Position numbers and translations under genes: made by a program. From Fidelibacterota bacterium (lineage in GTDB: Bacteria; Fidelibacterota; UBA2242): a stretch of 64,000 nucleotides of DNA. Below the pieces are notes generated by a model. That model saw only the letters and a list, made by a program, of their open reading frames with translations. It was not told where the DNA came from and did not search any database. The stretch covers positions 2,371-66,370 of the forward strand of contig JADHWC010000002.1 of NCBI GenBank assembly GCA_016783665.1. The letters are read 5' to 3'. Below, in pieces: positions 1 through 64,000 of this stretch; position 1 is the stretch's first letter, and the number at the start of each line of letters is the position of its first letter.

Positions 1-380
1 ATCAATATACGCAATGATTTTATACAGCTTTTATAACTCCAAATCATTTTCACATCACAATTTTCAAAACCATTAACATAATTTAGATAAGAATCATTAA
101 TCAGTTGTGGTTCAATTTTTACAATGTACTCACTTACAGTAATACAATATTTTAAAACATAGAATAATAGACTTGTGTACTTGGTAGTAGAGATTATTCT
201 TACTACAGATTCGATTCCCCAAGTTGTTGTATAATCCAAGACTCGCTTTAAGAATTGAATTAGATGCTGTTTTGTTGTTTTCCCACTCTGATGACAAAAA
301 ACAATATATGTTAGTAAATCAATAATACAGGAATCCATAAGCATCATTTTAGTAATTCCCAGCCTATCGCACTCATCCAT
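1..380 (-). CDS. Hypothetical protein. Its 3' end runs off the window start. AT-rich. Absent from the supplied ORF track.
   Basis: I translated the minus strand by hand. ATG is at 380..378 and the frame stays open to position 1 (more than 126 codons, MDECDRLGITKMMLMDSCIIDLL...). No homolog recognised. Confidence 0.3.
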   Translation of the reverse strand, partial: MDECDRLGITKMMLMDSCIIDLLTYIVFCHQSGKTTKQHLIQFLKRVLDYTTTWGIESVVRIISTTKYTSLLFYVLKYCITVSEYIVKIEPQLINDSYLNYVNGFENCDVKMIWSYKSCIKSLRIL

Positions 381-403
381 TTTTGATAAAATAAAATTCT
401 CTG

Positions 404-935
404 CTAAATGGGAATAATCTGGATATTTGAAATCAAAAACAAGGCAGTCGAATATATCATCATTATTCGATATGACAGAATCATCAGAAAAAAAATCACT
501 TTTTCTATAATATTGATATTTTAAAATAACGAAAAACGAAAGTTCACACTTTATTCTTGGTAGTATTTGAAATATGTAAAACTTAATCTCATTTATTTCA
601 ATTTTCCCAAGTATGTGATATAGTGTAGTGACTAATGATGAATCCGATTCAAAATCAGAAAAACACAAATTTCTCAAATATAAAATTATCGTTGATGTTT
701 CGCCTTCAATTAAATTACGATATTCAGTTTTTAACTGATTAATGTCAATAAGATACTCGTTTATTTTTCCTTCGATGTAATCAAACATAAACTTATCATC
801 ATTTTTAGAAATATCCCAGAAATCAGAAATACTAAGGTATGTTTTAAAGTTTTTTAATTTATACGATGGAAGGCTGTCTTTGTGTTTTAATACTTCATTA
901 TCATTAAGATTATATAATGGTAGTATTTCGCTCAT
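404..935 (-). CDS. Hypothetical protein of 177 aa. AT-rich. Absent from the supplied ORF track.
   Basis: Minus-strand ORF found by hand. ATG is at 935..933 (MSEILPLYNLNDNEVLKHKDSLPSYKL...) and the TAG stop at 406..404. Checked codon by codon with no internal stop. It contains an A8 homopolymer at 487-494. Confidence 0.35.
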
Positions 936-999
936 TGCTAAATCCTTTTGTTTAGCCCTTTGTTAAAATTCTATGTTACAATCTCTCATGAATGCCATA

Positions 1000-1293
1000 T
1001 TATAATTTGTTAAAATGGCCACATTGTAGACAGTAATATCCGCCTTTAGATTTATCGGTTTCGGTTACTATTTGTGACTTTTGACATTGAAGACAGCTCG
1101 ATCTATTTGCCTTATAACTTGATTGAGTAGAACTATGATTTGATTCGTTTGTGTCCAGTGATGTATTTTTTACAAGTTTTTCCAAAAGTTCGGTGATCTT
1201 ATTTATTTTAAAATACCAGCACCAAAATTCCCTTAATAAAAGAAAAACGACTACAATGATAGCTATGAAAATGATTGAACTTACAGTTTCCAT
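1000..1293 (-). CDS. Small single-pass membrane protein with a C-terminal C4 zinc ribbon (paralog A').
   Basis: Short N-terminus, then a hydrophobic helix (IIFIAIIVVVFLLL), then positive residues (REFWCWYFKINK), which places the C-terminus in the cytoplasm. CxxC...CxxC (CLQCQK...CLQCGH) at the C-terminus. Shares 26 identical residues (LREFWCWYFKINKITELLEKLVKNTS) with ORF 2883..3155. Confidence 0.55.
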   Translation of the reverse strand: METVSSIIFIAIIVVVFLLLREFWCWYFKINKITELLEKLVKNTSLDTNESNHSSTQSSYKANRSSCLQCQKSQIVTETDKSKGGYYCLQCGHFNKL

Positions 1294-1331
1294 CTTGTCT
1301 CCAATTCTATATAAATGTTAAAAACCTTTGT

Positions 1332-1880
1332 TCAGGCAATTATTAATAAGATGCTTACCAATGTTACAACAATCGAATAAATCATAAAGTAGGTTTGAGC
1401 AAGTGCAATTTTTTCTAATGCAACCGTTTGTCTTTCGTTTAGAGATTGCTCAGTAATATTTTCTAATTTCTCTTGGGTGTCTGCAACCGTAATTGTTTCA
1501 GTTTTCTCTTGGGGCACGATTAATAATGAATCACTATATACGGATTCTGTGCCGCCAAATAATTTTTCAAAACCTTTTTTGTCATAGACACTCAAATTCT
1601 TTTTTGAGCAAATACGTCTAATATCGCTTAGGGGTATGCGAAGTTCGTCTCCGGTTGAATATGAAATAAAAGTAATATACTGACCTTGATATGCTACAAA
1701 CCGGCCTTCATACTCAGAACCATTTACCATAAAAATTTTAATGTAGTTTTCACCGGGTGAATATTTATTAATCAATTCAGCGGACTGCTCAAAGTATCTT
1801 TTCTTTGGTAACTGCGAATAGGACACTCTGAACAATCCAATAAGCAAACATATAATGACAATTTTTTTCATTTTACACAC
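1332..1880 (-). CDS. Secreted or lipoprotein-like protein with a C-terminal hydrophobic anchor. Function unknown.
   Basis: N-terminal signal peptide (MCKMKKIVIICLLIGLF) and a C-terminal hydrophobic helix (YFMIYSIVVTLVSILLIIA). No recognisable catalytic motif. Confidence 0.45.
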   Translation of the reverse strand: MCKMKKIVIICLLIGLFRVSYSQLPKKRYFEQSAELINKYSPGENYIKIFMVNGSEYEGRFVAYQGQYITFISYSTGDELRIPLSDIRRICSKKNLSVYDKKGFEKLFGGTESVYSDSLLIVPQEKTETITVADTQEKLENITEQSLNERQTVALEKIALAQTYFMIYSIVVTLVSILLIIA

Positions 1881-2016
1881 TCCAATATAAAAAGTTTAGC
1901 CGGGACACTCCCACCTATAGCATCCCGGCCTTTATGCCCCGTCGTTCTGCCTGTCCGGCAACCGCTCAGCCACTCCGAACGGAAAACCATTATCTTTTTG
2001 TTTTTTCTGCCTCAGT

Positions 2017-2517
2017 TCAATAAGCTTTATATCCATAAGATTGACTGTATCTGGCTACTTTTTTCCCCGACCTGTTGTCATAAAACGTAATTCTTCCAGT
2101 CGATCCGGCCCTGTCACAGATTTTTGCTAATGTGATCCCAATTCCAACTTTTGTATCATAATCTAATGAATTCCAGATGTAAACATCGATCATCGCTTCG
2201 TTTTGATCAATGTCTAATTTTTTTAAAAGTCCCGAATCATACAATACTTGAAGGTCATCGTTATTGGTTTGGGTGGAATACTTTAGACTTGTGTTTGTTT
2301 TAAAGGTTGTTGAAGGCTCATAAATCCAGCCTTCAACAGTAACCTTAACCCATTTCCCCTCTTTTTGAATCTTTTTTACTTCGGTTCCTTTTAATAGTAC
2401 ACCGATTTTATCTCCATTGGGACTTGACCTAAAATTTTCGCTGTCAGCAATTACTTTACCTGTTTGACTGTATATAATGGAAAAATTAAGAATGAGTATT
2501 AATAATATGTTTTTCAT
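2017..2517 (-). CDS. Secreted protein with a bacterial SH3 (SH3b)-like domain.
   Basis: Signal peptide (MKNILLILILNFSIIYS). The segment SPNGDKIGVLLKGTEVKKIQKEGKWVKVTVEGWIY resembles an SH3_3 fold. Confidence 0.45.
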   Translation of the reverse strand: MKNILLILILNFSIIYSQTGKVIADSENFRSSPNGDKIGVLLKGTEVKKIQKEGKWVKVTVEGWIYEPSTTFKTNTSLKYSTQTNNDDLQVLYDSGLLKKLDIDQNEAMIDVYIWNSLDYDTKVGIGITLAKICDRAGSTGRITFYDNRSGKKVARYSQSYGYKAY

Positions 2518-2537
2518 TTTACCTCCAGATTAGAATT

Positions 2538-2804
2538 TTATACTTCTTTCCCGCAGTATCGACAGACCTTTGCCTCTGATTTAATTAACTCAGCGCAATA
2601 TGGACACTTTTTATTTTCACCACTATCAATCTTTTCTTTTTCAATTTTTTTCTCATCCGGTTTAGAAACTAAAACAATGATAAACCCAATTAACGGACTG
2701 AGAGCTACCGATATTAAAAAATATCCAAAACCAGACTTTCCTTTACTTGAAGCATACATTCCCACAAGAACCGCTAAAATTAACCAGGTGATAATAATTT
2801 CCAT
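2538..2804 (-). CDS. Small two-TM membrane protein with a C-terminal zinc ribbon.
   Basis: Two hydrophobic helices, then a Lys/Glu-rich linker, then CPYC...CRYC. Confidence 0.5.
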   Translation of the reverse strand: MEIIITWLILAVLVGMYASSKGKSGFGYFLISVALSPLIGFIIVLVSKPDEKKIEKEKIDSGENKKCPYCAELIKSEAKVCRYCGKEV

Positions 2805-2882
2805 GATTCCCTCCGATTGTTATGTTTTAAAATACTTTGCCGGGACACGTATCGCCCTATCCGGTCAATATATCAATAATAT

Positions 2883-3155
2883 TTACTTTAGTTTATATCC
2901 GCAATGTTCACATTCAAAAGTATCACCTTGATTGTATTTATTGCACTCAGGACATTTCCATCTGACTGATGTTGATGTATTTTTTACAAGTTTTTCCAAA
3001 AGTTCGGTGATTTTGTTTATCTTGAAATACCAGCACCAAAATTCTCTTAAAAACAGAAAAACAACTAAAATGAATGCGATTAATAGTATTGCGTTTACAC
3101 CTTGAGAAATCGAAAAACCGCCCATATTACCTCCATTTAAGTTTAGCCGGGACAC
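2883..3155 (-). CDS. Small single-pass membrane protein with a C-terminal C4 zinc ribbon (paralog A).
   Basis: TM helix AILLIAFILVVFLFL, then the same 26-aa juxtamembrane block as 1000..1293, then CPEC...CEHC. A GGAGG ribosome-binding site precedes the ATG. Confidence 0.55.
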   Translation of the reverse strand: MSRLNLNGGNMGGFSISQGVNAILLIAFILVVFLFLREFWCWYFKINKITELLEKLVKNTSTSVRWKCPECNKYNQGDTFECEHCGYKLK

Positions 3156-3378
3156 TTTCCACTAAAAACATCCCTGCCTTTTTTGCCCCACCGTAAAGAT
3201 ATATTTTCAATTGGTTTAATACTAATCAGTTTCTTTGGAAGCCATACTTTGCGACCAGTATTATCAATCTGAACCGCTTTATCGGTTTCCGTTAAAATGA
3301 TTGTCTCAATCTCAGTACGATTATTGATTTTTAATATTTGATCGATCTAGGTCATTTAAATAGAATAGGGCTGATAAA

Positions 3379-4296
3379 TTAAATATATAGCTGAATAATA
3401 TCGTCGATAAAAGTTCTTTTCTTCGCACTAATAATACTAACATTAATGTAAAAATCTTCATCCCACAGAATTTTTTCTATTATTTGTTCGATATATTTCC
3501 ATTTTTCATTAGAAGAATATGAAGATTTATATATTTTATGTAAATCAATTCTATCCATTTGAAATAATTCATCTAAATCACTCACAGGATGTCCTGCTAA
3601 TGTAATCCCATAAAGACCTTTTAAATAATTAAAATCATCTTCGGAGCTATATTTTTTTATATATTTGATATATTCAGGTAATTCTTCTTTTAATTCTTTT
3701 AATTCTCTAAACATATATTCTTTATTAGGAACATTTTTTAAGTCTTTCCTTTTATATCTTATATACAATTCTTTATATTCAAAGTCATTATAATCAATAG
3801 AGTAGACCATATCGGTTGTTTCAAATACTTTTATACTATCTTCCTTATAATAAATTTCAACCAATATCTTAATATTTTTTAATTGGTATTCACTATCATT
3901 GACTAATTTTATTTTTATATCATCAACTCTATAACTAGATAAAAATAAATTTTTATATTCCTTTAACTCAACACTTACTTTATCTAATGGAATTTTTTGG
4001 TTGTTAAAGTATATTCCAACAATTATGATAATCAACAACGGCGGTAGTATATATAACGAGATTTTTAATAATCTTTTCCCTACTTTAATAAACATATTTT
4101 TAATTTTTTTAAAACTACTTCTTGAGAATAAATAGACTTCAATTAAAAAGATACCTAATAAATATATTAACCATGTAAAGGAAGAATATTCAAAATCATC
4201 CCATTCACTTCCTAGAATTCCTAACACTAAAACAAGTAGAAACAAGGGTGCTATAATTCCAGTAATTTTAGTAATAGGAGAGAAATTATTTGCCAT
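3379..4296 (-). CDS. Membrane protein of 305 aa (about 3 N-terminal TM helices plus a Lys/Tyr/Glu-rich soluble domain). Function unknown. AT-rich.
   Basis: Hydrophobic N-terminal segments. Strong AT bias like the rest of the 1-4300 island. No conserved motif recognised. Confidence 0.45.
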   Translation of the reverse strand: MANNFSPITKITGIIAPLFLLVLVLGILGSEWDDFEYSSFTWLIYLLGIFLIEVYLFSRSSFKKIKNMFIKVGKRLLKISLYILPPLLIIIIVGIYFNNQKIPLDKVSVELKEYKNLFLSSYRVDDIKIKLVNDSEYQLKNIKILVEIYYKEDSIKVFETTDMVYSIDYNDFEYKELYIRYKRKDLKNVPNKEYMFRELKELKEELPEYIKYIKKYSSEDDFNYLKGLYGITLAGHPVSDLDELFQMDRIDLHKIYKSSYSSNEKWKYIEQIIEKILWDEDFYINVSIISAKKRTFIDDIIQLYI

Positions 4297-5213
4297 AATA
4301 ATATTTCCTACTATAATATATAGATAACAAATCCCACTTCAAAATAATTTTTTCCCGTTTGGTGTAAGTGTGGGTATAAATGAATATCAAGGGGGGTGCC
4401 CCCCGCAGGTGGGGGGTGTGCCCGGTTTCAAAAAACTATTTCTTATTTGATTATACAGCATATTATCTTTAACACCGTGTGCGTGAAAGCCCCCACAATA
4501 TTCCAGTAGTCATTCATTTCAATTTATATATAGGGCATTAGGTATCTTTAAATGGTAGTAGAGGCAATAATATTTGTTGATAGAATGTTAGATTTGAATA
4601 CTACCTGATTGAAATATCGGCATATTATAATGAAAATAAAAACAGTAAGAGTCCAATTGAATAACTGCAAATAGAGGAAATACTTTCAGAAATTGATTTC
4701 TCGTCGAGAAAAGGATTGACAGAATGACAAAATTAAGCCCGTATACCCGTTCAGTATACCCCGGAATTGATTTTCTCGTCGGGAAATATTTCCGGTATCC
4801 TAATTCCCAAGCTGGATACGGGGGTTCTATTCCCCTCACCCGCTCAAAGTCGTAATTGGATAACTTACATTTCTTACGTCATTGCAGGTTTGGCATTCAT
4901 CATAAATAGCTCGTTCCCAAGCCCCAGCTTGGGAATGCCAGCGAAAGACGTGATGGTTATTTGGAACCTGCCTTATGAAATAGTTTAAATCTTTGAAAGA
5001 GAAAACTAATTTAAAGTTTATTCACAGGGTAAATCGAATTGAACATTGGAATTTTATAGGAGACTACTTATAGATAACTCTTTCCAGGAGTAGAGCATAT
5101 ATTTACTATTGAAGTTGTATATGATAAATGGCGAAATTAGGCACGCGATTTTTAAATAATATCAGAAGAAAAACAGAGCAAAATAAATATCCATAAACTC
5201 TAACAATATATAC

Positions 5214-6500
5214 ATGATAAAAATTATCTCAGTAAAGAATGGAAGCAGGGCCGATGTTGCCGGTATTTGTGCTAACGATTATTTAATCTCGCTCAACGGT
5301 CATGAAATTAACGATCTCTTGGATTACCATTTCTGCCAGGCTGAAGAAAATCTGACTATTACATTTAGCCGTAATAAATCACAACAACAGGTATTGATAC
5401 AAAAAGCATTCGATGAGGACCTGGGAATTGAAGTGGATGGTTTGCGTGTTAGAGCCTGTTCGAATAATTGTATATTCTGCTTTATCAAACAGAATCCTCC
5501 GGGAATGAGGCAAGCGATATATTTCTGTGATGAAGATTATCGTTATTCATTTCTCTACGGGAGTTACATTACATTAACCGATCTAAATGATAAGGAACTT
5601 TACCGTATCGTCGAGCAGCGACTATCACCGTTATATATTTCGGTTCATGCCACCGAGCCGGATGTTAGAAAATCAATATTTCGGTTCAGATTCGATGATC
5701 GTTTAATGGAGAAAATAGATTATTTACACCGGAACCGGATAGAACTACATACTCAGATTGTGCTTATGCCCGGGATGAACGACGGGGAAATTCTTGAGAA
5801 AACGATTACCGATCTATATAGATTCAGGGATTCTATAAAAACACTGGCGCTTGTGCCGGTGGGGTTGACAAGACATCGAAAAAAATTGCCGCACTTAAAT
5901 CCTGTGACGAAAGAATTGGCAAGTGAGCTGGTGTATCGCTCCGAATATTGGAACCGTCGATATAGGAACAATGAAGGCGATCCGTTTGTCTACTTATCTG
6001 ATGAATTTTATCTGCTGGCGAACCAGCCGTTTCCAATCACCGGTCACTATGGTCCCTATTACCAGGTTGAGAATGGTGTGGGATTATGCCAGCAACTGAT
6101 TGATTCTGTGGAACAACAGCGTCAGGATTTCCCGAAAACTTTGTCAAAACCAAAGAGGATTGGGTTTATCACGAGCAAATTGGCGGAACCGGTACTGTGT
6201 GATTATCTGTTGCCTTATTTGAATATGATCGCTAATCTTACGGTTGAGACACTGACGGTGACGAATCACTTTTTCGGCGAAACAGTTACAGTATCAGGGC
6301 TATTGACCGGGCAGGATATTGTTGAACAATTTCCTAAATCGTTAAAATATGATTTGATCTTTTTACCACCGAGGTGTATAAATGAAGACGGGTTGCTTTT
6401 GGATGATATGACTCCGGAGGATATAGGAAAAGCGGTCGGGAGCCCGGTTTTAGTTGGAAGTGATGATATAGTCGAGATGGTAACATATGGCGAAATGTGA
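5214..6500 (+). CDS. PDZ domain-containing radical SAM protein (DUF512-type).
   Basis: N-terminal PDZ-like segment. CSNNCIFCF (CxxxCxxC) radical-SAM cluster motif. Its end overlaps the der start. Confidence 0.65.
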   Translation: MIKIISVKNGSRADVAGICANDYLISLNGHEINDLLDYHFCQAEENLTITFSRNKSQQQVLIQKAFDEDLGIEVDGLRVRACSNNCIFCFIKQNPPGMRQAIYFCDEDYRYSFLYGSYITLTDLNDKELYRIVEQRLSPLYISVHATEPDVRKSIFRFRFDDRLMEKIDYLHRNRIELHTQIVLMPGMNDGEILEKTITDLYRFRDSIKTLALVPVGLTRHRKKLPHLNPVTKELASELVYRSEYWNRRYRNNEGDPFVYLSDEFYLLANQPFPITGHYGPYYQVENGVGLCQQLIDSVEQQRQDFPKTLSKPKRIGFITSKLAEPVLCDYLLPYLNMIANLTVETLTVTNHFFGETVTVSGLLTGQDIVEQFPKSLKYDLIFLPPRCINEDGLLLDDMTPEDIGKAVGSPVLVGSDDIVEMVTYGEM

Positions 6501-7806
6501 TCCTATAGTTGCAATAATCGGACGACCCAATGTCGGCAAGTCCACACTGTTTAACCGAATTGCTCAAAAACGCAGATCGATCGTTCATCCGCAGGCAGGA
6601 ATCACTCGTGATAGGGTATACGAGACTGTTACCTGGACCGGACGTCAATTCACATTGATTGATACCGGAGGCTATGTACCGGACAGTCAGGATACGATGG
6701 AAAGTGCAATTCGCGCTCAGGTTCAATTGGCTATTGAGGAAGCGGATCTCATCCTGTTTATGGTTGATGCGTATGATCTGCTTATGCCGATGGATAATCA
6801 AATCGCGGAATTACTACGAACTTCCAGTAAGCCCATATTGCTAATAGCCAACAAATGTGATGACGAAAAAAGAGAACAACATAGATACGAGTTTTTCGGA
6901 TTGGGTTTTGGCGATGTAATCCCGATATCGGCACAAGATGGAAGGCGGATCGGTGATCTGTTGGATTTGATCCTGGAAAATTTACCTAATGAGGCTCCCG
7001 CTGAAAAGGAAGGACCCGATCATTTAAGGCTGGCAATTGTCGGAATACCCAATGCCGGAAAATCATCAATTGTCAATGCCATTTTGGGAGTTGATAAATT
7101 AATCGTTACCGATATACCGGGGACTACAAGGGATTCCATCGATTCGGAGGTAAAATATCACGGACAGTCGATTACCCTTATTGACACGGCAGGTCTCCGG
7201 AAAAAGAGGCGCATTAAGGATAATATTGAATTTTACAGTAATATCCGCACCGACCGTGCAATCGATCGTAGTAATGTTGCCGTCGTGGTAATTGATGCAG
7301 TGAAAGGATTTAACCGACAGGATGCGACAATTGTTCGTTCGATCATTGATCGCAAGAAGGGTATGGTAATCGCGATAAACAAATGGGATCTCATTGAAAA
7401 GGATTCGAATACCCTGAAGAATTACCAGATTAATATTACTGAGATGTTTTCAGAATTGTCCCATTATCCTATGATCTTCATATCAGCATTGACCAAACAA
7501 CGGATCGGGCAGATATTGGATACGGCAAATGACGTATATGTCTCGGGTAAACAACGAATTACAACTAATGTGTTAAACAAATATTTTCAACATATCATTG
7601 ACTATACACCGCCGCCGGCTGTCCAGGGGAAATATATCCAGATCAAATATGTTACTCAGGTGAAAAAAGAACCTCCCGTGTTTGTATTTTTCTGTAATGA
7701 TCCTAAAGGTATTAAGGAGGAATATCGACGCTTTCTTGAAAACAGATTACGTAAACAATTTGGATTCAAAGGTTTTCCTGTGACCCTGTTATTCCGGCAG
7801 AAATAG
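6487..7806 (+). CDS. der: Ribosome-associated GTPase Der (EngA), with tandem GTPase domains.
   Basis: Two G domains, each with a P-loop (GRPNVGKST and GIPNAGKSS), DxxG and NKxD (NKCD, NKWD) motifs, plus a KH-like C-terminus. Confidence 0.9.
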   Translation: MAKCDPIVAIIGRPNVGKSTLFNRIAQKRRSIVHPQAGITRDRVYETVTWTGRQFTLIDTGGYVPDSQDTMESAIRAQVQLAIEEADLILFMVDAYDLLMPMDNQIAELLRTSSKPILLIANKCDDEKREQHRYEFFGLGFGDVIPISAQDGRRIGDLLDLILENLPNEAPAEKEGPDHLRLAIVGIPNAGKSSIVNAILGVDKLIVTDIPGTTRDSIDSEVKYHGQSITLIDTAGLRKKRRIKDNIEFYSNIRTDRAIDRSNVAVVVIDAVKGFNRQDATIVRSIIDRKKGMVIAINKWDLIEKDSNTLKNYQINITEMFSELSHYPMIFISALTKQRIGQILDTANDVYVSGKQRITTNVLNKYFQHIIDYTPPPAVQGKYIQIKYVTQVKKEPPVFVFFCNDPKGIKEEYRRFLENRLRKQFGFKGFPVTLLFRQK

Positions 7807-7809
7807 ACT

Positions 7810-9519
7810 ATGAACCATATTTATAGAATAATTTTGTTATCTTGTCTATTATGGTTTCCGGTAATGGGAAAAGATTCCTTTACGGCGATTAAAGAATATA
7901 TTGATTCCGGTACTGCCGACCATCGATATCAATACTCCGCTTCAACAAGTGAAGTATTGGCAATTAAATCTGTAATGATCCATCCTGAACATCGGGAAAA
8001 GATATTAGGGAAAGCCCAATTCAGCAGACCGGTATTGGATAAAAACTATATTAGCGCTGACGGTCATTTTAAAATCCACTATACCACCTCAGGATATCAT
8101 GCGGTCGATACAATCTCAACTCATGTACCCGGTGTGCCTGATTGGGTCTGGGAAACGGCTGAAACCGCTGAATATGCCTACAGATTGCTTGTGGATACTC
8201 TTGGATTTGATCCGCCGCCTCAGGATAATTACGGCGGACCGGAATCGGATATTTATATCAAGAATTGGGAGGGGACGTATCCATTACCATATGCTTATAC
8301 ATATCCCGAAGATCCTGTCACTTCTACAACTGATCAACCCTATGATTATACATCCTATATGGTTATAGATAATGATTATCAAGAACCTGGGTATGCCACA
8401 CATGGTATAGACGCCCTGCATGTAACTGTTGCTCATGAATATTTTCATATGATCCAATTAGGATACAACTGGTGGGATTCAAACGGATTAGTAGGGAGCT
8501 CCTACGGAGACAGATACTTTCTGGAATGGTCATCGACCTGGTTTGAAGAGCGGGCATACTCCGAAGTAAATGATTATGTACAATATATTGCAGCATTTTT
8601 CTATCGTCCGACGGATTATCTCTGGGCTTCAAACTACGAATATGCGATGGGACCATTCCTCTATTTTCTCCAGGATATATACGATGATGAGCTGCTTGTT
8701 CGTAAGATATGGGATAAAATTAAGCGCCAATACGCCTTTCAATCGTTGACTGAAGTGATAGATGAAAAGGGCGGCAACCTTGCAACTCTTTACAATGACT
8801 TTGTGAGAGCCTGTTACTATACCGGTTCACGCTACGATGAAAATTATGCGGTGTCTCCCGATGCCGCCGGTTTTCCGGAATTAATTATTCCTACAGCGAA
8901 CAGGGGCACATTAGATACTCTTTTACAGTTTCAAAGCGATATAAAACCCTTTACGACTTTCCCCTATATGATAACATTTGAAGATAACCAATTTGTAGAA
9001 TTAGATATAAGTCCATCAATACAAGATGTTTTTATCGGAAGTTATCTTATTGATAAGTCAACCACTACGGATACTCATCGGAAGTTTGGAATGGATACGG
9101 ATGTATTTGTTGGTGAAACCCGCTATAATGATCGGTTAATGATCTTAATGACAAACAGTTCGATTGATTCAATCTATCATCTCGATTTGCAGGTTAATAA
9201 ATTGATGGATACTCTGAGTATATCATCGAAAATATTATCAATTTACGCCAATCCATTTTCATGGCAACAACAAAAGCCACTGACTATTGAGTTTCAATTG
9301 AGTCATTTTACGAATAAATTATCGGTGAATATCTTTAACCTGATTGGACAAAAAGTATACGGGCAACATTTGAATGTTTATGACTATAATCCCGGTGTGA
9401 ATGACATTCAAATCCCCGCAGATGTATTTAGATCAAAAAATCTAAGTTCGGGGATTTATTTTTTACAGATAGTAACTGACCGAAAAAGAATTACGAAGAA
9501 ATTTACATTATTGAACTAA
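7810..9519 (+). CDS. Secreted HExxH zinc-metalloprotease-like protein with a T9SS C-terminal sorting domain.
   Basis: Signal peptide. HEYFHMIQ (HExxH). The C-terminus SGIYFLQIVTDRKRITKKFTLLN is typical of the Por/T9SS C-terminal domain. Confidence 0.7.
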   Translation: MNHIYRIILLSCLLWFPVMGKDSFTAIKEYIDSGTADHRYQYSASTSEVLAIKSVMIHPEHREKILGKAQFSRPVLDKNYISADGHFKIHYTTSGYHAVDTISTHVPGVPDWVWETAETAEYAYRLLVDTLGFDPPPQDNYGGPESDIYIKNWEGTYPLPYAYTYPEDPVTSTTDQPYDYTSYMVIDNDYQEPGYATHGIDALHVTVAHEYFHMIQLGYNWWDSNGLVGSSYGDRYFLEWSSTWFEERAYSEVNDYVQYIAAFFYRPTDYLWASNYEYAMGPFLYFLQDIYDDELLVRKIWDKIKRQYAFQSLTEVIDEKGGNLATLYNDFVRACYYTGSRYDENYAVSPDAAGFPELIIPTANRGTLDTLLQFQSDIKPFTTFPYMITFEDNQFVELDISPSIQDVFIGSYLIDKSTTTDTHRKFGMDTDVFVGETRYNDRLMILMTNSSIDSIYHLDLQVNKLMDTLSISSKILSIYANPFSWQQQKPLTIEFQLSHFTNKLSVNIFNLIGQKVYGQHLNVYDYNPGVNDIQIPADVFRSKNLSSGIYFLQIVTDRKRITKKFTLLN

Positions 9520-9534
9520 CTGTCAATACCCTTC

Positions 9535-10128
9535 GTGAATTATCAAATAAAACGTACAAAAGAATTCTCTCAGAAGATCAAGGGATCCAGGTTCATCGGC
9601 AGAGCTTACCCGGTGGAATCCCGTGAGTCGGCTAAATCCATCATCAAAGCAGTTGAAGATGAACACCGCAAAGCAACTCACGTATGCTGGGCGTATCGGA
9701 TACTACAGAAGGGAGAAAGTCTTGGCTATTGCTCCGACGCCGGTGAACCGCATGGATCAGCAGGTCCGCCGATACTGGCAGCGATTGGGGGGCGCCAACT
9801 GGTCAATACATTATGTTTGGTAATACGCTATTTTGGTGGTACAAAATTAGGGATCGGCGGGTTAATCCGAGCCTATGGAGGAACAGCGGCGGATGTTCTG
9901 GAATTAGCCGAAAAAAAATCCTTTATAGGGACGCTCAATCTCGCAATACTGGTGTCAATAAATGATTATTCGGATCTAATGAGGATCTTGCGAAAATATC
10001 GTCTATCAGTTCAACCGGAATTCAGTTCCGAATCAGTAACTGTAAAGATACAAACTACTCCCTGTGATCTGGATCGACTACAGAACGATGTCCGGTCGAT
10101 ATCGTCGGTAATTCTGAAAAACGAGTAA
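9535..10128 (+). CDS. yigZ: YigZ / IMPACT family protein.
   Basis: IMPACT-N like core (GSRFIGRAYPV... HVCWAYR... SDAGEPHGSAG) plus a UPF0029 C-terminus. Confidence 0.7.
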   Translation: MNYQIKRTKEFSQKIKGSRFIGRAYPVESRESAKSIIKAVEDEHRKATHVCWAYRILQKGESLGYCSDAGEPHGSAGPPILAAIGGRQLVNTLCLVIRYFGGTKLGIGGLIRAYGGTAADVLELAEKKSFIGTLNLAILVSINDYSDLMRILRKYRLSVQPEFSSESVTVKIQTTPCDLDRLQNDVRSISSVILKNE

Positions 10129-10144
10129 TATTTTTAAAAAAAAT

Positions 10145-10306
10145 ATCCTGCAATGGCAGGACGTTTTTAGAACCGTAATCATCACGGTGGGCACCTCTCG
10201 AACGGCTCAAGTTTCCTCGACATGGAGGCATGCTTTCCACGCCCGAAGCCCGGCTCCCATATTTTAGGTGTTGGTTCTAAAAATATAGGTTACACCATTG
10301 CAGGAT
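10145..10306. ncRNA. Candidate structured RNA or bidirectional terminator element with nested long inverted repeats between convergent genes.
   Basis: A perfect 12-bp inverted repeat ATCCTGCAATGG (10145-10156) pairs with CCATTGCAGGAT (10295-10306). An inner pair TTTTAGAACC (10165-10174) pairs with GGTTCTAAAA (10273-10282). Together they enclose about 100 nt of GC-rich sequence. The 5'-proximal hairpin CCTGCAATGGCAGG followed by TTTTT also looks like an intrinsic terminator for yigZ. Confidence 0.3.
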
Positions 10307-10399
10307 AAATTTCAAAGATCTCTACTTTCAATATACTTACCATAGACGTAATGGTCAAGGCATTTTAGTATAAATAGTTAAAATATTTCGGGAATGTAT

Positions 10400-11197
10400 T
10401 CAGGATGGTGATGTATTGTCTTCGGTTCGGGTTTGGTTCCAGAGACGATCCATCTCTTCCAGGGTTGTATCTTTAAGTTGAATATTTTTTGCAGCCAGTT
10501 CTTTTTCGATATACTGGAATCGCCTTACGAATTTTTTTGATGTGGAATATAACGCCTCTTCGGGATTTATATTTAAAAAACGTGAAAGATTTACCAGGGA
10601 AAAAAGAAGATCACCGAACTCAAGTGTAATATTTTTATCATCCGACAGTTTTAAGGCGTCCTTTAATTCATCCAGCTCCTCATGCACTTTTTCCCAAACG
10701 AGATCAATTTTATCCCAGTCAAAGCCGACCTCGGCAGCTCTTTCCTGAATTCGACGGGCTAATAGCAGAGCGGGAAGTGTTTTGGGTAGTCCTTCCATCA
10801 GGGAATCACGACCTTCTTTTAACTTTATCTCTTCCCAGTTCTGTTTGATCTCCTTAACGTTCTTGACATTTACATCGCCAAAGACGTGGGGATGTCTCCG
10901 TACTAACTTTTCATTGATATTACGGATGGAGTCAGAAAGACGAAACTGCTTATTCTCTTCGGCAATTTCCGACTGAAAGACAATATGTAATAACAGATCG
11001 CCCAATTCCTCTTTTAATTTTTGGTGGTTATTTTCATGAATGGCTTCAATTGTTTCGTGAACCTCTTCCAGAAAATAAGGCGATAATGATGTGGCGGTCT
11101 GTGCCCGATCCCATTCGCATCCGGAGGGACCGCGCAGAGTCCTGACGATTTCTATCAGTTTGGTAAATTCATTACAAAGCGTAGAATTATCAGACAT
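10400..11197 (-). CDS. mazG: Nucleoside triphosphate pyrophosphohydrolase MazG.
   Basis: Tandem MazG EExxE-type motifs (EEVHETIEAI, EELGDLLLHIV, EELDELKDAL). The track ORF starts at 11290. The likely true start is the internal Met (MSDNSTLCNEF...) at 11197, which removes the overlap with ybeY. Confidence 0.8.
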   Translation of the reverse strand: MSDNSTLCNEFTKLIEIVRTLRGPSGCEWDRAQTATSLSPYFLEEVHETIEAIHENNHQKLKEELGDLLLHIVFQSEIAEENKQFRLSDSIRNINEKLVRRHPHVFGDVNVKNVKEIKQNWEEIKLKEGRDSLMEGLPKTLPALLLARRIQERAAEVGFDWDKIDLVWEKVHEELDELKDALKLSDDKNITLEFGDLLFSLVNLSRFLNINPEEALYSTSKKFVRRFQYIEKELAAKNIQLKDTTLEEMDRLWNQTRTEDNTSPS

Positions 11198-11204
11198 AGT
11201 AGTA

Positions 11205-11654
11205 TTATTTTTTAAACACTCTGAACAAGCGCTTGACATGTATTTGATGCAGATAACGTTGTTGCAAGCGCTCCATTTGCAGTTTTTCATCGGGGTGTTG
11301 ATCGTTATAGCCGATTAAATGAAGAATACTGTGTAGAATAACAAGGATCAATTCCTGCTGGAAAGTGTTATCAAAGCGCCGGGCATTATCTTTGATTCTG
11401 TCGATGCTGATATAAATTTCACCCTCGATTGCCTCGCCGGGCTCGTTAAAATTGAAACTGATCGTGTCGGTGAGAACATCGTCATGGAAATATTGTTTCT
11501 TCAGGCGATTTAATACCGGGTCGCCGGCTGCAATTATAGTAACGCGAGAGAAAGACACATTTTCTCCTTTAGTAACAGTTTCTATAATAGATTTAATTGC
11601 CGGTGATAATAGCTGGAATTTCGGGTAATTGTTAATGATGGAAACAAGTGACAT
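11205..11654 (-). CDS. ybeY: rRNA maturation endoribonuclease YbeY.
   Basis: Conserved HxxxHxxGxxH zinc motif (HSILHLIGYNDQHPDE). Typical size of 149 aa. Confidence 0.85.
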   Translation of the reverse strand: MSLVSIINNYPKFQLLSPAIKSIIETVTKGENVSFSRVTIIAAGDPVLNRLKKQYFHDDVLTDTISFNFNEPGEAIEGEIYISIDRIKDNARRFDNTFQQELILVILHSILHLIGYNDQHPDEKLQMERLQQRYLHQIHVKRLFRVFKK

Positions 11655-14047
11655 TAAGAGCCGGGTTGTTTGGATTTTGCTTTTGCCGGTTTCGAAGGAA
11701 TTTCCTTTTCCTGTCCCGGGTACTCGACACGGAGGTGGTGAAGACCTTTCAGAATCGGCATAATGCCGGTATTTGATTTAATATCACCTTTGATTTTACT
11801 AAGATCAGCAAGAGTCAGCGGACATTCATCCAGTTGCCCTTCCTTAAGTCGTTTTTCAATTATCTGGTCAACAATTTTTTCGATATTTCCTACAGTGGGT
11901 TTTTCGAGAGAGCGGGTAGCAGCCTCGATTGATTCACAAATCATTAAAACTCCGGTTTCTTTGGTACGGGGTTTAGGACCGGGATATTGGAAATCGGATT
12001 CATTAATAAGAATGTTGCCGTCAGACTGTTTCATCGCTTTATTATAAAAAAATTCAACCAGGGTAGTCCCATGATGAGTGGATATGAAATCTATAATTGC
12101 CTTAGGAAGTTTATATTCTTTGGCTAAGCGAATACCTTCTTTTATGTGATTAATAATGATCAGCGCGCTCAGGTTTGGAGCAAGATTATCGTGTTTATTA
12201 ATGTTGTAGGATTGATTTTCGATAAAATATTCGGGTTTCGTGATTTTGCCGATGTCATGATAATAGGCGCCGACACGAGCCCGTAAGGCATTTGCGCCGA
12301 CAGCATCGGCGGCGGCTTCGGCGAGATTGCCAACAGTGACACTATGCGTGAATGTTCCGGTTGCTTCTTTGGATAATGACTTTAGTAACGGATGATTGAA
12401 ATCGGCTAATTCCAGGAGGGTCAAATCGGTTGTGATCCCAAAGATTCCTTCCAGCAGACTGATGATTCCATAGGTAAGAAACGGCGACAGTATGCCGTTT
12501 ATACCTGCGTATAAAAGATTGTTTGTCATTTCCTGAATGGACGAGTATTTTAATAATTCGGTAACGCTGATGGCGATCAGATAACCCAGCAGAATGTAAA
12601 TGATTGATTGAAAAAGCTGACTTCGTTTACGCAGCTTGCGTACCGAATAAATAGCGAAGGAATTCACAAAAACTGATGTAATTATAAAATCGAGGCTACC
12701 CTGCAATTGAGCACCTACAATCATGGTTATGGTTGCGGCTCCGATGAAAGCAATCTTGCTGTCAAAAAGTATTGTCAGCATCATTGCTGCGATAGTGATG
12801 GGAATGGCAAATTCGGAGATGTTAAATTTCTGTACGAAAAATACTGTAAATAGTGACTGAATGACGAAAATGATTCCCAGGAGTACGACCATTTTTGGGT
12901 CTCTGAGAATTGAGCGCCTATACGAAAGTAAAAATGTAATAAAGAATGATGCAATGATCAACACCAATAAGATTTGTCCGATGAAGATGATTGGATCGCC
13001 GATTAATGGAAGACTTTTCCTGAGGCCACCGCGAATATTTGCCCGGCGGGCTCTTTCTTTCGATAGAGATTCCAGCTTTCGGTAAATCTCCGGCGTTATT
13101 TTAGTGTTTGCGTCGACAATCTTTTCATTTTCAAGAATAATACCCTTGCTGATCGGAACCTTATTGACCGCTTCCTGCTGACGGGATTCGGTTTTTTCCT
13201 TATGGTAAATCAGGTTTGGTTTTAAAAATTTAACAATGATCTCGTAACCTGTATTGATGAATTTGGAATTCTGTTCGGGATATTTTGCCTGCAGCGTCAA
13301 TTTCGCTTTTGTCCAGGCTTCTTCCAGTGTCAGTAACTGGTCGTAGTCCACCAATAGTTCTTCATTGTTTTGCGAAATGGCGATGCGGTCGCTGATGATT
13401 TGTTCTTTACTGATATCAAGAATAAGCTGAGCGTAGAGGTTGCTTAAAATCTGTCGTAACGGAGGATAGAAATTAAAGGGGAAGCTGACATTGTCTTTCT
13501 GATTTTCTGAATTGAGTATCAGCTGAGTATAAACGATTGAATTTTCTTCGAACTGATAATTTTCCTGAAGATAAGTAGCCAGGTTTGAATATGAGATTGA
13601 ATCGGTTTGGGTCATCGATAGAATTTCGTCATACCGCTTGGAATAGCGGTAGCGGTCCAGCAACCTTAGGGAGTCTTCGTATTTTTTCTTAGCGGAGCGA
13701 ACCTTCTCTATATCTTTAAAAAAGATTTCCAAATTGGACAGTTCCGTTCTCTGAATATCGTTATCCTGCAGGAAGATAAAGTGAATCTTTTTGAGGGCAT
13801 CATTACGGTCATTGCTTAATTCGGATTCGGATTTCAGTATCGGATAATCAAAGGGAGCAATGACGACGGATTGAGTTATGTCGTTGATCTTGTAATTATA
13901 TTCGCTGTATCGGTTTTTCGGAAAAAGCAAGGCTATAATGACAATAATCGCGACACACCAGAAAAGCGCCCAGAATTTCCGTCTCTTTGCAGATTGCGGA
14001 TCTAAACGATCGGGGTCTTTAGTTGTGAGAAAACTCAGGTTTGGCAA
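11654..14047 (-). CDS. 7TM-receptor HD-domain phosphohydrolase (PgpH/YqfF-like 7TMR-HD).
   Basis: Large extracellular N-terminal region, then a 7-helix membrane core, then a C-terminal HD domain (HHDIGK, HHG). In Firmicutes the homolog sits in the conserved phoH-yqfF-ybeY neighbourhood. Confidence 0.8.
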   Translation of the reverse strand: MPNLSFLTTKDPDRLDPQSAKRRKFWALFWCVAIIVIIALLFPKNRYSEYNYKINDITQSVVIAPFDYPILKSESELSNDRNDALKKIHFIFLQDNDIQRTELSNLEIFFKDIEKVRSAKKKYEDSLRLLDRYRYSKRYDEILSMTQTDSISYSNLATYLQENYQFEENSIVYTQLILNSENQKDNVSFPFNFYPPLRQILSNLYAQLILDISKEQIISDRIAISQNNEELLVDYDQLLTLEEAWTKAKLTLQAKYPEQNSKFINTGYEIIVKFLKPNLIYHKEKTESRQQEAVNKVPISKGIILENEKIVDANTKITPEIYRKLESLSKERARRANIRGGLRKSLPLIGDPIIFIGQILLVLIIASFFITFLLSYRRSILRDPKMVVLLGIIFVIQSLFTVFFVQKFNISEFAIPITIAAMMLTILFDSKIAFIGAATITMIVGAQLQGSLDFIITSVFVNSFAIYSVRKLRKRSQLFQSIIYILLGYLIAISVTELLKYSSIQEMTNNLLYAGINGILSPFLTYGIISLLEGIFGITTDLTLLELADFNHPLLKSLSKEATGTFTHSVTVGNLAEAAADAVGANALRARVGAYYHDIGKITKPEYFIENQSYNINKHDNLAPNLSALIIINHIKEGIRLAKEYKLPKAIIDFISTHHGTTLVEFFYNKAMKQSDGNILINESDFQYPGPKPRTKETGVLMICESIEAATRSLEKPTVGNIEKIVDQIIEKRLKEGQLDECPLTLADLSKIKGDIKSNTGIMPILKGLHHLRVEYPGQEKEIPSKPAKAKSKQPGS

Positions 14048-14067
14048 TGAAGTTTACTCCTTGTTCC

Positions 14068-15060
14068 TTACCAGATGATAGCCGCGGATGCCCAGGTGAA
14101 TCCGGAGCCGAATGCTGCCAGTACGACCTTATCGCCTCTTTGAATTTTCTTTTCCTCACAGGCATCGGCTAATGCCAGGGGAATCGATGCGGCGGTCGTA
14201 TTTCCATACTTATGTATATTACTAAAGACTTTTTCAAGAGGCAACCCCAGTCTTTTGGCGATCGCTTCTGTTATTCTCATATTTGCCTGATGTGGCACAA
14301 CCATATCGACGTCTTCGATGCTCCAGTTGTTCGCCTTCAAAGCTTCTCGTACAGCTTCAGGAAATCTGGTTATCGCATGCTTGAAAACCTGCCGTCCGTT
14401 CATTTGTGGAAATTGGCGACCTTCGTCAATCATTTCTTTTGAAATTCTGGGACATTCATAGCCAATCGGTGCATCGATTGATAGGTCCATGGCATGTTTT
14501 CCATCACCAAATAGATGTGTTGACAAAATTTCACTATCATTATCTGATCGACTTATGATTGCGGCGCCGGCGCCATCGCCGAATAGAACGGCTATATCTC
14601 GTCCTTCCGTTGTTAAATCTAATCCAACCGACTGAATTTCAGCACCCACCAGTAAAATATATTGATATTGTCCGGTTTTGATGAACTGATCAGCGATGGA
14701 TAAACCGTAAACAAAACCCGAACATTGAACCCTGATATCGAGTGTAGGAACTCCCTTAAGATCGAGCTGAGCCTGTAAAAAGCTGCTGGTTCCCGGGAAT
14801 TGATGCTCCGGAGTGGTAGTTGCGACAATGATTAATTCAATGTCCGTTTTTTCTATTCCGGCATCGGCAATTGCCTGTTCGCATGCCGGTAGCGCTAATT
14901 CGGCGCAACCACACGGTTGAGTGACGAACCTTCGTTCATGAATGCCGGTTCGTTCAATGATCCATTCGTTGCTGGTGTCCATCATCTTTTCGAGATCAAA
15001 ATTTGTGATGATTTTTTCAGGGACATTTTTTCCAATTCCTGCGATTTTACTTCGATACAT
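14068..15060 (-). CDS. fabH: 3-oxoacyl-ACP synthase III (FabH).
   Basis: Thiolase-fold KAS III with catalytic Cys in QCSGFVYG, and the AAFGSGFTWASAAIIW C-terminus. The track start at 15093 overlaps recJ. The likely start is Met (MYRSKIAGIG) at 15060. Confidence 0.85.
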   Translation of the reverse strand: MYRSKIAGIGKNVPEKIITNFDLEKMMDTSNEWIIERTGIHERRFVTQPCGCAELALPACEQAIADAGIEKTDIELIIVATTTPEHQFPGTSSFLQAQLDLKGVPTLDIRVQCSGFVYGLSIADQFIKTGQYQYILLVGAEIQSVGLDLTTEGRDIAVLFGDGAGAAIISRSDNDSEILSTHLFGDGKHAMDLSIDAPIGYECPRISKEMIDEGRQFPQMNGRQVFKHAITRFPEAVREALKANNWSIEDVDMVVPHQANMRITEAIAKRLGLPLEKVFSNIHKYGNTTAASIPLALADACEEKKIQRGDKVVLAAFGSGFTWASAAIIW

Positions 15061-15079
15061 AGATAAAAACCCTCCAGTA

Positions 15080-16792
15080 TTAGATGGTTGCACTATCTGA
15101 ATAGCGAATATCTTTTATATTAAGTTGTATTTCTTTATTGTTATTCCATTCATTTTCTTCAATTACAAATACCATATCCAGAGGACGATTACTGATGAGC
15201 ATTTCGTATAGAGTTCCCAGTTTCCATCCAATAGCGCTAATGACAATTTTGTCTTGATAGGCTTTAAACTTCAAATGATTCTCACCGACAATGCGTGGTA
15301 AACCGGATATGGTGATATTCCGGGCAGCGAATAACGGACGCATATTCCCAGGACCGAAGGGCGCCATTTTGTTAAGATGATCGATGATGTTCTGATTGAT
15401 ATCGTTAAAATTTATTTCACACTCGATCTTTAATATGGGGTGGAGCATCTCCTCGGTAATCTGTCGGCTGGCGATCTGTTGAATGCGATCACGAAATTTT
15501 GCTAACATTTTCTGCTTTATCGTAAGACCGGCAGCCATTTTGTGACCGCCATAGCTTTCAAGAAGATCCGAACACTCGGTAAACGCTTTATACAGATCGA
15601 AATTTTGAATACTTCTGGCGGATCCTTTTCCTATCCCGTTTTGAAAGGAGATCATGATTATTGGTCGGTTGTACATCTCTTTTATTTTTGACGCCACAAT
15701 GCCAATGACGCCCTGATGCCAGTTATCATCTGACAATACGAAGATCTTGTCTTTGTATATATCATGAGTGGAATTTAACTGTAATATTGCCTGATCGACC
15801 GTGTTTTTTTCGATACTCTGACGGTTGCGGTTTTCCTGTTCCAGCATTACCGATAATTCATGAGCCTCTTCCTGGTTAAATGAGATTAGTAACTTAACTG
15901 CCCGGGTGGCTTGCCCAAGACGACCCGCTGCGTTTATTCTCGGTGCGAGCCCAAAAACAATATTCACAACATTTAAAGTTTTGTTCGTGAATCCGGCAAC
16001 TTTCAATAGGGAGCTAAGCCCGATTTTATTAGTGCGGTTCAGATATTCCAGTCCTTTTGACACTAAAATGCGGTTTTCATCAAGAATCGAAACAATATCG
16101 GCAGCGGTGCCGATTGCCACCAGATCCAGATGGAGGAATAATTTTTCAATGGGAATATTGTTATTAATTGAAAACGCTTGTAGCATTTTAAAGGCAACGC
16201 CGGCGCCGCATAGCTCTTTAAATGGATAAGGATCGTATTCCCGTTTTGGATTTATAATGGCTAGAGCATTTGGCAGTGTGTCCGCAGGCTCATGGTGGTC
16301 GGTGATTATTAGATCAATACCGTTAGAATTTGCGTAATCAACTTCATCAAAAGCGTTGATTCCGCAATCACACGTGATGATGAGATTGGCTTGATGCTCG
16401 ATAGCGACGTCAATCCCAGGTCGAGACAGACCATATCCTTCTTTTTCGCGATCCGGGATATAATAAAATGTATTAAGACCGATTTCATGTAGAAATAAAT
16501 GTAGCATGGAGGTTGCTGTTGTCCCGTCAACATCATAATCCCCATAGATCATCACCGTTTCTTTCTTCATCAGAGCAATTTGGATACGGTCAATGGCTTT
16601 TTCCATATCCTTTAGCAGAAATGGATCATAAAGATCCTGAATGTTGGGTTTAAAGAAATGATCAATCGCCTCCGGATTGTCAAAATTATGGTTGTATAGT
16701 ACAGTAGCAATTGGGATCGGAAGCCCGGCTGCTGAAGCAAGCTTCCGAACAGTTTCAAGATCAAATTCTTTAAATTTCCAATCGTATTTCAT
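15080..16792 (-). CDS. recJ: Single-stranded-DNA-specific exonuclease RecJ.
   Basis: DHH motifs (GDYDVDG, DHH as ITDHH) plus DHHA1 (GGHKMAAG). Confidence 0.85.
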   Translation of the reverse strand: MKYDWKFKEFDLETVRKLASAAGLPIPIATVLYNHNFDNPEAIDHFFKPNIQDLYDPFLLKDMEKAIDRIQIALMKKETVMIYGDYDVDGTTATSMLHLFLHEIGLNTFYYIPDREKEGYGLSRPGIDVAIEHQANLIITCDCGINAFDEVDYANSNGIDLIITDHHEPADTLPNALAIINPKREYDPYPFKELCGAGVAFKMLQAFSINNNIPIEKLFLHLDLVAIGTAADIVSILDENRILVSKGLEYLNRTNKIGLSSLLKVAGFTNKTLNVVNIVFGLAPRINAAGRLGQATRAVKLLISFNQEEAHELSVMLEQENRNRQSIEKNTVDQAILQLNSTHDIYKDKIFVLSDDNWHQGVIGIVASKIKEMYNRPIIMISFQNGIGKGSARSIQNFDLYKAFTECSDLLESYGGHKMAAGLTIKQKMLAKFRDRIQQIASRQITEEMLHPILKIECEINFNDINQNIIDHLNKMAPFGPGNMRPLFAARNITISGLPRIVGENHLKFKAYQDKIVISAIGWKLGTLYEMLISNRPLDMVFVIEENEWNNNKEIQLNIKDIRYSDSATI

Positions 16793-16809
16793 ATTAGATA
16801 TAAGAATTT

Positions 16810-17183
16810 GAAGTTAGTCGGTAAGCCGAATTCTGTTTCCGGCAGCTGCCGGACGGCAGTCATTTATCTACATACAGCCTTACAACTGATGTTAAGCGAT
16901 CTACCCGAGAATTTAACGGAACGGGCAATTCCAATTCTCTGCTTGATCTTGCTCCAGGTGGGGTTTACCCTGCCCCCGACATTGCTGTCGGGGCGGTGCG
17001 CTCTTACTTTAATCCCGCTTAATTGCAGGACGCACCATTTCACCCTTGACCGCCAAAGGCGGACGGTATTGTTTCTGTGGCACTTTCCTTCCCGTTGCCG
17101 GGACTCCGTGTTACGAAGCACCCTGCCCTGCGGAGTTCGGACTTTCCTCCCCGATAAAAATTGGGGCGACTGCCTGACTAACT
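16810..17183 (-). ncRNA. rnpB: RNase P RNA, bacterial type A.
   Basis: The minus strand reads GAAGUUAGUCAGGCAGUCGCC...GGAAAGUCCG...ACAGAAA...AGGGUGAAAUGGUGCG...GUAAGAGCGCACC...GGAAACAGAAUUCGGCUUACCGACUAACUUC. P1 pairs the 5' and 3' ends. The universally conserved P4 and J11/12 motifs are present. Confidence 0.85.
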
Positions 17184-17984
17184 TCAGATAAATTCCTCCT
17201 CATTAATTGAACGGATTTCACTGGCTTGTTCGTCCCAGTACAGCATCCGTCCACAAAATTCACAACGTATCGGATTCGCTCCGGAGCGAATCTCTACAAC
17301 TTTTTGCGGTGGGACAATTGTGTGACAGCCCCCGCAAGAAACCTGAGCTGGAATATATTCAATATTACCCTTTTTATCTACTTTTTCTTCGAAAACTTGG
17401 CGAATGGGTACAATTGCTAAACCATTCCTGGCTTTGGATACACGCTCATATTCCCTTATATATCGTAGTGAAATAAATTTTACGACAGCTTCCCGGTTCT
17501 TCATTAGTTTTTCTTGAACATCGTTGGTTTTTTCGTTGGTTTTTTCCAACTGTTCACGCCGGAATTTTATTTCATTTAATTTATCCTTCAATGTCAGATC
17601 TTTACCTTTGATTGCTTCTTTGAGATTTTCCATCTCTTCATTTAGTTCGAGGATTTTATATTCTGCCGTGTCGATATTCTGGCGAACAGTTTCAATTTCA
17701 GATGTTAGCGCATCATACTCTTTATTTGATGTAACAAGGTATAGTTGATCCTGGTATCTTTTCAAATGTTCTTTGTTATCCTTGATCTGTCCCTCGAGGT
17801 CTTTTGTTTCCAGAATGATTTCCTTTTCGCGGCTGCGATCGTTTTCAAGCTCCCTTTCCAGGTTGGCAATATTTTTTTCAAGTGTTTCAACAATCTGAGG
17901 AAGATCACCTTTTAATTCGTCTATCTTTAGTAGCTCGTTATCAATCTTTTGTAGTTTTATAAGAAATTTCAAGTCTTTGAACAT
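17184..17984 (-). CDS. Coiled-coil protein with a C-terminal C4 zinc ribbon (COG1579-like).
   Basis: Long heptad-rich Glu/Lys/Leu region, then CGGCHTIVP...CEFCGRMLY. Confidence 0.65.
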   Translation of the reverse strand: MFKDLKFLIKLQKIDNELLKIDELKGDLPQIVETLEKNIANLERELENDRSREKEIILETKDLEGQIKDNKEHLKRYQDQLYLVTSNKEYDALTSEIETVRQNIDTAEYKILELNEEMENLKEAIKGKDLTLKDKLNEIKFRREQLEKTNEKTNDVQEKLMKNREAVVKFISLRYIREYERVSKARNGLAIVPIRQVFEEKVDKKGNIEYIPAQVSCGGCHTIVPPQKVVEIRSGANPIRCEFCGRMLYWDEQASEIRSINEEEFI

Positions 17985-18092
17985 TTATCCTCCGTTCTAT
18001 TCAAAAATGAAAATTGCACCTTCCTGGGTGCAATTTAAATCTTGATATATGGGTTGAGCTTTCTGTAATGCTTTCAAAACCTTACCTTTCTG

Positions 18093-18166
18093 TGGGCGAT
18101 ATCCGATTTGAACGGATGACCTTCCCGATGTGAACGGGACACTCTGACCAGCTGAGCTAATCGCCC
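18093..18166 (-). tRNA. tRNA-Val (anticodon CAC).
   Basis: The minus strand reads GGGCGAT TA GCTC AGCTGGTCA GAGT G TCCCG TTCACAT CGGGA AGGTC ATCCG TTCAAAT CGGAT ATCGCCC A. This gives a clean cloverleaf with a 7-bp acceptor stem, anticodon loop TTCACAT and T-loop TTCAAAT. CCA is not encoded. Confidence 0.8.
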
Positions 18167-18258
18167 CGCGGTTAACTGAATCCAAAAAGCATGAAAATTT
18201 ATCCAAATTAAAGCATTAAATCAATATGATTGATAACAAATTGGCAATTGAAATTCAA

Positions 18259-19668
18259 CTATTTTTGTTTTCCCCTCTGGAAAATATTTTTCAGTATACT
18301 AAAAAGATAAATAATTACTGAGCACATTAAACCGATGAAAAACGGCTGAATGTCCCATGGAAATGAAGGATTTATCAATGTGCTTTGATATAAACCGGCA
18401 GCTAACCAACAACTTGTGCCGAAAAAAGAAGCAATCATTGACACGACAGTGTCGCGTTTCGGTATTTGAATACCCGGGATAAAAATAGAGATCAAGGGCA
18501 ATAATAAGCTGGGTATAAACAGGGTGCCCATTAGATACCAGATCTTCACGACTGATGGCACCAAAGATAATAACAACACTGAAAACAGAAGCGTAATAAG
18601 CAATCCAAACTGGGTTGCATGTGTGATGTTAACATTTTTTTTGATCCGCCAGATGATATCCCGCCCAAACGTAACAGCGGCAAGAAAGGAATTTGAATCC
18701 AGGGTTGACATGATGGTCGCCAGAAGGGAAATGAAAAACAGTCCGCTTAATAGTGGCGGTAGTATTGTTACACCAAGGAGAGGAAAAGCCATCAATCCTG
18801 GAACATCACTGAAAAGTGCGCGGGCATAAAGTCCGGCAACAGTAGTAAAAAAATCAAAAACTACCCAGAACAGAATTGAGATTAGAATTCCACGTTGTGC
18901 CACCGCTGGAGTACGGGCGGCGTAGCATCGTTGATAAAAACCGGGATCAACGAATGTCCATAATGCAATAAAGAACCAGACGACGATATACTGAGCGTTC
19001 TGCCCGCCACTGAATTGAAGATGACTTGCTGGAAGATTATCCTTTAAGAAAGAAATACCACCAAATTTTGTAAACAGAGTTATCACCAATACCGCGAATC
19101 CGGAAAACATCAGGATAAACTGGATAATGTCGGTTTTAACTATCGATTTAAATCCTCCGAAAAAGATATATACCGTAGAGAATAGAATACTGATGAAAAT
19201 GGCAAACCAGAAAGGTATTCCAAAAATCGAACTGAACAGGATGCCGAGCATAAGCAGATGTGATGCAGGTGATACCAGGAAAAAGATAAAAACACTTCCG
19301 ATCAGTCCGGCTGGTTTTCCATAATGTTGATACAGTTGATCGGGAATAGTGTAAAGGTTTGATTTGCGAACTTTTGGTGCGATAAAGACGGCAAAGAGAA
19401 CGGCAAATAAATAATAGGGTAATGCTTGCGTTACCCAATTCAAAAGACCGTAGAGGTAGGTAAATTCACCAATACCCAAAATCCCGCCATACCATGTCGA
19501 TACCAGCGTAGCCGTAAATGCGGGCAGGGAGAGCCGTCGTCCGGCTAATAGGAAATTATCATCATTTTTCCGTTGATTTTTAGAATACAGGAAACCGATA
19601 AGTAAAATTGAGATTAAATAAATCAGGATAAGAAGTTTATCAATAATTGCAATGTTAATAGAATTCAT
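18259..19668 (-). CDS. Sodium:solute symporter family transporter.
   Basis: About 13 hydrophobic helices in an SSF-like arrangement, 469 aa. Confidence 0.7.
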   Translation of the reverse strand: MNSINIAIIDKLLILIYLISILLIGFLYSKNQRKNDDNFLLAGRRLSLPAFTATLVSTWYGGILGIGEFTYLYGLLNWVTQALPYYLFAVLFAVFIAPKVRKSNLYTIPDQLYQHYGKPAGLIGSVFIFFLVSPASHLLMLGILFSSIFGIPFWFAIFISILFSTVYIFFGGFKSIVKTDIIQFILMFSGFAVLVITLFTKFGGISFLKDNLPASHLQFSGGQNAQYIVVWFFIALWTFVDPGFYQRCYAARTPAVAQRGILISILFWVVFDFFTTVAGLYARALFSDVPGLMAFPLLGVTILPPLLSGLFFISLLATIMSTLDSNSFLAAVTFGRDIIWRIKKNVNITHATQFGLLITLLFSVLLLSLVPSVVKIWYLMGTLFIPSLLLPLISIFIPGIQIPKRDTVVSMIASFFGTSCWLAAGLYQSTLINPSFPWDIQPFFIGLMCSVIIYLFSILKNIFQRGKQK

Positions 19669-20330
19669 GAAGAACTGAGCGGTTTAATGACGATCAGAGT
19701 GCCTTTGGTGAAAGATATCCGTACGTTGTCCTTCAATGCCTGGTTACTGATACCCCGTGACCCTTCAAATAGGTTTTCGTGGTTCAACGTCCATTTCAAT
19801 CCATTGGTCGTTACATTATATGCTCTCGGAAATCCGAATAATGAAATGATATTGCCGGAGGACACTTGAAATCCATAGCTGCCTGCGGACAGTACTAAAA
19901 TTTCCGAAGTTTGTGAGAAAAGACGAATAGTTGCTTTGCGTTTGAATTTTTTTATGATCTGCAATGTTGCAACACTATGGTCGTCCCGTTTACCCATAAA
20001 ACCTATTAAAACAATCTGTTTATATGAAAGCCGGATTGCTTCATGCAGGGCTTTTTCCACATCATTTTCCTGTTGGGATTCCGTCTTAATTATCCGGGTA
20101 TTTTTCTGAATAAAATAATTCAACGCTTCGTCTTTGATTGAATCCAAATCGCCAATTATTAAATCGGGAGTAATACCATGCCGGAAAGCATAATTCGCTC
20201 CGCCGTCGGCGCACATAATGAAATTTGCAGCCTGAAGAAGTTGATTACATAGTTTTTGATCAGGATAATCGCCATTTCCGAACAGGATACAGATGGGTTC
20301 TGTATATGATAATGGAAGTATAGAAACCAT
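19665..20330 (-). CDS. Thiamine pyrophosphokinase.
   Basis: CADGGANY and IIGDLDS motifs typical of TPK. 221 aa. Confidence 0.6.
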   Translation of the reverse strand: MVSILPLSYTEPICILFGNGDYPDQKLCNQLLQAANFIMCADGGANYAFRHGITPDLIIGDLDSIKDEALNYFIQKNTRIIKTESQQENDVEKALHEAIRLSYKQIVLIGFMGKRDDHSVATLQIIKKFKRKATIRLFSQTSEILVLSAGSYGFQVSSGNIISLFGFPRAYNVTTNGLKWTLNHENLFEGSRGISNQALKDNVRISFTKGTLIVIKPLSSS

Positions 20331-20350
20331 AGTTGGGAATAACTAATGGA

Positions 20351-21271
20351 TTATGATAATTTTTCGTAAATCGGGATTTTATTTTTTTGCATGCACTTTA
20401 TGAACTTAGGAATATTGATTATGAAATTAAATTTTTCCATCTGCTGACCGACCTGACGCTGATACTCTTTGGATCGGAAATATTTAATTAAATATTTCTT
20501 AAGTGGCAGGATTAAATAATCGGTATCCCAGACTAACTCTTCGCCGGTAACATGATTGATTAGACAGTCAAAATGGGCTGCCCAGGCGATTGTATGAAAT
20601 TTGTATTTTGATGTTAAATCTCTGTTGATTGCCTGCAGAATTGCCTGGTTGCTGGGATTTGTAAAAATAAAGTCTTTTGTAAACATGAATGCAGTATGAT
20701 AATATCGGGGTTTATTAATCATTCCTTCCAGGTTCAAACGGCGTGTCAGAATGATCATGATCTGCAACATGCGATCACCGATTCCCAAACCTGGGTAAGA
20801 TTGTCCGGGAAGCTGTGGACGTCGTTCATCAAAATGCATTTTAGGGTTTTGGAGAAGCAGCCACTCAACTTGAAGCAAATTCGGTATTATGTCCGGAAAA
20901 TTATGCAAAATACCTTCTGTAAAACGCATCTGTCCCCATTTAAGTACCATTTCACAGATTGTGTTTTCATCTTCAGGCGTACCTGTATATACATATAAAC
21001 GATGAGTATGAGGATCATCAGTATCGATTTCTACATGTAAATCTGTCAAACCCAATCTCGCTAATGCTTCCGTTAGTCCAAATGCATCGATTACATTTTT
21101 CAATCCTTGTTTACTAAACACACCCATGAAGAAATTTGAACTCTGCTTTACCCGACCACCGGAAACAATGTTATCCAATGTGAGATCGTCAAAATCGGCG
21201 CCTGTCTGAATATCAGCTAAAGTTAATTTTTTAGCGATTTTTAAATACTGTTTGCGGTATCTATTATACAT
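20351..21271 (-). CDS. Hypothetical protein of 306 aa with no recognisable motif. Immediate neighbour of the NifS-SelD fusion.
   Basis: Clean ORF in the same orientation and closely spaced with flanking genes. No motif I can assign. Confidence 0.5.
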   Translation of the reverse strand: MYNRYRKQYLKIAKKLTLADIQTGADFDDLTLDNIVSGGRVKQSSNFFMGVFSKQGLKNVIDAFGLTEALARLGLTDLHVEIDTDDPHTHRLYVYTGTPEDENTICEMVLKWGQMRFTEGILHNFPDIIPNLLQVEWLLLQNPKMHFDERRPQLPGQSYPGLGIGDRMLQIMIILTRRLNLEGMINKPRYYHTAFMFTKDFIFTNPSNQAILQAINRDLTSKYKFHTIAWAAHFDCLINHVTGEELVWDTDYLILPLKKYLIKYFRSKEYQRQVGQQMEKFNFIINIPKFIKCMQKNKIPIYEKLS

Positions 21272-21305
21272 AGTTTAATTAAGTGTCAAAGCTAATCATG
21301 CTACG

Positions 21306-23504
21306 TTAAGGAACAATAAATATTTTATATTTTCCGGCTTTTTCGATTTTACCGATAACAGATGCGCTTGTTTTTCCGGATTCCTTTAGTCGTTTAACCA
21401 TCTCAGCGGCATTGGGTTCCGGCGTCGCAACCAATAATCCGCCTGAAGTCTGAGCGTCACAAAGTATTACCCTAAAAACGGAGCTGACTTTGTCATCCCA
21501 GTGGATGCGATCTTTCAGATAATTCATATTTGCGTCTGTGCCTCCGGGGATGACGTTTCTGCGAACCATTTCCACTGTGTTTGGAATGACCGGTACTTTC
21601 GAACTAATAATCCGGGCGGATATATCACCATCCATAAGCATCTCATAGAGGTGCCCTAATAGTCCGAATCCGGTAACATCGGTACAGGCGTGAACCGGAA
21701 ATTCTCTGATAATATCAGCGGCAGCGGCATTCAGCTCGCTCATAATATTGACGATAGCATTCCGGGCAGCGTCGTCCAGCAGACCCCTTTTCAATGCTGT
21801 CGATAAAATGCCGATCCCGACCGGTTTGGTAAGAATAAGCGCGTCACCGGGCTGCGATCCGACATTGCGCCAGATTGCGTCCGGATGAACTGTTCCGGTA
21901 ACGGCAAGACCGAACTTGGGCTCGTTGTCTTCGATGGTGTGACCACCCAGGATCGGGATTCTTGCCTTATGGGTAATATGTTGGGCGCCTTCAAGAATAC
22001 GCTCCAGTACTTTCATAGGGAGTCGCTTTTCAGGGAATGCCGCAATGTTTAATGCAAAAAGGGGTTTTCCGCCCATGGCGTAGATATCGCTGAGTGAATT
22101 TGCCGCGGCAATCCGTCCAAAATCATAAGGATCATCCACGATCGGTGTGAAAAAGTCTACGGTCGAAACCAGCGAAATTTCATCCGTTAAGCGAAAAACC
22201 GCCGCATCATCGGAGCTTTCAAAGCCGACCTGTGTGTATTCAGAAGGTATAGTCTGAATTTTTTTCAGAATTTCTTCCAGATGCTGTGGTCGGATCTTAC
22301 AGGCGCATCCTAATCCGTGAGTATATTGAGTGAGACGAATATCGGAGATATCGGTAAATGTGACTTCTCTCAGTATATTTTCAGTAAGGTTGCGGTAAGC
22401 TTCGGATATTTTTCTAACGGCAGCGCTGACATCCTGCGCTGTTGTGGTTCTGCCTACCGAAAAGCGGATGCTGCCCAGGATTCGTTCGTCACTAAGCCCC
22501 ATTGCTTTCAAAACATGGGATGGTTCCATGCTGTCGGCATGACAGGCGGCTCCGGCGGATGCGGCAATGTCCGGAAGATCGGATAAAAGTGTATTGGCGT
22601 CGATACCGGGGAAATAGCTGTTAATTGTATTGGGGAGTTTCTGTTCCGGATGACCATTTAGTTTGATTTCCGGGATTGCTTCTTTTAATTCGTTCCAGAA
22701 TTGATCGCCCCGAGATTTTTGTTCGGTAAGAATTGTTTTTTCATTTGAGTGAAAAACTTCCGCAGCGGTTCCTAATCCAACGATTTCCAGCACATTTTCA
22801 GTACCCGGTCGCAAGCCTCGCTCATGTCCGGCGCCATGAATGAGTGGTTGGATCTTAGTTCCGGTTTTAATATATAGAGAGCCGACTCCTTTGGGAGCAT
22901 TCATTTTATGACCGGCAACAGATAGTAAATCGACCTCTAATTCCTGAACATCCACATGGATTTTTCCCACTGCCTGAGCCGCATCGGTATGCATCAGGAT
23001 ATTCCGTTCGTGAGCTATTTGGGCAATTTCCCTGATCGGCTGAATAGTCCCAACTTCGTTATTCGCCAGCATGATAGTGATGAGAATCGTATCTGAGCGG
23101 ATGGCGTGAACCAGCGATTTGGTATCCACCAAACCATATTCATCAACCGGGAGATAGGTGACGCTATATCCATTATTCTCAAGAAATCGACACACTTCCA
23201 GGATTGCCGGATGTTCCACAGCGCTGGTGACGATATGTCCCGAATGATACAGGCTGGCGATGCCTTTGACCGCTATATTGTTCGATTCGCTGCCGCCACT
23301 GGTGAAGATGATCTCATCGGCGGAACAGCTCAGCAGTGCAGCCAATTGTTTCCGGGAATGCTCAATTGCTTTTTTACCTTCCTGACCATAATAGTGACTG
23401 CTGGAGGGATTCCCGTAGTGGTTTTTCAGAAAAGGCATCATGGCGTTAATGACTTCCGGGATCATCGGTGTGCTGGCGTTATGGTCTAAGTAGATTGGTT
23501 TCAT
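21306..23504 (-). CDS. selD: Fusion protein: NifS/IscS-like cysteine desulfurase (N-terminal) plus selenophosphate synthetase SelD (C-terminal).
   Basis: The N-terminal ~380 aa is a class V PLP fold (SGGSESNN, HK PLP-lysine region, SAAGAACHA). The C-terminal half starts with IRLTQYTHGLGCACKIRPQHLEEIL, matching the SelD N-terminus (E. coli [24 protein letters not shown]), then AIR-synthase-like domains. The catalytic position is Cys, not Sec. Confidence 0.8.
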   Translation of the reverse strand: MKPIYLDHNASTPMIPEVINAMMPFLKNHYGNPSSSHYYGQEGKKAIEHSRKQLAALLSCSADEIIFTSGGSESNNIAVKGIASLYHSGHIVTSAVEHPAILEVCRFLENNGYSVTYLPVDEYGLVDTKSLVHAIRSDTILITIMLANNEVGTIQPIREIAQIAHERNILMHTDAAQAVGKIHVDVQELEVDLLSVAGHKMNAPKGVGSLYIKTGTKIQPLIHGAGHERGLRPGTENVLEIVGLGTAAEVFHSNEKTILTEQKSRGDQFWNELKEAIPEIKLNGHPEQKLPNTINSYFPGIDANTLLSDLPDIAASAGAACHADSMEPSHVLKAMGLSDERILGSIRFSVGRTTTAQDVSAAVRKISEAYRNLTENILREVTFTDISDIRLTQYTHGLGCACKIRPQHLEEILKKIQTIPSEYTQVGFESSDDAAVFRLTDEISLVSTVDFFTPIVDDPYDFGRIAAANSLSDIYAMGGKPLFALNIAAFPEKRLPMKVLERILEGAQHITHKARIPILGGHTIEDNEPKFGLAVTGTVHPDAIWRNVGSQPGDALILTKPVGIGILSTALKRGLLDDAARNAIVNIMSELNAAAADIIREFPVHACTDVTGFGLLGHLYEMLMDGDISARIISSKVPVIPNTVEMVRRNVIPGGTDANMNYLKDRIHWDDKVSSVFRVILCDAQTSGGLLVATPEPNAAEMVKRLKESGKTSASVIGKIEKAGKYKIFIVP

Positions 23505-23623
23505 AATTTCACTCCGCCCTAATTTATTAAGAAAATAAGATTGTTAATAGACTGAAAATTGCCAAGTGTAAAATTAGATGCTATAAATCAGAGGAATTAT
23601 TTTATTTACTGTTTATATGCATA

Positions 23624-24805
23624 TTACAGGTCTGTTTCCAGCGCATTTTCATAGTGTATCAGATTCAGGGGAATATCAGGGTATTTATCTGCAAAATAAT
23701 GGTATTTATAAGGATAAAATTGTTCTTGGGAAAATTTTGTTTCATAGGCTTTCTGATTTTGAATGATAAAATCTACCTCGTGTTTATTTTGAGTTCGCCA
23801 GTATTTAATATCCATTTCATCATATTTGTCTAGTAATCTACGAAATATGTAATTTTCAAATAGATTACCCCTGTCTTCTCTAAAAAAAAGGGCGTTGAAA
23901 TTATGTAAAAAATGATTTCTTAAACCGAGGTCGTTAAAATAGACTTTCGGTGATTTTCTCAGCTCTTTACTCAACTTACGGTAAAATGGCTTTATCAGAC
24001 TAATGTGAAAAGATTTCTGCATTAGTTCAGTATAGGCATTAATCGTAAGATGATTCATGCTGAAATCACTCGCTATATTATTATAACTGACGATGCCGCC
24101 GACTCTTTCGGCATATATTTGAAGTATAGTCAAATACGCATTTGGATATTTTAGATTAGATTCAAGGGCGTCTTTCTTCACATAAGAGTTCGCAATTTCC
24201 GCTAATATATGTTTTTTCTCTTCAATATCTGGTTCCAAAATGACTTCAGGATATCCGCCGAAAATGATATATTCCTGTAAGAGAGTGTATATTTCATCTC
24301 TGAAGATTGGTGGAATTTTTTTGTTTATGAAAGGCGTTAATTCTGTTCTATCTCTAAAAATAAGCATTTCTTCAAAACTTAAGGTCGGTAGTTTGAACAA
24401 TCGTTTTCTGCCAGCCAGAGAGTCCGTAAATTTTTTATCTATATAAAAACTTGATGAACCACTGACAATAAATTTAATTTTTTCATGGTATTTGTCGTAA
24501 TGATATTTTAAAAAATTAGAGGGAAAGTCAAGATATTGAATCTCATCAATAAAAATAATCGTTTGTCTGGTACGATCAATAGGCGGAATTACCAGAAACA
24601 ACTTAGCCGGATGTTCATTAAGTATTTTTAAAATATTAGGATCCTCAAGAGTAAGAAAGAAAACCTGATTTCGATCCTTTTTCAATTCTTTCATTAATTG
24701 TTGCATAAGCGTAGTTTTTCCGGTTTGCCTGGCTCCAACAATAAGGCTAATTTGTTTTTTTTTGAGATGGTTTTTTAATTTATTAAATAAAAGTCGCTTT
24801 TTCAT
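23624..24805 (-). CDS. AAA+ ATPase with a DUF4143-type C-terminal domain.
   Basis: P-loop GARQTGKTT. This architecture is common in Bacteroidota. Confidence 0.7.
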   Translation of the reverse strand: MKKRLLFNKLKNHLKKKQISLIVGARQTGKTTLMQQLMKELKKDRNQVFFLTLEDPNILKILNEHPAKLFLVIPPIDRTRQTIIFIDEIQYLDFPSNFLKYHYDKYHEKIKFIVSGSSSFYIDKKFTDSLAGRKRLFKLPTLSFEEMLIFRDRTELTPFINKKIPPIFRDEIYTLLQEYIIFGGYPEVILEPDIEEKKHILAEIANSYVKKDALESNLKYPNAYLTILQIYAERVGGIVSYNNIASDFSMNHLTINAYTELMQKSFHISLIKPFYRKLSKELRKSPKVYFNDLGLRNHFLHNFNALFFREDRGNLFENYIFRRLLDKYDEMDIKYWRTQNKHEVDFIIQNQKAYETKFSQEQFYPYKYHYFADKYPDIPLNLIHYENALETDL

Positions 24806-24926
24806 AATAGCAAATTATACCATAAAACCGTGATTGTCAATAACAAATTATCTCAAATATAGGTGTATCACAATAGCAAATTATCTGATATATAGGTACG
24901 CTTAATAACAAATTATCTTAAACTGA
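24806..24926. repeat. Tandem direct repeat of about 33 bp, 3-4 copies, in the upstream region of the AAA ATPase gene.
   Basis: Contiguous copies of AATA[A/G]CAAATTATCT[C/G]A[A/T]ATATAGGT[G/A] at about 24807, 24838, 24871 and 24904. Confidence 0.5.
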
Positions 24927-25114
24927 ATTTATTTGGCTGATATTTCATTGTAACGTTAGTACCATCCAACAAATCTCAGAAAGCGATTTATATTTTATAG
25001 AATTTACTGACATTTCTCGTTTTGTAACATATCTCAGGAGTCCATCGTTGGAATTTATATGTTAGGCTTAAGTGAGAAATGTTTATTAATATTTATATAT
25101 TTCTAATAGTTCTC

Positions 25115-26068
25115 TTAGATAGAATCGAATAACAAACTGAAATCAACGCTCGTAACGGAATGAGTCAAGGCGCCTATTGAAATAACATCCACACCGCTTT
25201 CGGCATAATCTCGTATGGTTTCAATAGATATATTTCCCGATGCTTCGAAAAGGATATGATTGTATAGTTTTTTTGCTTTGGATTCAGCGATCAGTGCGGG
25301 AATTTGCTCCGGCGCAAAATGATCAAACATGATCACAAAAGGGAATGGAGCCGTGATGTTCTTCAAATAGCCCAGCATTTCGCGGTATTCATCCGTATTT
25401 GTCACTTCTATTTCAATAAAGCGCAGATAGGGATAAGATGAGATCATTTCCGTGACCGCCAGTTTTAGACTGTCGGGATTTTTCGACTTTCGCAGAATCG
25501 CCAGGTGGTTTTCCTTCAGCATTGCCGCATCGTGAAGTCCCAGCCTATGAGTCAGTCCGCCGCCGCATTGAATCGCGCGCTTGTCCAGCAATCCCCACAG
25601 AGTTTTGCGGGTGCCGACGACGAATGTATCCGTCTCCGAAATCCGCTCCACGTATGACCTTGTCGCAGTCGCTATTCCACTCAGCCGCTGAAGAATATTA
25701 AGAATTGTTCGCTCGACGGTAATAATCTCTGTCGCCTTGCCTTCAATGTGTAACAGAACATCACCGGTTTCGATGACGTCTCCGTTTTTGAAAGACGAAG
25801 TGGCGGTTATTTTTTTCCGGGATAAAAAGAATATGGTTTCATCAAGTCCGGCGATGACTGCGGAGGATTTGGCGATTATCCCGGCTTTCAGAGTTGTTTC
25901 ATAAGATTGTTCAGGTGTCAGTGACGCATCGCCTTTGCCGATATCTTCATCCATCATTCGGGAGAAAAAATCGCCGACATAATCCCGGTAAGATACATTA
26001 CCGAGGCTTAACTCTATATCGGCGTCAAAAGCGTGGCGAATAACCTGGTTTCTATCCGACTGTTCCAT
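25115..26068 (-). CDS. nadC: Nicotinate-nucleotide pyrophosphorylase (quinolinate phosphoribosyltransferase) family.
   Basis: TRKTLWGL, QCGGGLTHRLGLHDAAMLKENH and the C-terminal ISIGALTHS motifs of the type II PRTase QPRT fold. Confidence 0.7.
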   Translation of the reverse strand: MEQSDRNQVIRHAFDADIELSLGNVSYRDYVGDFFSRMMDEDIGKGDASLTPEQSYETTLKAGIIAKSSAVIAGLDETIFFLSRKKITATSSFKNGDVIETGDVLLHIEGKATEIITVERTILNILQRLSGIATATRSYVERISETDTFVVGTRKTLWGLLDKRAIQCGGGLTHRLGLHDAAMLKENHLAILRKSKNPDSLKLAVTEMISSYPYLRFIEIEVTNTDEYREMLGYLKNITAPFPFVIMFDHFAPEQIPALIAESKAKKLYNHILFEASGNISIETIRDYAESGVDVISIGALTHSVTSVDFSLLFDSI

Positions 26069-26883
26069 GATTTATACCCATAATTTTTTCAGAAGACGCA
26101 GCAACCTGTAAAATAAGCGCCGGTTTCGGTAGATGCATTGTTCTGATTAAAGATTCGTTCAAATGATGTCCTCTTGCTAAAAAATACCTATCATCTAAAT
26201 TTAAGAAAAAATCTAAGGTTTTTAAGGAGAAACCTCATCGATTCCGAAAATTCCTTTTGATGCATCGATTAAAGTGGGATAAAATTTGTGATGATGAATG
26301 GAAAACCGGTCTATGATGAGGAAAAGGGATTATATGTCAGGGATGTCGGGGAAATATTAGTTGCTTAACATCACTTGACTTAAGCCGGGTCATAGGTGTA
26401 ACCAATTGAATGGTAGTTATTCCGACTTGAGTTAAGTGATGGTTTCTTATTGATGTGTACCGGGAAAAACTTAACACAAGTGCCTGGACGGTGGGTACGA
26501 TAACATAAAGAATATTGAAGGCACTTATGTCAAGTTTATCGTTCCTATAACTAATTACTGAATAACCGGTGAGTATGGTAATCTTTTCTGGAATTATTTC
26601 ATTCAAAATTTTCTCAAAAGATAATGGAAATTTTTATGAAGAGCCATTCACAAATTGCTCTTATATTTCTTTTCTATCGCTGGTTTTTCTCAACTCTCGG
26701 TCAGCCGCCGCAAGTAGATCACCGATAGCAGTATTCCACTGCTGTCCGGGATCGGAATATTATACGCAATGAAGATCAGTGAAATAGGTCTTAGTCAGCA
26801 ATTAAATACCATCCAGGGATTGGAGTTCCCGACGCCATATCCCGGTTCCAGTTGAACGTCTATTTGCGCATTTTTTGAAAAAA

Positions 26884-27294
26884 TTATTGGCGGTTTTCGG
26901 GCAATTTACAGCACATTGGCAGCTTTGCATAAGCATCAAGGTTGGCAGGTGTCTCGTTAGCCTGATATCCCAGATCGGAAATGGCTTTTTCAATCTGTTT
27001 CAGATTGAGTTGAGCCGGATTGTAGTTTATATGTCCCATTTTGTCTTCGATATCCACATTGACAGATACAATACCGTCCATTTTTCCCAGACCAGTTTCA
27101 ATAGTGCTCTTGCACATGCCGCACTGAACGGTGGGCAGCTTTACCATGGCATGGGTTTGATTTTCACCATGTCCCATCATCATCTGGGGCTGAGATTTGC
27201 CAGTGTCATCCGTTTTTTCTTTGCCGCCGCATGCGACGATTCCAACGATGAGAAAAGCGATCAACGCAAAACCGATGATTCTTTTGGTGTTCAT
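26884..27294 (-). CDS. Heavy-metal-associated (HMA) domain lipoprotein.
   Basis: Lipobox (LIVGIVACGG). HMA-like CGMCKST metal-binding motif. Confidence 0.6.
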   Translation of the reverse strand: MNTKRIIGFALIAFLIVGIVACGGKEKTDDTGKSQPQMMMGHGENQTHAMVKLPTVQCGMCKSTIETGLGKMDGIVSVNVDIEDKMGHINYNPAQLNLKQIEKAISDLGYQANETPANLDAYAKLPMCCKLPENRQ

Positions 27295-30200
27295 GATAAC
27301 TCCTTGTTTTGATTTTTAAATTGTCTTTCCTTAATAATTGTATACAGAACCGGCACGACAAATGTTGTGATGACGCCGATGAACATTCCGCCAAAGGAGG
27401 GGATTGCCATGGGTACCATGATGTCGGAGCCTCGGCCGGTGGAGGTGAGAACCGGCAGCAAGGCCAAAACCGTTGTGCTGATGGTCATCATTGCCGGGCG
27501 GATTCTTCGCGAACCGGCCGCGACCGTGGCCTGGCGAATCTCGCGAATGGTCTCAGGTTTATGACGCGCAAAACTCTGTTCGAGATAGGTGCTGATGATG
27601 ACGCCGTCATCGCTGGCGATGCCGAACAGTGCCAGAAAACCGACCCAGACCGCCACACTGAGATTGATCGGGTGGACCTGGAACATCTCCCGGAGGTTGA
27701 CCCCGGCGAAACTGAAGTTGAGAAACCAGTCCTGACTGTAGAACCAGAGCATCAGAAAACCGCCCGCCCAGGAGACGATGATCCCGGAAAAAACGATTAA
27801 GGTCACCGGCACTTTTTTGAACTGGAAATAGAGGATCAGAAAAATAACTGCCAGAGACAGTGGCAGAATTACGCGCAGTCGCTTGACGGCCCGAATCTGG
27901 TTCTCATAACTCCCGGCGAAGCGGTAACTAACTCCGGCCGGAATGACCAGCTGACCGGATTCGATCTTCGTTTTTAGGTAGCGCTGGGCCTGTTCGACCA
28001 CGTCCACCTCCGCCCAGTCATCCTGTTTATCAAACAGTACATAGCCGATCAGGAAAGTGTCTTCGCTTTTGATGACCTGGGGACCGCGGATATAATTGAT
28101 GGTGGCTAATTGTCCCAGCGGAATCTGGGTGCCATTCGGTGCGGCGACGAGAATATCTTCCAGGGATTCGATATTGTCCCGCAGTTCCCGCATATAGCGC
28201 ACCCGAACCGGATAGCGTTCACGACCTTCAACTGTTGTGGTAATCTGCTTACCACCGATGGCGACTTCGATGACATCCTGAACCTGACGCAACGGAATCT
28301 GGTAGCGCGCAATCGCCTTGCGGTCGATCTCGATTTCCAGGTAAGGTTTTCCGACGATGCGATCCGCAAAAACAGCGGACGCTTTCACCGCAGGAACCTC
28401 TTTTAGATAATGCTCCAGCTGCATGCCGACTTTTTCGATCGTTTCCAGATCGGGACCTTTGACCTTAATCCCCATCGGCGCGCGCATACCGCTCTGCAGC
28501 ATGACAATCCTGGCGGAAATCGGTTGCAGTTTCGGCGCGGAAGTTGTTCCCGGAATCCGGGCGACTTTGACCAGTTCATCCCAGATATCCTGGTTGCTGC
28601 GAATATGGTCACGCCACTGGCGGAACGGTTTGCCCCGTTTGGACGGGATCAGGTTTCCGGCGTTATCCCGTTGAAAACTGCCGTCGGGATTCACGGCAAA
28701 TTTCAGTCGCTTTCCGTTCTTGTCGGTGATATATTCGGATTTGTAATTGATTACTGTTTCGATCATGGAAATCGGCGCCGGGTCCAGCGGCGTGTCCGCG
28801 CGTCCCAGTTTTCCGACGACCTGTTCCACCTCGGGAACCGAATAGAGCGCTTTGTCCAGCTTGGCTAAAACGTCCAGCGCCTCTTCCATTCCGGCGTGGG
28901 GCATGGTGGTAGGCATATAGAGAAACGAGCCTTCATCCAGTGATGGCATAAACTCTTTGCCCATACCCGGGAAGCGGTGATTCCAGTTGGAATAGACAAC
29001 AGTCTTTTTTATAAAATCCGGCATGAATCCAAATATCTTTCCGAAGCCGATCCAACTCATCATACCCAGGATGACGATCGATGTGGGCACACTCAGCATT
29101 GTTTTTTTATGGTCCAGCGCCCAGGTGAGCAGACGCGGGTAGATTTTTGTGTAACCGCTCAAAAGCCCCATGACGGTCCCGATGACCATGGCGGCGAAAA
29201 GGAAATTCAGGATGAATCCTTTGTCGTAACCGAGCGGCGACCATGTGGACGCCAGGATGCTGAGCACTAACGCCACGATGGTCCAGTTGATGATTTTCGG
29301 CAGGCGGGTCTGAATTTTTGGCGGCAGATAATGGGATGTTATTCTGAAAATACCGACGAAAGCCACAATGGTTCCAAGCCACCACTTGAAGGTAAATGCC
29401 AGGATCAGCCCAAAAATAATCAAACCTACACTGGTAAAATGCCGAAACCCGTGTGATCGCTTTTTTCCCCGGTAGAGCAGATGAGCGACCGGCGGCAGGA
29501 TAGTCAATGCCACGATAATTGAGGCAATCAGCGCCAGACTTTTGGTGTAAGCCAGGGGTTTGAAGAGTTTTCCTTCGGCTGCCTGCATGGTGAACACCGG
29601 CAGGAAAGAGACAATGGTGGTCGAAACGGCGGTCAGCACTGCGCCGCCGACTTCAGAAACAGCCCGGAAGAGGACATCCCGCCTGTTTTCATTTTCATCG
29701 GCTTCGTCGAGATGTTTTAACATATTTTCCGAAACCACGATGCCCATGTCCACAATCGTACCGATGGCGATTGCAATTCCAGAGAGCGCCACCACGTTGG
29801 CGTCCACGTGAAAGAGCTTCATACCGATAAACACCATCAAAACTGTGATTGGCAACAAACCACTGATCAGAAGGGATGTCTTGAGATGCATGACCATTAA
29901 AATGATGACAATAATCGTGATCAGGATTTCATCTCTCAGAGCATGGTTCAATGTGCCGAGGGTCTCGTAGATCAGACCGGTTCGATCGTAAAAGGGAACG
30001 ATCGTTACCTGGGACTTGGTTCCATCCGGCAAGATCTTAGACGGCAAGCCGGGACTGATTTCGATGATTTTCTTTTTGAGCCGGTTAATCGTCGCCAGCG
30101 GATTTTCACCATAGCGAACGACCACGACACCACCTACGACTTCGGCGCCTTCCTTGTCGAGTGCGCCGCGCCGCACCGCCGGACCGAGAACGACGTTGGC

Positions 30201-31067
30201 CACATCCTTGATATAGATCGGGACGTTGTCGGTGGTTTTTACCACTGTGAACTCGATATCTTGCAGGGTTTTGATGAAACCGATTCCGCGGATGACATAC
30301 TCCACCCGGTTGACTTCAATTGTCCGGGCCCCGACATCGATATTAGCATTTCGAACGGCGTTGAAAATATTCTGGAGTTTGACACCATGAGCCCGTATCG
30401 CGGCGGGATCGACATCGATCTGGTATTCCTTGACGTAGCCGCCGATCGAAGCGACTTCCGAGACGCCGTCGGTGGATTGCACAGCATAGCGCACATACCA
30501 ATCCTGAATGGAGCGCAACTCCTGTAAGTCCCAGCCGCCGGTCGGGTTACCGTCCGGGTCACGTCCTTCCAGCGTGTACCAGAACACCTGCCCCAAAGCT
30601 GTGGCATCAGGTCCCAGGATCGAACTGACACCTTCAGGAAGGGTGCCTGGCGGTAGGGAGTTCAGTTTTTCCAGAACCCGGCTGCGGCTCCAGTAAAATT
30701 CAGCTTTTTCTTTAAAGATGATATAGATTGTAGAAAATCCGAACATGGAGTAAGATCGCACAGTTTTGACTTCCGGAATGCCGAGCAATGCCACGGTCAA
30801 CGGATAACTGATCTGATCTTCCACATCCTGAGGCGAGCGGCCCATCCATTTGGTGAACACGATCTGCTGGTTTTCGCCGATATCGGGAATGGCATCGACG
30901 GGCACCGGGCTGCGATCAAGCCCGGGAATCTGCCAGTCAAAGGGCGCCACTAAAATTCCCCAGGTAATCAATCCGGCAAGGATCAGGAAGACGATGAGTT
31001 TATTGTCTATAGTATAGGCAATGATTTTGTCAAGTAGTGATAAGCGTTCCTTATTCATGGCTGTCAT
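27291..31067 (-). CDS. cusA: CusA/CzcA family heavy-metal efflux RND transporter.
   Basis: 1258 aa, 12-TM RND topology. Highly conserved HME-RND C-terminus. Confidence 0.9.
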   Translation of the reverse strand: MTAMNKERLSLLDKIIAYTIDNKLIVFLILAGLITWGILVAPFDWQIPGLDRSPVPVDAIPDIGENQQIVFTKWMGRSPQDVEDQISYPLTVALLGIPEVKTVRSYSMFGFSTIYIIFKEKAEFYWSRSRVLEKLNSLPPGTLPEGVSSILGPDATALGQVFWYTLEGRDPDGNPTGGWDLQELRSIQDWYVRYAVQSTDGVSEVASIGGYVKEYQIDVDPAAIRAHGVKLQNIFNAVRNANIDVGARTIEVNRVEYVIRGIGFIKTLQDIEFTVVKTTDNVPIYIKDVANVVLGPAVRRGALDKEGAEVVGGVVVVRYGENPLATINRLKKKIIEISPGLPSKILPDGTKSQVTIVPFYDRTGLIYETLGTLNHALRDEILITIIVIILMVMHLKTSLLISGLLPITVLMVFIGMKLFHVDANVVALSGIAIAIGTIVDMGIVVSENMLKHLDEADENENRRDVLFRAVSEVGGAVLTAVSTTIVSFLPVFTMQAAEGKLFKPLAYTKSLALIASIIVALTILPPVAHLLYRGKKRSHGFRHFTSVGLIIFGLILAFTFKWWLGTIVAFVGIFRITSHYLPPKIQTRLPKIINWTIVALVLSILASTWSPLGYDKGFILNFLFAAMVIGTVMGLLSGYTKIYPRLLTWALDHKKTMLSVPTSIVILGMMSWIGFGKIFGFMPDFIKKTVVYSNWNHRFPGMGKEFMPSLDEGSFLYMPTTMPHAGMEEALDVLAKLDKALYSVPEVEQVVGKLGRADTPLDPAPISMIETVINYKSEYITDKNGKRLKFAVNPDGSFQRDNAGNLIPSKRGKPFRQWRDHIRSNQDIWDELVKVARIPGTTSAPKLQPISARIVMLQSGMRAPMGIKVKGPDLETIEKVGMQLEHYLKEVPAVKASAVFADRIVGKPYLEIEIDRKAIARYQIPLRQVQDVIEVAIGGKQITTTVEGRERYPVRVRYMRELRDNIESLEDILVAAPNGTQIPLGQLATINYIRGPQVIKSEDTFLIGYVLFDKQDDWAEVDVVEQAQRYLKTKIESGQLVIPAGVSYRFAGSYENQIRAVKRLRVILPLSLAVIFLILYFQFKKVPVTLIVFSGIIVSWAGGFLMLWFYSQDWFLNFSFAGVNLREMFQVHPINLSVAVWVGFLALFGIASDDGVIISTYLEQSFARHKPETIREIRQATVAAGSRRIRPAMMTISTTVLALLPVLTSTGRGSDIMVPMAIPSFGGMFIGVITTFVVPVLYTIIKERQFKNQNKELS

Positions 31068-33102
31068 GCTCCATCAATGAACCCGTTTTTGAAGGGAAGG
31101 TGCCTTTCACTTCACCGCAGCTGAGCATTTTTGCACCGAAAAACGGATTGTTAATCTGCTTATCTTTAGCAAGCCAATACGCTCCTTTATTATTAAAGGC
31201 CATCGGGCAGTAACTTTCGTAAAATGTGTCCTCCCCGCTGTGACCGAACTGCTTTTCCATATTCAATACGGCAATGCTGATGTCTTCAAAGGTCTTGCGA
31301 ACGTCCTCATTGGATTGCCAGTGTTTCGCGTGCTTAGTTTGATCCGTGATCTGTTTGCTGATTTGGAGAAATTGATGATGGGCGTCGTCCGCCAATTTAA
31401 AATTGTTGACATTAAAATTATCGACCAGTTTTCCCAGTTTAGTCAGATACGTTTTTGACTGTTTAAAATTGTCTTCAGCCAGTGCAGTCTGGGCGTTGAG
31501 ATAACTATCATAAAGTGGTGACAGGGCTTCCCGGAATTCCACCGGAACATCCACAACCAGTTTCACCATTTCCCGTATTGTGGATTTTGGGACGGCACCG
31601 CTGTGTCCTTCATGACCGGTGTTGCTGACGCCGCCTTCCGGGCTCATCATACTGGGTTTGGCGGCGATTTGCATAGCACTGTCGATCTTGAAATTACCAT
31701 TGGTGACGACTTCCTCACCTTCGGAAAGTCCTTCTTCCACGATGTAAAAATCGCCCGACCGGGCACTGATGCGGATTTCCCGGCTTTCGTAAGTAGGTTC
31801 TTCAGTATTCGGAACTTTGACATAAACGAGTGTGCGCTTGCCGGTTTTCAATACGGCACTGGCAGGCACAAGCAGCGGCAGTTGTTTGCTCGACGGTTGC
31901 CGGACGATGCCCAGTTCCTCGGCTTTGACCAGAGGCATACCGCAGATGTCACAGGTGCCGGGATGATTCTTGACGATTTCCGGATGCATGGGTGATATCC
32001 ATTTGCCGGCGAGTTGTGGATTAATGGAGTTTCCTTCGGCATCAAGACTGGCATGTACTGTTCCACGCAAAAACATACCGGGTTTCAGTTTTCCATCGGG
32101 ATTAGGCAGATTGATACGTACCGATACCGTCCTGGTTTTCGGATCAAGGATTGGGTTGATGAAAGAAATTTTACCTTTAAACATTTCACCCGGCAGGGCT
32201 TCAATTTCAAAGTTGACGGTCTGGGCATATCGCAACCAGAATAGATCGGATTCATAGGCATCCAGCATTACCCATATCCGGTTTAAATCTGCAATTATGT
32301 AAATCTCCATACCGGTATTAACATACATACCTTCAACGGCATGTTTATGGGTGACAATACCCGATAACGGGCTGTAAATGGTTATAATCTCCGACGCCTC
32401 GCGCTTCTTTTCAATTGCTTGAATCTGGATATCGCCAAGGCCCAGCAATCGTAGTTTTTCTCTGGCGGCTTCAAGATTATTACGACTGTTTGATATTACT
32501 GTTGATGACTGATTGGTTTGACGTTCAATTGCCAGTTTAGCCTGTAAAAGTTCTTCCTGGGCAGAAAACAGTTCGGGACTGTAAATATCAACAAGATGTT
32601 CACCTTTTTTTACCGGCATTCCGGCATAATCGGCATAGAGCCTTTCCAGCCGTCCGGACATCCAGGCGGTGATAGTCTTAACGCGAGTTTCATCATAGGT
32701 TATTTTCCCTGATAAGCGTAATTCTTTATGTGCAGGACTCCGTTTTACAGCGCTCGTCTGGATCTCAGCTAGTTGCCTGGCGGTTTCCGACATCTGTAGT
32801 TGACGGGGATGATCAACATCAGCATTTGTTTTAAGAGGGATTAAATCCATAAAACAGATCGGGCATTTTCCGGGTTCCGGTAATTTAATCTGGGGATGCA
32901 TCGAACAGGTCCACCACTCAGCTTCATTGGTATGAGTATGTTCGGAAGCTGTACTTGCGGCGTATTCTATCGGTTTATGTTTGAAATTATACCCTGCCAG
33001 AAATGCAAGAAATATTATGATCGAGATTATAACAATTTTAGATGATGGTTTTGATATATAAGATTTCATGATGTTCGGTAAAATTTTAATAAACTTTTCC
33101 AT
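31051..33102 (-). CDS. cusB: RND efflux periplasmic adaptor (CusB-like) with an N-terminal Cys/His metal-binding domain and a C-terminal extension.
   Basis: WTCSMHPQ...CPICFMDL near the N-terminus, and a second Cys/His/Met-rich motif (ISPMHPEIVKNHPGTCDICGMPL). Membrane-fusion beta-barrel and lipoyl core. Confidence 0.8.
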   Translation of the reverse strand: MEKFIKILPNIMKSYISKPSSKIVIISIIIFLAFLAGYNFKHKPIEYAASTASEHTHTNEAEWWTCSMHPQIKLPEPGKCPICFMDLIPLKTNADVDHPRQLQMSETARQLAEIQTSAVKRSPAHKELRLSGKITYDETRVKTITAWMSGRLERLYADYAGMPVKKGEHLVDIYSPELFSAQEELLQAKLAIERQTNQSSTVISNSRNNLEAAREKLRLLGLGDIQIQAIEKKREASEIITIYSPLSGIVTHKHAVEGMYVNTGMEIYIIADLNRIWVMLDAYESDLFWLRYAQTVNFEIEALPGEMFKGKISFINPILDPKTRTVSVRINLPNPDGKLKPGMFLRGTVHASLDAEGNSINPQLAGKWISPMHPEIVKNHPGTCDICGMPLVKAEELGIVRQPSSKQLPLLVPASAVLKTGKRTLVYVKVPNTEEPTYESREIRISARSGDFYIVEEGLSEGEEVVTNGNFKIDSAMQIAAKPSMMSPEGGVSNTGHEGHSGAVPKSTIREMVKLVVDVPVEFREALSPLYDSYLNAQTALAEDNFKQSKTYLTKLGKLVDNFNVNNFKLADDAHHQFLQISKQITDQTKHAKHWQSNEDVRKTFEDISIAVLNMEKQFGHSGEDTFYESYCPMAFNNKGAYWLAKDKQINNPFFGAKMLSCGEVKGTFPSKTGSLMEHDSHE

Positions 33103-34438
33103 TTGATCCTCCGGTTAGTTGATAGAGTTGGGCCTTCATTTTTTGGTGTTGAACTATGATCGATTCATATTCAAGCAGAAGTTGTAAGTACCGGCGTTGT
33201 GCGTCTGTTAAAGCATAGAAATCGCTGTTTCCGCTGATGTATTCCTTTTCAGTGGTATGCAGATAATCCAGGCTCATCGGGATCAGATCAGTTTGATAAC
33301 GGATGGCTTTCTTATAACTATCATCAAGCTTATAAAGAACCCAGGTGAGTTCTGCATTAAGATTATTCGACAGGTTTTGGTATTCAAGTGCTGATTTTTT
33401 ATTTAGATTTCTGGCAGCGCTTACCTCATGACGCTGCTTTTTTATCCAGAGAGGAACATTTATTGAAACCATAAACGCTAACGGATCTTTGCCGCTATAC
33501 TTAACAGGGCTGTCCCCGGAAGTATATTTTTCACCGGTTAGGATCCAATCAAAGCCCAACCCGAAATCGGGGTAATAACCCAATTTCGATTGTTGCAGAT
33601 TTGCTGATGCCATTGATTTTTGTTCTCGTAGTTGCTGTACTAATGGGTTTTGAGTAACGATGATAGAGTCCAAATATTCTCTGGATAGTAAAACTGGCGT
33701 CACGGTCAGCGATTCCGGCAGCTGGATATTGGTCTGCGTATCGGCATTAAGAAGAGATTGAAACGTGCTGATCAGCGGTGATTGTCGGGTTTTCAATGAA
33801 CGCAATTCTTCCTCAAGTTTTATGCGTTCAATCTGGACCTGGATGAGGTCGGTATAGGAACGGGATGCTGTTTTATAGCGGGTCTGTACCAGGTTTTCCC
33901 ATTGTTTGACCAGTTCCAACTGATTTTCTGTAATGGAAATCGACTGTTGCAAGAAGTAATAGTCATAATACGTGTTGTGCAAGTTGGTACGGAGTTCATA
34001 GATCTGAGTGCGAAGTTTTTGATATTCAACACTTGCCTGAAGAGATTGAATATTTTTTTTGACACTCAATTTTTTCAACCAGGGAATAGGTTGTGAGAAA
34101 CTGATTTTATATTCTTGCGGACCAACGGCTGTTTCAACAGAGGTAAGGAAATATCCGAGGGAAATCGTGGGATTTGGTATTCTGGTTGAGGTTTTAACCC
34201 TGTCCCTGGCCGCCTGCCAATGGTGATATGCTGCCTGAATAGACGGATTTTGCTTGATAGCATACTGCTCATAAGATTCCAGAAACGGATTATCGGATTT
34301 TATATATTGAATTCGTTCCAACGAGAGAGGGAGAGCCGTATTATCCGCCTTCCCGAATGCGGCTGTAAGGCGGTAACCGGTTACTATGATCAGAATGAAT
34401 AAAAATTTTATTGATGTTGTAGTTGTTAATCCTTTCAT
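33086..34438 (-). CDS. cusC: TolC-family outer membrane efflux protein.
   Basis: Signal peptide. Duplicated coiled-coil/beta structure. It is the first gene of the 33-27 kb operon. Confidence 0.8.
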   Translation of the reverse strand: MKGLTTTTSIKFLFILIIVTGYRLTAAFGKADNTALPLSLERIQYIKSDNPFLESYEQYAIKQNPSIQAAYHHWQAARDRVKTSTRIPNPTISLGYFLTSVETAVGPQEYKISFSQPIPWLKKLSVKKNIQSLQASVEYQKLRTQIYELRTNLHNTYYDYYFLQQSISITENQLELVKQWENLVQTRYKTASRSYTDLIQVQIERIKLEEELRSLKTRQSPLISTFQSLLNADTQTNIQLPESLTVTPVLLSREYLDSIIVTQNPLVQQLREQKSMASANLQQSKLGYYPDFGLGFDWILTGEKYTSGDSPVKYSGKDPLAFMVSINVPLWIKKQRHEVSAARNLNKKSALEYQNLSNNLNAELTWVLYKLDDSYKKAIRYQTDLIPMSLDYLHTTEKEYISGNSDFYALTDAQRRYLQLLLEYESIIVQHQKMKAQLYQLTGGSNGKVY

Positions 34439-34529
34439 GAAATTTTCCCTTTCGTTGTCTTGTTATAATAGTCTGTTACTGATCGTTTATATCACTAATA
34501 GATTAGACCTGAAAGAACAGGGAAAAATT

Positions 34530-34886
34530 CTATATACGCAGAGGACTATTTATCTGAATATTCGGTGGAGGGTTATATACATTTTTAATGAAAGTTGAAT
34601 AAGGGACAGCAGTACAGTAATCAATGTCGGGTTCTGTAGTCAACGTTTGAGAAAGTTGATAAGTGGAATTGTTGGTTGAAAGAATAGAAACGGTTGGTAA
34701 GACAATTATAATCTCAATACTGCATCCATCGGGAGTCTGCTCGCAACTGTTTTCTTCGACTGACAGGCAGCAACAGCATTCCGACCCGCAACATTGTTGG
34801 TCACAGGAATTCAGATGGTAATATGCCACACCATTCGTACAAGTGATCAACAATATCATGATTATATATATTAAGCGTCTGAACAT
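34530..34886 (-). CDS. Small Cys-rich secreted or membrane protein of unknown function upstream of the cus operon.
   Basis: N-terminal hydrophobic segment, then NSCDQQCCGSECCCCLSVEENSCEQTPDGCS (12 Cys in about 35 residues). Confidence 0.35.
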   Translation of the reverse strand: MFRRLIYIIMILLITCTNGVAYYHLNSCDQQCCGSECCCCLSVEENSCEQTPDGCSIEIIIVLPTVSILSTNNSTYQLSQTLTTEPDIDYCTAVPYSTFIKNVYNPPPNIQINSPLRI

Positions 34887-34925
34887 TCTACTTATTTGAG
34901 GATGCTAAACTATAGACGTTACATC

Positions 34926-35306
34926 CTAATTCTTCTTTTGTTTTTGGTGATAATCCTTTATCGCAGCTTCCAGGGCTTCTTCAGCAAGGTTTGAACAATG
35001 CATTTTTACGGGCGGCAAGCCATCCAAAGCCTCGGCAACGACTTTGTTGGTAATCTGCCGGGCTTCATCGATTGTTTTACCTATTACGAGCTCAGTCGCC
35101 ATCGAACTGGTGGCAATAGCGGCGCCACACCCGAAAGTTTTAAATTTGGCGTCGACAATTACGTTATCTTTTACTTTAATATACATCTCCATGACATCAC
35201 CGCACATTGGATTTCCCACATGTCCGACTCCATCGGGATTTTCAATTTCACCCACATTGCGCGGATTTCTGAAATGATCCATCACTTTTTCGCTATACGG
35301 TTCCAT
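34926..35306 (-). CDS. iscU: Fe-S cluster assembly scaffold IscU/NifU.
   Basis: GNPMCGD, GCGAAIA and KMHCS cysteine motifs. Confidence 0.85.
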   Translation of the reverse strand: MEPYSEKVMDHFRNPRNVGEIENPDGVGHVGNPMCGDVMEMYIKVKDNVIVDAKFKTFGCGAAIATSSMATELVIGKTIDEARQITNKVVAEALDGLPPVKMHCSNLAEEALEAAIKDYHQKQKKN

Positions 35307-35318
35307 TATTTCAGTTCC

Positions 35319-36479
35319 TTATTTTTTATAAAGTGGCGACATGGCGCGCAATTTTTTAACTATTCCCGGTAGCGCTTCGACAACATAATCCAGCTCGTCT
35401 TTAGTTGTTTGTTTTCCTAATGAGAACCGCACAGAACCGTGGGCAAATTCGTGAGTCAGCCCAATCGAGAGCAGTACGTGACTGGGTTCCAGACTGGATG
35501 AGCTGCAGGCAGAACCGGTTGAGGCGGCGATTCTTTCTATGTCCAGATTCAGCAGGATTGATTCGCCTTCGATGCCCTCAAAGGAAATATTGACGTTATT
35601 GGGTAATCGGAGGGAGGGGTGTCCATTCAGACGGGCGTCATCGATATTATCCAAAATTGCGCGAATGAATTCATCACGTAATTTGGTTTGCCGGATAGCT
35701 TCACTTTTCATGACTTTTCCGGCGATCTCAACCGCTTTTCCCAACCCAATAATGCCGGGCACGTTTTCGGTAGAAGCCCGTCGCCGCCGCTCCTGGTCGC
35801 CGCCGTGGATCAGAGGTGTGATTTTAATTCCTTTTCGAATATATAATGCGCCGACGCCTTTTGGGCCGTAAAATTTATGACCGGAAATACTGAGTATGTC
35901 AACATTCAGGTTATCGACATTTACGGGTATATGACCGAAGGTCTGGACAGCGTCGGTATGGAATGTGATGCCGTTTTTTCGGGCGATTTCACCAATCTGC
36001 CTTATCGGTTGAATCGTGCCGATTTCATTATTGGCATGCATGACCGTAATTAAAATTGTCTGCGGAGTGATTGCTTTTTCCAATTCGTCCAATTTCACAA
36101 TTCCGTCCTGATCGATCGGTAGATAAGTGACTGTAAATCCATTCTTTTCCAAAAACTTACATGTATATAAGACTGCATGATGTTCGATTGAAGATGTGAT
36201 GATATGATTGCCTTTTTGTTGTTTGGCGAGGGCGACGCCTTTGATGGCAAAATTGTCGCATTCGCTGCCGCTGCTGGTAAAGACGATTTCTTTTGGATTC
36301 GCACCCAATGCGTTTGCGACTATTTCACGGGCATTTTCGATGGCGTTTTTTGAGACACGGCTCATTGAATAAATGCTTGAGGGGTTTCCGTAGTGTTCGT
36401 GAAAATAGGGAAGCATGGCTTCCAATACTTCCGGATCAGTTGCCGTCGTAGCGGCATGATCGAGGTAAATCATTTTCAT
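35319..36479 (-). CDS. iscS: Cysteine desulfurase IscS/NifS.
   Basis: Class V PLP enzyme with SGHKFYGPKG and the SACSS active-site Cys loop. Confidence 0.9.
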   Translation of the reverse strand: MKMIYLDHAATTATDPEVLEAMLPYFHEHYGNPSSIYSMSRVSKNAIENAREIVANALGANPKEIVFTSSGSECDNFAIKGVALAKQQKGNHIITSSIEHHAVLYTCKFLEKNGFTVTYLPIDQDGIVKLDELEKAITPQTILITVMHANNEIGTIQPIRQIGEIARKNGITFHTDAVQTFGHIPVNVDNLNVDILSISGHKFYGPKGVGALYIRKGIKITPLIHGGDQERRRRASTENVPGIIGLGKAVEIAGKVMKSEAIRQTKLRDEFIRAILDNIDDARLNGHPSLRLPNNVNISFEGIEGESILLNLDIERIAASTGSACSSSSLEPSHVLLSIGLTHEFAHGSVRFSLGKQTTKDELDYVVEALPGIVKKLRAMSPLYKK

Positions 36480-36913
36480 TGAAGTTCCTCATAGTGGGTT
36501 TTATTGTAATATTTATCGACCAAATCCTGGAGCGTAAAACCGGCTAAGGTTGTTGAAATTGTTTCCTCCAGTTTCGTCCAGATATCTCTGGTGATACAAA
36601 ATCTCGACCGGTTGCATACCTCCGGGGATTCAACGCATTCAGATGGGTATAGATGCCCTTCGAGAACACGGATAATATCTTTCAGAGTGATATCCGTTGG
36701 CGCTTTGGCTAATGAGTATCCACCTCGCGCTCCCCTTGTGGAGTAGACTAAGCGGGCAGTTTTTAAAGGTGGCACGAGATGCTCAAGGTACCGCACGGAA
36801 AGATCTTCTTTTTCAGCGATTTCTTTCAGTAACATGGGACCGTTGCCATAGTTCAGCGCCAGCTGAAACATCAGCCGCGCTCCATATTTTCCTTTTGTCG
36901 AAATTCGTAACAT
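36476..36913 (-). CDS. iscR: Rrf2-family transcriptional regulator (IscR-like).
   Basis: wHTH N-terminus (GKYGARLMFQLA...). Cys residues C(x5)C in the C-terminal region. Overlaps the iscS start. Confidence 0.8.
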   Translation of the reverse strand: MLRISTKGKYGARLMFQLALNYGNGPMLLKEIAEKEDLSVRYLEHLVPPLKTARLVYSTRGARGGYSLAKAPTDITLKDIIRVLEGHLYPSECVESPEVCNRSRFCITRDIWTKLEETISTTLAGFTLQDLVDKYYNKTHYEELQ

Positions 36914-36947
36914 CTTTGTGTTTTTTATAAGTTTTATATCAAACCTT

Positions 36948-36975
36948 AGTATTCCTACTAAACTGGTAGGAATTT
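36948..36975. promoter_or_regulatory. Inverted-repeat operator candidate upstream of iscR.
   Basis: AGTATTCCTAC-TAAACTG-GTAGGAATT, an 8-9 bp perfect inverted repeat 35-60 nt upstream of the iscR start. Confidence 0.4.
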
Positions 36976-37061
36976 AAAATAAATAAATATCTCTGTCAAG
37001 AAAATTGCTAATATTTATAAAAATAGTTGGAATATTTGAAAATTGAGAAGGGATTGATTAT

Positions 37062-37763
37062 CTAAAATAATTGGGTGAGAACTTTCAGAATTATCTCAGA
37101 CACAAATTTATTTCCTTTGTCGTTCAGGTGGACGCCATCATAAGTAAGAATGCCTTTGTCCAGATTATCAGGATTATGGGTTTTTAGATAATTTTGGAAT
37201 TCTTTTCGCAGATCGACTAAATAAAGTTTTTCTTCCTTAGCGACTTTTTTACAGATAGCTGTATATTCATCAAGCTGCGTATCTAATTGATTTGTACCGG
37301 CTTGTTGTTCACCCACGACTGATAGAGTGCAGAGAATAATTTTAGAATCTATTTCTTTTAACTGCTGAATGATGCACTGTAATCCGTTTTCAAATTCATC
37401 TTCTGGTGTTCCGGATTGACCGGGGAGAATAGAGTGCCATACATCGTTAATACCGATATAAATTATAACAACCATAGGACGTTTCGAGAGAACATCTTCC
37501 TGCAAACGTGCCTCCAGATCGGGAACTTTGTTGCCACTGACACCAGCTCCGATGACCTTGATATTTCTACCTGAACAGGTTTTTTTAAGTGAATTAGCGA
37601 TTAATGTAACATAGCCATTTGGTTCTACACCGAGTTCGGTAATGGAATCGCCAAAGAAAATAACTTGTTCATGTCGTGCAGGAGAGCAATTTGAAAAAAT
37701 AAATAACAACATAGTGACTAAGCATACAAAAATTTTTCGATTAGTTGACTGATTCATATTCAC
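37062..37763 (-). CDS. SGNH/GDSL-family hydrolase, secreted.
   Basis: Signal peptide. GDSIT (block I), GINDV and DGVHLN motifs. Confidence 0.7.
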   Translation of the reverse strand: MNMNQSTNRKIFVCLVTMLLFIFSNCSPARHEQVIFFGDSITELGVEPNGYVTLIANSLKKTCSGRNIKVIGAGVSGNKVPDLEARLQEDVLSKRPMVVIIYIGINDVWHSILPGQSGTPEDEFENGLQCIIQQLKEIDSKIILCTLSVVGEQQAGTNQLDTQLDEYTAICKKVAKEEKLYLVDLRKEFQNYLKTHNPDNLDKGILTYDGVHLNDKGNKFVSEIILKVLTQLF

Positions 37764-37772
37764 GTGTCTATA

Positions 37773-38324
37773 TCATAAAGAATATGTTTGCCATTCTCTT
37801 TTTAAAAGCCCCATCACCAGAAAATCACAATATTTCCCGTGGTGATACATTGCTTCTCGTAGGACACCTTCTTTTACGAAACCGATTTTTTCATATATCT
37901 TAATCGCTGCTAAATTTCCGGAAAAAACATGTAACTGAATACGATTAAGATTTAATGTATTAAATCCGTAGTCGATCATTAATTGCGTCGCCTCTGTGCC
38001 ATATCCTTTGGACCATACGGTTTTATCCATTAGCGCCAGATAGAATATTGCCGACCGACTGATATAGTCGATTCTGAAAAATGCGGTTTGTCCGATAGTT
38101 GCTCCACCAGGTTTTTCAGCAATGGATAGAACAATCGTATCTCTTGATTTGATCTGAGATTCGATTCGTTCTTTTATATGATCTATGTTTACCGGATATG
38201 CCAGGAAGAGAGTTTCACGGATATCAGGATCATTTTCACTTTTATAAAAAAGAAGGGTGTCTCTGGAATCAAATGGTCTTAAAACAATTTTGTTTCCGAT
38301 AATAAATTGTGGTTGATCCATCAA
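37773..38324 (-). CDS. GNAT family N-acetyltransferase (RimJ/RimL-like).
   Basis: Acetyl-CoA binding region (KGYGTEATQLMIDYGF). 183 aa. Confidence 0.7.
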   Translation of the reverse strand: MMDQPQFIIGNKIVLRPFDSRDTLLFYKSENDPDIRETLFLAYPVNIDHIKERIESQIKSRDTIVLSIAEKPGGATIGQTAFFRIDYISRSAIFYLALMDKTVWSKGYGTEATQLMIDYGFNTLNLNRIQLHVFSGNLAAIKIYEKIGFVKEGVLREAMYHHGKYCDFLVMGLLKREWQTYSL

Positions 38325-38595
38325 TAAAGTGTATTATTAAAAATTTTGAAGAGATAAAGAGACCTGATTATTTAAAAACCAATTATATAGCATTGAGTAT
38401 GCGAATTGAAAATTCAGTTTAGATATTGCAATCCCAAACATTAAATAGAATGACATAAAAAACAAGAATACCCAGAAGGATATATAATCCTGTTCTTAAC
38501 ACCCTGTGTTATTCTGAAAGATTTTTTTCTTCTTCTATGATGACTTGCCATGTATAATCCCTGTTTTTATTAACCATACCCTACTGATAATCTAA

Positions 38596-39177
38596 TTATT
38601 CTTTTGAAATTGTTAAATAAAATTTTTCTCTTTTTGCTAAATGGTTGGAAACAACGGTCCAGATATATATCCAAAATACGGCAAATAACACTCCAATCAG
38701 TATTCCGAAAAATACATCAAATGGATAATGAACTCCAACGTATACGCGACTGTAAGAAATTAGTAAGGCTATTGACGCGAAAGCATATTTATATCTTCTG
38801 AAGAAATACAGTAATATCATCATTGCGCCGGTTACGTTTGCGGCGTGATTGGATGGGAATCCATATTTTCCGCCTTTTTTTACCAATAAGCGAACGTCTT
38901 CCAATGATCTCGATGGGCGTATTCGTTTAAAAGTTGGTTTTAATACTCTGGCACATATCGGATCGGTGGCAGATACTGTAAGGAAAATAAGCAATGCCGC
39001 AATTCTTGCTTTTTTGCCGCCGAGTATCAGCATACCGCCCCAGATTAAAAGGATTGGGATTGCCCAATTCCACTGGTTGGTAATAAACGGCATCATCCAG
39101 TCAAAAAACGGATTTGCCATCTTATGGTTAACAATATAGAAGAGAACCCTGTCGATATGTATAAGACCAATAATCAT
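38596..39177 (-). CDS. PAP2-superfamily phosphatase, membrane.
   Basis: KxxxxxxRP (KRIRPSR), SGH-like (PSNHAAN) and SRxxxxxHxxxD (SRVYVGVHYPFDV) motifs. Confidence 0.7.
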   Translation of the reverse strand: MIIGLIHIDRVLFYIVNHKMANPFFDWMMPFITNQWNWAIPILLIWGGMLILGGKKARIAALLIFLTVSATDPICARVLKPTFKRIRPSRSLEDVRLLVKKGGKYGFPSNHAANVTGAMMILLYFFRRYKYAFASIALLISYSRVYVGVHYPFDVFFGILIGVLFAVFWIYIWTVVSNHLAKREKFYLTISKE

Positions 39178-39321
39178 CGTTTTACTTTACCAAAGATAGA
39201 GTATTATGAGAAGAATCTCAAATGTTAATTTTTTAAAATGTTTTTCTGTCAAGTGAATATTGGAAAGCTATTCAAATAGCTTTAAATTTGAATGCGAATT
39301 GTGATGATTAAGGGAAAATTT

Positions 39322-39672
39322 ATGAATTTAATAACAGTCTTAAAATCCAAACTCCACCGGGCAACGGTTACCGAAACAGAACTGGATTACGAAGGCAGCA
39401 TAGCCGTTGACAGGGACCTTATTGAGGCTGTCGGTCTGCATGTTTATGAAAAAGTTCAGGTTTTAAACCTGAACAACGGAGCGCGCTTTGAAACTTATGT
39501 AATAGAAGGTAAGCGAGGTAAGCGGGATATTTGTATTAAGGGAGCAGCGGCACGGTTGGCTCATAAAGGCGACATCGTTATCATTATTGCTTATACTCAT
39601 ATACCTGAATCAGAGGTGGCCTCCTGGAAACCCACCATTATCACACTTGATCCGGATAATAATCCCATATAG
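39322..39672 (+). CDS. panD: Aspartate 1-decarboxylase (pyruvoyl-dependent).
   Basis: MNLITVLKSKLHRATVT N-terminus and the GS self-cleavage site in DYEGSIAVD. The track ORF starts 10 codons earlier at 39292. Confidence 0.85.
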   Translation: MNLITVLKSKLHRATVTETELDYEGSIAVDRDLIEAVGLHVYEKVQVLNLNNGARFETYVIEGKRGKRDICIKGAAARLAHKGDIVIIIAYTHIPESEVASWKPTIITLDPDNNPI

Positions 39673-39880
39673 CGCAACTCATTATCTTACAAAATTTGTT
39701 TGTCCCCCCATTTTAGTGATTAATTTAAAAATATTACTAAATTAAAGGCTAAGTATAAGCTCATGGATTTATGTAAAAACAATTGGAGTAATCGGAATAA
39801 TGAATGGAAATATTTTCTTCTCTTTAAGGGAGCAAAGGTGAGTAGCAGGGAGTAAAAACAGCCGGCACTATGTCAATCGG

Positions 39881-41896
39881 ATGAAATACTATATAAAAAC
39901 AACATTTTTAACGTTACTCAGCCTGATCCTGTTGCTGTTTGTCCTTTTTGTAGACACAACTTTCTATCACGTTCCTTCGTTTATTAAAATATATCGGTTC
40001 GAACGGGAACTCGCCATAATCATTGCTTTTCTGGTTTTATTCCCTGTAATAAAATCGATCTTTACAAGGATAAAATTAGGAGTTAAACAAACCTTACTGT
40101 TTATCTGGGGATCTATCATTTCACTTTTTCTTATTAATCTAGTACCACAGCTATTCTTGAAAAGCTATTTAGTTTTGTGGGATAACAATCCTTTTCTTGC
40201 AGAATACCCGCTTATCTGGAATGTCGTATCGGGATTTTGTACACTCTTTACGATATCCATACTAATTCTAATCCTATTATCGATTAAGGAATTATTGAAT
40301 TATAGACCCAGTAAGTTTTCGAATTTTGAGATGAGCTGTCTGATCTGGTTGTTTCTAATATTTTCATTAATGTTAAATTTTATTGAAGATCGCTACTCTT
40401 TTGAACAGATCATGATTTTGCAAAGCGGTTTTTCATCGATAATTTGGATCTTCGGTGGATTAACGGTCATTGTAACGCTATTGATCAGCTATCATAAACC
40501 CTGGATTGACATCTTAAATAAAAAAGAAAAATACCTGGGATTTATTCTGTGCATTGTTGTATTGCCAATTGGAATTTATCTGATTATGTCCCACTTGCTG
40601 CTTCCAGTTTATGCATTTAGCACAACGGTTAGAGGGTTTGCTTTATCGTCTTTTGCTTTCATAAATGTTTATATGATCGTGTCGTTTTTGGGGCTGTTGT
40701 TTCGGTTGCCGACCGCGTCGCTTTATGATCGGGCCAGCCAGGAAATATTGGCGATATCCAAAATCAGTCAGATGATAAGTTTGAAGGAAAATAGCAGCCA
40801 GGTATTTGATTCTGTCGTTGAATATGTATGCTTGTTGACGGAATCGGACGCATGTTGGTTAATGCTTCAGGATGAAGAATTGGAAAATTTGCCAATAGTG
40901 TCGTCGGTTCATTTATCAGATATTGACCGCTCGACACTTGAACGGCCAGAAGGTTGTTGCCTCGGGAATTGGGTCGCTGATACAAAGAAGCCGGCGCTGG
41001 TACATAATGTTTCAACCGATGCAAGAACCGTTCACTTGAAAATGTTGGATGTAAAATGGAAATCCATTTTAGCCGTACCACTTTTCCGTGACGACTCGGT
41101 AGTTGGCATTCTGTATTCTGCTAAAAAAACAAGTTATGCTTATAATGAAAAAGATCTAAATACGTTGAAGTCTTTTGGTATTCAGATCAATATTGCTTTG
41201 GGGAGCTCAGATATGAGCGGCTCTGCAAAAGTTATAGATGCAGATAGAATTATGAGTAAACCATCCGTTCAAATACTCAACAATGAGAAAATAGAGTTAG
41301 CCGTATCTGTAATAAATAGCGCCAGTACAGGTCTTACTATCGGATTTGTGCCTGTTTCTTCCAAAGAAATCTGTTTCTATTCAGTTTGTTTAACCGAATC
41401 AGGACAGGATTCGGGGTTGGAACTCAGGGGAATATTGAGAACACTTTTTACTCTTGAATCTGATTTAAATAAAGTTTTTATAAAAACAATTGATATACTA
41501 TGTGATAGCAAACGAATAAAAGATTTACTTCTTAATTTGTTTTTATTCGATGAACAACTATCGGAAATACGAGGTGTTTCTAATTTTCCGTTGGCGGTTA
41601 TGTGTTTTAAGCACAGCTCACAAACCACAATATCAAGTACGACTATAATGCTCGAAAATAAACCTGATATCGAATTCAATTTACATACATGTAACTTTCC
41701 AGTAAAATCGGAAGATAGGATTTTAATTATACGGGATCAAGAACCTGGGAAAGTAAAATTTAAAGAACTAATTACTACTCTGGATTCGACTTCTGTATCT
41801 CAAATATTGGAAATGGTTTATAAAAAAATAGATCCTGACTCTCTGTTTGAAAATCAACAGATATCAGGAATAATAAGTGCTATAAAAGTTAAGTAG
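39881..41896 (+). CDS. Multi-pass membrane protein with a cytoplasmic GAF-like domain. Possibly a sensor with no recognisable output domain.
   Basis: About 8-10 N-terminal TM helices. The central region (approximately residues 300-440) looks GAF-like. The C-terminal 230 aa are unassigned. Confidence 0.55.
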   Translation: MKYYIKTTFLTLLSLILLLFVLFVDTTFYHVPSFIKIYRFERELAIIIAFLVLFPVIKSIFTRIKLGVKQTLLFIWGSIISLFLINLVPQLFLKSYLVLWDNNPFLAEYPLIWNVVSGFCTLFTISILILILLSIKELLNYRPSKFSNFEMSCLIWLFLIFSLMLNFIEDRYSFEQIMILQSGFSSIIWIFGGLTVIVTLLISYHKPWIDILNKKEKYLGFILCIVVLPIGIYLIMSHLLLPVYAFSTTVRGFALSSFAFINVYMIVSFLGLLFRLPTASLYDRASQEILAISKISQMISLKENSSQVFDSVVEYVCLLTESDACWLMLQDEELENLPIVSSVHLSDIDRSTLERPEGCCLGNWVADTKKPALVHNVSTDARTVHLKMLDVKWKSILAVPLFRDDSVVGILYSAKKTSYAYNEKDLNTLKSFGIQINIALGSSDMSGSAKVIDADRIMSKPSVQILNNEKIELAVSVINSASTGLTIGFVPVSSKEICFYSVCLTESGQDSGLELRGILRTLFTLESDLNKVFIKTIDILCDSKRIKDLLLNLFLFDEQLSEIRGVSNFPLAVMCFKHSSQTTISSTTIMLENKPDIEFNLHTCNFPVKSEDRILIIRDQEPGKVKFKELITTLDSTSVSQILEMVYKKIDPDSLFENQQISGIISAIKVK

Positions 41897-41916
41897 TCGT
41901 CCCAGAAAAACTCATT

Positions 41917-42555
41917 TCAAGTAGTTATTAAAAGATCGATCTCCGCTCTATATGTTAAAAGCACTTTTCTATAGATTATTTCTACCAAAGAACGAATATA
42001 ATATTTGGACAAAAAGAAAATTGCGAGCAATTTTCTCAAATTAAATCCACAACCACATAAAAGAGCATTGATCTGGTCATCTTCCTGACCCTTCAGATAG
42101 TTTCTTCCCATTCTGTTATCTGTTTTCAGATGTCCGAATATCGGCTCAATGGCTGCTCGTCGCTTAATCCACATTCGGGCTTGTTGAGTCAATTTCTTTA
42201 TGGTACGATAATTGACAATCTGAATCTTTGCGTTTCCTTGATAATTGTGACGCCTAAAACCTAAATCCACATTTACTTGCTTTGTATCCCAACCGACAAA
42301 AGATTTTACGTCGTCCAAAGTCTCCTGTAAAGTATGCCCATCATAAGGATTTCCATGAAATGCACCTATTCCAACAATCCAATTATCTCTGGAGGTAGTT
42401 GCCATTCCAACCTTGCACCCGAATTCATAACGCTTATGCACTTTGCCCCTGGAAATACATTCTACCTCAAGTGCATGCACACTGTAAAGTTTGTTTTTAC
42501 TATTCCGTTTCTGTGATAATAATTTCTCAACTCCTGATTCCCCGATCCGTTGACG
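41917..42555 (-). pseudogene. IS5/IS1182-family transposase, C-terminal fragment (decayed IS).
   Basis: IEPIFGHLKTDNRMGRNYLKG...CGCGFNLRKLL matches the C-terminal DDE region of IS1182/IS5 transposases. The N-terminal ~250 aa are missing. The frame is open upstream to an in-frame stop at 42556. Confidence 0.6.
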
Positions 42556-42599
42556 CTAACGGGTCATACTACTCGGATCAATCGGAAAATGATGCTGGA

Positions 42600-42786
42600 A
42601 ATAATCATATCCGGGAACAAGATTCGCAACACCTGCCATCCCCGGTCGCATCCGCAGTCGGGATGATGATACTGACTAGCGGTTTGCGGTCGGGATCGTC
42701 CCGGTGAATCTTGATCTAGCCTTTGGATTCACCATTGAGGTATTTGGCAAAGGGACGGTTGATGTTGCCGGTGAGAGTCTTGTAGA
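42600..42786 (-). pseudogene. Remnant of a family-2 glycosyltransferase N-terminus, interrupted by a stop and a frameshift.
   Basis: ATG at 42786, directly after the wecB stop. A TAG follows after 24 codons, then KPLVSIIIPT (the GT2 signature), after which the frame degenerates. Confidence 0.3.
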
Positions 42787-43854
42787 TCATAGGAAGTCGG
42801 TTTTTAGTATTTCGGCTATTTTTCCGCTGGCATTTCCGTCACCGAAAACCTCATCTTGATTGTAATCGAATGACCGGAGTCCCCGCAGCTTTTTCGGTAT
42901 TAATTCAAAATTATTCCCGATCAGATGTGCCCAGCCGTTTTCAACTAACTCTACCCACTCAGTCTCTCCGCGAATTACCAGACAGGGAACCCGCGCAAAA
43001 AAGGCTTCTTTTTGCACGCCACCGGAATCAGTGATTATCGCCCGGGCATGTTTTTCTAGCACAATCATCTCTTGATATAAAACAGGTTCAATAAGTTTCA
43101 GGTTATTGGAATTGACCGCAATATTGAATTTCCTCATTAGGTTTCGTGTACGTGGATGAATAGGGAGTAAGATAAGTTCGTTTAAGTTCTCTAAAGTACT
43201 GATAAGTGTTTTTAGGATAGTGGGATTATCAGTGTTTTGTGGACGATGTATGGTTACCAGGATAAATTCATTGGAATCCAGTTGAAATTTTTTGAGAACT
43301 TCGTCTGCTTTGATTTGATTGAGATTAAACAGAAATGAATCGAACATGACGTCACCAACATTATAGACACCGTCGGTCTGACCTTCTTTAGATAAATTAT
43401 TAACTGCGGTTTGCGTCGGGACAAACAGATATTTCGATAATTTATCCGAGACGATGCGGTTAATTTCCTCGGGCATTTTGCGGTTAAAACTACGCAGACC
43501 GGCTTCCACATGAGCTACAGGTATATGCAGTTTTGAAGCTGCCAGTGCGCTGGCAATTGTTGAATTTGTATCACCGTAAATCAACACAATGTCCGGTTTC
43601 AGGTCAATCAGGATTTTTTCGATTGCTATCAACATTTTTGCGGTCTGTTCACCATGATTTGCAGAGCCGACACCCAGATTGTAGTCGGGTTCGGGAATTG
43701 ATAATTCTCGGAAAAATGATTCTGACATATTTTTATCGTAGTGTTGACCAGTATGAATGATTATTTCATTGAAATATTTACGCAATTTTCGTGAAACCGG
43801 AGCGCATTTGATAAATTGCGGTCGGGCTCCGACGATGGTGGCAATTTCAGGCAT
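42787..43854 (-). CDS. wecB: UDP-N-acetylglucosamine 2-epimerase (non-hydrolysing).
   Basis: GARPQFIK N-terminus. HVEAGLRS and the GDSGG-like region (TDSGGVQKEA). Confidence 0.85.
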   Translation of the reverse strand: MPEIATIVGARPQFIKCAPVSRKLRKYFNEIIIHTGQHYDKNMSESFFRELSIPEPDYNLGVGSANHGEQTAKMLIAIEKILIDLKPDIVLIYGDTNSTIASALAASKLHIPVAHVEAGLRSFNRKMPEEINRIVSDKLSKYLFVPTQTAVNNLSKEGQTDGVYNVGDVMFDSFLFNLNQIKADEVLKKFQLDSNEFILVTIHRPQNTDNPTILKTLISTLENLNELILLPIHPRTRNLMRKFNIAVNSNNLKLIEPVLYQEMIVLEKHARAIITDSGGVQKEAFFARVPCLVIRGETEWVELVENGWAHLIGNNFELIPKKLRGLRSFDYNQDEVFGDGNASGKIAEILKTDFL

Positions 43855-44325
43855 TAGACGGACTTCAAATTCTTCGAATCATAATAAACATCATAAAAAA
43901 CAGTATAAACATATTGGTATTTTTATAGGCTTTTGAATATCTTTTCAATAGCATAAAGAGGTATGTTTCTAATTTTACCATCGAATGAAAAGTTTTTCAT
44001 TGAAGCTTTTATCCCCATTGGAAAGGAACATTTCGGAATACTTTTAAAAGGTTTGGGATTTGAATTTTACGACTGTATTTATTAAAGTCGAAAATATAAG
44101 TATTGAGTCCACTAAAAAAATTAGATATTAACACAATGAATATTTTTTACTAAAACCGACAATATTCCAACAATCTCTCAAAAAGTATCTGATTTTACCG
44201 GCAAATAGATGGTATGACAAGGCGGATTTAAATCGATGAGTGAAGTTTCGATATGTATATATCGGTTGAGAAAAGGATTTACGAATTGCGCGAATCAGAT
44301 TTTTTCTCGGAATCATATTAAATTT

Positions 44326-45087
44326 CTATAATGTGATTTTAAACTGGTATGGTGATGTCTCACTTCCAACAATCATTGTATTTTCACCTTTATTAAGAAT
44401 GGCTTTATAATTGGATATATTGCCTCCAATATTTTTTTCGTTTACAATAGTACCGAGACTGCTGCCCCTGTCCAGTACATAGAATTGATTACCGTAAAAG
44501 TTTATAGACAGGTGATTTTTAGAAACATTATAGGGCATTTTATCTTCGATAAACATATCATTATTGACAAATATTGCATCGTAACTTTGGGAGCTTTCCC
44601 TGCCAATCTTAAACGGGAATTTTTTAATTATGCGTTCTTTGTTGTTTAATAATTTTTTAGCTTCACCAGTGATTCCTGAAATTCTAACGACTTTTACTGA
44701 AGTATCCTCGGTTACCGTATCGGATATTCCGGTTTTATTTTCTAATCGAACAACCAAATCGTTAGTCTGGCGCAATCTTTCAAAAAATGCACGTAAAATG
44801 GGGATTATAAAGGATTTTTTTACATCGACCAAACCCATAAAATCTTCCCGGGAAATTTCGTCGACGATAACCAGGCTTTTTGCAATAATTGTTGCTGAAC
44901 GAGGTTTGTCTTCAATCAATCCCATTTCACCGAAGATTTCCTGTGCTTCAAGAGTCGCTAGGAGAATATCTTCAACATTAGTTTTTTTACGAACTTCAAC
45001 GCTGCCCTGCTTAAGAATAAATGCCGAATCGCCAAATGTTCCTTCTTTTATGATGATCTCGCCAGAATTGTATTGCATCTCTTTCAT
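44326..45087 (-). CDS. Cyclic-nucleotide-binding domain protein fused to an FHA domain.
   Basis: N-terminal cNMP-binding fold (FGEMGLIEDKPRSATIIA). C-terminal FHA-like region (FKIGRESSQSYDAIF...HLSINFYGNQFYVLDRGSSLGTIVN). Confidence 0.65.
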   Translation of the reverse strand: MKEMQYNSGEIIIKEGTFGDSAFILKQGSVEVRKKTNVEDILLATLEAQEIFGEMGLIEDKPRSATIIAKSLVIVDEISREDFMGLVDVKKSFIIPILRAFFERLRQTNDLVVRLENKTGISDTVTEDTSVKVVRISGITGEAKKLLNNKERIIKKFPFKIGRESSQSYDAIFVNNDMFIEDKMPYNVSKNHLSINFYGNQFYVLDRGSSLGTIVNEKNIGGNISNYKAILNKGENTMIVGSETSPYQFKITL

Positions 45088-45409
45088 TGAATCGCTCCTT
45101 TTTGATTCGATTAAATATAATAAAAATTATGATTAAGTTAAATGATTATGACGCTCCCTGAAAAATACACATCTTTTTTCTAAGTAATTGATATATAATG
45201 ATTTTATTTAAAAATGAGGATAAAATAGTATTGTCTTCGATGTTCAATAACACGTATTTTATAATCTGTCATAGCGATCCATTTGGGATGTTCCTTACCC
45301 AAGATTCACTATTTCCGGGAACAAAAGATAAAATCAAGTAGATACTGTTATTTGCGCTCTATATGTTATTGATGTTCTGTGTGGCGTATCTGCTGACAAA
45401 TTGAGTCTG

Positions 45410-45568
45410 TCTTTACCCGGAGATGATAAAACCGATCAGTGCACCCCAGATAATGCTGATATATGGATTGCTGGTTAGAGGGCAAGCGCCTGTACGGCAA
45501 CCGATGAATTTATAACAGGCAAAGCCCAATGCTCCGCTGATAACAGTTGCAATGATTCTTGCTGCCAA
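45410..45568 (-). CDS. Small (~52 aa) membrane protein with a Cys motif. TTG start with a strong ribosome-binding site. Below the ORF-track size cutoff.
   Basis: AAGGAG-cataaa-TTG, then LAARIIATVISGALGFACYKFIGCRTGACPLTSNPYISIIWGALIGFI... The exact 3' end is uncertain by 1-2 nt. Confidence 0.3.
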
Positions 45569-45754
45569 TTTATGCTCCTTAATGAAGGTTTTAATGCTGT
45601 GTTCTTTTTATACATCGATCATAGTTTCTCTTATTATGCGGTGCAGGATTACAATATTATTTCAAACTTCATCCACTCAGATACATATAGATGAATTCGG
45701 TTACAGGAAATTTCAATTAAAAACTGTGTATATGATTAAGACATTCGTCTTGAG

Positions 45755-47230
45755 TTAAGTTTTAAATCCTTTTGCAATATTCACTCTTGCCGTACAGCCA
45801 TCGATCCGTTCATAATCACCCACATGCGGATCAAAGCGATAGTCTTTTTGCCATTCTTTGTAATTGATGACAATCTCTTTAATCGCAAAGGCGATCAGGT
45901 CTACTTCCTTATCGGTCAGAGTAGGGTGGAGGGAGACGCGCACCCAGCCGGGCTTGATGCTAAGGTCGCCGTGGTCAATCTTTTCCGTGATCTCTCTGGA
46001 TTTTTCTTCGTTGATATGCAACAGCACATGCCCGTAGGTGCCGGCACAGAGGCAGCCGCCGCGGGTCTGGATACCGTATCGGTCGTTCAACAGACGCACA
46101 AAAAGATTATGATGGATGTTGAGGGAATAAAATGAGATAAACCCGATGCGATTGCGGTTCTGTTTTTCAAGGATTTCAATCCTGTCAATGCGCTCCAGCT
46201 GATCCAGGAAACGGATGGTTTGCCGGTGTTCCCGTTCCATTAGCTTGTCTACGCCCATTTCTTCCTTGAGCAGAATTGCGAGTGAGGCTTTGATCGCCTG
46301 CAGGAAGCCGGGAGTTCCGCCGTTCTCACGAACCTCGATATCATTGAAAAAGCGATGCTTGTGCCAGGGAGTAGTCCAGGCGACTGTCCCTCCGCCGGGA
46401 TGATCGGGGACAGAGCAATCGTAGAGTTTTTTATTAAAAATAATGACGCCCGATGCACCCGGTCCGCCTAAGAATTTATGCGGTGAGAAAAAGATGGCGT
46501 CCAGTCGCTGCTCTCTATTTTTAGGATGCATGTTAATTGATACGTATGGCGCCGAAGCGGAAAAGTCCACAAAGCACAGCCTGTTGTATTCGTGCATGAT
46601 TTCCGCCATGTCGTGATAAGGCGTGATGATGCCGGTGACGTTGGAACAGGTGGTAAAAGACCCGATGATCAGATTCCGTTCTTTGTTCATTTCAAGAATA
46701 TCCCGCAGATGGTCAAGATTTGGCGTGCCGTCGGATTTTTTGCAGAGGATAGCAATATCGACACAACATTCTTCCCAGGTGGTCTGGTTGGAATGATGCT
46801 CCATATGAGTGACGATCACCAGCGGACGTTCTTTCTCACACATAGTTATTTTGTCTTTGTATTTTTCCGGTATTCGCAGACCGAGGATGCGCTGGAATTT
46901 ATTTATCACCGCCGTCATGCCAAACCCCGCAAAGAGCAGGACATCGACTTCTGATGCATTGACGTGTCGTTTGATAATGTCATGAGCCTGATGATAGGCG
47001 GAGGTCATGATTGTGCCTGTGAGAGTGCTTTCCGTATGGGTGTTGGCGACATAAGGGCCCAGTTTGCGGGAGATGTAGTCCTCAATTGGTTTATACAATC
47101 TGCCGCTGGCTGCCCAATCGGCATAAATGATTGGTTTTTTGCCCGAAGGGAATTGATGTTTAAAACCGTAGCCGACGACATTCTGACGGAATTTTTGAAA
47201 ATATTTTTCAAGAGAAGTTGATGATGTCAT
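45755..47230 (-). CDS. Aminotransferase class V-fold PLP enzyme (cysteine desulfurase-like, 491 aa).
   Basis: SPHKFLGGPGASGV PLP-lysine region. It is about 90 aa longer than NifS/SufS. Confidence 0.7.
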   Translation of the reverse strand: MTSSTSLEKYFQKFRQNVVGYGFKHQFPSGKKPIIYADWAASGRLYKPIEDYISRKLGPYVANTHTESTLTGTIMTSAYHQAHDIIKRHVNASEVDVLLFAGFGMTAVINKFQRILGLRIPEKYKDKITMCEKERPLVIVTHMEHHSNQTTWEECCVDIAILCKKSDGTPNLDHLRDILEMNKERNLIIGSFTTCSNVTGIITPYHDMAEIMHEYNRLCFVDFSASAPYVSINMHPKNREQRLDAIFFSPHKFLGGPGASGVIIFNKKLYDCSVPDHPGGGTVAWTTPWHKHRFFNDIEVRENGGTPGFLQAIKASLAILLKEEMGVDKLMEREHRQTIRFLDQLERIDRIEILEKQNRNRIGFISFYSLNIHHNLFVRLLNDRYGIQTRGGCLCAGTYGHVLLHINEEKSREITEKIDHGDLSIKPGWVRVSLHPTLTDKEVDLIAFAIKEIVINYKEWQKDYRFDPHVGDYERIDGCTARVNIAKGFKT

Positions 47231-47518
47231 AATTTAACGCGTGTTTAATCTGTTCTTAATTATTCTGTCAGTAGAAAATATAAGAAATCCTTTGCATTTG
47301 AGTTACAGATTTTTCATGTATTTTAAAGTAAAATCCTTGAAATTTAAGTTGCTGGTCTGAAAGAAGACTTTTTATGAAACGAAATAGCCATCAACAGATT
47401 AAGACTGAAAGATGTTACCGGGTAATGACAGCCTATCAATCCGTATATCCCGTTCCGCTCGTTTTGCGAGTAGGAGATAATAGAAAAATAGAGTTGAAAA
47501 AAATATTTTCACTGCTTT

Positions 47519-48310
47519 TTAGGAAATTTTCTTTACTCTGCGCGCCACTAATTTTCTGATCTTTTTGTAACTCGGCGGCGGACCGGTACGTACCAGCTTG
47601 TCATTAATATAAAAAGCATCGCTGATACCCCATTCACACACGACCTCTTTATCAAAAGTATTGATCTCCCGAAATTCGACTTTGTCTGGAAACTCTTCAG
47701 CAATACACTTTGCCCGTTCGTAAGTCAGATTCTGCGCCGGACACCAACCATTTTTAAAAAGGGTCAAAACTACTTTATCGGAATTCAATCCCAAATCCAT
47801 ATCCTTTTTTGGCTTGATCCATGACGGCGGCAGAGCATCATCGGTAAAGGGTTTCCAGAGCAATACCTGACCGCCCATATTTTCGACTTTTTTGTAGCCA
47901 TGTTTTTTGAACCACGAGGCTTTCATCCAGAAGGGGAGGGCGACACCCCAGGCAGCCAGACCTTTGGCGCCGAGCTGTTTGATGTCTTCTTCGGCGGCTT
48001 TCAGCAATGCTTTTCCCATACCCTGTTTTTGAAAGTTGCCGCGACCTTTTTTATAACCATGAACCCAGATGCAATTGATGAAATACAGATCTTTGCCCTC
48101 GACAAAGGAATATTCGATCGGCAGGTAATGGATCATTCCACCGAGAATACCGTCATCGTCAGCGGCAAATTTTATACGAAGTCCTTTATCTTTCATCTTG
48201 TTGTACCAGATTTCCTTATGATTACCGGCTTCTTTTATTTCATCCGACCAGTCTTCGAGACACATAAAGTACAAATGCCTGTTTTCATCGTTTAAATTGA
48301 TGATTTGCAT
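47519..48310 (-). CDS. GNAT acetyltransferase fused to a thioredoxin-like domain.
   Basis: N-terminal GNAT motif (KKGRGNFQKQGMGKALL). C-terminal thioredoxin-fold region with a single Cys (NGWCPAQ). Confidence 0.55.
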   Translation of the reverse strand: MQIINLNDENRHLYFMCLEDWSDEIKEAGNHKEIWYNKMKDKGLRIKFAADDDGILGGMIHYLPIEYSFVEGKDLYFINCIWVHGYKKGRGNFQKQGMGKALLKAAEEDIKQLGAKGLAAWGVALPFWMKASWFKKHGYKKVENMGGQVLLWKPFTDDALPPSWIKPKKDMDLGLNSDKVVLTLFKNGWCPAQNLTYERAKCIAEEFPDKVEFREINTFDKEVVCEWGISDAFYINDKLVRTGPPPSYKKIRKLVARRVKKIS

Positions 48311-48461
48311 GGTAATTCCCTCCGAAGATATGTTTACTTTTCATTGTTCAATATATCACAAAATAATAAATATGGCAATATTTTGGTGATGGTTTCGAAA
48401 TAAATGGAAGATTATTGATGTGATGGAAATAAAAAAGCTTCCATTATCGGAGATAACTTTG

Positions 48462-48535
48462 TAGCGGTGCAGGGACTCGAACCCCGGACACGCGGATTAT
48501 GATTCCGCTGCTCTAACCAACTGAGCTACACCGCC
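48462..48535 (-). tRNA. tRNA-Met (anticodon CAT).
   Basis: The minus strand reads GGCGGTG TA GCTC AGTTGGTTA GAGC A GCGGA ATCATAA TCCGC GTGTC CGGGG TTCGAGT CCCTG CACCGCT A. Clean cloverleaf, G1-U72 wobble, CAU anticodon. Elongator Met, initiator and Ile2(k2C) cannot be distinguished by eye. Confidence 0.75.
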
Positions 48536-48741
48536 ATTCAATAAGCGGCGAAATTTAATAATTCCGATTATTGGAAACAATAAATAATTCTGACTCAATC
48601 TTCCGGCTTCTCCCGCCGCGGGGGGATACGCCGGACAAGTAACTTCAGCCTTAACCTTCCTGATGATTTTCCGGTTGCAATTTCCCGCCACTTTGACCAA
48701 ATTCACTCCCAATGTTGAAAGCAAGTAGATAAGGAGAATCC

Positions 48742-50361
48742 ATGAAATCTGTTTTGAAACTGAATAAAGTTACCGTCGTTTTGCTAATGGTATGCCTGGG
48801 CGCATTTCTGTTTGCCGGGGAAACCGATAAACCCGACTGGGAAGGTGGCGTGCCTGAAGGATGTACAACAATTACCGTGGGTTGTAAAGCAACTGTCGAC
48901 GGATCAGTGATCACTTCCCACACCTGTGACAGCCATCGGACACGATCGTGGTTGGACATTACACCTGCGAAAAAACATAAAAAGGGGTCGAAGGCAACTA
49001 TAGTGAAACGAGCGCCCTATGATTCTCTGGCAATGCCGACCTATAAACATGATGTTGTTGGTAAAATACCCCAGGAGGAACGTACCTACGGATTCATTAA
49101 CACCGCTTACCCCTGCATGAATGAAAAACAGCTGGCGGTTGGTGAATCCACATTCGGCGGTCGGAAGTCCCTGCACGAACCCGACAAGAATCTGATCGAT
49201 TGCCAACAATTAGTGCGTCTGATGTTGGAAAGATGCAGCACAGCCCGGGAAGCAATTCAGATGTCGGGTGATCTGTTGAAGAAATATGGCTGGAGCGATG
49301 AGGGTGAATGCCTGACCATTGCCGACACTAAAGAGGTCTGGCATTTTGAAGTAGTTGGTCAGGGCAAGGGAAATAAAGGCGCTATATGGGTTGCTCAGCG
49401 GGTTCCCGATGATCATATTGCCGTCAATGCCAATGGCAGCCGTATCAGGGAAATCGATCTGAATAATCCCGACTATTTCATGGCTTCAGATAATATATTT
49501 CAAGTGGCGCAAGACAGCGGCTGGTGGAATCCCAAGAACGGTCATTTTGAATTTTGCTATGCCTATGCTCCGGAAAGCCGGGTTTCTTATGCTGCGCGTC
49601 GCCGGGAATGGCGTGTGTTTGACCTGGTAGCGCCGTCACTGGAATTACACCCGGATTCTGAAAATTATCCCTTTTCAGTAAAACCCGATACGTTGATAAC
49701 CATGGAAAAAATGGTGGAACTTTTCCAGGACTGGTACCAGGGCACCGACTTTGATATCGTCAAAAATATTACCTGGAAAAATCCCAAAACCGGTGAGATA
49801 GAGATTTCACCATTGGCGAATCCCTGGATGCCTTATGATATGCTGCCGTTGTTCAAGATCAATGGCGGCTGGGGCTGGCGCGGCGAACGGCAGATCGCCC
49901 GCTGGTACACTATGTACGCTACAATTACTCAATCCCGCGACTGGCTGCCCGATGAAGTCGGCGGTGTCGTCTGGCTGGCATTTGATAATGTGGCTTCGTC
50001 GATTTATGTGCCGTTGTATTGCAGTATTAACGATGTGGCTAAACCCTATAAAACTCCCGGCAGACCGAACGGCTTTAACCGGGAATCCGCCTGGTGGGCA
50101 TTCAACCGTGTGGGAACTCTGTCAGCGCAGCGCTGGGGTGACATGCACAAAGATGTCTGGAAAGTCTGGAAACCGATGCAGAAGGAACTCTTTGCCGAAC
50201 AGGAAAAAGTGGAAACCGAAGCCCTGAAATTGCTAAAGAAGAATCCGGAAAAAGCCCGGCAATATCTAACCGATTACGGAATTGAATGGGGCAATAAGGT
50301 CGTAGCACGCGCCTGGAAATTAGGCGATGAGCTCTGGACGAAGTACGACGAGAAATGGTGA
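48742..50361 (+). CDS. C69-family dipeptidase, secreted.
   Basis: Signal peptide, then GCTTITVG (Ntn-type nucleophile Cys). Characteristic C69 length of 539 aa. Confidence 0.8.
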   Translation: MKSVLKLNKVTVVLLMVCLGAFLFAGETDKPDWEGGVPEGCTTITVGCKATVDGSVITSHTCDSHRTRSWLDITPAKKHKKGSKATIVKRAPYDSLAMPTYKHDVVGKIPQEERTYGFINTAYPCMNEKQLAVGESTFGGRKSLHEPDKNLIDCQQLVRLMLERCSTAREAIQMSGDLLKKYGWSDEGECLTIADTKEVWHFEVVGQGKGNKGAIWVAQRVPDDHIAVNANGSRIREIDLNNPDYFMASDNIFQVAQDSGWWNPKNGHFEFCYAYAPESRVSYAARRREWRVFDLVAPSLELHPDSENYPFSVKPDTLITMEKMVELFQDWYQGTDFDIVKNITWKNPKTGEIEISPLANPWMPYDMLPLFKINGGWGWRGERQIARWYTMYATITQSRDWLPDEVGGVVWLAFDNVASSIYVPLYCSINDVAKPYKTPGRPNGFNRESAWWAFNRVGTLSAQRWGDMHKDVWKVWKPMQKELFAEQEKVETEALKLLKKNPEKARQYLTDYGIEWGNKVVARAWKLGDELWTKYDEKW

Positions 50362-50477
50362 TCCAGTAGCACAAGTTCTCAACTTATGCAAATTATAATC
50401 AAACAAGAATGTTTGATTTACATTTATTCGCCTCAACGCAGAACAATATGGTGAGAGTGTGAGATTTTATTATTCTT

Positions 50478-51467
50478 TTATACCGGTTCGGGCACATTCC
50501 AGAGAAATTTATCGGTCTCAAGGAAATGCTGAACCTGCTGAACTGACTGTTCGGCTTTACGCTCGACGGATTCTGTGGTATTAAACGCATTATGGGGAGT
50601 CATTATTACGTTTGAATACCGGGACAGTGTCTGAATAATTTTTAATTCTTCATTCTTAATTTTGGAATTCATTCGGAGTGCAGCGCCCAGTTCATCTTCA
50701 AAAGGATAAACGTCCATGGCAATACCGCCCAGTGTTCCATCATCCAGAAGTCGCTTGAGATCGGAAGGAGGTGACTGTTCGCCCCTGGCAACATTGATAA
50801 ACAGGACGCCGGGTTTTCCCTTTTTCATCCGGTCATAATGAAAATAGCCGGTGTTTTCCGGCGTCAGGTTCATGGCGGAAACAATTATATTCGCATCCGG
50901 GAGCGCTTCATCGAAATCCACATAATCAACGTCGCTGTATTTACGAACAATATCGATTCCCCTGACGATCATGTCCAGTCCTCTGCCTATCTGCACAACC
51001 TCATAACCGATATTTCCAACCCCAACAACCAATAAGCTTTTTCCCCGGCTTTCCCGTCCGGTGAGACCGTCACGGTGGAAAGTTTTAAATTGTGCGGTTT
51101 GCTGTGGCAGTTTACGCCAGAGCGCCATCCACAAGAGTATTGCCTGTTCGGCGACAGCCCGGGCGCAATAAAGGGGCAGGTATCCGAACTGAACTGAAAG
51201 AGGTGATAGATGTTTTAGTGACTGGAAATAGTCAAAACCGGTGCTGCGGGTCAGTAATCCTGAAACCCGCGTAAGCCAGTTGTCCGGAATGATGGACTGA
51301 GTACGGGTGCTGATAATTTTCGCTGGTGGAATATTGTCACCGCTTTCCCGGATTGTTTTATCGGTATAGCCAGCCCTGATTGAAGAGGAAAGATAGGCGC
51401 TAATCAGTTCCCATTCTTCTTCAAATGCTTCATAGAAATAGAAATCGTATGGTAGTTTTTTTGGCAT
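50478..51467 (-). CDS. D-isomer-specific 2-hydroxyacid dehydrogenase (NAD-binding).
   Basis: VVGVGNIGYEV Rossmann motif and the catalytic R/E/H region (ARGEQ...TPHNAF). Confidence 0.8.
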   Translation of the reverse strand: MPKKLPYDFYFYEAFEEEWELISAYLSSSIRAGYTDKTIRESGDNIPPAKIISTRTQSIIPDNWLTRVSGLLTRSTGFDYFQSLKHLSPLSVQFGYLPLYCARAVAEQAILLWMALWRKLPQQTAQFKTFHRDGLTGRESRGKSLLVVGVGNIGYEVVQIGRGLDMIVRGIDIVRKYSDVDYVDFDEALPDANIIVSAMNLTPENTGYFHYDRMKKGKPGVLFINVARGEQSPPSDLKRLLDDGTLGGIAMDVYPFEDELGAALRMNSKIKNEELKIIQTLSRYSNVIMTPHNAFNTTESVERKAEQSVQQVQHFLETDKFLWNVPEPV

Positions 51468-51502
51468 TATTTAAAAGTATTTTTCAGTGTCTAAATCAAC
51501 GA

Positions 51503-52705
51503 CTATGACAATAAGTTTTCCAAGCCATTCCGGAAGCGATCCAAACCTTCACGCAGGTTGTCCACGCTGTTCGCATAGGAAAAGCGAACATAATTTTCCA
51601 TACCAAAGGCTGAACCCGGCACAATAGCGATATGAAAGTTTTCCAAGAGATAGTGACATAATTCCACCGTATTGGCGACGCCTTTTTTATTATTTTGTAT
51701 ATAGTATGAAACGTTTGGCATGGTATAAAAAGCGCCTTTGGGCATAGGGCATTTGATATTTTTAATCCGGTTCAATTTAGCGACGAGAAAATTCCGGCGT
51801 TTTTCAAATTCTTTTCTCATCTGTTCAATACTGCCGTCTTCTTCATTAAGCGCCACAACGGCTGCTTTCTGGGTGATAGATGTAACACAGGACGTCGTAT
51901 GTCCCTGGATTCGAGCGGCGCATTTTATAATCTCACTGGGTCCTGTCGCATATCCAAGCCGCCAACCGGTCATGGCATAGGCTTTGGAAACGCCATTAAT
52001 CACGATGGTATGTTCGCGGACATCATCGGATACCTGGGCAATGGAATAATGGCTTTCACCATCATAGATCAATTTTTCATAGATTTCATCGGAAATGATA
52101 AGAATATCGTGTTTCAGACATACTCCGGCGATATCTTTCAGTTCTTCTTTTGTATAAACAGCGCCGGTTGGGTTGTTGGGAGAATTAATGATCAGGGCTT
52201 TTGGGCTTGTCAGGGAATCGATTGCTTCATCAAGTTGATCGGCTGTGATCTTAAAACCGGTGCTTTCGTCGGTTGGCAGTAAAATCGGGAATGCATCGAC
52301 CATTTCAACTTGTGATGTGTAACTCACCCAATATGGCGAGGGGATCAATACTTCATCTCTTGGGTCGCATATAGTCATCAGGATATTGATAATGGAAGCT
52401 TTGGCGCCCGGAGAAACCAGAATATCATCAGGATTGCAGGACAGCTTATTATCGCGTTTCAATTTAGCTGCGATGGCGCTCCGGAGTTCCGGAATCCCGG
52501 CTGCCGCTGTATATCGTGTAAAATTATCATCGATAGCCTGAATTGCGGCGTTTTTAATATATTCCGGTGTATTAAAATCCGGTTCACCGACGCCGAAATT
52601 AATCACGTCAATGCCTTTGGCTTTCATAGCGCAAGCCAGTGCGTTCATTGCAAGGGTTGGTGACGGCTTGATTGCTTTTGCCCTGTGCGAAATTCTGTAC
52701 GACAT
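51503..52705 (-). CDS. Aminotransferase class I/II (aspartate/aromatic aminotransferase-like).
   Basis: NPTGAVY and SKAYAMTGWRLGY (PLP-Lys) motifs. The likely start is MSYRISHRA at 52705 rather than the track's 52750. Confidence 0.85.
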   Translation of the reverse strand: MSYRISHRAKAIKPSPTLAMNALACAMKAKGIDVINFGVGEPDFNTPEYIKNAAIQAIDDNFTRYTAAAGIPELRSAIAAKLKRDNKLSCNPDDILVSPGAKASIINILMTICDPRDEVLIPSPYWVSYTSQVEMVDAFPILLPTDESTGFKITADQLDEAIDSLTSPKALIINSPNNPTGAVYTKEELKDIAGVCLKHDILIISDEIYEKLIYDGESHYSIAQVSDDVREHTIVINGVSKAYAMTGWRLGYATGPSEIIKCAARIQGHTTSCVTSITQKAAVVALNEEDGSIEQMRKEFEKRRNFLVAKLNRIKNIKCPMPKGAFYTMPNVSYYIQNNKKGVANTVELCHYLLENFHIAIVPGSAFGMENYVRFSYANSVDNLREGLDRFRNGLENLLS

Positions 52706-52775
52706 ATTAAATCTCCTGAAAAAAGTTAGGTCAATAAGATACAAATTCAATTATAAAATAGTATAGAGAAATCGA

Positions 52776-53927
52776 TTATTTTAGCATTTCTTCGCCGGTG
52801 AAACTACGATAAAGAGTAAGTTGTTTTAAAATATCGTCATATTCATTGTTCTTATCCACAATGATTTCAGTGACAATTTCGCCAAGTCCCGGACCGACCA
52901 TAAATCCCTGACCGCACATGCCGGTGATTAAAAATAAGTTGTCGATGTCCTTGGAATAACCGACAATTGGAAACCCGTCTGGAGTCATCGGATAAAGCCC
53001 CCGCCAGGTCCGGCGAACCCTGAGATTCCGCAGACGCGGATATAGCTGCGTCATGCGTTTAATCACCTGAGGTAGAAAAACCGATGTATTGTCACTGTCT
53101 GTTCCCGGAATTTTTGGATCAGGTGTGATGCAAAATACTACCTGTCCTTCGGCGTTTTGATAAAAGTAATAATTAGCAGAACCTTTTTCTGGACGAATGT
53201 CCACTACCATAGGTTCGAAAAATCGCTGGACCGGTTCAGTTATACCCGCTTCATGGGAATCGGGATAAACAGGTACATCTAATCCGAGCATATTGCCGAC
53301 ATCTCTTGAATAAGCTCCGGCGGCATCGACGATCAGTCCTGCAGAATAATGTCCTTTTGAAGTCTTTATATCAGTAATGATGTTATCTGAAACTGTAAAA
53401 CCGGTTACTTCTTCATTGAAATGAAAATCGGCGCCGTTTTGCTTTGCAAGCATATAAAAAGCATCGATAACTTTCAAAGGCGATGCGGAACCGTCTTCCG
53501 GCGAGTAAGTGCCTCCGCGGAGTTTTTCAGGGTTGATTCCGGGGACCAATTTATCTACTTCTTCCGACGCAATCCAATCGATGTTTAATTGATAGTGCTT
53601 CTGGAATTCGAGTAATGCCTTTAATTTGGCTTCAGTTTCTTCGTCATAAACAGGGAACAGGTATCCCCCGGTGATCCAATCGACGTCAAATCCGTGTTCC
53701 TCTTCAATTCTTGAAATAATATCGATCGTTCGAAGGCACATTTTAATTTTTGCCGGATCGGAATGAGTTGCCCGGATACCTCCGATAGCCACACGATTCT
53801 GACCTCTGCCGGCGGACTGCAATTTTTCCAGAATAAGGACGTTTAGTCCTTGCTGCGCCAAATAAAGACTCAGTGGAACACCTACACTACCGGCGCCGAT
53901 GATCGCAATGTCGTATGATTTTATCAC
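52776..53927 (-). CDS. FAD-dependent oxidoreductase, beta-subunit-like (sarcosine oxidase beta / HcnC / OoxB / PDH1-beta family).
   Basis: N-terminal GAGSVG dinucleotide-binding motif and the DAO-fold C-terminus. Confidence 0.8.
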   Translation of the reverse strand: MIKSYDIAIIGAGSVGVPLSLYLAQQGLNVLILEKLQSAGRGQNRVAIGGIRATHSDPAKIKMCLRTIDIISRIEEEHGFDVDWITGGYLFPVYDEETEAKLKALLEFQKHYQLNIDWIASEEVDKLVPGINPEKLRGGTYSPEDGSASPLKVIDAFYMLAKQNGADFHFNEEVTGFTVSDNIITDIKTSKGHYSAGLIVDAAGAYSRDVGNMLGLDVPVYPDSHEAGITEPVQRFFEPMVVDIRPEKGSANYYFYQNAEGQVVFCITPDPKIPGTDSDNTSVFLPQVIKRMTQLYPRLRNLRVRRTWRGLYPMTPDGFPIVGYSKDIDNLFLITGMCGQGFMVGPGLGEIVTEIIVDKNNEYDDILKQLTLYRSFTGEEMLK

Positions 53928-55997
53928 CTAATCAATATCCTCTTCGTTTATTAATGCATACATGGGAATCTCAACACTTAACGGTCGCTTTGTGCCCTGT
54001 GTTACTTCTTTCCAATCAATGCCTGTCATAGCAAAAATCCTTGGCAATAATACCGCACAATTTTTACCACCGCAGGCGCCCATTCCGACACGAATCTGTT
54101 TTAATTGATTTACATCGCGAATATTGTGTTCTTTAATATAAGCAATTAATTCTTTTGCTGTTACCATTTCGCAATGACAGACGATGCCGTTTTCCGGAAT
54201 ATATTCAAATGAAGTATTTTGGATTGGTAAGACGGCGCTGTCATTCTGAACCTGGATTCCGGTTATTTTTGCGCCATTCTTCAGGGATGTCTTAATATGG
54301 ACCAGATAGGTTTTGTATTTCTTGTTATACCGAATTTTCAACACTTCGGCATCTTCGAGATACTCGCCTTCCTGTCCGGTAACCGGTATTTGATCACCAA
54401 GCTTGAATTCAGGAATAAATTCGTGGGGCAGGATAACTTCCGCCGTCGTCTCATCTGTTTTTTTAGCAAGTGTGATTGCCAGACCCGGGCAGATCAGGAT
54501 GCAAAGCCCGCAACCGGTACAACCATCCAAATATCGGGGAATATCCATAATATTGCCCAGTTGTTCATCAAGTTTTATAGCGTTGACGGGACAGATTGAC
54601 GTACAGGGATCGCAGGGTATTTCTTCGTCACAGCGGATAACCGGCTGAAAGGATTCCGAAAGATTTACATCAACAGGAGCATAAATTTTACCCGGCTTGC
54701 TTTTTAAAATATCGACTTTTTCACCCCAACCGGGATCAATATGAATATCTTTTCCCAGCATCTGTGCCATCTGCAATCCGGCGATCCGTCCTCCAAACAT
54801 AGCAGATGAGGCTTCGGCAATTTCCAGGGCATCCCCGGCTTTTATAACTTTAAATCCGAATTCCTTTGCCATATCATAGAATTCGTCAACCGGCGTTAAT
54901 CCGACTGCAATCAGCAGCGTATCGACTTCGAAGGTTTTTGCCGTGTCCAGAATCGGCTGGAATTTCTTATCGACCTGCGCGATGGTGACCTTTTTCACCT
55001 GTCCGTCACCTTCTGCCGATAGAACGGTATGTTTCAGGTAGATCGGGACTCCCATGCGTTTTATTTTATCGGCATGGACTTTATAACCGGATACTTTATC
55101 AAGAATGTCACAAATTCCGACTGCCTGAATTCCGGCTTGTAAAGCGTGAAAAGCGGCGATCAACCCGACATTACCGCTTCCAACAACGAAGACTCTATCG
55201 GAGGAATGGATCAAATCCCGGTTTACCAGTGTTTGAAAAGCTCCGGCGCCATAGACTCCCGGCAGGTTGTTTTCGGGAAATATCAGGGTTTTTTCCCGCG
55301 CTCCCGGGGAGACGATCAAGCCTTTAAAATCGATAATGACATAATTTTGATTATTAATAAAAACACCGGCTTTCTGATCCTTAAAAATTCCGACTACGGA
55401 AGAATTTGTATATATTGTAATGTTTGGATATTGCTGCAATTCATTTTCAAGTATTGTGGCAATGTCGATTCCCCGGGTTCCGGCGTAACAATCTTCAATC
55501 GAGCCAAAAAATTTATGAGTCTGGAGTAAAAGTTTACCACCCAGCTTATTCTTGTCATCGATGAGAATTACGGAAAATCCGAGTTTTGCCAGCTCAATAG
55601 CAGCGGGTAAACCGGAAGGACCGCCACCAATGACCAATACATCACACTCTTTTATTATTTTACGGTGTTTTGTGAGAGGGTGGTCATCGCCGGGTAACTC
55701 TGGCAGATGGACCAGGGGGAAAATTTCCATTCCCTCATGCAGTGGTGTTACGCAGGATTTAAATGGAAAACCGTCAATGATGACAGTACAATGGGAGCAT
55801 TGCCCGTTGGCACAAAACAATCCCTGGGGCGTGTCACCTTTTTTATGAATATTGAAAATCTGGATGCCGTTTGCGATCAGTGCGGAAGATACTACTTCAC
55901 CCTCAAACCCGTAAAATTCTTTACCTTTGAAAAAAAATCGGACTTTTTTTCTATTTTCGGGAATTTCCAGGATTGGGTGCTGAAGAATTCGATGCAT
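53928..55997 (-). CDS. Fused 2Fe-2S ferredoxin plus FAD/NAD oxidoreductase plus 4Fe-4S alpha subunit (HcnA+HcnB / OoxA / PDH1-alpha-like).
   Basis: N-terminal CANGQCSHC (BFD/2Fe-2S-like). GGGPSGL and GSGNVG dinucleotide motifs. A C-terminal CxxCxxC...CP cluster (CTGCGLCILICP). The stop is adjacent to the beta-subunit start. Confidence 0.8.
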   Translation of the reverse strand: MHRILQHPILEIPENRKKVRFFFKGKEFYGFEGEVVSSALIANGIQIFNIHKKGDTPQGLFCANGQCSHCTVIIDGFPFKSCVTPLHEGMEIFPLVHLPELPGDDHPLTKHRKIIKECDVLVIGGGPSGLPAAIELAKLGFSVILIDDKNKLGGKLLLQTHKFFGSIEDCYAGTRGIDIATILENELQQYPNITIYTNSSVVGIFKDQKAGVFINNQNYVIIDFKGLIVSPGAREKTLIFPENNLPGVYGAGAFQTLVNRDLIHSSDRVFVVGSGNVGLIAAFHALQAGIQAVGICDILDKVSGYKVHADKIKRMGVPIYLKHTVLSAEGDGQVKKVTIAQVDKKFQPILDTAKTFEVDTLLIAVGLTPVDEFYDMAKEFGFKVIKAGDALEIAEASSAMFGGRIAGLQMAQMLGKDIHIDPGWGEKVDILKSKPGKIYAPVDVNLSESFQPVIRCDEEIPCDPCTSICPVNAIKLDEQLGNIMDIPRYLDGCTGCGLCILICPGLAITLAKKTDETTAEVILPHEFIPEFKLGDQIPVTGQEGEYLEDAEVLKIRYNKKYKTYLVHIKTSLKNGAKITGIQVQNDSAVLPIQNTSFEYIPENGIVCHCEMVTAKELIAYIKEHNIRDVNQLKQIRVGMGACGGKNCAVLLPRIFAMTGIDWKEVTQGTKRPLSVEIPMYALINEEDID

Positions 55998-56151
55998 GTC
56001 TTTCTCTCGATGATTTCAATAATAGGATTCAATAAACCGGCATTTGAAGTGACAAAAGCTATGCCAGACAGGTGAATGTTCAAAGCATGTTTTTAAGAAA
56101 GCAAACCACGGATTTCACAAATTACACGAAATAATTCATCTCGCCGAAGCG

Positions 56152-56343
56152 TTGCCTGTCTCGATTTCATTATCTCTCGTTCCGGGGGCTCTTGCTCCGG
56201 AACGTTATCATTCAGCAGATCGGTTGCAGAGTGCAACCCTGCAACCAGGAATAATGGCAGGCAACTACCGTCTATCGTGGAATGCTGCTGAATTTCCCTC
56301 TGGTATGTACTTTTACCAATTTCAGACTGATGGGTTTTCTTAG
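56152..56343 (+). pseudogene. Orphan fragment resembling a T9SS C-terminal sorting domain.
   Basis: ...NYRLSWNAAEFPSGMYFYQFQTDGFS* resembles the distal part of Por C-terminal domains (compare SGIYFLQIVTD at 9480). There is no upstream secreted domain or signal peptide. Confidence 0.3.
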
Positions 56344-56492
56344 ACCCGCAGAATGATATTGGTGAAATAACCCATAGAAGCCATAAGAACCTTCGGAAGG
56401 TTAGGTAGATTCAATAAATACGCATTTCATTTTATTGAAAAAATAGTAAATTAATCCCATTATGGGTACAAGATATAGCTGTAAATATTACC

Positions 56493-57965
56493 ATGGAGAT
56501 TTTTATTATGAAACAGATGACCATATTCATTGAAATGATTCTGTCCCTGGGAATTATAGCCGGTCTTTTTCAATGTTCCGGTAAACCATCATATAATGAA
56601 TTAATAAAAAGTGGTGAGTTCAAAGAAGCGCGTCGGTTAATTATGGAAGATTTAAGTATGAATCAATATGTGTCGGAAAATTTACGGGCTGACTTAAATT
56701 TTAATCTTATCCGCATGGACCGGATTGAAATGGATTTTACGCTTACCGAAGAAAAAGTAATTGAATACATCAAGCAATATGTTCCTGATGTAACTCAGGA
56801 AGATTTAAGAAGATGGGAAGAAGAAAAGTCTCTGGAATATCAAATCATCGATGGACAAAAACGGTATTTTAAATATGCGCAATATAATCTCTTTCGTCTG
56901 AATAAAGAGTTAAAAATCATCAAGAAAAATGTAGATGCGCAAAAAGAAAATGATTCGAAAAGGAAAAAATTTCCGCTGGATGATCATATCAAAGATATCA
57001 TAACAGCGGCAGTGAAAAGTGGTGAAAAATATGTTCAGCCGGTTAAATTGCGGATTAAACAAAGCTTGATTGTTGATAAAAATGTCGTTCCCGAAGCTGA
57101 GACTCTTTGCTGTTGGATTCCTTTTCCAAGGGATATTGAGAACCGGCAAACCGATATCCAAATACTAAGAACCGAGCCTGACGTGTATCAGCTTGCCGAC
57201 AACCGGAATCTGCAACGGACAATCTATTTTGAGAAACCGGCAAAGAGTGATGAACCAACTGAATTTTTCGTGGAATATACGTATCTATCCCATGGAGTTT
57301 TTGTGCCAATTGATCCAGATAAGGTATTGCCAACGCCTCAGAATGAAAATTTGAAACCTTACCTTTGTGAACGAGGGTACCATATTGAATTCACACCCCG
57401 ATTGAAGGAACTTTCCAAATCCCTCATCGGCGATGAAAAAAATCCCTATCGTATTGCCCAAAAATTATTTGTGTGGGTAGATACGAATATTACCTGGGCT
57501 TCTGCCCGTGAGTACTCCACCTTTTTTAGTATTCCTCATTATGTTATTAAAAACCGACATGGTGATTGCGGGATGCAAACATTGACGTTAATGACGCTTT
57601 GCCGTTTGAATGGAATTCCAACAAAATGGCAGTCAGGATGGGAATTTCAGCCACCCGATGACAGTATGCATGACTGGGGCGAAATCTATTTTGAACCTTA
57701 TGGCTGGGTTCCAATGGATGTGACTTATGGTTTGCGAAAAACGACGGATGAAGAACTAAAATGGTTTTATTTATCAGGAATGGACAGCTATCGTCTGATA
57801 TTCAATGATGATTATTGTATGAAATTTGAACCTGAAAAGAAACATATCCGGTCCGAAACTATCGATTCCCAGCGCGGCGAAGTAGAGTGGAAAGAAGCAA
57901 ATCTCTATTTCGATAAATGGGATTGGAACCTTGAATGGGAGGTAATTCAACCTTCGGAAGGTTAA
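56493..57965 (+). CDS. Transglutaminase-like cysteine-protease-fold protein, secreted.
   Basis: Signal and hydrophobic N-terminus. Transglutaminase core (RHGDCGMQTLTLMTLCRLNGIP ... H ... D). Confidence 0.7.
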   Translation: MEIFIMKQMTIFIEMILSLGIIAGLFQCSGKPSYNELIKSGEFKEARRLIMEDLSMNQYVSENLRADLNFNLIRMDRIEMDFTLTEEKVIEYIKQYVPDVTQEDLRRWEEEKSLEYQIIDGQKRYFKYAQYNLFRLNKELKIIKKNVDAQKENDSKRKKFPLDDHIKDIITAAVKSGEKYVQPVKLRIKQSLIVDKNVVPEAETLCCWIPFPRDIENRQTDIQILRTEPDVYQLADNRNLQRTIYFEKPAKSDEPTEFFVEYTYLSHGVFVPIDPDKVLPTPQNENLKPYLCERGYHIEFTPRLKELSKSLIGDEKNPYRIAQKLFVWVDTNITWASAREYSTFFSIPHYVIKNRHGDCGMQTLTLMTLCRLNGIPTKWQSGWEFQPPDDSMHDWGEIYFEPYGWVPMDVTYGLRKTTDEELKWFYLSGMDSYRLIFNDDYCMKFEPEKKHIRSETIDSQRGEVEWKEANLYFDKWDWNLEWEVIQPSEG

Positions 57966-58055
57966 ACCAAGTCTCCGCGAGATAAGAAACTAAAAACTCT
58001 TGATTATAAGAAAAATATAAGTTATACTTTATTAAGTACTAAAAAAGGTGTAAAA

Positions 58056-58340
58056 ATGAATACTATTCCAGCACAAGAGATCAAACGAAAAGGAATTAGC
58101 GCCGTTGATGAAGAACTAAAAAAGGGGCCAGTTCATATCATTAAAAATAACCGACCACAATATGTTATCTTAGATGAATCAACTTACGATGAGTTAATCA
58201 AAGAACAGGAAAATTCGTATCTCCTTCGAATACAATCAGCTTTGGAGGATATTAAGAATAAAAAAGTTAAGCGATTTGGCTCAGTTTCAGATTTTATGAA
58301 CACCATTGAAAACTATCCAGAAAACCAATGTTCACTTTAG
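58056..58340 (+). CDS. Type II antitoxin, Phd/YefM family.
   Basis: 94 aa. PVHIIKNNRPQYVILDESTYDELI...SYLL matches the YefM pattern. Overlaps the downstream toxin by 13 nt. Confidence 0.7.
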   Translation: MNTIPAQEIKRKGISAVDEELKKGPVHIIKNNRPQYVILDESTYDELIKEQENSYLLRIQSALEDIKNKKVKRFGSVSDFMNTIENYPENQCSL

Positions 58341-58603
58341 TTGTACCGGATCAATTTTTAAAGACAGCTAATAAATTTTTCAAACATCATCCTGATCTGA
58401 GGTCTCAATTTAAAAAAATTATAGAGATATTAATTAAGGATCCAATACATCCTTCTCTACAATTACATTCGCTTAAAGGAAAGTTCAAAGGTTTATCTGC
58501 CATTCGACTTACATATAAATATAGAATAACACTAATCATGCAAATAGAGAAAAAAGAAATTACCCTAATTGATATTGGCTCTCACAACAATATTTATCGT
58601 TAA
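58328..58603 (+). CDS. Type II toxin, RelE/ParE superfamily.
   Basis: 91 aa, basic. LKGKFKGLSAIRLTYKYRITLIMQIEKKEITLIDIGSHNNIY matches the RelE/ParE C-terminal core. Confidence 0.7.
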   Translation: MFTLVVPDQFLKTANKFFKHHPDLRSQFKKIIEILIKDPIHPSLQLHSLKGKFKGLSAIRLTYKYRITLIMQIEKKEITLIDIGSHNNIYR

Positions 58604-58712
58604 TTGACTTTTGTTTAGTGTGGTTGTCAAATTCCAATTTTGATAAATAGGATTGGAATCTTGAATGGGAAGTGCTTGAATAGGTCTTCATGATTTATCG
58701 GATAACATATCT

Positions 58713-60872
58713 ATGAATCGTATTACTCAAAAGTGCTTGATCTCGGTTTTAATTGCTGGTGTTTCTGCCGGGTTGGCGCTGATAGGTTCGCGGTTAATGC
58801 TTATCGATAGATGGGAAAAACAGGGACAGGATCTGCTTTATCGCAATGTTAATCCAGAGCAGCATCCTGACGAGGTCGTTATCATTGCAATTGACCAGAA
58901 CAGTCTGGATTATTTTCAGGAAAATTCTGGGATTCTATGGCCCTGGCCCCGTGATGTTTATGCGATGACCACTGATTATTTATCGCATTGCGGAGCGAAA
59001 TTAATTGCCTACGATATTATTTTTTCATCGCCTGATATTGATCGGCTGAATATTCAGGCAGCTTATGCCGACGCCCGGTTTTCAGAGGCAATGTTGCGTT
59101 CCGGGTGTGTCATTCTTGCTACCCAGATGGAGGATTCCACTCATAATACTCTTGAATCATTAGTAGATCAATTCTCAATTGAGGCACAATTTACGGGACC
59201 GGAACAATTAGTCTGGCGTTATCCAAATCTGACATTGCCGATACATCAATTTCAAAAAGGGATGGCAATTCCAGGAGCGGTGAATTTTTTCACCGATGAC
59301 GATGGCGTCTGCCGCCGCATTCCACTGTTATACAGCTATCAAAACAGAATATTGCCATATATGGCGCTGGCGGCGGCAATGCTTTATACTGGTGAGAGTA
59401 ATATTACTTACGATCGGAAGAAACAGACGTTTGAAATTGGAGATCATTCTATTCCGGTTGATAAAAATGGCATGTTTGAATTGTACTGGTATGGAGCGGG
59501 CGGACCCGGGAATACGTTTACCTATATTTCCTATGCCCAGTTGATCAATTCTTATTTGCAGTGGATAAATGGCGAAAAACCACAAGTCCCGGTTGAGACA
59601 TTTAAAGATAAAGCTGTGTTTATCGGAGCTACAGCCGCCGGACTTTTAGATTTGAAAACAACGCCTTTCAGTCCCGTTGAACCCTATCCGGGCGTTGAAA
59701 TTTATGCCACACTTTTTTTCAATATTATCCGGGGTGACCATATTTCTCATTTCGGAGATGGTTTATGGCTTTTTACCACATTTCTGATCCTGAGTCTGTT
59801 ATGCATGATCTGGCAGAATTTTAAGGTGTGGCAAGCCTCAATTGTTTCGTTAATCATATTCCTTGTTCCACTGATTTGTGCTGTACTTCTTTTTCAATAC
59901 CGGTTGATTTTTTTCCCGGCAGTTCGTTCTGAAATTGCCCTGATAGTATCCATTATTGGTGTTCTGGTAGTTAACTATCTTGCTGAGGGCAGGGAAAAAG
60001 CATTGGTTAAAAAGGTGTTCAACCGATACCTGCATCCGGCAATTGTCGATAATTTAACGCGTGACCCCGGTAAGATCGAAATGGGTGGTATGGAAATTGA
60101 AGCGACCGTACTGTTTACCGATTTGCAGGGATTCACAGGCACTTCGGAATTATTTGCGCCTCATGAAATCGTCCAGTTTCTTAATGATTACTTTGAACGA
60201 GTTGAAACAATAATATTCAAAAATAACGGAATGCTCGATAAATATACCGGTGATGGAATTATGGCTATCTTCGGCGCTCCGGTTGAATCAAAAGAACACG
60301 CCTTGCAAACCTGCCGGGCGGTGCTGGACTTTCAGGCATTATCGAAGATGAGTGTTGAAAAAGCCGGCAAAAAGGTGCCGTTGATAACCCGCGTGGGAGT
60401 AAATAGCGGGAATTTAATCGTGGGCAATATAGGTTCTCGAAACAGGATGGATTACACTGCGATTGGCGATACGGTTAACCTGTCCGCAAGGTTGGAGGGC
60501 GTCAATAAAGTATACGGCACTCAAAATATAATTTCTGAAAGCACCTATGATTTGGTGAAAGATGATATCGTGTGCAGGGAAATTGATTATATCCGGGTCA
60601 AGGGACGAGATAAACCGCTGAAGATATTTACGGTGATTGCCGAGAGAAGCGATATTGACAACAAAACTATGGAATTATTGTCTATACACAACGAAGCATT
60701 AGAGGTGTACCGCCGGAAAAAATACAGGAATGCCATTGAAAGCTTTTCAAAAGTGTTAAGCATACAACCAGATGATTCCGTTGCGCGGGTTTTTATTGAA
60801 CGCTGCCGGCAATTACTTAAGAATCCGGAGTTAATTGATGAAAAAGGTATTTTTAATATAACTGTGAAATGA
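58713..60872 (+). CDS. CHASE2-domain adenylate/guanylate cyclase with C-terminal TPR-like repeats.
   Basis: N-terminal TM, then a periplasmic CHASE2-like region, then 3 TM helices, then the class III cyclase core (FTDLQGFTG...GDGIMAIFGAP...GDTVNLSARLE). Confidence 0.8.
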   Translation: MNRITQKCLISVLIAGVSAGLALIGSRLMLIDRWEKQGQDLLYRNVNPEQHPDEVVIIAIDQNSLDYFQENSGILWPWPRDVYAMTTDYLSHCGAKLIAYDIIFSSPDIDRLNIQAAYADARFSEAMLRSGCVILATQMEDSTHNTLESLVDQFSIEAQFTGPEQLVWRYPNLTLPIHQFQKGMAIPGAVNFFTDDDGVCRRIPLLYSYQNRILPYMALAAAMLYTGESNITYDRKKQTFEIGDHSIPVDKNGMFELYWYGAGGPGNTFTYISYAQLINSYLQWINGEKPQVPVETFKDKAVFIGATAAGLLDLKTTPFSPVEPYPGVEIYATLFFNIIRGDHISHFGDGLWLFTTFLILSLLCMIWQNFKVWQASIVSLIIFLVPLICAVLLFQYRLIFFPAVRSEIALIVSIIGVLVVNYLAEGREKALVKKVFNRYLHPAIVDNLTRDPGKIEMGGMEIEATVLFTDLQGFTGTSELFAPHEIVQFLNDYFERVETIIFKNNGMLDKYTGDGIMAIFGAPVESKEHALQTCRAVLDFQALSKMSVEKAGKKVPLITRVGVNSGNLIVGNIGSRNRMDYTAIGDTVNLSARLEGVNKVYGTQNIISESTYDLVKDDIVCREIDYIRVKGRDKPLKIFTVIAERSDIDNKTMELLSIHNEALEVYRRKKYRNAIESFSKVLSIQPDDSVARVFIERCRQLLKNPELIDEKGIFNITVK

Positions 60873-60895
60873 TGTAATAAAATTTGAGGTGAAAT

Positions 60896-62116
60896 ATGAA
60901 GCGATTTGTCATTTTAATACTTTTAATATCGATAATAACTTCGGCACAACAAGAGGCTACCATTTACCAGGACAATACCCATCTTCGAAAAGGTCCCGGC
61001 AGTTATTATCCGCTTCTCGGAATACTACTAAAGGATGCATTAGTAACAATTCTGCAAGAGACTTCGGGCTGGGTTAAAATCAGTACGAGTGGCAGGGAAG
61101 GCTGGATTTCACAGAATGCATTATCTGAAAAGGATCGAGCCACATCCAGCATGAAAACATCCGATTTTAAGAATGTGCGACCGACTTTTCTTTCAAGGGC
61201 GTCAGCCAGCGGCGCAGTAAAAGGATTTGCCCAGACCTATTTGAAAAAACATGATGGAAGTATGACATTTTTGGATCAATATGACACTGCGTTCTTCCAG
61301 CCCCGGGAATATGAAAATTTCCGGCAGGAGACATACAGAAATCGAAACATGAAAAAAATAAGGAAACGATACAGGCGAATAAAAATTGAGAATAAAGAAC
61401 CGGAAATCAACTCGTATCTTGAAAAAATGGGTTTTGCCGTGGCGGGACAAATTGCAACCGGCGGACTTGAGACAGATATTCAAAAATTGCGGTATATCAA
61501 TATGGTCGGGAATCTTATCGTGGAAAGCACGCCACTCTATTACTATCCTTTTAAATTCTATATTCTTTCCGATGAACGCCCCGTCGCCTACGCCACTCCG
61601 AACGGAATGATCTTTGTTTCACAGGGCTTGCTTGATGTCCTTCAAAGTGAGGCGGAACTCGCTTGCGTGCTGGGGCATGAAATTTCCCACGTGGTTCAGC
61701 AGCATGGCTATTCCGAGGTGACTAAACGCAAAACACAAATTGTTGCGGAGGGTGCATTTGACGAACTGGAGGAAGAGATGCCTGAAGGATTTAGCGATGA
61801 AGAACTGGACGATTTGGCGTTTCAAATGTTCGAAGCTGCAACTTCCCGCCGTCAGACTGAATATGAATACGAAGCCGATATGATGGGCGTCATTTATGCT
61901 TACCAGGCTGGTTATGCTCCACATGGTCTGGCTTCTGTTCTGAAGTCGATTAAATCAATGACGAGCCGCGATTTCTGGCATCCGGAATCCAACTGGCAGT
62001 ACAATGCGATCGAGGACAGATCGGAGAAAGTCACCGCATTTATATCTGCTGAATTGAAAAAAAATAGCGATTGGAATGTTGAAAATAGTCACAGATTTAA
62101 TAGAGTATTTCATTAA
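60896..62116 (+). CDS. Secreted SH3b-domain plus M48-family zinc metallopeptidase.
   Basis: Signal peptide. SH3-like segment (GWVKISTSGREGWISQNAL). HEISHV (HExxH) with a downstream Glu. Confidence 0.7.
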   Translation: MKRFVILILLISIITSAQQEATIYQDNTHLRKGPGSYYPLLGILLKDALVTILQETSGWVKISTSGREGWISQNALSEKDRATSSMKTSDFKNVRPTFLSRASASGAVKGFAQTYLKKHDGSMTFLDQYDTAFFQPREYENFRQETYRNRNMKKIRKRYRRIKIENKEPEINSYLEKMGFAVAGQIATGGLETDIQKLRYINMVGNLIVESTPLYYYPFKFYILSDERPVAYATPNGMIFVSQGLLDVLQSEAELACVLGHEISHVVQQHGYSEVTKRKTQIVAEGAFDELEEEMPEGFSDEELDDLAFQMFEAATSRRQTEYEYEADMMGVIYAYQAGYAPHGLASVLKSIKSMTSRDFWHPESNWQYNAIEDRSEKVTAFISAELKKNSDWNVENSHRFNRVFH

Positions 62117-62180
62117 AATCGTAATACCGGGAGTTATGCAAAGTGCCAGGCGTTGTGTCTGACACTTTCATTATACTGGA

Positions 62181-63032
62181 ATGACTACACGAATAAAACA
62201 TCTATCCGGAATTCACATCGCCGTGCTATTATTCGGTCTGGCGGGGCTGTTTGGAAAATTAATTGCGGCAAGTCCTGTAACGATCGTATTTGGACGAACG
62301 GCTTTCGCATCGGTCGTTTTATGGATCGTCATCAGAAGATACCGGATCAGCTTGAAATTTCAGGATCGACACGATATTTGCGGATTTCTGCTGATGGGGA
62401 TGCTATTAGCTGTTCACTGGTTGACATTTTTTTACTCAATTAAGGTATCAACGATCGCTATTGGTCTGTTGACCTATTCCAGTTTTCCGGTTTTTGTAAC
62501 TCTCTGTGAGCCGCTTTTTATAAAATCCCGGTTGAAAACAATTGATGTGATCACCGCTCTTTTTGTAATGGCTGGAATGATGGTTATTATCCCGGTATTC
62601 GATATCCGGAACAATATTATGCAGGGGGTTTTGTACGGGTTGATCTCCGGCTGGACATTTGCCCTGCTGACAATCTTTAACAAGAAATACACATCTGTTT
62701 ATCCGGCGCTGAAGATTGCCTTTTATCAGGATTTCACAGCCTGCCTGATATTATTGCCCGTTATTATTATTCAAGCGCCGCGGTTATCTATCAATGATGT
62801 TGGATATCTGGCAATATTAGGAATATTATGCACTGCTCTGGCGCATACGCTTTTCATTCACAGCATGAAGCATATCCGCGCATATACCGCCGGAATAATC
62901 GCCTCCCTGGAGCCGGTTTATGGCATTCTGCTGGCAATACTTGTGCTTGGAGAATATCCGCAGCTTCGAACGGTTATTGGTGGTTTGCTTATTTTAGGGA
63001 CTGTATTTTGGGTGACATTGCGCAGCGATTAA
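62181..63032 (+). CDS. EamA/DMT-family transporter.
   Basis: 10 TM helices arranged as two EamA repeats. Confidence 0.75.
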   Translation: MTTRIKHLSGIHIAVLLFGLAGLFGKLIAASPVTIVFGRTAFASVVLWIVIRRYRISLKFQDRHDICGFLLMGMLLAVHWLTFFYSIKVSTIAIGLLTYSSFPVFVTLCEPLFIKSRLKTIDVITALFVMAGMMVIIPVFDIRNNIMQGVLYGLISGWTFALLTIFNKKYTSVYPALKIAFYQDFTACLILLPVIIIQAPRLSINDVGYLAILGILCTALAHTLFIHSMKHIRAYTAGIIASLEPVYGILLAILVLGEYPQLRTVIGGLLILGTVFWVTLRSD

Positions 63033-64000
63033 AACCGGATCTTATTTCGTCCCGCCTGTTTCGCTTCGTATAATTTTTTATCGGCTATCTCGAATAATTC
63101 TTCTTTTGTAATAATCGTATTGGAATTTATCGACGCAACTCCTCCACTGATCGTAACCCGAATCGGATCGTCGCTAAGGCTTCTGAATTGAAAATCCTCA
63201 CATCGTTTCCGGATGCGTTCCGCCAGGACAATGGCGCCCTCCTGATTGGTGCCAGGCAGGATAGCGACAAATTCCTCACCCCCGTAACGGCAGGGAATAT
63301 CCAGGTCTCTGCGAATGGTATTTTTAAGAATGGATGCAAGTTCTGTTAAGACAATATCCCCCTGCTGGTGTCCGAATGTGTCATTAATGGATTTAAAGTG
63401 ATCGATATCCATCATAATTATAGCAAGATTTGAGTCGATGCGCTTTAGCCGTGTAATTTCTTCTTTAAGACGGATATCGAAGTATCGGCGAACATATAGA
63501 CCGGTAAGCCCATCGATTGTTGCCAGCTGGAACAGTCTGGCATTTTCAATCGTCATTGCGATTAAAGTAGTCAAAACGGTTAATATTTCCTGATGGTTCT
63601 TGTGGATTATCTGGCTGGTCTTATCCTCAAAGTTTAAAAACCCGATGACTTTATGATTTGTGCCTACTAATGGAAGACATCTGCATTTTGTTTCGGTATG
63701 AAATATTTTAGAAGTCGGGATTGGATACGACCTCTTTCTCAGGATGTCATAAATCCCGGATTTCTTAGTTTCCAATACCTCTGCAAGAGGTGTGTTTCTT
63801 ATGGAAATTTGTTCGTTTGGCGTGCTGAATTCCCCGTCAATTAATATCCCCGCGACATCAGCCGATGTTGAATCACTATTCAACAGTAAAAGTGATAATT
63901 TGCTACTGTTACTGAAATCGGCGATCGAATGAAGCGCATGGAAAACCACCCGTTCCATATCCAGCTCAGCCACCAACTGGCGGGTTGCATATTTTAAGGT
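63029..64000 (-). CDS. GAF-domain diguanylate cyclase (GGDEF). The 5' end probably lies beyond the window.
   Basis: RYGGEEF (GGEEF) active site and an upstream GAF-like region. The reading frame is still open at position 64000. Confidence 0.8.
   Translation of the reverse strand, partial: TLKYATRQLVAELDMERVVFHALHSIADFSNSSKLSLLLLNSDSTSADVAGILIDGEFSTPNEQISIRNTPLAEVLETKKSGIYDILRKRSYPIPTSKIFHTETKCRCLPLVGTNHKVIGFLNFEDKTSQIIHKNHQEILTVLTTLIAMTIENARLFQLATIDGLTGLYVRRYFDIRLKEEITRLKRIDSNLAIIMMDIDHFKSINDTFGHQQGDIVLTELASILKNTIRRDLDIPCRYGGEEFVAILPGTNQEGAIVLAERIRKRCEDFQFRSLSDDPIRVTISGGVASINSNTIITKEELFEIADKKLYEAKQAGRNKIRF

Follow-up and report, generated by a model that had tools for sequence, protein, structure and literature searches.

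A low-GC segment of small envelope-protein cassettes, probably part of a mosaic island in Candidatus (Neo)Marinimicrobia

Positions 1-4430 of the window (the whole 64,000-nucleotide stretch of DNA analyzed here) probably represent part of a horizontally acquired mosaic island of Candidatus (Neo)Marinimicrobia, built from small cargo cassettes, several of them adjoining tRNA genes, that would move between phages and integrative elements in this phylum and its neighbors. Gene F, the E-D pair, and C-B with A behind it are each mobile on their own. A conserved ~60-nt leader stands ahead of F and of C, a shortened form of it precedes E, and a conserved 30-nt junction lies at the start of A. The cargo probably consists of envelope “moron” modules: judged from their sequences, the products would be envelope proteins typical of phages and mobile elements, with B/F and E as membrane zinc-finger proteins and D and C as exported barrels. 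While an island of this kind is fairly ordinary, its notable part is that a membrane zinc-finger protein and an exported protein are repeatedly found together.

Composition and gene content of the segment

The GC content of positions 1-4430 is 0.305 (30.5%), against 0.417 in 5214-64000 and at least 0.353 in any other 4.43-kb stretch of the window. Codon usage of the pooled genes also differs from that of core genes (JS 0.069), whereas 200 control sets reached a mean of 0.016 and a maximum of 0.057. These values bear out the much lower GC and atypical composition reported for the left end in a preliminary description, which had also placed all ORFs there on the minus strand, as holds for the seven recognized here. 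The G-rich hairpin pair described at the segment end is likewise real (G6-TG-C6-GCAGGT-G6, 4391-4416) and unique in the 64 kb. On contig L006, one of the related contigs and loci given L numbers below, the island continues at least 2.6 kb leftward beyond the window. The segment includes the following features:

1..935, minus strand: gene A, a single open frame that runs off the left end; encodes the first 311 residues of a protein of 534 aa
933..962, minus strand: conserved 28-30-nt junction CAAAGGGCTAAACAAAAGGATTTAGCAATG, spanning the gene A start codon, recognized by sequence identity to L196 and L194
1000..1293, minus strand: gene B, 97 aa; N-terminal TM, LREFWCWYFKINKI helix, C-x2-C-x17-C-x2-C zinc ribbon
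1332..1871, minus strand: gene C, 179 aa; signal peptide, then a small beta-barrel of Sm/SH3-like type, a disordered linker and a TM anchor at the C-terminus
1869..1949, minus strand: full copy (~60-nt) of the leader motif, directly upstream of C; CM R1, 94 bits; repeat family D3/D11
2017..2517, minus strand: gene D, 166 aa; signal peptide and SH3b, followed by a C-terminal domain of ~80 aa that is conserved
2019..3062, minus strand: shared block of D, E, the short motif and the 3' two-thirds of F; 95.3% identity to L022-L026 (blastn)
2538..2804, minus strand: gene E, 88 aa; two hydrophobic helices and a C-terminal C4 zinc ribbon, ending 20 nt upstream of D
2828..2848, minus strand: shortened leader motif ahead of E, with core GTGTCCCGGC
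2883..3125, minus strand: gene F, 80 aa; TM, LREFWCWYFKINKI helix, W-x-C-x2-C-x3-N-x6-C-x2-C zinc finger (RanBP2-type pattern)
3123..3198, minus strand: full copy (~60-nt) of the leader motif, directly upstream of F; CM R1, 78 bits, and alignment
3199..3330, minus strand: start-less open frame (…TEIETIILTETDKAVQIDNTGRKVWLPKKLISIKP…), a probable gene remnant
3379..4296, minus strand: gene G, 305 aa; three N-terminal hydrophobic segments and a ~210-aa K/E/Y-rich domain
4388..4416, minus strand: alternative hairpins G6/C6/G6 where the low-GC segment ends on the right; they resemble a minus-strand terminator

An earlier view that none of these genes resembles a characterized family was too strong for E, F/B, and D. 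B and F are paralogs, as had been proposed, linked by a 127-nt repeat of 85% identity (1159-1285 vs 2973-3099); for F, previously drawn as 2883..3155, the paralogy stands but the start is placed at ATG 3125 (80 aa), because GTG 3155 sits within the conserved non-coding motif. An exhaustive HMMER search recovered 585 representative clusters of the F/B family at E<=1e-3, and its TM+WYFKIN module, which corresponds to phrog_28494, is encoded in 54 viral contigs. The family alignment displayed the RanBP2 pattern in F and most members, with F scoring 16.8 bits against PF00641 (RanBP2 zinc finger; cut-off 27). Metagenome contigs L006-L008 carry identical copies of B.

E had been described as a 2-TM zinc-ribbon protein, consistent with its two hydrophobic segments and a match to Zn_ribbon_3 (PF13248; 32.1 bits, cut-off 27). 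It also matched phrog_8436 over residues 1-87 (E=1.1e-21), and its relatives occur in 30 viral contigs. The zinc ribbons of B, E, and F are plausibly cytoplasmic, as predicted, the positive-inside rule being ambiguous for E, whose inter-helix loop is KGK-rich. The SH3b-like character attributed to D was confirmed by SH3_3 (PF08239; 30.0 bits, cut-off 27) and by an SH3b fold. PDB searches with D identified this SH3b domain and gave no clear match for the C-terminal domain, which is absent from Pfam and PHROGs and carries the motif ...SGKK[LI]A[RK]YSQSxG[FY]K.Y. For C, previously drawn as 1332..1880, the signal-peptide-like N-terminus and the C-terminal TM helix were retained and the start was moved to ATG 1871; the product looks like an Sm/SH3-like barrel with a C-terminal anchor, predicted to be exported. 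Membership of C in the Hfq/Sm family, as defined by Sm1/Sm2 motifs and a cytoplasmic RNA-binding hexamer, was considered and rejected.

Gene A (GC 0.269) had been presented as two ORFs, 404..935 and 1..380, but no stop separates these and they form a single frame, and a full-length copy is available (L006:454-2058, 534 aa). The only widely conserved part is the C-terminal ~125 aa, located outside the window (85 matches), in which the residues W..E..P..D..EYQG.QHF.P..FG..RD..K are invariant. The invariant D, E-Y-Q-G-x-Q-H, and R-D-x2-K of this domain can be compared with the PD-(D/E)xK-type motif D...(D/E)xK, and its members include weak matches to DUF2726 (6 of 14 members, best E 4e-4, below the cut-off) and CoiA_nuc; a profile search against the PDB returned no match. 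These motifs suggest that A is a protein with a PD-(D/E)xK-like, putatively nuclease-like C-terminal domain. Where full-length homologs of A occur, their neighbors are a resolvase and a VRR_NUC nuclease and the remaining island genes are absent, and no homologs were found that link the N-terminal part to mobile elements. Gene G, whose three TM segments were judged by eye, is an orphan with the highest AT content of all the genes (GC 0.231), with no match in Pfam, PHROGs, PADLOC, or NCBIfam and no viral relatives, and was seen only on contigs identical to the window locus.

Recurrence of the cassettes at other loci

The horizontal acquisition proposed earlier is supported both by composition and by the presence of the same block at another chromosomal site in other Marinimicrobia MAGs. 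Block 2019-3062 matches L022:9434-10499 with unrelated flanks, in the order dnaK - tRNA-Cys - tRNA-Leu - [F' pseudogene, E, D] - relB/yafQ - hsp20. There, F' has no start and contains an internal stop, while E-D is kept as a pair and E is 97.7% identical. G, C, B, and A are missing wherever D-E-F recur. The integrase-bearing element of L196 combines the C cassette, located after a partial tRNA-like sequence, and an E-like gene (77% identity) 16 nt before the C-like gene with Phage_rep_O (RepO), DnaB, HTH_17, N6_N4_Mtase, and Phage_integrase. The C cassette of L194 adjoins tRNA-Arg(cct), in a stretch with a GC content of 0.30 vs 0.43, and junction CAAAGGGCTAAACAAAAGGATTTAGCAATG is 100% identical at L196:1648-1677 and L194:11674-11701, with different surrounding genes. 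D homologs were found in a low-GC island next to an Arm-DNA-bind_5/Phage_integrase gene (L016) and next to Toprim, HTH_17, and tRNA-Arg (L020), and in L055 a standalone D domain has an HTH repressor-like gene on one side and an integrase on the other. E relatives were found between tail-chaperone-like genes and a 1090-aa putative tape measure (L257-261, labels by eye). The tRNA neighbors of related cassettes were tRNA-Cys/Leu (L022, L036) and tRNA-Arg (L194, L020).

The leader motif is restricted to six full copies at 78-100 bits (two in the window, with L195 duplicating L194), and nothing else above 22 bits was detected in the 391 kb searched; leader-related copies occur in L036, L194, and L196. 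Covariation gives no support to a leader hairpin. An RBS-like GGAGG stands ahead of E and F.

The seven ORFs, previously treated as one module, appear not to constitute a single system: D-E-F, C, and A can each be found where the others are missing, and the gene set as a whole is largely not conserved as a neighborhood, an outcome which the preliminary description had named as counting against its reading. At the window copy itself, neither a tyrosine nor a large serine recombinase was found, be it within window positions 1-5300 or along the 2.6 kb by which L006 extends the segment leftward. ARAGORN, default or relaxed, detected no tRNA or tRNA fragment at the right flank (4300-5300), and blastn-short gave no matches between this flank and the tRNAs of related loci. 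Every contig with the neighboring DUF512 gene also has G; as there is no empty site among these contigs, we infer the mobility of the window copy from its relatives.

Association of membrane zinc-ribbon and exported proteins

The pairing of TM zinc-ribbon proteins with exported partners, already suspected in the preliminary description, is supported by E-D, by E-C in L196, by an enrichment, and by a fusion. TM zinc-ribbon genes were found next to D-family genes in 5/95 vs 0/168 cases (Fisher p=0.006), a comparison that involves five loci, crude gene calls, and ad hoc TM/zinc-ribbon rules, with the window and a near-identical copy excluded. In these five further loci, the zinc-ribbon proteins flanking D-family genes are unrelated TM proteins. 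Finally, one protein (L050:892-1668) fuses a zinc ribbon, a TM, an SH3, and a D domain. Purifying selection acts on E, C, and B/F, with dN/dS ranging from 0.12 for E (vs L196) to 0.30 for B vs F; the ratios of 0.52 and 0.34 for E and D against their L022 copies carry little weight, with 3 and 7 differing sites only.

E may form a two-part membrane unit with the exported protein whose gene directly follows its own (D here, C in L196), in which the zinc ribbon would be cytoplasmic and the barrel periplasmic, tethered near peptidoglycan. Speculatively, the likeliest role would be a benefit to the element at the envelope, e.g., superinfection exclusion or the blocking of incoming phage or DNA; no sequence or fold relationship between characterized exclusion proteins and the island proteins was found. 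A broader and more doubtful proposal is that TM zinc-ribbon and exported small-barrel proteins constitute a widespread two-component envelope module on phages and integrative elements of the FCB-group, sometimes fused and serving phage exclusion or trans-envelope signaling, with the Marinimicrobia cassettes carrying the ~60-nt leader for regulation or recombination. If so, SH3b plus the 'SGKKLAKYSQ' domain, or the Sm/SH3-like barrel, would be the exported half of a previously undescribed module.

Alternative explanations and known systems

A dedicated anti-phage defense or signaling system, in which the barrels sense an envelope event, the TM zinc fingers transduce it, the effectors are either A or the membrane proteins, and the whole cluster acts together, is unlikely. 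The enriched adjacency of zinc-ribbon and exported-protein genes and their fusion in one protein, the PD-(D/E)xK-like domain of A, and the relB/yafQ toxin-antitoxin pair adjoining the L022 copy would fit such a system, and the low-GC island setting is compatible with it, but D-E-F, C, and A are each found alone, and full-length A homologs adjoin the resolvase and VRR_NUC rather than membrane proteins. B and F weakly match the PADLOC '2TM effector' model (E~2e-4), yet scores of this kind are unconvincing: PADLOC-DB v2 returned only weak, sub-threshold matches (E 1e-4 to 4e-4) for B, E, and F, confined to hydrophobic or zinc-finger stretches, and none for A, C, D, and G. Family scans and ORF inspection revealed no ATPase, kinase, or sigma factor, and no signaling partner emerged from these scans, such that the defense or signaling role originally suggested has no direct support. 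Similarly unlikely is a decaying prophage or mobile-element remnant whose small ORFs are mostly non-functional leftovers. The pseudogenized F of L022, the start-less remnant at 3199-3330, the orphan G with its extreme AT content, and the assemblies breaking at the B/F repeat could all reflect decay, but the dN/dS values of E, C, and B/F, the seven intact frames of the window, the persistence of E-D after relocation, and the GGAGG before E and F speak against this reading.

An integron-like gene-cassette array, with the repeated GTGTCCCGGCTAAAC motif as attC recombination site, is very improbable. Island and integron cassettes do share short same-strand ORFs, a repeated imperfect palindrome between them, and shuffling between loci, and the motif ends in GGCTAAAC (GGCTTAAC in L036), resembling the inverse core site RYYYAAC. 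However, attC, taken here as RYYYAAC...GTTRRRY, 55-140 nt, 3' of each ORF, plus IntI, differs from the island element in position and architecture: the motif precedes each ORF on its 5' side, with 15-30 nt separating it from the RBS, its stem is internal (GCCGGGAUGC/GUGUCCCGGC), and no RYYYAAC...GTTRRRY pair was found 50-140 nt apart. None of the loci examined here carries an IntI-type integrase, the elements instead encoding phage-type integrases beside tRNA genes.

A mosaic island of envelope cargo, the explanation preferred here, invites comparison with several known systems. Zinc-finger anti-sigma factors (ZAS/zf-HC2) share with the L050 fusion and with E+D a layout of cytoplasmic zinc module, TM, and exported domain, but zf-HC2 has HxxxCxxC whereas the zinc site here is a C4 ribbon; zf-HC2 gave no Pfam match, and no sigma-factor gene adjoined E/D in the inspected loci. 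Unlike endolysins and NlpC/P60 hydrolases, in which SH3b serves as a cell-wall-binding domain, D is without a catalytic domain, has a ~80-aa alpha/beta domain after SH3b, and is paired with a membrane zinc-ribbon protein. Superinfection-exclusion or 'moron' envelope proteins include the small prophage lipoproteins Cor and Llp and the membrane proteins Imm and Sp of T4. Like the island families, these are small membrane or exported proteins on phages or prophages, often near an integrase or repressor or between structural genes.

The tycheposons of Prochlorococcus are genomic islands seeded at tRNAs and assembled by integrative elements that carry cargo (bioRxiv 10.1101/2020.12.28.424599). Cargo held in common with a genuine element (the C and E cassettes of L196) and atypical GC are traits that the segment shares with such islands, while the window copy differs in having no integrase or other recombinase at an element end and no tRNA or att repeat (a full tRNA with a partial-tRNA direct repeat) in the 7 kb examined. 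A conserved ~60-nt leader before single cargo genes is not described for tycheposons in the available part of that report (bioRxiv 10.1101/2020.12.28.424599). Conversely, L196 displays the tycheposon layout of tRNA, cargo, RepO/DnaB replication module, excisionase-like HTH, and tyrosine integrase, low-GC cargo piles up beside tRNAs in L022, L036, and L194, the same cargo is found at different tRNA sites across related loci, and the host is in both cases a marine, streamlined, uncultured lineage.

Composition and gene content of the island

The leftmost part of the window, the island (1-4430), has a GC content of 30.5%, compared with 41.7% for the remaining window, in which the minimum of any other 4.43-kb stretch is 35.3%. 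Codon usage is also aberrant, with pooled island genes differing from 34 long core ORFs by a JS of 0.069, where 200 size-matched control sets averaged 0.016 and did not exceed 0.057. The low GC agrees with a preliminary description of this DNA, as do the minus-strand orientation of every island ORF and a G6-TG-C6-GCAGGT-G6 hairpin pair (4391-4416), which is real, occurs a single time in the window and is terminator-like on the minus strand. GC is uneven inside the island (23% for gene G and 27% for A vs 31-34% for B-F), and the neighbouring genes are ordinary, namely a DUF512 radical-SAM gene, der, and a gene for a Por_Secre_tail protein. An Rfam search of 1-5300 (gathering score and E<=1) returned no match, and scans for sigma-70-type promoters and terminators showed no excess over shuffles apart from the G/C hairpin.

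Island genes and probable gene remnant (all minus strand)
1..935, gene A, first 311 codons
1000..1293, gene B, TM zinc-ribbon protein
1332..1871, gene C, exported Sm/SH3-like barrel with TM anchor
2017..2517, gene D, signal peptide, SH3b and C-terminal domain
2538..2804, gene E, TM zinc-ribbon protein
2883..3125, gene F, TM zinc-finger protein (RanBP2-type pattern)
3199-3330, probable gene remnant between G and the F leader: start-less open frame of ~60 codons (no ATG, GTG or TTG; …TETDKAVQIDNTGRKVWLPKKLISIKP…)
3379..4296, gene G

Earlier gene calls stood in part. The two ORFs placed at 404..935 and 1..380 form a single open frame, the beginning of gene A, whose complete 534-aa product is encoded on a related metagenome contig (L006). 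The GTG at 3155, previously taken as the start of F, lies inside a conserved non-coding motif, and F instead begins at ATG 3125 and encodes 80 aa; the start codon of C is likewise corrected to ATG 1871. B and F are paralogous and have in common a 127-nt repeat with 85% identity. Values of dN/dS between 0.12 and 0.30 for E (compared with its counterpart on contig L196), C and B/F indicate that these are real genes, while near-identical copies of E and D on contig L022 have too few differing sites for an informative estimate.

An exhaustive HMMER search recovered relatives of F in 585 representative clusters (E<=1e-3). The F/B family consensus comprises an N-terminal TM helix, the motif LREFxCWYFKINxIxxLLExI and, in many members, a subsequent W-x-C-x2-C-x3-N-x6-C-x2-C pattern of the RanBP2 finger type; the Pfam score of this finger is below threshold. 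The TM+WYFKIN module corresponds to phrog_28494 (function unknown) and occurs on at least 54 viral contigs; by eye, the small protein carrying it adjoins terminase-small/large-subunit- and portal-like genes in many of them (L199-L205, L223-L233 and others). E matches Zn_ribbon_3 above threshold and phrog_8436 with E=1e-21, and its full-length relatives occupy varied positions on 30 viral contigs, including L257-261, where they lie between tail-chaperone genes and the tape-measure gene, a placement typical of moron insertions if these by-eye gene labels are correct. With D, F or G alone as query, scans of viral contigs for close relatives gave no match. G is an orphan, without a match in any profile library searched or relatives among viral contigs. 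The C-terminal ~125 aa of A, encoded outside the window, form a widespread domain with an invariant D, EYQGxQH and RDxxK. Members of this domain match DUF2726 and CoiA_nuc weakly, a Caudoviricetes record names one relative a "restriction enzyme", and further relatives occur as NUMOD1 fusions. Searching PDB profiles with the domain gave no significant match. These features are consistent with a putative PD-(D/E)xK nuclease.

Several further observations concern the surroundings. On L006:2169-3579 the island extends left of the window, where a 166-aa TM/coiled-coil protein and a 192-aa multi-TM protein are encoded on opposite strands, both without a family match. A 780-nt ORF-free stretch (4431-5213, GC 0.34) separates the island from the DUF512 gene and contains direct repeats AATTGATTT(T)CTCGTCG(A/G)GAAA at about 4688-4712 and 4765-4790, as well as a 9-bp hairpin TTCCCAAGC-CCCA-GCTTGGGAA near 4915-4937 with nested complementary segments around it. 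This stretch has no Rfam match and no tRNA or tmRNA call, and for a suspected tRNA/tmRNA remnant at 4700-4850 both ARAGORN (default and relaxed) and blastn-short with neighbouring tRNAs were negative. It could encode a putative undescribed small RNA, with the hairpin at 4388-4405 as its terminator on the minus strand. Elsewhere in the window, a second low-GC pocket (~0.31; 23624-24805, minus strand) contains a 393-aa ORF whose product has a P-loop-like motif (GARQTGKTT), and which may be another acquired gene; its neighbours are a 732-aa ORF (21306..23504) and a 317-aa ORF (25115..26068). More low-GC 1-kb windows occur near 43.7-44.5 kb and 57.7 kb.

RNA genes elsewhere in the window
10141-10309, minus strand, 6S RNA, ordinary housekeeping RNA
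16806-17185, minus strand, bacterial class A RNase P RNA, ordinary housekeeping RNA
18092-18166, tRNA-Val
48461-48535, tRNA-Met

Relocated cassettes and a conserved leader

The island genes had been read as parts of one possible module. They are not conserved as a set: the D-E-F block, C, and A recur apart from one another. Positions 2019-3062, spanning D, E, a short motif and two-thirds of F, show 95.3% DNA identity to a block in other Marinimicrobia MAGs (GCA_030626665.1 and UBA9312, GCA_003527965.1), where it is flanked by dnaK-tRNA-Cys-tRNA-Leu on one side and relB/yafQ-hsp20 on the other, and around which the window's remaining island genes are absent. The F copy there is a decaying pseudogene, lacking a canonical start and carrying an in-frame TAA (KYN*GD; L022:9390-9640), while E and D are intact. 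C has only seven homologs in the database. One, 85% identical, adjoins tRNA-Arg(cct) on contig L194, within a low-GC insertion of 2 kb that neighbours the rimP-nusA-infB operon. Another, 72% identical, follows an E-like gene (77% identity to E) on L196 after a gap of 16 nt, and these two genes are located at the end of an element with Phage_rep_O, DnaB, HTH_17, an N6/N4 methyltransferase and an integrase; a partial tRNA-like sequence, not called by ARAGORN, precedes this end. Other D homologs (45-50% identity), from Neomarinimicrobiota, Cloacimonadota and others, either follow an Arm-DNA-bind_5/Phage_integrase gene within a low-GC island (L016) or have Toprim, HTH_17 and tRNA-Arg as neighbours (L020), and full-length A homologs adjoin a resolvase and a VRR_NUC nuclease. 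Across roughly 60 related loci, tblastn with all island proteins revealed no co-occurrence besides the E-D-F and E-C pairings. An empty-site variant, sought via the exact DUF512 protein, was not found, as G adjoins the DUF512 gene in every contig carrying it.

A segment map of five loci indicates that short conserved non-coding pieces join differing genes. One such piece is a ~60-nt leader, CTTTACGGTGGGGCAnAAAGGCCGGGATGC-loop-GTGTCCCGGCTAAACTT, located 15-30 nt before F and C in the window and repeated on three related contigs, with a short version upstream of E.

Copies of the ~60-nt leader, hairpin GCCGGGAUGC...GUGUCCCGGC
window 1869-1949, before C
window 3123-3198, before F
L036:7282-7364, before a 300-aa D-like gene
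L194:9922-10003, before C
L196:325-405, before an E-like gene

The leader could fold into an 11-12-bp hairpin compatible with all copies and with G·U pairs workable on the coding strand only, yet this structure is not demonstrated, because 8/12 pairs are invariant and the counts are no higher than in shuffles. The leader is absent from Rfam, and a covariance model of it (R1) run on 391 kb of related loci recovered only the known full copies. In viral contigs, a strict 24-base pattern had 0 matches and a loose one (GGGATG-N10-18-GTGTCCCGGC) 120+ chance matches, none with a full leader. It could possibly act as a promoter, terminator, UTR hairpin or recombination site; comparison by eye with sigma-70, Bacteroidetes-type and ECF consensus sequences gave no convincing fit, and an integron attC was rejected on architecture. 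A further junction of 28-30 nt, at the start codon of A, recurs with 100% identity in L194 and L196, where the neighbouring genes are different. Separately, a conserved stretch follows tRNA genes in four loci; the repeated GGATACGG, present once in the window (~4812-4820), could represent integrase arm-type sites or an element end.

Post-tRNA stretch CATGTATATTTATGTATATTTTGTCATCTGAAACCGGATACGGAAnnGGATACGGATT
L022:9100-9160
L036
L194:~9700-9760
L196:~140-182

Pairing of membrane zinc ribbons with exported proteins

The preliminary description had also joined TM zinc-ribbon proteins with exported partners in a possible signalling, immunity or defence-type module. The pairing itself persists, through E-D, E-C and D-family adjacency, while the whole gene set does not behave as one system. 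E and D are kept together after relocation to another site, and E is paired with C on L196. Among 30 non-redundant D-family loci (leaving out the window and its near-identical copy), small TM proteins with C4 zinc ribbons (150 aa or less) account for 5/95 genes within two positions of a D-family gene and 0/168 at larger distance (Fisher one-sided p=0.006, with heuristic gene calls). These five proteins come from four or more unrelated families, some with an N-terminal and others with a C-terminal ribbon. Moreover, one locus (L050:892-1668) encodes a 258-aa fusion in which a C4 zinc ribbon at the N-terminus is combined with one TM helix, an SH3-like domain and a D-type C-terminal domain, and this argues for a functional link between the zinc-ribbon and D parts. 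This fusion would serve the E+D pair as a "Rosetta stone" and makes a cytoplasmic ribbon with external SH3 and D domains the likely topology; TM and signal-peptide calls relied on hydropathy together with AF2 models whose alignments were shallow (16 and 6 sequences). The D C-terminal domain also exists as standalone signal-peptide proteins of ~100-120 aa, found with repressor-like HTH genes and integrases on either side (L055, L061) or among phage-like genes (L059), and assigned to no family in Pfam and PHROG scans.

Probable mobile-element cargo and described systems

Taken together, these results suggest that the island is mobile-element cargo, a mosaic of independently moving cassettes whose products would be envelope proteins of phage or integrative-element origin along with one nuclease-domain protein. 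E and an exported barrel protein may form a two-part membrane unit acting at the envelope to the advantage of the element; its most likely, putative role would be superinfection exclusion. If the pair is indeed an exclusion or defence device, phrog_8436 and phrog_28494, two large groups of small phage proteins now annotated as "unknown", would gain a role. For now, the region can be described as a flexible-genome island of the usual kind, made up of hypothetical proteins. The Marinimicrobia (SAR406) are an abundant, uncultured group whose mobile elements, to our knowledge, have barely been described. The loci compared here show small cargo cassettes, marked by a conserved leader, that are common to several tRNA-adjacent Marinimicrobia islands, and a recurring pairing and fusion of a membrane zinc finger with an exported SH3-type protein. 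The closest described framework is that of tRNA-seeded islands from cargo-carrying integrative elements, e.g. tycheposons (10.1101/2020.12.28.424599). Unlike in such islands, neither an integrase nor a tRNA was found at the window copy within the 7 kb covered, so that we infer its mobile-element origin from its relatives.

Follow-up and report, generated by a model that had tools for sequence, protein, structure and literature searches.

The island and its gene modules

At positions 1-5000 of the window, as we call the whole 64-kb stretch of DNA analyzed here, the GC content is 27-35%, compared with ~41% elsewhere, which agrees with the initial annotation of this part as an AT-rich island. The region is a tRNA-linked genomic island of a Marinimicrobia bacterium and runs off the window's left edge. 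At its other end lies a tRNA-Gly fragment that ARAGORN does not call as a full tRNA and that marks the island's right-hand boundary or is what remains of its att site. The island contains the following genes and elements (numbers preceded by L denote loci in other assemblies; CM R1 is a covariance model built from six copies of the elements):

1293-1000, minus strand: geneA', a paralogue of geneA, in the module after A1 (ORF list; comparison with geneA)
1871-1332, minus strand: geneD, in the module after A1, which spans 1000-1871 (ORF list; homologue in L174)
1878-1946, minus strand: element A1 (copy 1); 70.9 bits with CM R1, 12-bp RNA stem, relatives in L026 and L174
2517-2017, minus strand: geneC, SH3_3 lipoprotein-like, with geneB in the module after A2 (ORF list, Pfam)
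2804-2538, minus strand: geneB, TM plus Zn_ribbon_3, in the module after A2 (ORF list, Pfam)
2818-2874, minus strand: element A2 (copy 2, short form); 54.5 bits with CM R1, RNA fold z = -2.0
2883-3125, minus strand: geneA, an 80-aa membrane protein with a C-terminal zinc ribbon, in the module after A3 (Pfam zinc-ribbon; homologues P0001-P0005)
3128-3212, minus strand: element A3 (copy 3); 63.6 bits with CM R1, similarity to L026
3146-3356, minus strand: pseudogene of a 68-aa ORF, its 3' end replaced by A3 (alignment to the intact ORF of L160)
4346-4403, minus strand: element B, a conserved non-coding block with a GGGGGGCACCCCCC hairpin plus UUGAUAUUCAUUUAUACCCACACUUACACC, before a 305-aa ORF
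4804-4851, plus strand: 3' 48 nt of tRNA-Gly (T arm and acceptor 3' strand), by blastn to annotated tRNA-Gly genes

None of the eight ORFs in the visible part of the island matches a recombinase family. Codon 3 of the pseudogene reads TAG in the window and TGG in L160, and element B is 83-89% identical to L026 6913-6969 and terminator-like by scan. Parts of the island recur in other genomes. The block running from within geneA through A2 and geneB to the stop codon of geneC is 95% identical to L161 9434-10499, which is located at another chromosomal site. A1 together with geneD is orthologous to an element in L174 that precedes a geneD homologue (85% identity, same leader hairpin), and L160 has geneA without A3.

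Three copies of one motif

The minus strand of the window carries the motif GTGTCCCGGC(T/A)AA at three places (1908-1896, 2848-2836 and 3155-3143), and the exact pattern GTGTCCCGGCWAA matches at 1896-1908, 2836-2848 and 3143-3155 alone, each time on the minus strand. In 100 dinucleotide shuffles, the pattern gave a mean of 0.01 matches and none of the shuffles reached three; allowing two mismatches added just two sites, both unrelated. The motif is thus far above chance in the window, and its placement at three gene junctions, as initially reported, is borne out. Each copy sits between successive minus-strand ORFs: A3 at the junction of the pseudogene and geneA (3125-2883), A2 between geneA and geneB, and A1 between geneC and geneD. 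Only 3 of the ~6 island junctions carry one.

The statement that an identical 15-mer is preserved at all three junctions is true of two copies. A1 and A3 have an identical 18-mer in common (AAGTTTAGCCGGGACACT on the plus strand) and are homologous over about 55-65 nt. A2 is a shorter relative that has just a 10-mer, AA and a short tail in common with the others. Segmental duplication together with flanking genes fails to explain the three copies because the neighboring genes of each copy differ; the sole duplicated coding stretch, between geneA and geneA' (127 nt, 85%), does not adjoin two copies in like manner. Sequence comparison shows the three copies to be homologous, non-random members of one small stem-loop family.

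The motif is the 3' strand of a gene-sense RNA stem

Folding of the three elements gave the following anatomy, all on the minus strand:

A1, upstream G-rich block ACGACGGGGCA: 1945-1935
A1, stem: 5' strand 1930-1919, loop 1918-1910, 3' strand 1909-1898, overlapped by the motif at 1908-1896
A1, tail: AAAC spacer, U5 at 1893-1889, SD GGAG at 1883-1880, geneD ATG at 1871
A2, outer part of the stem: U2867-A2838, G2866-C2839, bulged A2865, C2864-G2840, C2863-G2841
A2, inner part of the stem: G2862-C2842, G2861-C2843, bulged C2844, A2860-U2845, U2859.G2846, A2858-U2847
A2, tail: AAAGUAUUUUAAAAC, SD GGAGGG, geneB ATG at 2804
A3, upstream block UCUUUACGGUGGGGCA: about 3200 to 3184
A3, stem: 5' strand 3178-3166, 3' strand 3157-3145 (motif at 3155-3143), one A x G mismatch
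A3, downstream: no U tract; SD GGAGG, geneA ATG at 3125

In each element the motif forms the 3' strand of a 9-12 bp stem with G.U pairs. The arms originally proposed (GCCGGGA/TCCCGGC, GCAGGGA/TCCCGGC and TTGACCGG/CCGGCAA) are correct, but the real stems are longer: the A1 stem has 12 bp (GGCCGGGAUGCU/AGUGUCCCGGCU, -19.5 to -20.5 kcal/mol), the A2 stem 9-10 bp with two bulges, and in A3 12 of 13 positions are paired, with a hairpin energy of -12.0 kcal/mol. Gene-sense RNA of the three copies folds at -20.5, -14.3 and -14.3 kcal/mol, compared with -13.2, -9.0 and -6.1 kcal/mol for the antisense, and the gene-sense strand is also the more stable one in L174, L026 and L161. Because the G.U pairs become A x C mismatches on the other strand, the stem forms properly in the gene-sense transcript only. 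The folds thus bear out a hairpin in gene sense with a constant 3' arm, and within the window the 3' half of the elements is more conserved than the 5' half.

The three copies fold to different degrees: A1 strongly, A2 with z = -2.0, and A3, taken as a 71-nt stretch, no better than shuffles (z = -0.66). Copies 1 and 3 had both been credited with a U-rich tract. Copy 1 has one (AAAC-UUUUU) and copy 3 does not (AAACUUAAAUGG), while the U-rich tail of copy 2 is weak (AAAG-UAUUUU). A1 and A2 look functional, and A3 may be decaying, given its mismatched stem and missing U run.

Relatives lie at the distal end of a leader

Relatives of the elements were found in five independent sequence contexts in all. 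A1 is 93% identical to L026 6649-6702 over 48-54 nt and also close to L174, although the flanking non-coding DNA is unalignable. A3 is 88% identical to L026 6626-6698 over 74 nt and homologous to the leader hairpin of L161 and L155 (p ~ 0.007-0.03). In its best-preserved form, the family occupies the distal end of a ~150-nt leader. A tRNA gene is followed by an att-like block, a sigma-70-type promoter (TTGCAA or TTGACA, 17 nt, TATTAT), ~110-130 nt of leader, the GC-rich stem-loop, an A-rich spacer with a U run, an SD and the first cargo gene. The cargo genes behind such leaders belong to integrative-island remnants adjoining tRNA genes. Promoter-like sites of identical geometry precede the hairpin at L161 9183-9211 (11/12 matches), L174 9796-9824 and L026 6514-6542. 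Between L174 and L026, leader and element are conserved over ~200 nt amid unrelated flanks. The hairpins at L161 9312-9332 (8 bp, -15.3 kcal/mol, tail AUUUUAUCAU) and L174 9943-9973 (12 bp, -19.9 kcal/mol, tail CAAACUUUUU) both pass the terminator scan.

Orthologues carry the motif variants GTGTCTCGGC, GTATCTCGGC, GCGTCCCGC and GTGTCCCGGCCAAAC with pairing kept. Since they change letters yet stay paired, a strict motif sequence is not required, and the identity seen within the window is, by this comparison, a reflection of the copies' common descent rather than of a strict sequence requirement. The A2 stem is kept across three genomes (window, L161 and L155), with a G-C pair of the window replaced by A-U in L155 and a U.G by U-A. 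The leader hairpin of L161 (GCGGGGCG/CGUCCCGC, z = -4.5) has one whole base pair fewer than A1 and an unrelated loop (5 vs 9 nt); that of L155 has lost its 5' arm, and short, weak alternative pairings remain there (z = -0.35). Covariation, proposed at the outset as a check, gave thin results: one compensatory pair, not significant (157/500 shuffles), and none among the four long copies.

The elements resemble a reduced int-alpA RNA

int-alpA is an RNA motif of putative function that was found by comparative genomics and is filed by Rfam as an sRNA (RF02996; gathering score 35.8 bits). Two loci carry it where the window carries A elements: L160 620-688 (43.9 bits), after a geneA homologue, in the place of A2, and L165 620-686 (36.4 bits), after a geneC homologue, in the place of A1. 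The model itself finds nothing in the window at the gathering threshold, nothing at E <= 5-10 on 1-5300 or 1800-3300, and no match in the L174 copy (E <= 10). Window elements and int-alpA have a common 5' half, TTGAC..CGG(G)ATAGGG. The similarity is significant for A2 and the L160 int-alpA (p = 0.002); most other pairs are short and not significant (p = 0.05-0.27). In E. coli (L173), where int-alpA lies directly behind the integrase gene, the closing stem is again CCGGGG/CCCCGG, with the AUAG junction and the U-rich tail also shared. A1 and A2 have the GC-rich closing stem of int-alpA, UAG after the 5' strand, and a U-rich tail followed by AAGG/GGAG. The three-stem junction, in which P1 encloses P2 and P3 with a CGAAAAGCGG linker, is absent from the window elements. 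A1, A3, L026 and L174 each consist of a single 12-bp stem with a loop of 7-9 nt, and one inner hairpin appears only in the minimum-energy fold of L174. L166 and the E. coli element each encode an integrase, the relatives adjoin tRNA genes, and the window's island ends at the tRNA-Gly fragment. Sequence and position together relate the A family to int-alpA, probably as a reduced form that keeps the closing stem alone.

Proposed leader terminators or attenuators carried with shuffled modules

We give a probability of about 0.5 to the reading that the hairpins are leader-type terminators or attenuators, related to int-alpA and carried along with shuffled modules. The motif forms the 3' side of a stem-loop that would work in RNA read in gene sense from the minus strand. 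In the window, each of the three cargo modules (geneA; geneB-geneC; geneD-geneA') has retained the distal part of such a leader, which is why the hairpins now stand between successive co-oriented genes. Acting like intrinsic terminators, as attenuators or insulators, they would reduce transcription running on from one acquired module to its neighbor, and might in addition shield the 3' end of the message ahead of them. The damping would be lifted if RNA polymerase were made termination-resistant or if an alternative pairing formed, for which the conserved upstream G-rich block ACGGUGGGGCA is a candidate partner of GUGUCCCGGC.

Among the options first listed for the motif, a terminator or attenuator fits best. 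As in a terminator, the stem is GC-rich, spans 5 bp or more and closes a short loop; it has 12 bp (-19.5 kcal/mol) in A1 and is weakened in A3 (-12.0 kcal/mol). A U run follows the stem within 0-2 nt in L161 and, by the scan rule, in L174, the two loci that pass the scan. In A1 and L026, U5 comes after the 4-nt AAAC; in A2, U4 comes after AAAG-UA; copy 3 combines a mismatched stem with the lack of a U tract. The window copies are not called by the terminator scan, and no promoter or upstream leader was found at any of them. By the lineage's canonical standard (the L161 dnaK and tRNA terminators) the A1, A2 and L026 elements would be weak terminators. The proposed association with the 3' ends of small genes did not hold up: the elements are 5' leaders of the downstream gene, and there is no ORF upstream of the element in L174, L026, L161 and L155.

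Alternative readings

The elements and int-alpA might instead be sites of module exchange, acting as attC-like folded single strands or through homologous recombination (PeSL-like), which we consider unlikely. Modules do occur in varied combinations, at varied chromosomal sites and beside different tRNAs, and homology between loci breaks in or beside the elements: A2 and the L160 int-alpA share the 5' half only, the L161 island ends in an exact int-alpA 5' half (33 nt, 100% identical to L160), and the homology of A1 to L174 stops just 5' of the G-rich block. Both the DUF1874 motif (PMC5737381) and PeSL-mediated shuffling (PMC2839356) offer precedents. Other synteny breakpoints miss the elements, however, as at both ends of the block common to the window and L161; no recombinase is found in the visible part of the island, and the copies occupy just half of its approximate number of junctions. 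The specific proposal of an integron-type cassette-boundary site failed in tests of the attC core sites and of single-stranded DNA folding. The inverse R''/R' core sites (RYYYAAC/GTTRRRY) are absent in both orientations: the 3' end in gene sense, GCTAAAC, is R''-like with one mismatch and has no inverted GTTRRRY partner, and on the other strand GTTTAGC would put the remaining site inside the next gene. With DNA parameters, A1 folds at -9.6/-8.0 kcal/mol (z ~ -2.3), and neither strand of A2 or A3 is more stable than its shuffles (z = +0.4 to -0.3). The G.U pairs, too, favor RNA. In a looser sense, the elements may still be hot spots for homologous recombination between modules.

Equally unlikely, in our estimate, is that the hairpin terminates an element-encoded small RNA of ~150 nt, or is part of a reduced int-alpA riboregulator that acts through one specific partner; the window copies would then be 3' fragments. 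A promoter, ~120 nt and a terminator-like hairpin are the architecture of an sRNA gene, leader and element are conserved over ~200 nt between L174 and L026, int-alpA is itself filed as an sRNA, and L174 can fold an alternative outer stem that pairs the upstream G block with the motif. Against this, the distance from the hairpin to the SD of the co-oriented gene is always 12-25 nt, which fits a cis leader; the window copies have no RNA body, no target complementarity was found, and just two independent leader sequences exist.

A broader possibility, quite unlikely on present evidence, is that the A hairpins and int-alpA are two forms of one widespread dual-purpose 'module junction' element of integrative islands. 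As RNA, such an element would be a switchable terminator in which the G-rich block ACGGUGGGGCA and the 5' arm GCCGGGAUGC compete for GUGUCCCGGC; as DNA, it would be a preferred crossover point for swapping single-gene modules between islands. If true, islands would trade cassettes much as integrons do, with neither attC nor IntI.

The broken pair and missing U run of A3, the lack of a promoter and leader body at the window copies and the pseudogenization of neighboring genes could also indicate inert remnants, parts of leaders that illegitimate recombination brought along and that no longer have a function in this genome. The similarity of A1 to L026 and L174 amid unalignable flanks and the maintenance of the A2 stem across three genomes make this very unlikely.

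We give still less credence to coding, in which a small ORF, conserved as a protein or upstream ORF or surviving as a relic, would finish with ..VPAK(L/Y)F encoded by the motif. A frame is open across the element in A1 (1990-1868, 40 aa), L026 and L174 (58-63 aa), its stop overlaps the geneD start as ATGA in both the window and L174, and the differences between A1 and A2 (GCT/GCA, AAA/AAG) are synonymous in it. Yet the L026 and L174 ORFs start inside the promoter spacer and the -10 box, the two differ by 10, 5 and 6 substitutions at codon positions 1, 2 and 3, A3 contains a frameshift, A2 lacks a start codon, L155 changes VP to IS, and the ORF has neither a Pfam match nor an SD ahead of it. 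Separately, we rejected a remnant of a hexapeptide acyltransferase C-terminus (..AIVGSVPAKLF): Pfam finds nothing, and the likeness comes from GVPAK-coding chance matches (L033, L072).

Just as improbable is a promoter or protein-binding operator before each module, to which the conserved sequence 15-40 nt before each start codon and the better-conserved 3' half might point; the three sites have no sigma-70-like or -33/-7-like hexamer pair, orthologues alter the motif yet keep its pairing, and with the SD just 12-25 nt downstream, a promoter and a leader would not fit in between. Consistent hexamers of a sigma-54, ECF or FCB-type promoter were found neither by inspection nor by scan, and a MITE was dismissed because no inverted repeat is formed by the ends CTTTACGGTGGGG and GTCCCGGCTAAAC, the flanks have no target-site duplication and there are three copies in 64 kb.

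Wider searches and implications

In viral contigs, the motif 15-mer gave 17 matches, all by chance and inside coding sequence, and two longer degenerate patterns gave none. The 17-mer matched nine times in genome contigs, L026 alone being real, and among the matches listed for the 15-mer in metagenome contigs L146 alone is real, being the same contig as L026. Rarity of the motif should not be inferred from these counts since exact-word scans miss variants such as L174 (GGCCAAAC). CM R1 found no further copies in the window or 16 loci, save the later L174/L175, and Rfam has no family for the A elements in the island, L026 or six other loci. Blastn of the island against phages and plasmids returned the tRNA-Gly fragment as its sole match; protein-based viral scans with geneC and geneD returned nothing.

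These hairpins do not reveal a new kind of machinery. If the leader terminator reading is true, int-alpA, so far without an assigned function, may plausibly serve cargo-gene leaders as a closing stem of terminator type, and int-alpA with its stripped-down derivative extends to a largely uncultured marine lineage. It would further suggest how horizontally acquired single-gene modules stay transcriptionally insulated from each other. In Marinimicrobia, an att-like block, conserved promoter, leader hairpin and ORFan membrane-protein genes would form a signature by which small integrase-less island remnants beside tRNA genes can be annotated.

Comparison with known systems

REP-type intercistronic hairpins stabilise upstream mRNA and occur in hundreds of copies genome-wide. 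The A elements are likewise GC-rich and lie between genes of one transcription unit, but the 64 kb contain just three of them, every one inside the island. Like the A elements, integron attC sites and the DUF1874 motif are imperfect hairpins that recur between co-oriented small genes of unassigned function; the latter, a structured motif of successive intergenic regions, has been read as a possible attC analogue (PMC5737381). Unlike attC, the A elements have no R''/R' cores, show RNA-type stability with G.U pairs and belong 5' of the downstream gene, and none of the eight island ORFs is an intI.

PeSL cassettes of T4-type phages are promoter-early stem-loops around small ORFan genes that mediate module shuffling (PMC2839356, PMC4122927). 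The present family resembles them in its short conserved promoter and stem-loop units at small ORFans, which mark the borders of shuffled modules. It differs in the ~120 nt from promoter to stem-loop (L161, L174, L026), in the missing promoter at the window copies and in its host, a chromosomal tRNA-linked island rather than a phage; recombination between copies is a proposal here.

AlpA of Pseudomonas aeruginosa is a processive antiterminator that bypasses Rho-independent leader terminators (PMC7969949, PMC9371919). There, too, a promoter, a short leader and a GC-rich hairpin with a U-rich tail precede the genes, and islands related to ours also encode HTH_17 (AlpA-family) proteins and integrases. 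By contrast, neither a gene like alpA nor a binding element for AlpA has been identified in the window, and the U run stands 4 nt away from the stem or is missing.

Compared with int-alpA, A1-A3 have a simple loop (9-17 nt) in place of two inner hairpins and the linker, and they come in several copies per island, whereas int-alpA comes as one per element (E. coli median, 1 place per genome). The int-alpA hosts we encountered are Marinimicrobia (FCB group) here and otherwise E. coli. Both close with a GC-rich stem, CCGGG(G)/(C)CCCGG in type, whose 5' strand runs straight into AUAG, and both have a U-rich tail followed by a purine-rich, SD-like stretch. Both also lie directly before a co-oriented gene, int-alpA in integrase-type integrative elements and the A elements in what may be one, and in L160 and L165 int-alpA occupies the same two junctions.

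A sense-specific stem-loop at three junctions of the island

The 64-kb window contains exactly three matches to GTGTCCCGGCWAA, all of them on the minus strand (1908-1896, 2848-2836 and 3155-3143), compared with a mean of 0.01 matches in shuffles of the window; a search allowing two mismatches added unrelated sites only. Each copy lies between consecutive minus-strand ORFs inside an AT-rich stretch (27-35% GC for positions 1-5000, about 41% elsewhere). Both the three-copy motif at gene junctions and its AT-rich island setting, proposed in the initial annotation, are borne out by these numbers, and the feature is real and non-random.

Hairpin elements and cargo genes (all minus strand)
3128-3212, element A3
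3125-2883, geneA
2818-2874, element A2
2804-2538, geneB
2517-2017, geneC
1878-1946, element A1
1871-1332, geneD
1293-1000, geneA'

As had been claimed, the motif belongs to a hairpin, of which it forms the 3' strand, but the stem is longer than originally described. In A1, GGCCGGGAUGCU pairs with AGUGUCCCGGCU over 12 bp around a 9-nt loop (-19.5 to -20.5 kcal/mol), with one G.U at the stem base and adjacent U.G and G.U as the non-Watson-Crick pairs. The A3 stem is the same but for an A x G mismatch (-12.0 kcal/mol), and the A2 stem comprises 9-10 bp with two bulges. A1 and A3 are identical over 18 nt, can be aligned across about 55-65 nt and have the pattern ACGnnGGGGCAnnAAAGGCnGGGAUG..GUGG.AGUGUCCCGGCUAAACUU in common; A2 shares their 3' strand and a similar tail. 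In the window copies and likewise in their relatives, folding is markedly more stable for the gene-sense strand than for its complement. The stem is followed by an A-rich spacer and then by U5 in A1 and U4 in A2; the U-rich tract reported after copies 1 and 3 is therefore present in A1 but missing from A3. A clear Shine-Dalgarno sequence (SD) follows each tail and precedes the start codon of geneD (A1), geneB (A2) or geneA (A3). The promoter/terminator scan made no call at any of the three window sites.

Relatives place the element at the end of a leader

Scanning public collections for exact words yielded very little: among the matches listed, the one true homologue was L026/L146, a marine biofilm MAG locus whose copy matches A1 at 93% identity and A3 at 88% within unrelated flanks. 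Informative loci in other assemblies were found via protein homologues of geneA, geneC and geneD. L161-L164 and L155 carry geneA (as a pseudogene)-A2-geneB-geneC at other chromosomal locations, beside tRNA-Leu or tRNA-Met, and in L174 a homologue of geneD (85% identity) lies 400 nt from tRNA-Arg. L174, L026, L161 and L155 follow one order: att-like block with GGATACGG repeats, promoter-like site, leader of about 110-130 nt, stem-loop, SD, first cargo gene.

Att-like block (ACATGTATATTTATGTATATTTTGTCATCTGAAACCGGATACGGAA..GGATACGGA) with promoter-like site
L161, 9020-9440
L155, 2725-3050
L174, 9600-10010
L026, 6290-6730

The tRNA gene that adjoins the block and its promoter-like site varies (Leu, Met, Arg), and so does the orientation, which points to a family of island remnants that lack an integrase. 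The promoter-like sites have identical geometry, TTGACA-17-TATTAT in L161 (11/12 matches) and TTGCAA-17-TATTAT in L174 and L026. Two of the leader hairpins pass the terminator scan, that of L161 (GCGGGGCG-GAAAG-CGUCCCGC, tail AUUUUAUCAU, z = -4.5) and that of L174 (12 bp, 7-nt loop, tail CAAACUUUUU).

Because of this order, we take the full-length element to be the end of a promoter-proximal leader tied to the downstream gene. A1 and geneD are orthologous to the L174 hairpin and its geneD homologue, and in L160 geneA directly follows an intact 68-aa ORF without A3; both fit a link to the downstream gene. The copies are homologous stem-loops, specific to the sense strand and linked to the module downstream; the intact ones lie in promoter-proximal leaders.

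Separately, L170 (1392-4113) has single-gene cassettes, a geneC homologue among them, flanked by three direct repeats of 220-370 nt; the repeats comprise a minus-strand gene's 5' end together with its upstream region. In L161, an insertion-interrupted partial duplicate of the tRNA-Cys 3' part (8832-8940) lies between tRNA-Cys and tRNA-Leu.

The island and its boundary

Further features of the window
3146-3356, minus, pseudogene of the 68-aa ORF; codon 3 is TAG, compared with TGG in the intact ORF of L160
4346-4403, minus, element B, a second conserved non-coding block (GGGGGGCACCCCCC hairpin, then UUGAUAUUCAUUUAUACCCACACUUACACC)
4804-4851, plus, 3' 48 nt of tRNA-Gly, missed by ARAGORN, marking the island's right end
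10141-10309, minus, 6S RNA, ordinary chromosomal RNA gene
16806-17185, minus, RNase P RNA (class A), ordinary chromosomal RNA gene
18092-18166, minus, tRNA-Val, ordinary chromosomal RNA gene
48461-48535, minus, tRNA-Met, ordinary chromosomal RNA gene

Housekeeping genes lie to the right of the tRNA-Gly fragment. To its left the genes are all minus-strand, and their products are small membrane, zinc-ribbon or SH3 proteins, among which we found no informative family; a protein 99% identical to that of geneC is named Candidatus Marinimicrobia. The last ~20 codons of the pseudogene are replaced by A3. Element B is 83-89% identical to L026 6913-6969, on an otherwise unrelated MAG contig, and L155 has a shorter similar stretch (TTTATAGCCACACTT) after a tRNA terminator. 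The island runs past the left edge of the window, as seen via locus L018; same-strain contigs are identical throughout the region and therefore uninformative.

A perfect hairpin, TTCCCAAGC-CCCA-GCTTGGGAA, at 4908-4940, about 60 nt beyond the tRNA-Gly fragment, resembles the tRNA-Gly anticodon arm, and L170 has two tandem copies of its sequence (6751-6793). The DNA separating element B from the tRNA-Gly fragment holds a direct repeat (GAAATTGATTTCTCGTCGAGAAA / GGAATTGATTTTCTCGTCGGGAAA; 4690-4712 and 4763-4786); each copy is partly palindromic, GGTATAC/GGATACC motifs lie nearby, and these sequences could represent recombinase arm-type sites. GeneA and geneA' (2883-3125 and 1000-1293, minus) are paralogues of the small membrane/zinc-ribbon type and share a 127-nt repeat (85% identity), at which public assemblies of the population break: L018 begins 95 nt upstream of geneA', and the end of L021 falls within geneD. 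A GC-rich imperfect hairpin between the geneC stop codon and A1 (1938-1990, minus), absent from L161, contains TGGCTGAGCGGTTG, which recalls the D arm of a class II tRNA. Elsewhere, positions 27000-31000 have 49-54% GC in surroundings of about 41%.

Constraint on the stem and alternative readings

The A2 pair G2861-C2843 of the window is A-U in L155, a U.G pair becomes U-A, and L161 accommodates a C-to-U change through a bulge shift. The L161 leader hairpin, homologous to A3 and L026 (p ~0.007-0.03), lacks one whole base pair (GGC-GGG/CCC-GC versus GGCCGGG/CCCGGC) and has an unrelated 5-nt loop; the L155 leader hairpin has lost its 5' arm, leaving short, weak alternative pairings (z = -0.35). 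Loops vary freely (AUAGGUGGG, CCCCCAA, UUAGUGGA), and the motif itself varies in sequence, occurring also as GTGTCTCGGC, GTATCTCGGC, GCGTCCCGC and ..GGCCAAAC. Formal covariation is scant: a single compensatory pair turned up, a level also reached in 157/500 shuffles, and the four long copies show none.

A recombination role like that of PeSL (PMC2839356) is possible because several homology breakpoints fall within the elements, although others fall outside them. A small ORF is open through the element in A1, L026 and L174, but its start lies within the promoter and has no SD ahead of it; no bias towards third codon positions is seen, A3 carries a frameshift, and Pfam gives no support. The cassette-boundary site suggested initially, if of attC type, fails on its core sites and on folding with DNA parameters, under which neither strand of A2 or A3 folds better than shuffled sequence. 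The promoter scan gives no support to a promoter or a protein-binding operator.

A putative attenuator

Within the co-oriented gene string, the hairpins would act as intrinsic-terminator-like attenuators or insulators, and might also stabilise the 3' end of the upstream message. Read-through would then need weak termination, an alternative fold or an AlpA-type antiterminator. In Pseudomonas, AlpA lets RNA polymerase bypass leader terminators (PMC7969949, PMC9371919), and related islands carry HTH_17 and integrase genes. The main weaknesses of this mechanism are the displaced or missing U runs and window copies that lack a promoter and leader body; A3 may be decaying.

Relation to int-alpA RNA

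The stem-loops are positionally interchangeable with int-alpA (RF02996), an RNA motif of integrative elements. L160 620-688 matches RF02996 (43.9 bits; gathering score 35.8) directly after a geneA homologue, at the position of A2 in the window, and L165 620-686 (36.4 bits) follows a geneC homologue, at the position of A1. The L161 island terminates in the 5' half of an int-alpA, with 33 nt identical to L160, and TTGAC..CGGATAGGG is common to A2 and the int-alpA elements of related loci (p = 0.002 versus L160).

In the minimum-energy fold of L174, the conserved upstream block CGGUGGGGGCAU pairs with GUGUCCCGGCC around a small inner hairpin, a predicted layout like that of int-alpA. This fold hints at an alternative pairing, which would explain the conservation of the upstream G block in A1, A3, L026 and L174.

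The E. coli int-alpA (L173) lies 14 nt past the integrase stop codon in a P4-like element and reads ACCGGGG-AUAG-[P2]-AAAA-[P3]-CUG-CCCCGGU-UUAUUUUUAAGG. It resembles A1 and A2 in the kind of closing stem, the junction and the tail, but its two inner hairpins are absent from the A copies. Because of this absence, and because no A copy scores with the Rfam int-alpA model, we regard A as a reduced relative of int-alpA and not as a member. In the reading we favour, the feature is a reduced, lineage-specific form of the int-alpA-type leader hairpin that module shuffling has spread within a tRNA-linked island. It is of use for annotation and extends a known motif modestly, but it is not a new system.

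Follow-up and report, generated by a model that had tools for sequence, protein, structure and literature searches.

The 732-aa protein encoded at 21306..23504 on the minus strand of the analyzed window (the whole 64 kb stretch of DNA) is a genuine, intact fusion of a NifS-like lyase and selenide, water dikinase (SelD), of a type that has already been described and that is widespread in FCB-group phyla. The 306-aa protein encoded beside it (X306; 20351..21271, minus strand) is most likely an acyl-CoA-dependent acyltransferase or sensor and not a selenium partner. A fusion of known, intact type next to a protein without a selenium-specific role is the joint explanation we favor, and we consider it reasonably probable.

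Pfam assigned Aminotran_5 (PF00266, residues 4-360, E 2e-76), AIRS (432-539) and AIRS_C (551-729) to the 732-aa protein. The SelD domain (residues 387-732; 21309..22346, minus strand) scored above the equivalog cutoffs of both NCBIfam selD models, TIGR00476 (389.1 bits, cutoff 125, residues 390-697) and NF002098 (373.5 bits, cutoff 299), and was aligned to E. coli SelD (3u0o) with an E-value of 3e-80. The segment RLTQYTHGLGCACK matched the Cys17 region of the E. coli enzyme; its active-site loop GLGCACK (22296..22316, minus strand) paired with GAGCGCK of 3u0o, placing C400, C402 and K403 at the positions of Cys17, Cys19 and Lys20. The active-site residue is C400, and SelD is therefore of the Cys type, not the Sec type, as the initial annotation had read from the N-terminus. 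The motifs SDDAAV, TVDFF, NSLSDIYAMGG and CTDVTGFG were also kept; they carry the equivalents of E. coli D51, D68, N87/D91 and D227, with roles in ATP and metal binding. With the Asp motifs and the N87 equivalent present in the C-terminal half, the SelD domain is intact and predicted to synthesize selenophosphate.

The N-terminal half is a NifS-like class-V PLP domain (residues 4-360; 22425..23495, minus strand), recognized by both Pfam and NCBIfam. It remained below the equivalog cutoffs of NifS, IscS and SclA, with 457 bits on TIGR03402 (cutoff 530.75), 394 on IscS (643) and 125 on SclA (525). We take K200 in the GHK motif (22899-22913, minus strand) to be the PLP lysine and C321 in the AACHAD motif (22533-22550, minus strand) to be the catalytic cysteine, an assignment based on IscS/NifS motifs and not on a residue-level tool alignment. 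The window also contains a housekeeping Fe-S cluster operon of an Rrf2 regulator, NifS and NifU (34926..36913, minus strand), identified by NCBIfam matches: the stand-alone NifS reached 598 bits on TIGR03402 (cutoff 530.75), NifU 216 bits on TIGR03419, and the regulator is a member of the Rrf2 superfamily. The fused domain shares 48% identity with the stand-alone NifS. The existence of this separate operon shows it to be an additional, diverged paralog, a predicted cysteine or selenocysteine lyase. Pfam, NCBIfam and the presence of both sets of active-site residues thus bear out the description of the protein as a complete NifS-like domain joined to a complete SelD.

Channeling of selenium from the lyase to SelD, as suggested for this protein, is how fusions of this kind are generally interpreted (PMC2398784, PMC4561486). 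The PLP domain (K200, C321) would strip selenium from free selenocysteine, or handle a persulfide or perselenide, on a mobile Cys loop, and would then pass it to C400/C402/K403, in the flexible loop at the N-terminus of the fused SelD domain. The latter would make selenophosphate from ATP, and free selenide would thereby be avoided. We know of no demonstration of lyase-to-SelD channeling for any NifS-SelD fusion. As the Rrf2-NifS-NifU operon, 12 kb away, serves Fe-S assembly, the fused NifS copy is probably reserved for selenium.

The fusion is conserved in relatives: 119 of the 120 best homolog clusters were full-length fusions, and more than 100 full-length clusters have lengths of 729-745 aa. 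The sources that carry a name belong to Marinimicrobia, Calditrichaeota, KSB1 and Zixibacteria, and the NCBI name of these homologs is 'selenide, water dikinase SelD'. NifS-SelD fusions were published in 2008 (Zhang et al., PMC2398784) and 2015 (Mariotti et al., PMC4561486), with examples in Geobacter sp. FRC-32, Acanthamoeba castellanii and Naegleria gruberi, while the marine GOS survey of 2008 found none. Compared to the one or two bacterial cases of the early surveys, such fusions are now common (>100 clusters) and therefore offer a good model for the biochemistry of direct selenium channeling from lyase to SelD. The present protein extends a type known since 2008, which annotation pipelines already call SelD, to Marinimicrobia and other FCB-group phyla; the fusion itself is of little consequence.

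No selA, selB, selU/ybbB or yqeB/yqeC gene was found in the 64 kb window when Pfam was run on practically every non-overlapping ORF of 150 aa or more and on several shorter ones. A tblastn search of the window with E. coli SelA, SelB and SelU likewise gave no match at E ≤ 1e-3, ARAGORN detected no tRNA-Sec in it, and scanning it for TGA read-through yielded no split gene. The initial annotation was therefore right that these genes, and a TGA-containing selenoprotein gene, are not evident here. The only long read-through candidate (37062-38333, minus strand) is actually two separate genes, encoding a GNAT protein and an SGNH lipase. The "orphan" status of SelD, on the other hand, is an interpretation and not an observation. 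selD is commonly unlinked to its consumers (selAB/selU), and a 64 kb window is therefore uninformative for the genome. A fusion that is truly orphan in the genome and feeds an undescribed use of selenium, without X306, would agree with the consumer-free window and with a literature search that found no paper documenting Sec or SeU traits in Marinimicrobia. It is nevertheless improbable: the SelD domain lies above equivalog cutoffs, every genome with a fused SelD surveyed by Mariotti et al. had Sec machinery (PMC4561486), and KSB1 MAGs carry selA/selB/selD (PMC9012183). The genes for consumers of selenophosphate probably lie in another part of the genome.

X306 had been placed upstream of the fusion. 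Both ORFs lie on the minus strand, so the two genes are indeed co-directional, but X306 is downstream in the direction of transcription, separated from the fusion by a gap of 34 nt. After a gap of 20 nt it is followed by a thiamine diphosphokinase gene (19665..20330, minus strand; TIGR01378, 168 bits, cutoff 76.4), which overlaps by 4 nt with a gene for a PanF-like sodium:solute symporter (18259..19668, minus strand; Pfam SSF, NCBIfam sss/PanF below cutoff). The two probably form a pair for the salvage of a vitamin, with the symporter taking up this predicted substrate. On the other side, nadC (quinolinate phosphoribosyltransferase; 25115..26068, minus strand) is the conserved upstream neighbor of the fusion in the clade. 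Between the two, an AAA_14/DUF4143 ATPase gene (Pfam; 23624..24805, minus strand) is inserted; it is missing at the equivalent position in loci L001 and L004 and is context outside the system. In L004, the four genes of the SelD clade unit overlap by 4 nt. As the four genes are tightly packed in this clade and no terminator-like site was found in the gaps between them, they are probably co-transcribed.

Such tight, co-directional linkage (34 nt here, a 4-nt overlap in L004) could be expected of a selenium-utilization or sulfur/selenium-transfer partner of the fusion, the role for which the initial annotation had put X306 forward. Adjacency of SelD and X306 was kept in all 15 clade loci with upstream sequence present, a cysteine specific to the SelD-linked clade (Cys106) stands beside the invariant Glu107, and the window lacks a selenium consumer. 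However, the linkage is limited to one clade. Of the 58 species loci whose upstream sequence covered 2.5 kb or more, SelD was present in 10, all of them close orthologs (≥43% identity) from one Neomarinimicrobiota clade, and absent from all 48 more distant loci (≤37% identity) within a flank of up to 10 kb; at position -1 of X306 it occurred only among the orthologs at least 43% identical. Conversely, no X306 neighbor was found beside the NifS-SelD fusions of Zixibacteria and Calditrichaeota. The family as a whole is far wider than the SelD-linked clade, contains no invariant Cys and has partners unrelated to selenium (see below), and X306 does not resemble SenA/SenB, YqeB/YqeC or SelU; the Sec machinery of the surveyed fused-SelD genomes argues in the same direction. 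We therefore regard a selenium partnership as very unlikely, and the proposal is not supported. The same very low probability applies to its strongest form, a truly orphan SelD for which X306, having gained Cys106, was co-opted as the enzyme that uses selenophosphate or selenium in a new trait. This would be a fourth or fifth selenium-utilization trait, in which X306, co-transcribed with NifS-SelD, possibly acts on a cofactor that the symporter imports and the kinase pyrophosphorylates. According to our preferred reading, the position of X306 behind NifS-SelD would instead reflect a gene order particular to this clade, in which nadC and nifS-selD came to stand before an older unit of X306, kinase and symporter.

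This unit of X306, thiamine diphosphokinase and SSF symporter is the wider conserved one and also occurs without SelD. In 23 of 88 loci, from Marinimicrobia and other FCB bacteria, X306 was followed by the kinase at +1 and the symporter at +2; in L003, L006, L007, L065, L068, L079, L086 and L089 the three genes stand without SelD, often with overlapping stop and start codons. If X306 took part with the two downstream genes in the salvage of thiamine (vitamin B1), as modifier or regulator of the kinase or transporter or as an enzyme for a thiamine precursor, this would explain why the three are consecutive, on the same strand and often overlapping in these 23 loci. The loci come both from the SelD clade and from distant (~30% identity) lineages of Marinimicrobia and FCB. 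A CYTH (triphosphatase-type) gene next in line in L003 and L006 would also fit. Still, about 65 of the 88 loci, and hence most family members, lack a nearby kinase or symporter, no TPP riboswitch was detected in the window or upstream of nine loci with the unit, the substrate of the symporter is itself only predicted, and the fusion partners of X306 elsewhere are unrelated to thiamine. We consider a thiamine function unlikely.

In agreement with the statement that X306 belongs to no recognizable family, neither Pfam nor NCBIfam nor PDB sequences gave a match to it. It is, however, not private to its lineage but a member of a wide, unannotated family. Its relatives form 1,109 representative clusters (50% identity clusters, E ≤ 1e-3) and occur in at least 358 GTDB species, with hosts including Calditrichota, KSB1, Lentisphaeria, Bradymonadales, Myxococcota and Fidelibacterota; the cultured Lujinxingia vulgaris is among the carriers. 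Neither X306 nor 66 relatives matched a Pfam or NCBIfam model at E ≤ 1, GNAT models included. Searching PDB sequences with the X306 profiles A1 and A2 gave no match, and hhalign of X306 against one GNAT sequence gave no signal.

The AF2 model of X306 (pLDDT 88.9) was compared by Foldseek to the PDB, and nearly all of the best 50 matches were GNAT-fold proteins, as were the named matches in BFVD. They include the acetyl-CoA domain of Mtb ICL2, TacT/AtaT, Hat1, Ard1 and N-acetyltransferases. The matches are weak (best E 3e-4, rmsd 4-12 Å, TM 0.2-0.3 query-normalized and 0.4-0.5 target-normalized) but consistent, and they tentatively suggest a GNAT-like fold. X306 has the core motif VEWLLLQNP…LPGQSYPGLGIG at 20777-20869. 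Throughout the family, the residues that do not vary are of the types Glu, Gln, Gly, His, Trp and Tyr. In the model, strand 131-141 and helix 165-178 flank an invariant Q157-x3-G161-x-G163, which is one residue longer than the canonical Q/R-x-x-G-x-G/A and is located after an insertion of about 15 residues. This loop would bind the pyrophosphate of acyl-CoA, and X306 would probably acylate a lysine of a protein, or another amine, via the invariant E107, E136, H192 and Y270.

Fusions and neighbors of the family point to acylation of proteins or small molecules. Of 15 long relatives scanned, eight were fused to USP domains, which occur in tandem (two of the eight are marginal, E about 4e-5, at the Pfam cutoff), three to HDAC and one to an AMP-binding enzyme. 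An HDAC-type deacetylase gene was located directly upstream (-1) of X306 in 13 loci; none is present in the 64 kb window. It is tentatively possible, and more likely than a new selenium trait, that X306 founds an unannotated family of GNAT-like acyltransferases pairing with HDAC deacetylases, USP and acyl-CoA synthetases. A different use of the same scaffold would be a non-catalytic domain for sensing or regulation by acyl-CoA (or a nucleotide), like the C-terminal domain of M. tuberculosis isocitrate lyase 2 (ICL2); X306 would then control the partners to which it is linked or fused. The best structural matches of the model are indeed the acetyl-CoA-binding regulatory domain of ICL2 (6ee1/6edz/9obo, E 3e-4, probability 1.0), fusion to ligand-binding USP domains is frequent, and the gene contexts of X306 vary widely. 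Pairing with a deacetylase, on the contrary, is more easily understood as a writer/eraser pair, and the polar residues E107, E136, Q141, Q157, H192 and Y270 are invariant even in members of about 25% identity, which suggests catalysis. A purely sensory function is therefore unlikely. The family is covered by no Pfam or NCBIfam model and is of modest interest; defining it would fill a recurrent blank in genomes of the FCB group and Myxococcota/Bradymonadota, and bacterial acylation systems might gain a new writer.

Like the known NifS-SelD fusions, the 732-aa protein consists of a class-V NifS-like domain followed by SelD, carries the CxC/CxU-K active-site loop at the same position, and has a predicted role in coupling selenium delivery to selenophosphate synthesis. 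It differs from the fusion of Geobacter sp. FRC-32 in being of the Cys type (C400) instead of Sec and, unlike the fusions previously described, comes from a Neomarinimicrobiota MAG. The selenium donors of E. coli SelD are the NifS-like proteins IscS, CsdA and SufS/CsdB (Lacourciere et al., 2000, as cited in PMC4561486). SelD catalytic residues, fold family and the logic of lyase-to-SelD delivery are common to both systems; lyase and SelD are separate proteins in E. coli, whereas here they form one polypeptide, next to a separate housekeeping NifS.

The reasoning applied to X306, from selD to an uncharacterized gene next to it, is that by which YqeB/YqeC, for selenium-dependent molybdenum hydroxylases (PMC2276186), and SenA/SenB/SenC, the selenoneine pathway (bioRxiv 10.1101/2022.04.13.486033), were found. 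X306 matches none of these families, and its linkage to selD is clade-restricted and does not recur across lineages.

The X306 model appears to share a GNAT-like scaffold with the C-terminal acetyl-CoA-binding domain of M. tuberculosis ICL2 (6ee1, 6edz), although at 8-12% sequence identity and a low TM-score; in ICL2 the domain has a regulatory role and is attached to a lyase, while X306 occurs alone or fused to USP, HDAC or Acs domains. Bacterial GNAT acetyltransferases working with HDAC-type erasers include B. subtilis AcuA/AcuC on AcsA, Pat/YfiQ, and mycobacterial MtPat on USP and Acs. X306 differs from these AcuA/Pat-type enzymes by its size (~300 aa), extra helical parts at the N- and C-terminus, a longer strand-to-helix loop (Q-x3-G-x-G) and the lack of a sequence match to GNAT models. 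It has in common with them the predicted GNAT-like fold and the same three types of partner, HDAC deacetylase, acyl-CoA synthetase and USP, and would thus resemble acetyltransferases that pair with AcuC-type deacetylases on acyl-CoA synthetases and USPs.

Both open reading frames were confirmed at the coordinates of the initial annotation, and both lie on the minus strand: the 732-aa NifS-like/SelD fusion at 21306..23504 and the 306-aa neighbour protein (X306) at 20351..21271. Transcription proceeds towards lower coordinates. This puts X306 downstream of the fusion, 34 nt beyond it, and not upstream as had been stated. Following X306 on the same strand are a thiamine diphosphokinase gene (19665..20330, 20-nt gap) and an SSF symporter gene (18259..19668), which overlaps the kinase gene by 4 nt. 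No terminator-like sites were present in the gaps between these four genes, and in a promoter and terminator scan of 17.9-26.4 kb sites were not commoner than in shuffled sequence. The fusion and X306 genes are probably co-transcribed in the one clade in which they are linked. Just downstream of the operon, all on the minus strand, are genes for tRNA-Val (18092-18166), class A RNase P RNA (16806-17185, 264 bits) and 6S RNA (10141-10309, 65 bits); the ORFs called mechanically at 16808-17191 (plus) and 16864-17121 (minus) are spurious calls that overlap with the gene for RNase P RNA. On the other side, an AAA_14/DUF4143 ATPase gene (23624-24805, minus) separates nadC from the fusion gene. Since nadC directly abuts the fusion in two relatives (L001 and L004), the ATPase gene seems to have been inserted recently into a conserved gene order; a similar extra gap between nadC and the fusion was seen in loci L015 and L022.

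Pfam placed Aminotran_5 at residues 4-360 of the fusion (E 2e-76), AIRS at 432-539 and AIRS_C at 551-729. The C-terminal half scored above the NCBIfam equivalog cutoffs for SelD (TIGR00476, 389 bits, cutoff 125; NF002098, 373 bits, cutoff 299), and the N-terminal half reached 457 bits with the NifS model TIGR03402, under its cutoff of 530.75. When the SelD half was aligned to E. coli SelD (PDB 3u0o, E 3e-80), its GLGCACK loop matched GAGCGCK, with C400, C402 and K403 corresponding to Cys17, Cys19 and Lys20, and the segments bearing D51, D68, N87/D91 and D227 were conserved. With the segments of the ATP-binding residues kept, the proposal of a complete SelD holds. The lyase half retains a GHK200 motif and a C321 loop, which we take, by the residue roles in IscS/NifS, to be the PLP-lysine motif and the catalytic loop. 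Judged by these residues, the fusion is intact; the class it belongs to was already known and is by now evidently common.

The fusion type is not new. It was noted in Geobacter sp. FRC-32 (PMC2398784), and a later survey listed two bacterial instances together with Acanthamoeba and Naegleria; in that survey all genomes with extended SelD genes had selenoproteins and Sec machinery, and its authors concluded that SelD fusions retain normal function (PMC4561486). In current databases, full-length fusions of 729-745 aa made up 119 of the 120 best homolog clusters, from Marinimicrobia/Neomarinimicrobiota, Calditrichaeota, KSB1 and Zixibacteria. They are named "selenide, water dikinase SelD" at NCBI and "cysteine desulfurase NifS/selenium donor protein" at JGI. 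X306 was absent beside the fusion in one Zixibacteria chromosome and one Calditrichaeota contig, where the neighbours were unrelated.

About 12 kb from the fusion lies a canonical Rrf2 regulator–NifS–NifU operon (34926..36913, minus). Its stand-alone NifS scores 598 bits, above the equivalog cutoff, and shares 48% identity with the NifS domain of the fusion. Given this operon and the degree of identity, the fused domain is by sequence an extra, diverged paralog, which would fit a dedicated selenium-mobilising role. A divergent 491-aa SufS-like protein (45755-47230, minus), scoring below all equivalog cutoffs, brings the class-V PLP desulfurase-type genes in the 64 kb to three. Elsewhere in the window, a heavy-metal efflux cluster (26884-34438, minus) comprises an HMA-domain protein, a 1258-aa AcrB/CusA-like RND pump, a CusB-like HlyD_D23+HMBD adaptor and an OEP outer-membrane factor; GC content rises from about 0.41 in the flanks to 0.51 at 28-32 kb, which suggests that the cluster was acquired horizontally. 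Signalling genes are dense, with a CHASE2–adenylate/guanylate cyclase (58713-60872, plus), a GAF–GGDEF diguanylate cyclase (63029-63976, minus), a cNMP-binding–FHA protein (44326-45087, minus) and a GAF-domain protein (39881-41896, plus).

Pfam searches of essentially all non-overlapping window ORFs of at least 150 aa and several shorter ones found no selA, selB, selU or yqeB/yqeC, in line with the initial annotation. ARAGORN detected only tRNA-Val and tRNA-Met in the window and no tRNA-Sec, and E. coli SelA, SelB and SelU as tblastn queries matched nothing in the window or in 93 further loci. No TGA-containing gene had been evident either, and a read-through scan of the window, which would have missed a Sec codon at most 40 codons from the end of an ORF, gave no split gene. 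The sole long candidate, 37062-38333 (minus), was rejected because a GNAT gene and an SGNH lipase gene lie there side by side. Genes for selD are commonly unlinked to those of its consumers, so absences within 64 kb say little about whether this SelD is an orphan. In KSB1 MAGs, a phylum with the same fusion, selA, selB and selD have been reported (PMC9012183). A literature search combining Marinimicrobia/Marinisomatota with selenocysteine, selenophosphate or selenoprotein found nothing on selenium traits of the phylum.

X306 had been described as having no recognisable family, and this stands insofar as it matched no Pfam or NCBIfam model, but the family itself is wide: with a threshold of E<=1e-3, an exhaustive profile search returned 1,109 representative clusters, 574 of which reach E<=1e-30. 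A word-index search yielded 53 relatives, all named ones from Marinimicrobia. Scanning GTDB species genomes with the family alignment A1 (the more diverse A2 was too diverse for that search) placed the family in at least 358 species, with members in Calditrichota, KSB1, Lentisphaeria, Fidelibacterota, Myxococcota and Bradymonadales and a relative in the cultured Lujinxingia vulgaris TMQ2 (locus L069). Two MAGs were the nearest genomes to the window, KR13_S3.mb.119 at 97% identity and Neomarinimicrobiota CSMAG_1237 (JAUVYH01) at 90%; GCA_016934035.1 is a further close relative. KR13_S3.mb.119 (JAHIOG01) carries two X306-region contigs, L014 and L019, with 97% and 92% amino acid identity to the window, which indicates two strains binned together.

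We surveyed the neighbourhoods of 80 GTDB loci and metagenome loci, searching with the window proteins and clustering all neighbours. In 14-15 loci the gene immediately upstream of X306 was the fusion. The X306 proteins of these loci are all orthologs with 43% identity or more to that of the window and form one clade, with the order nadC – nifS/selD – X306 – kinase – symporter – CT398-like. Upstream sequence of at least 2.5 kb was available for 58 GTDB loci, and SelD was near X306 in 10 of them; the other 48 (27-37% identity) had no SelD within a flank of up to 10 kb. The thiamine diphosphokinase and SSF symporter followed X306 in 23 loci, including distant lineages that lack SelD (L003, L006, L007, L065, L068, L079, L086, L089), where stop and start codons often overlap. 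The most parsimonious course of events would be that the X306–kinase–symporter unit is older and that, in one Neomarinimicrobiota clade, nadC and nifS-selD came to stand ahead of it. A tie of X306 to thiamine salvage, with the kinase as neighbour, is a lesser alternative; a search of the window and of nine X306-kinase-symporter loci gave no TPP riboswitch that would support it.

Other partners recurred. In 13 loci, most of them from Calditrichota, the gene immediately ahead of X306 and co-oriented with it encodes an HDAC-family deacetylase; EF-P lies downstream in 12 of these loci, and three proteins (P0110, P0127, P0182) join HDAC and X306 in one chain. In the Calditrichota loci L040-L062 the order asparaginase – HDAC-type deacetylase – X306 – EF-P was kept in 10-13 species. 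Scanning 15 long family members revealed USP domains in eight (two marginal, E ~4e-5), HDAC domains in three, an AMP-binding acyl-CoA synthetase in one and no recognised extra domain in three; no SelD was near X306 in the loci with AMP-binding and USP fusions. Bradymonadales/Myxococcota loci (L055, L067, L069-L075) carry convergent PHO4 and PhoU_div genes, and L003 and L006 read X306-TPK-SSF-CYTH-PhoU_div-PHO4; phosphate-related neighbours (PhoU_div/DUF47, PHO4) thus recur in two unrelated lineages, a CYTH triphosphatase-type gene once. With SelD adjacency confined to one clade and the conserved partners of the family not being selenium genes, the proposal of X306 as a selenium partner is not borne out; a selenium role within that clade, for which adjacency is the sole argument, is very improbable.

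The AF2 model of X306 (mean pLDDT 88.9, pTM 0.83) matched almost exclusively GNAT-fold proteins among its top 50 Foldseek PDB matches, with low TM-scores (0.2-0.3 by query, 0.4-0.5 by target). The best match (E 3e-4) was the C-terminal domain of M. tuberculosis ICL2, which binds acetyl-CoA; among the others were TacT/AtaT/GmvT toxins, Hat1, Ard1, KKT23 and malonyl-CoA decarboxylase, and the named top BFVD matches were N-acetyltransferase-domain proteins (E 4e-3 to 5e-2). Profiles A1 and A2 matched no PDB sequence, Pfam at E<=1 gave only scattered single matches and no GNAT model in 66 family members, and no signal came from hhalign between A2 and the GNAT encoded in the window, a comparison that a single-sequence template makes uninformative. 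The N-terminal region of X306 weakly resembles the Ku70 SAP domain (E 0.31), a similarity that was dismissed as lacking significance.

Conservation peaks in the segment VEWLLLQNP…RPQLPGQxxPGLGIG, which links a long strand (131-141) to a helix (165-178). In GNAT proteins this position is occupied by the acyl-CoA pyrophosphate loop (Q/RxxGxG/A); the invariant pattern of X306, Q157-x3-G161-x-G163, is one residue longer. Across 89 sequences D86, E107, E136, W137, Q141, Q157, G161, G163, H192, W248 and Y270 were invariant or nearly so, and no cysteine was conserved, which argues against a persulfide or perselenide relay as the family's chemistry. Cys106 (window 20945-20959, minus), adjoining the invariant Glu107, is present in all 15 SelD-adjacent orthologs and on two truncated contigs from that clade, and absent from the 72 remaining members, a distribution confounded with phylogeny.

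X306 thus belongs to a wide family, unannotated and GNAT-like by predicted structure, whose conserved partners are not selenium genes. This core together with the HDAC, acyl-CoA synthetase and USP partners leads us to favour, tentatively, an acyl-CoA-dependent acyltransferase; a lesser alternative is that it senses acyl-CoA without catalysis, in the manner of the ICL2 domain. The fusion as originally posed is of low interest, and the X306 family is a moderately interesting side product. The known machinery of bacterial lysine acetylation comprises AcuA/AcuC with the target AcsA, Pat, and in mycobacteria MtPat with the targets USP and Acs. The GNAT-like core of the putative acyltransferase, its pairing and fusion with HDAC and its fusions to an acyl-CoA synthetase and to USP make up the same parts list.
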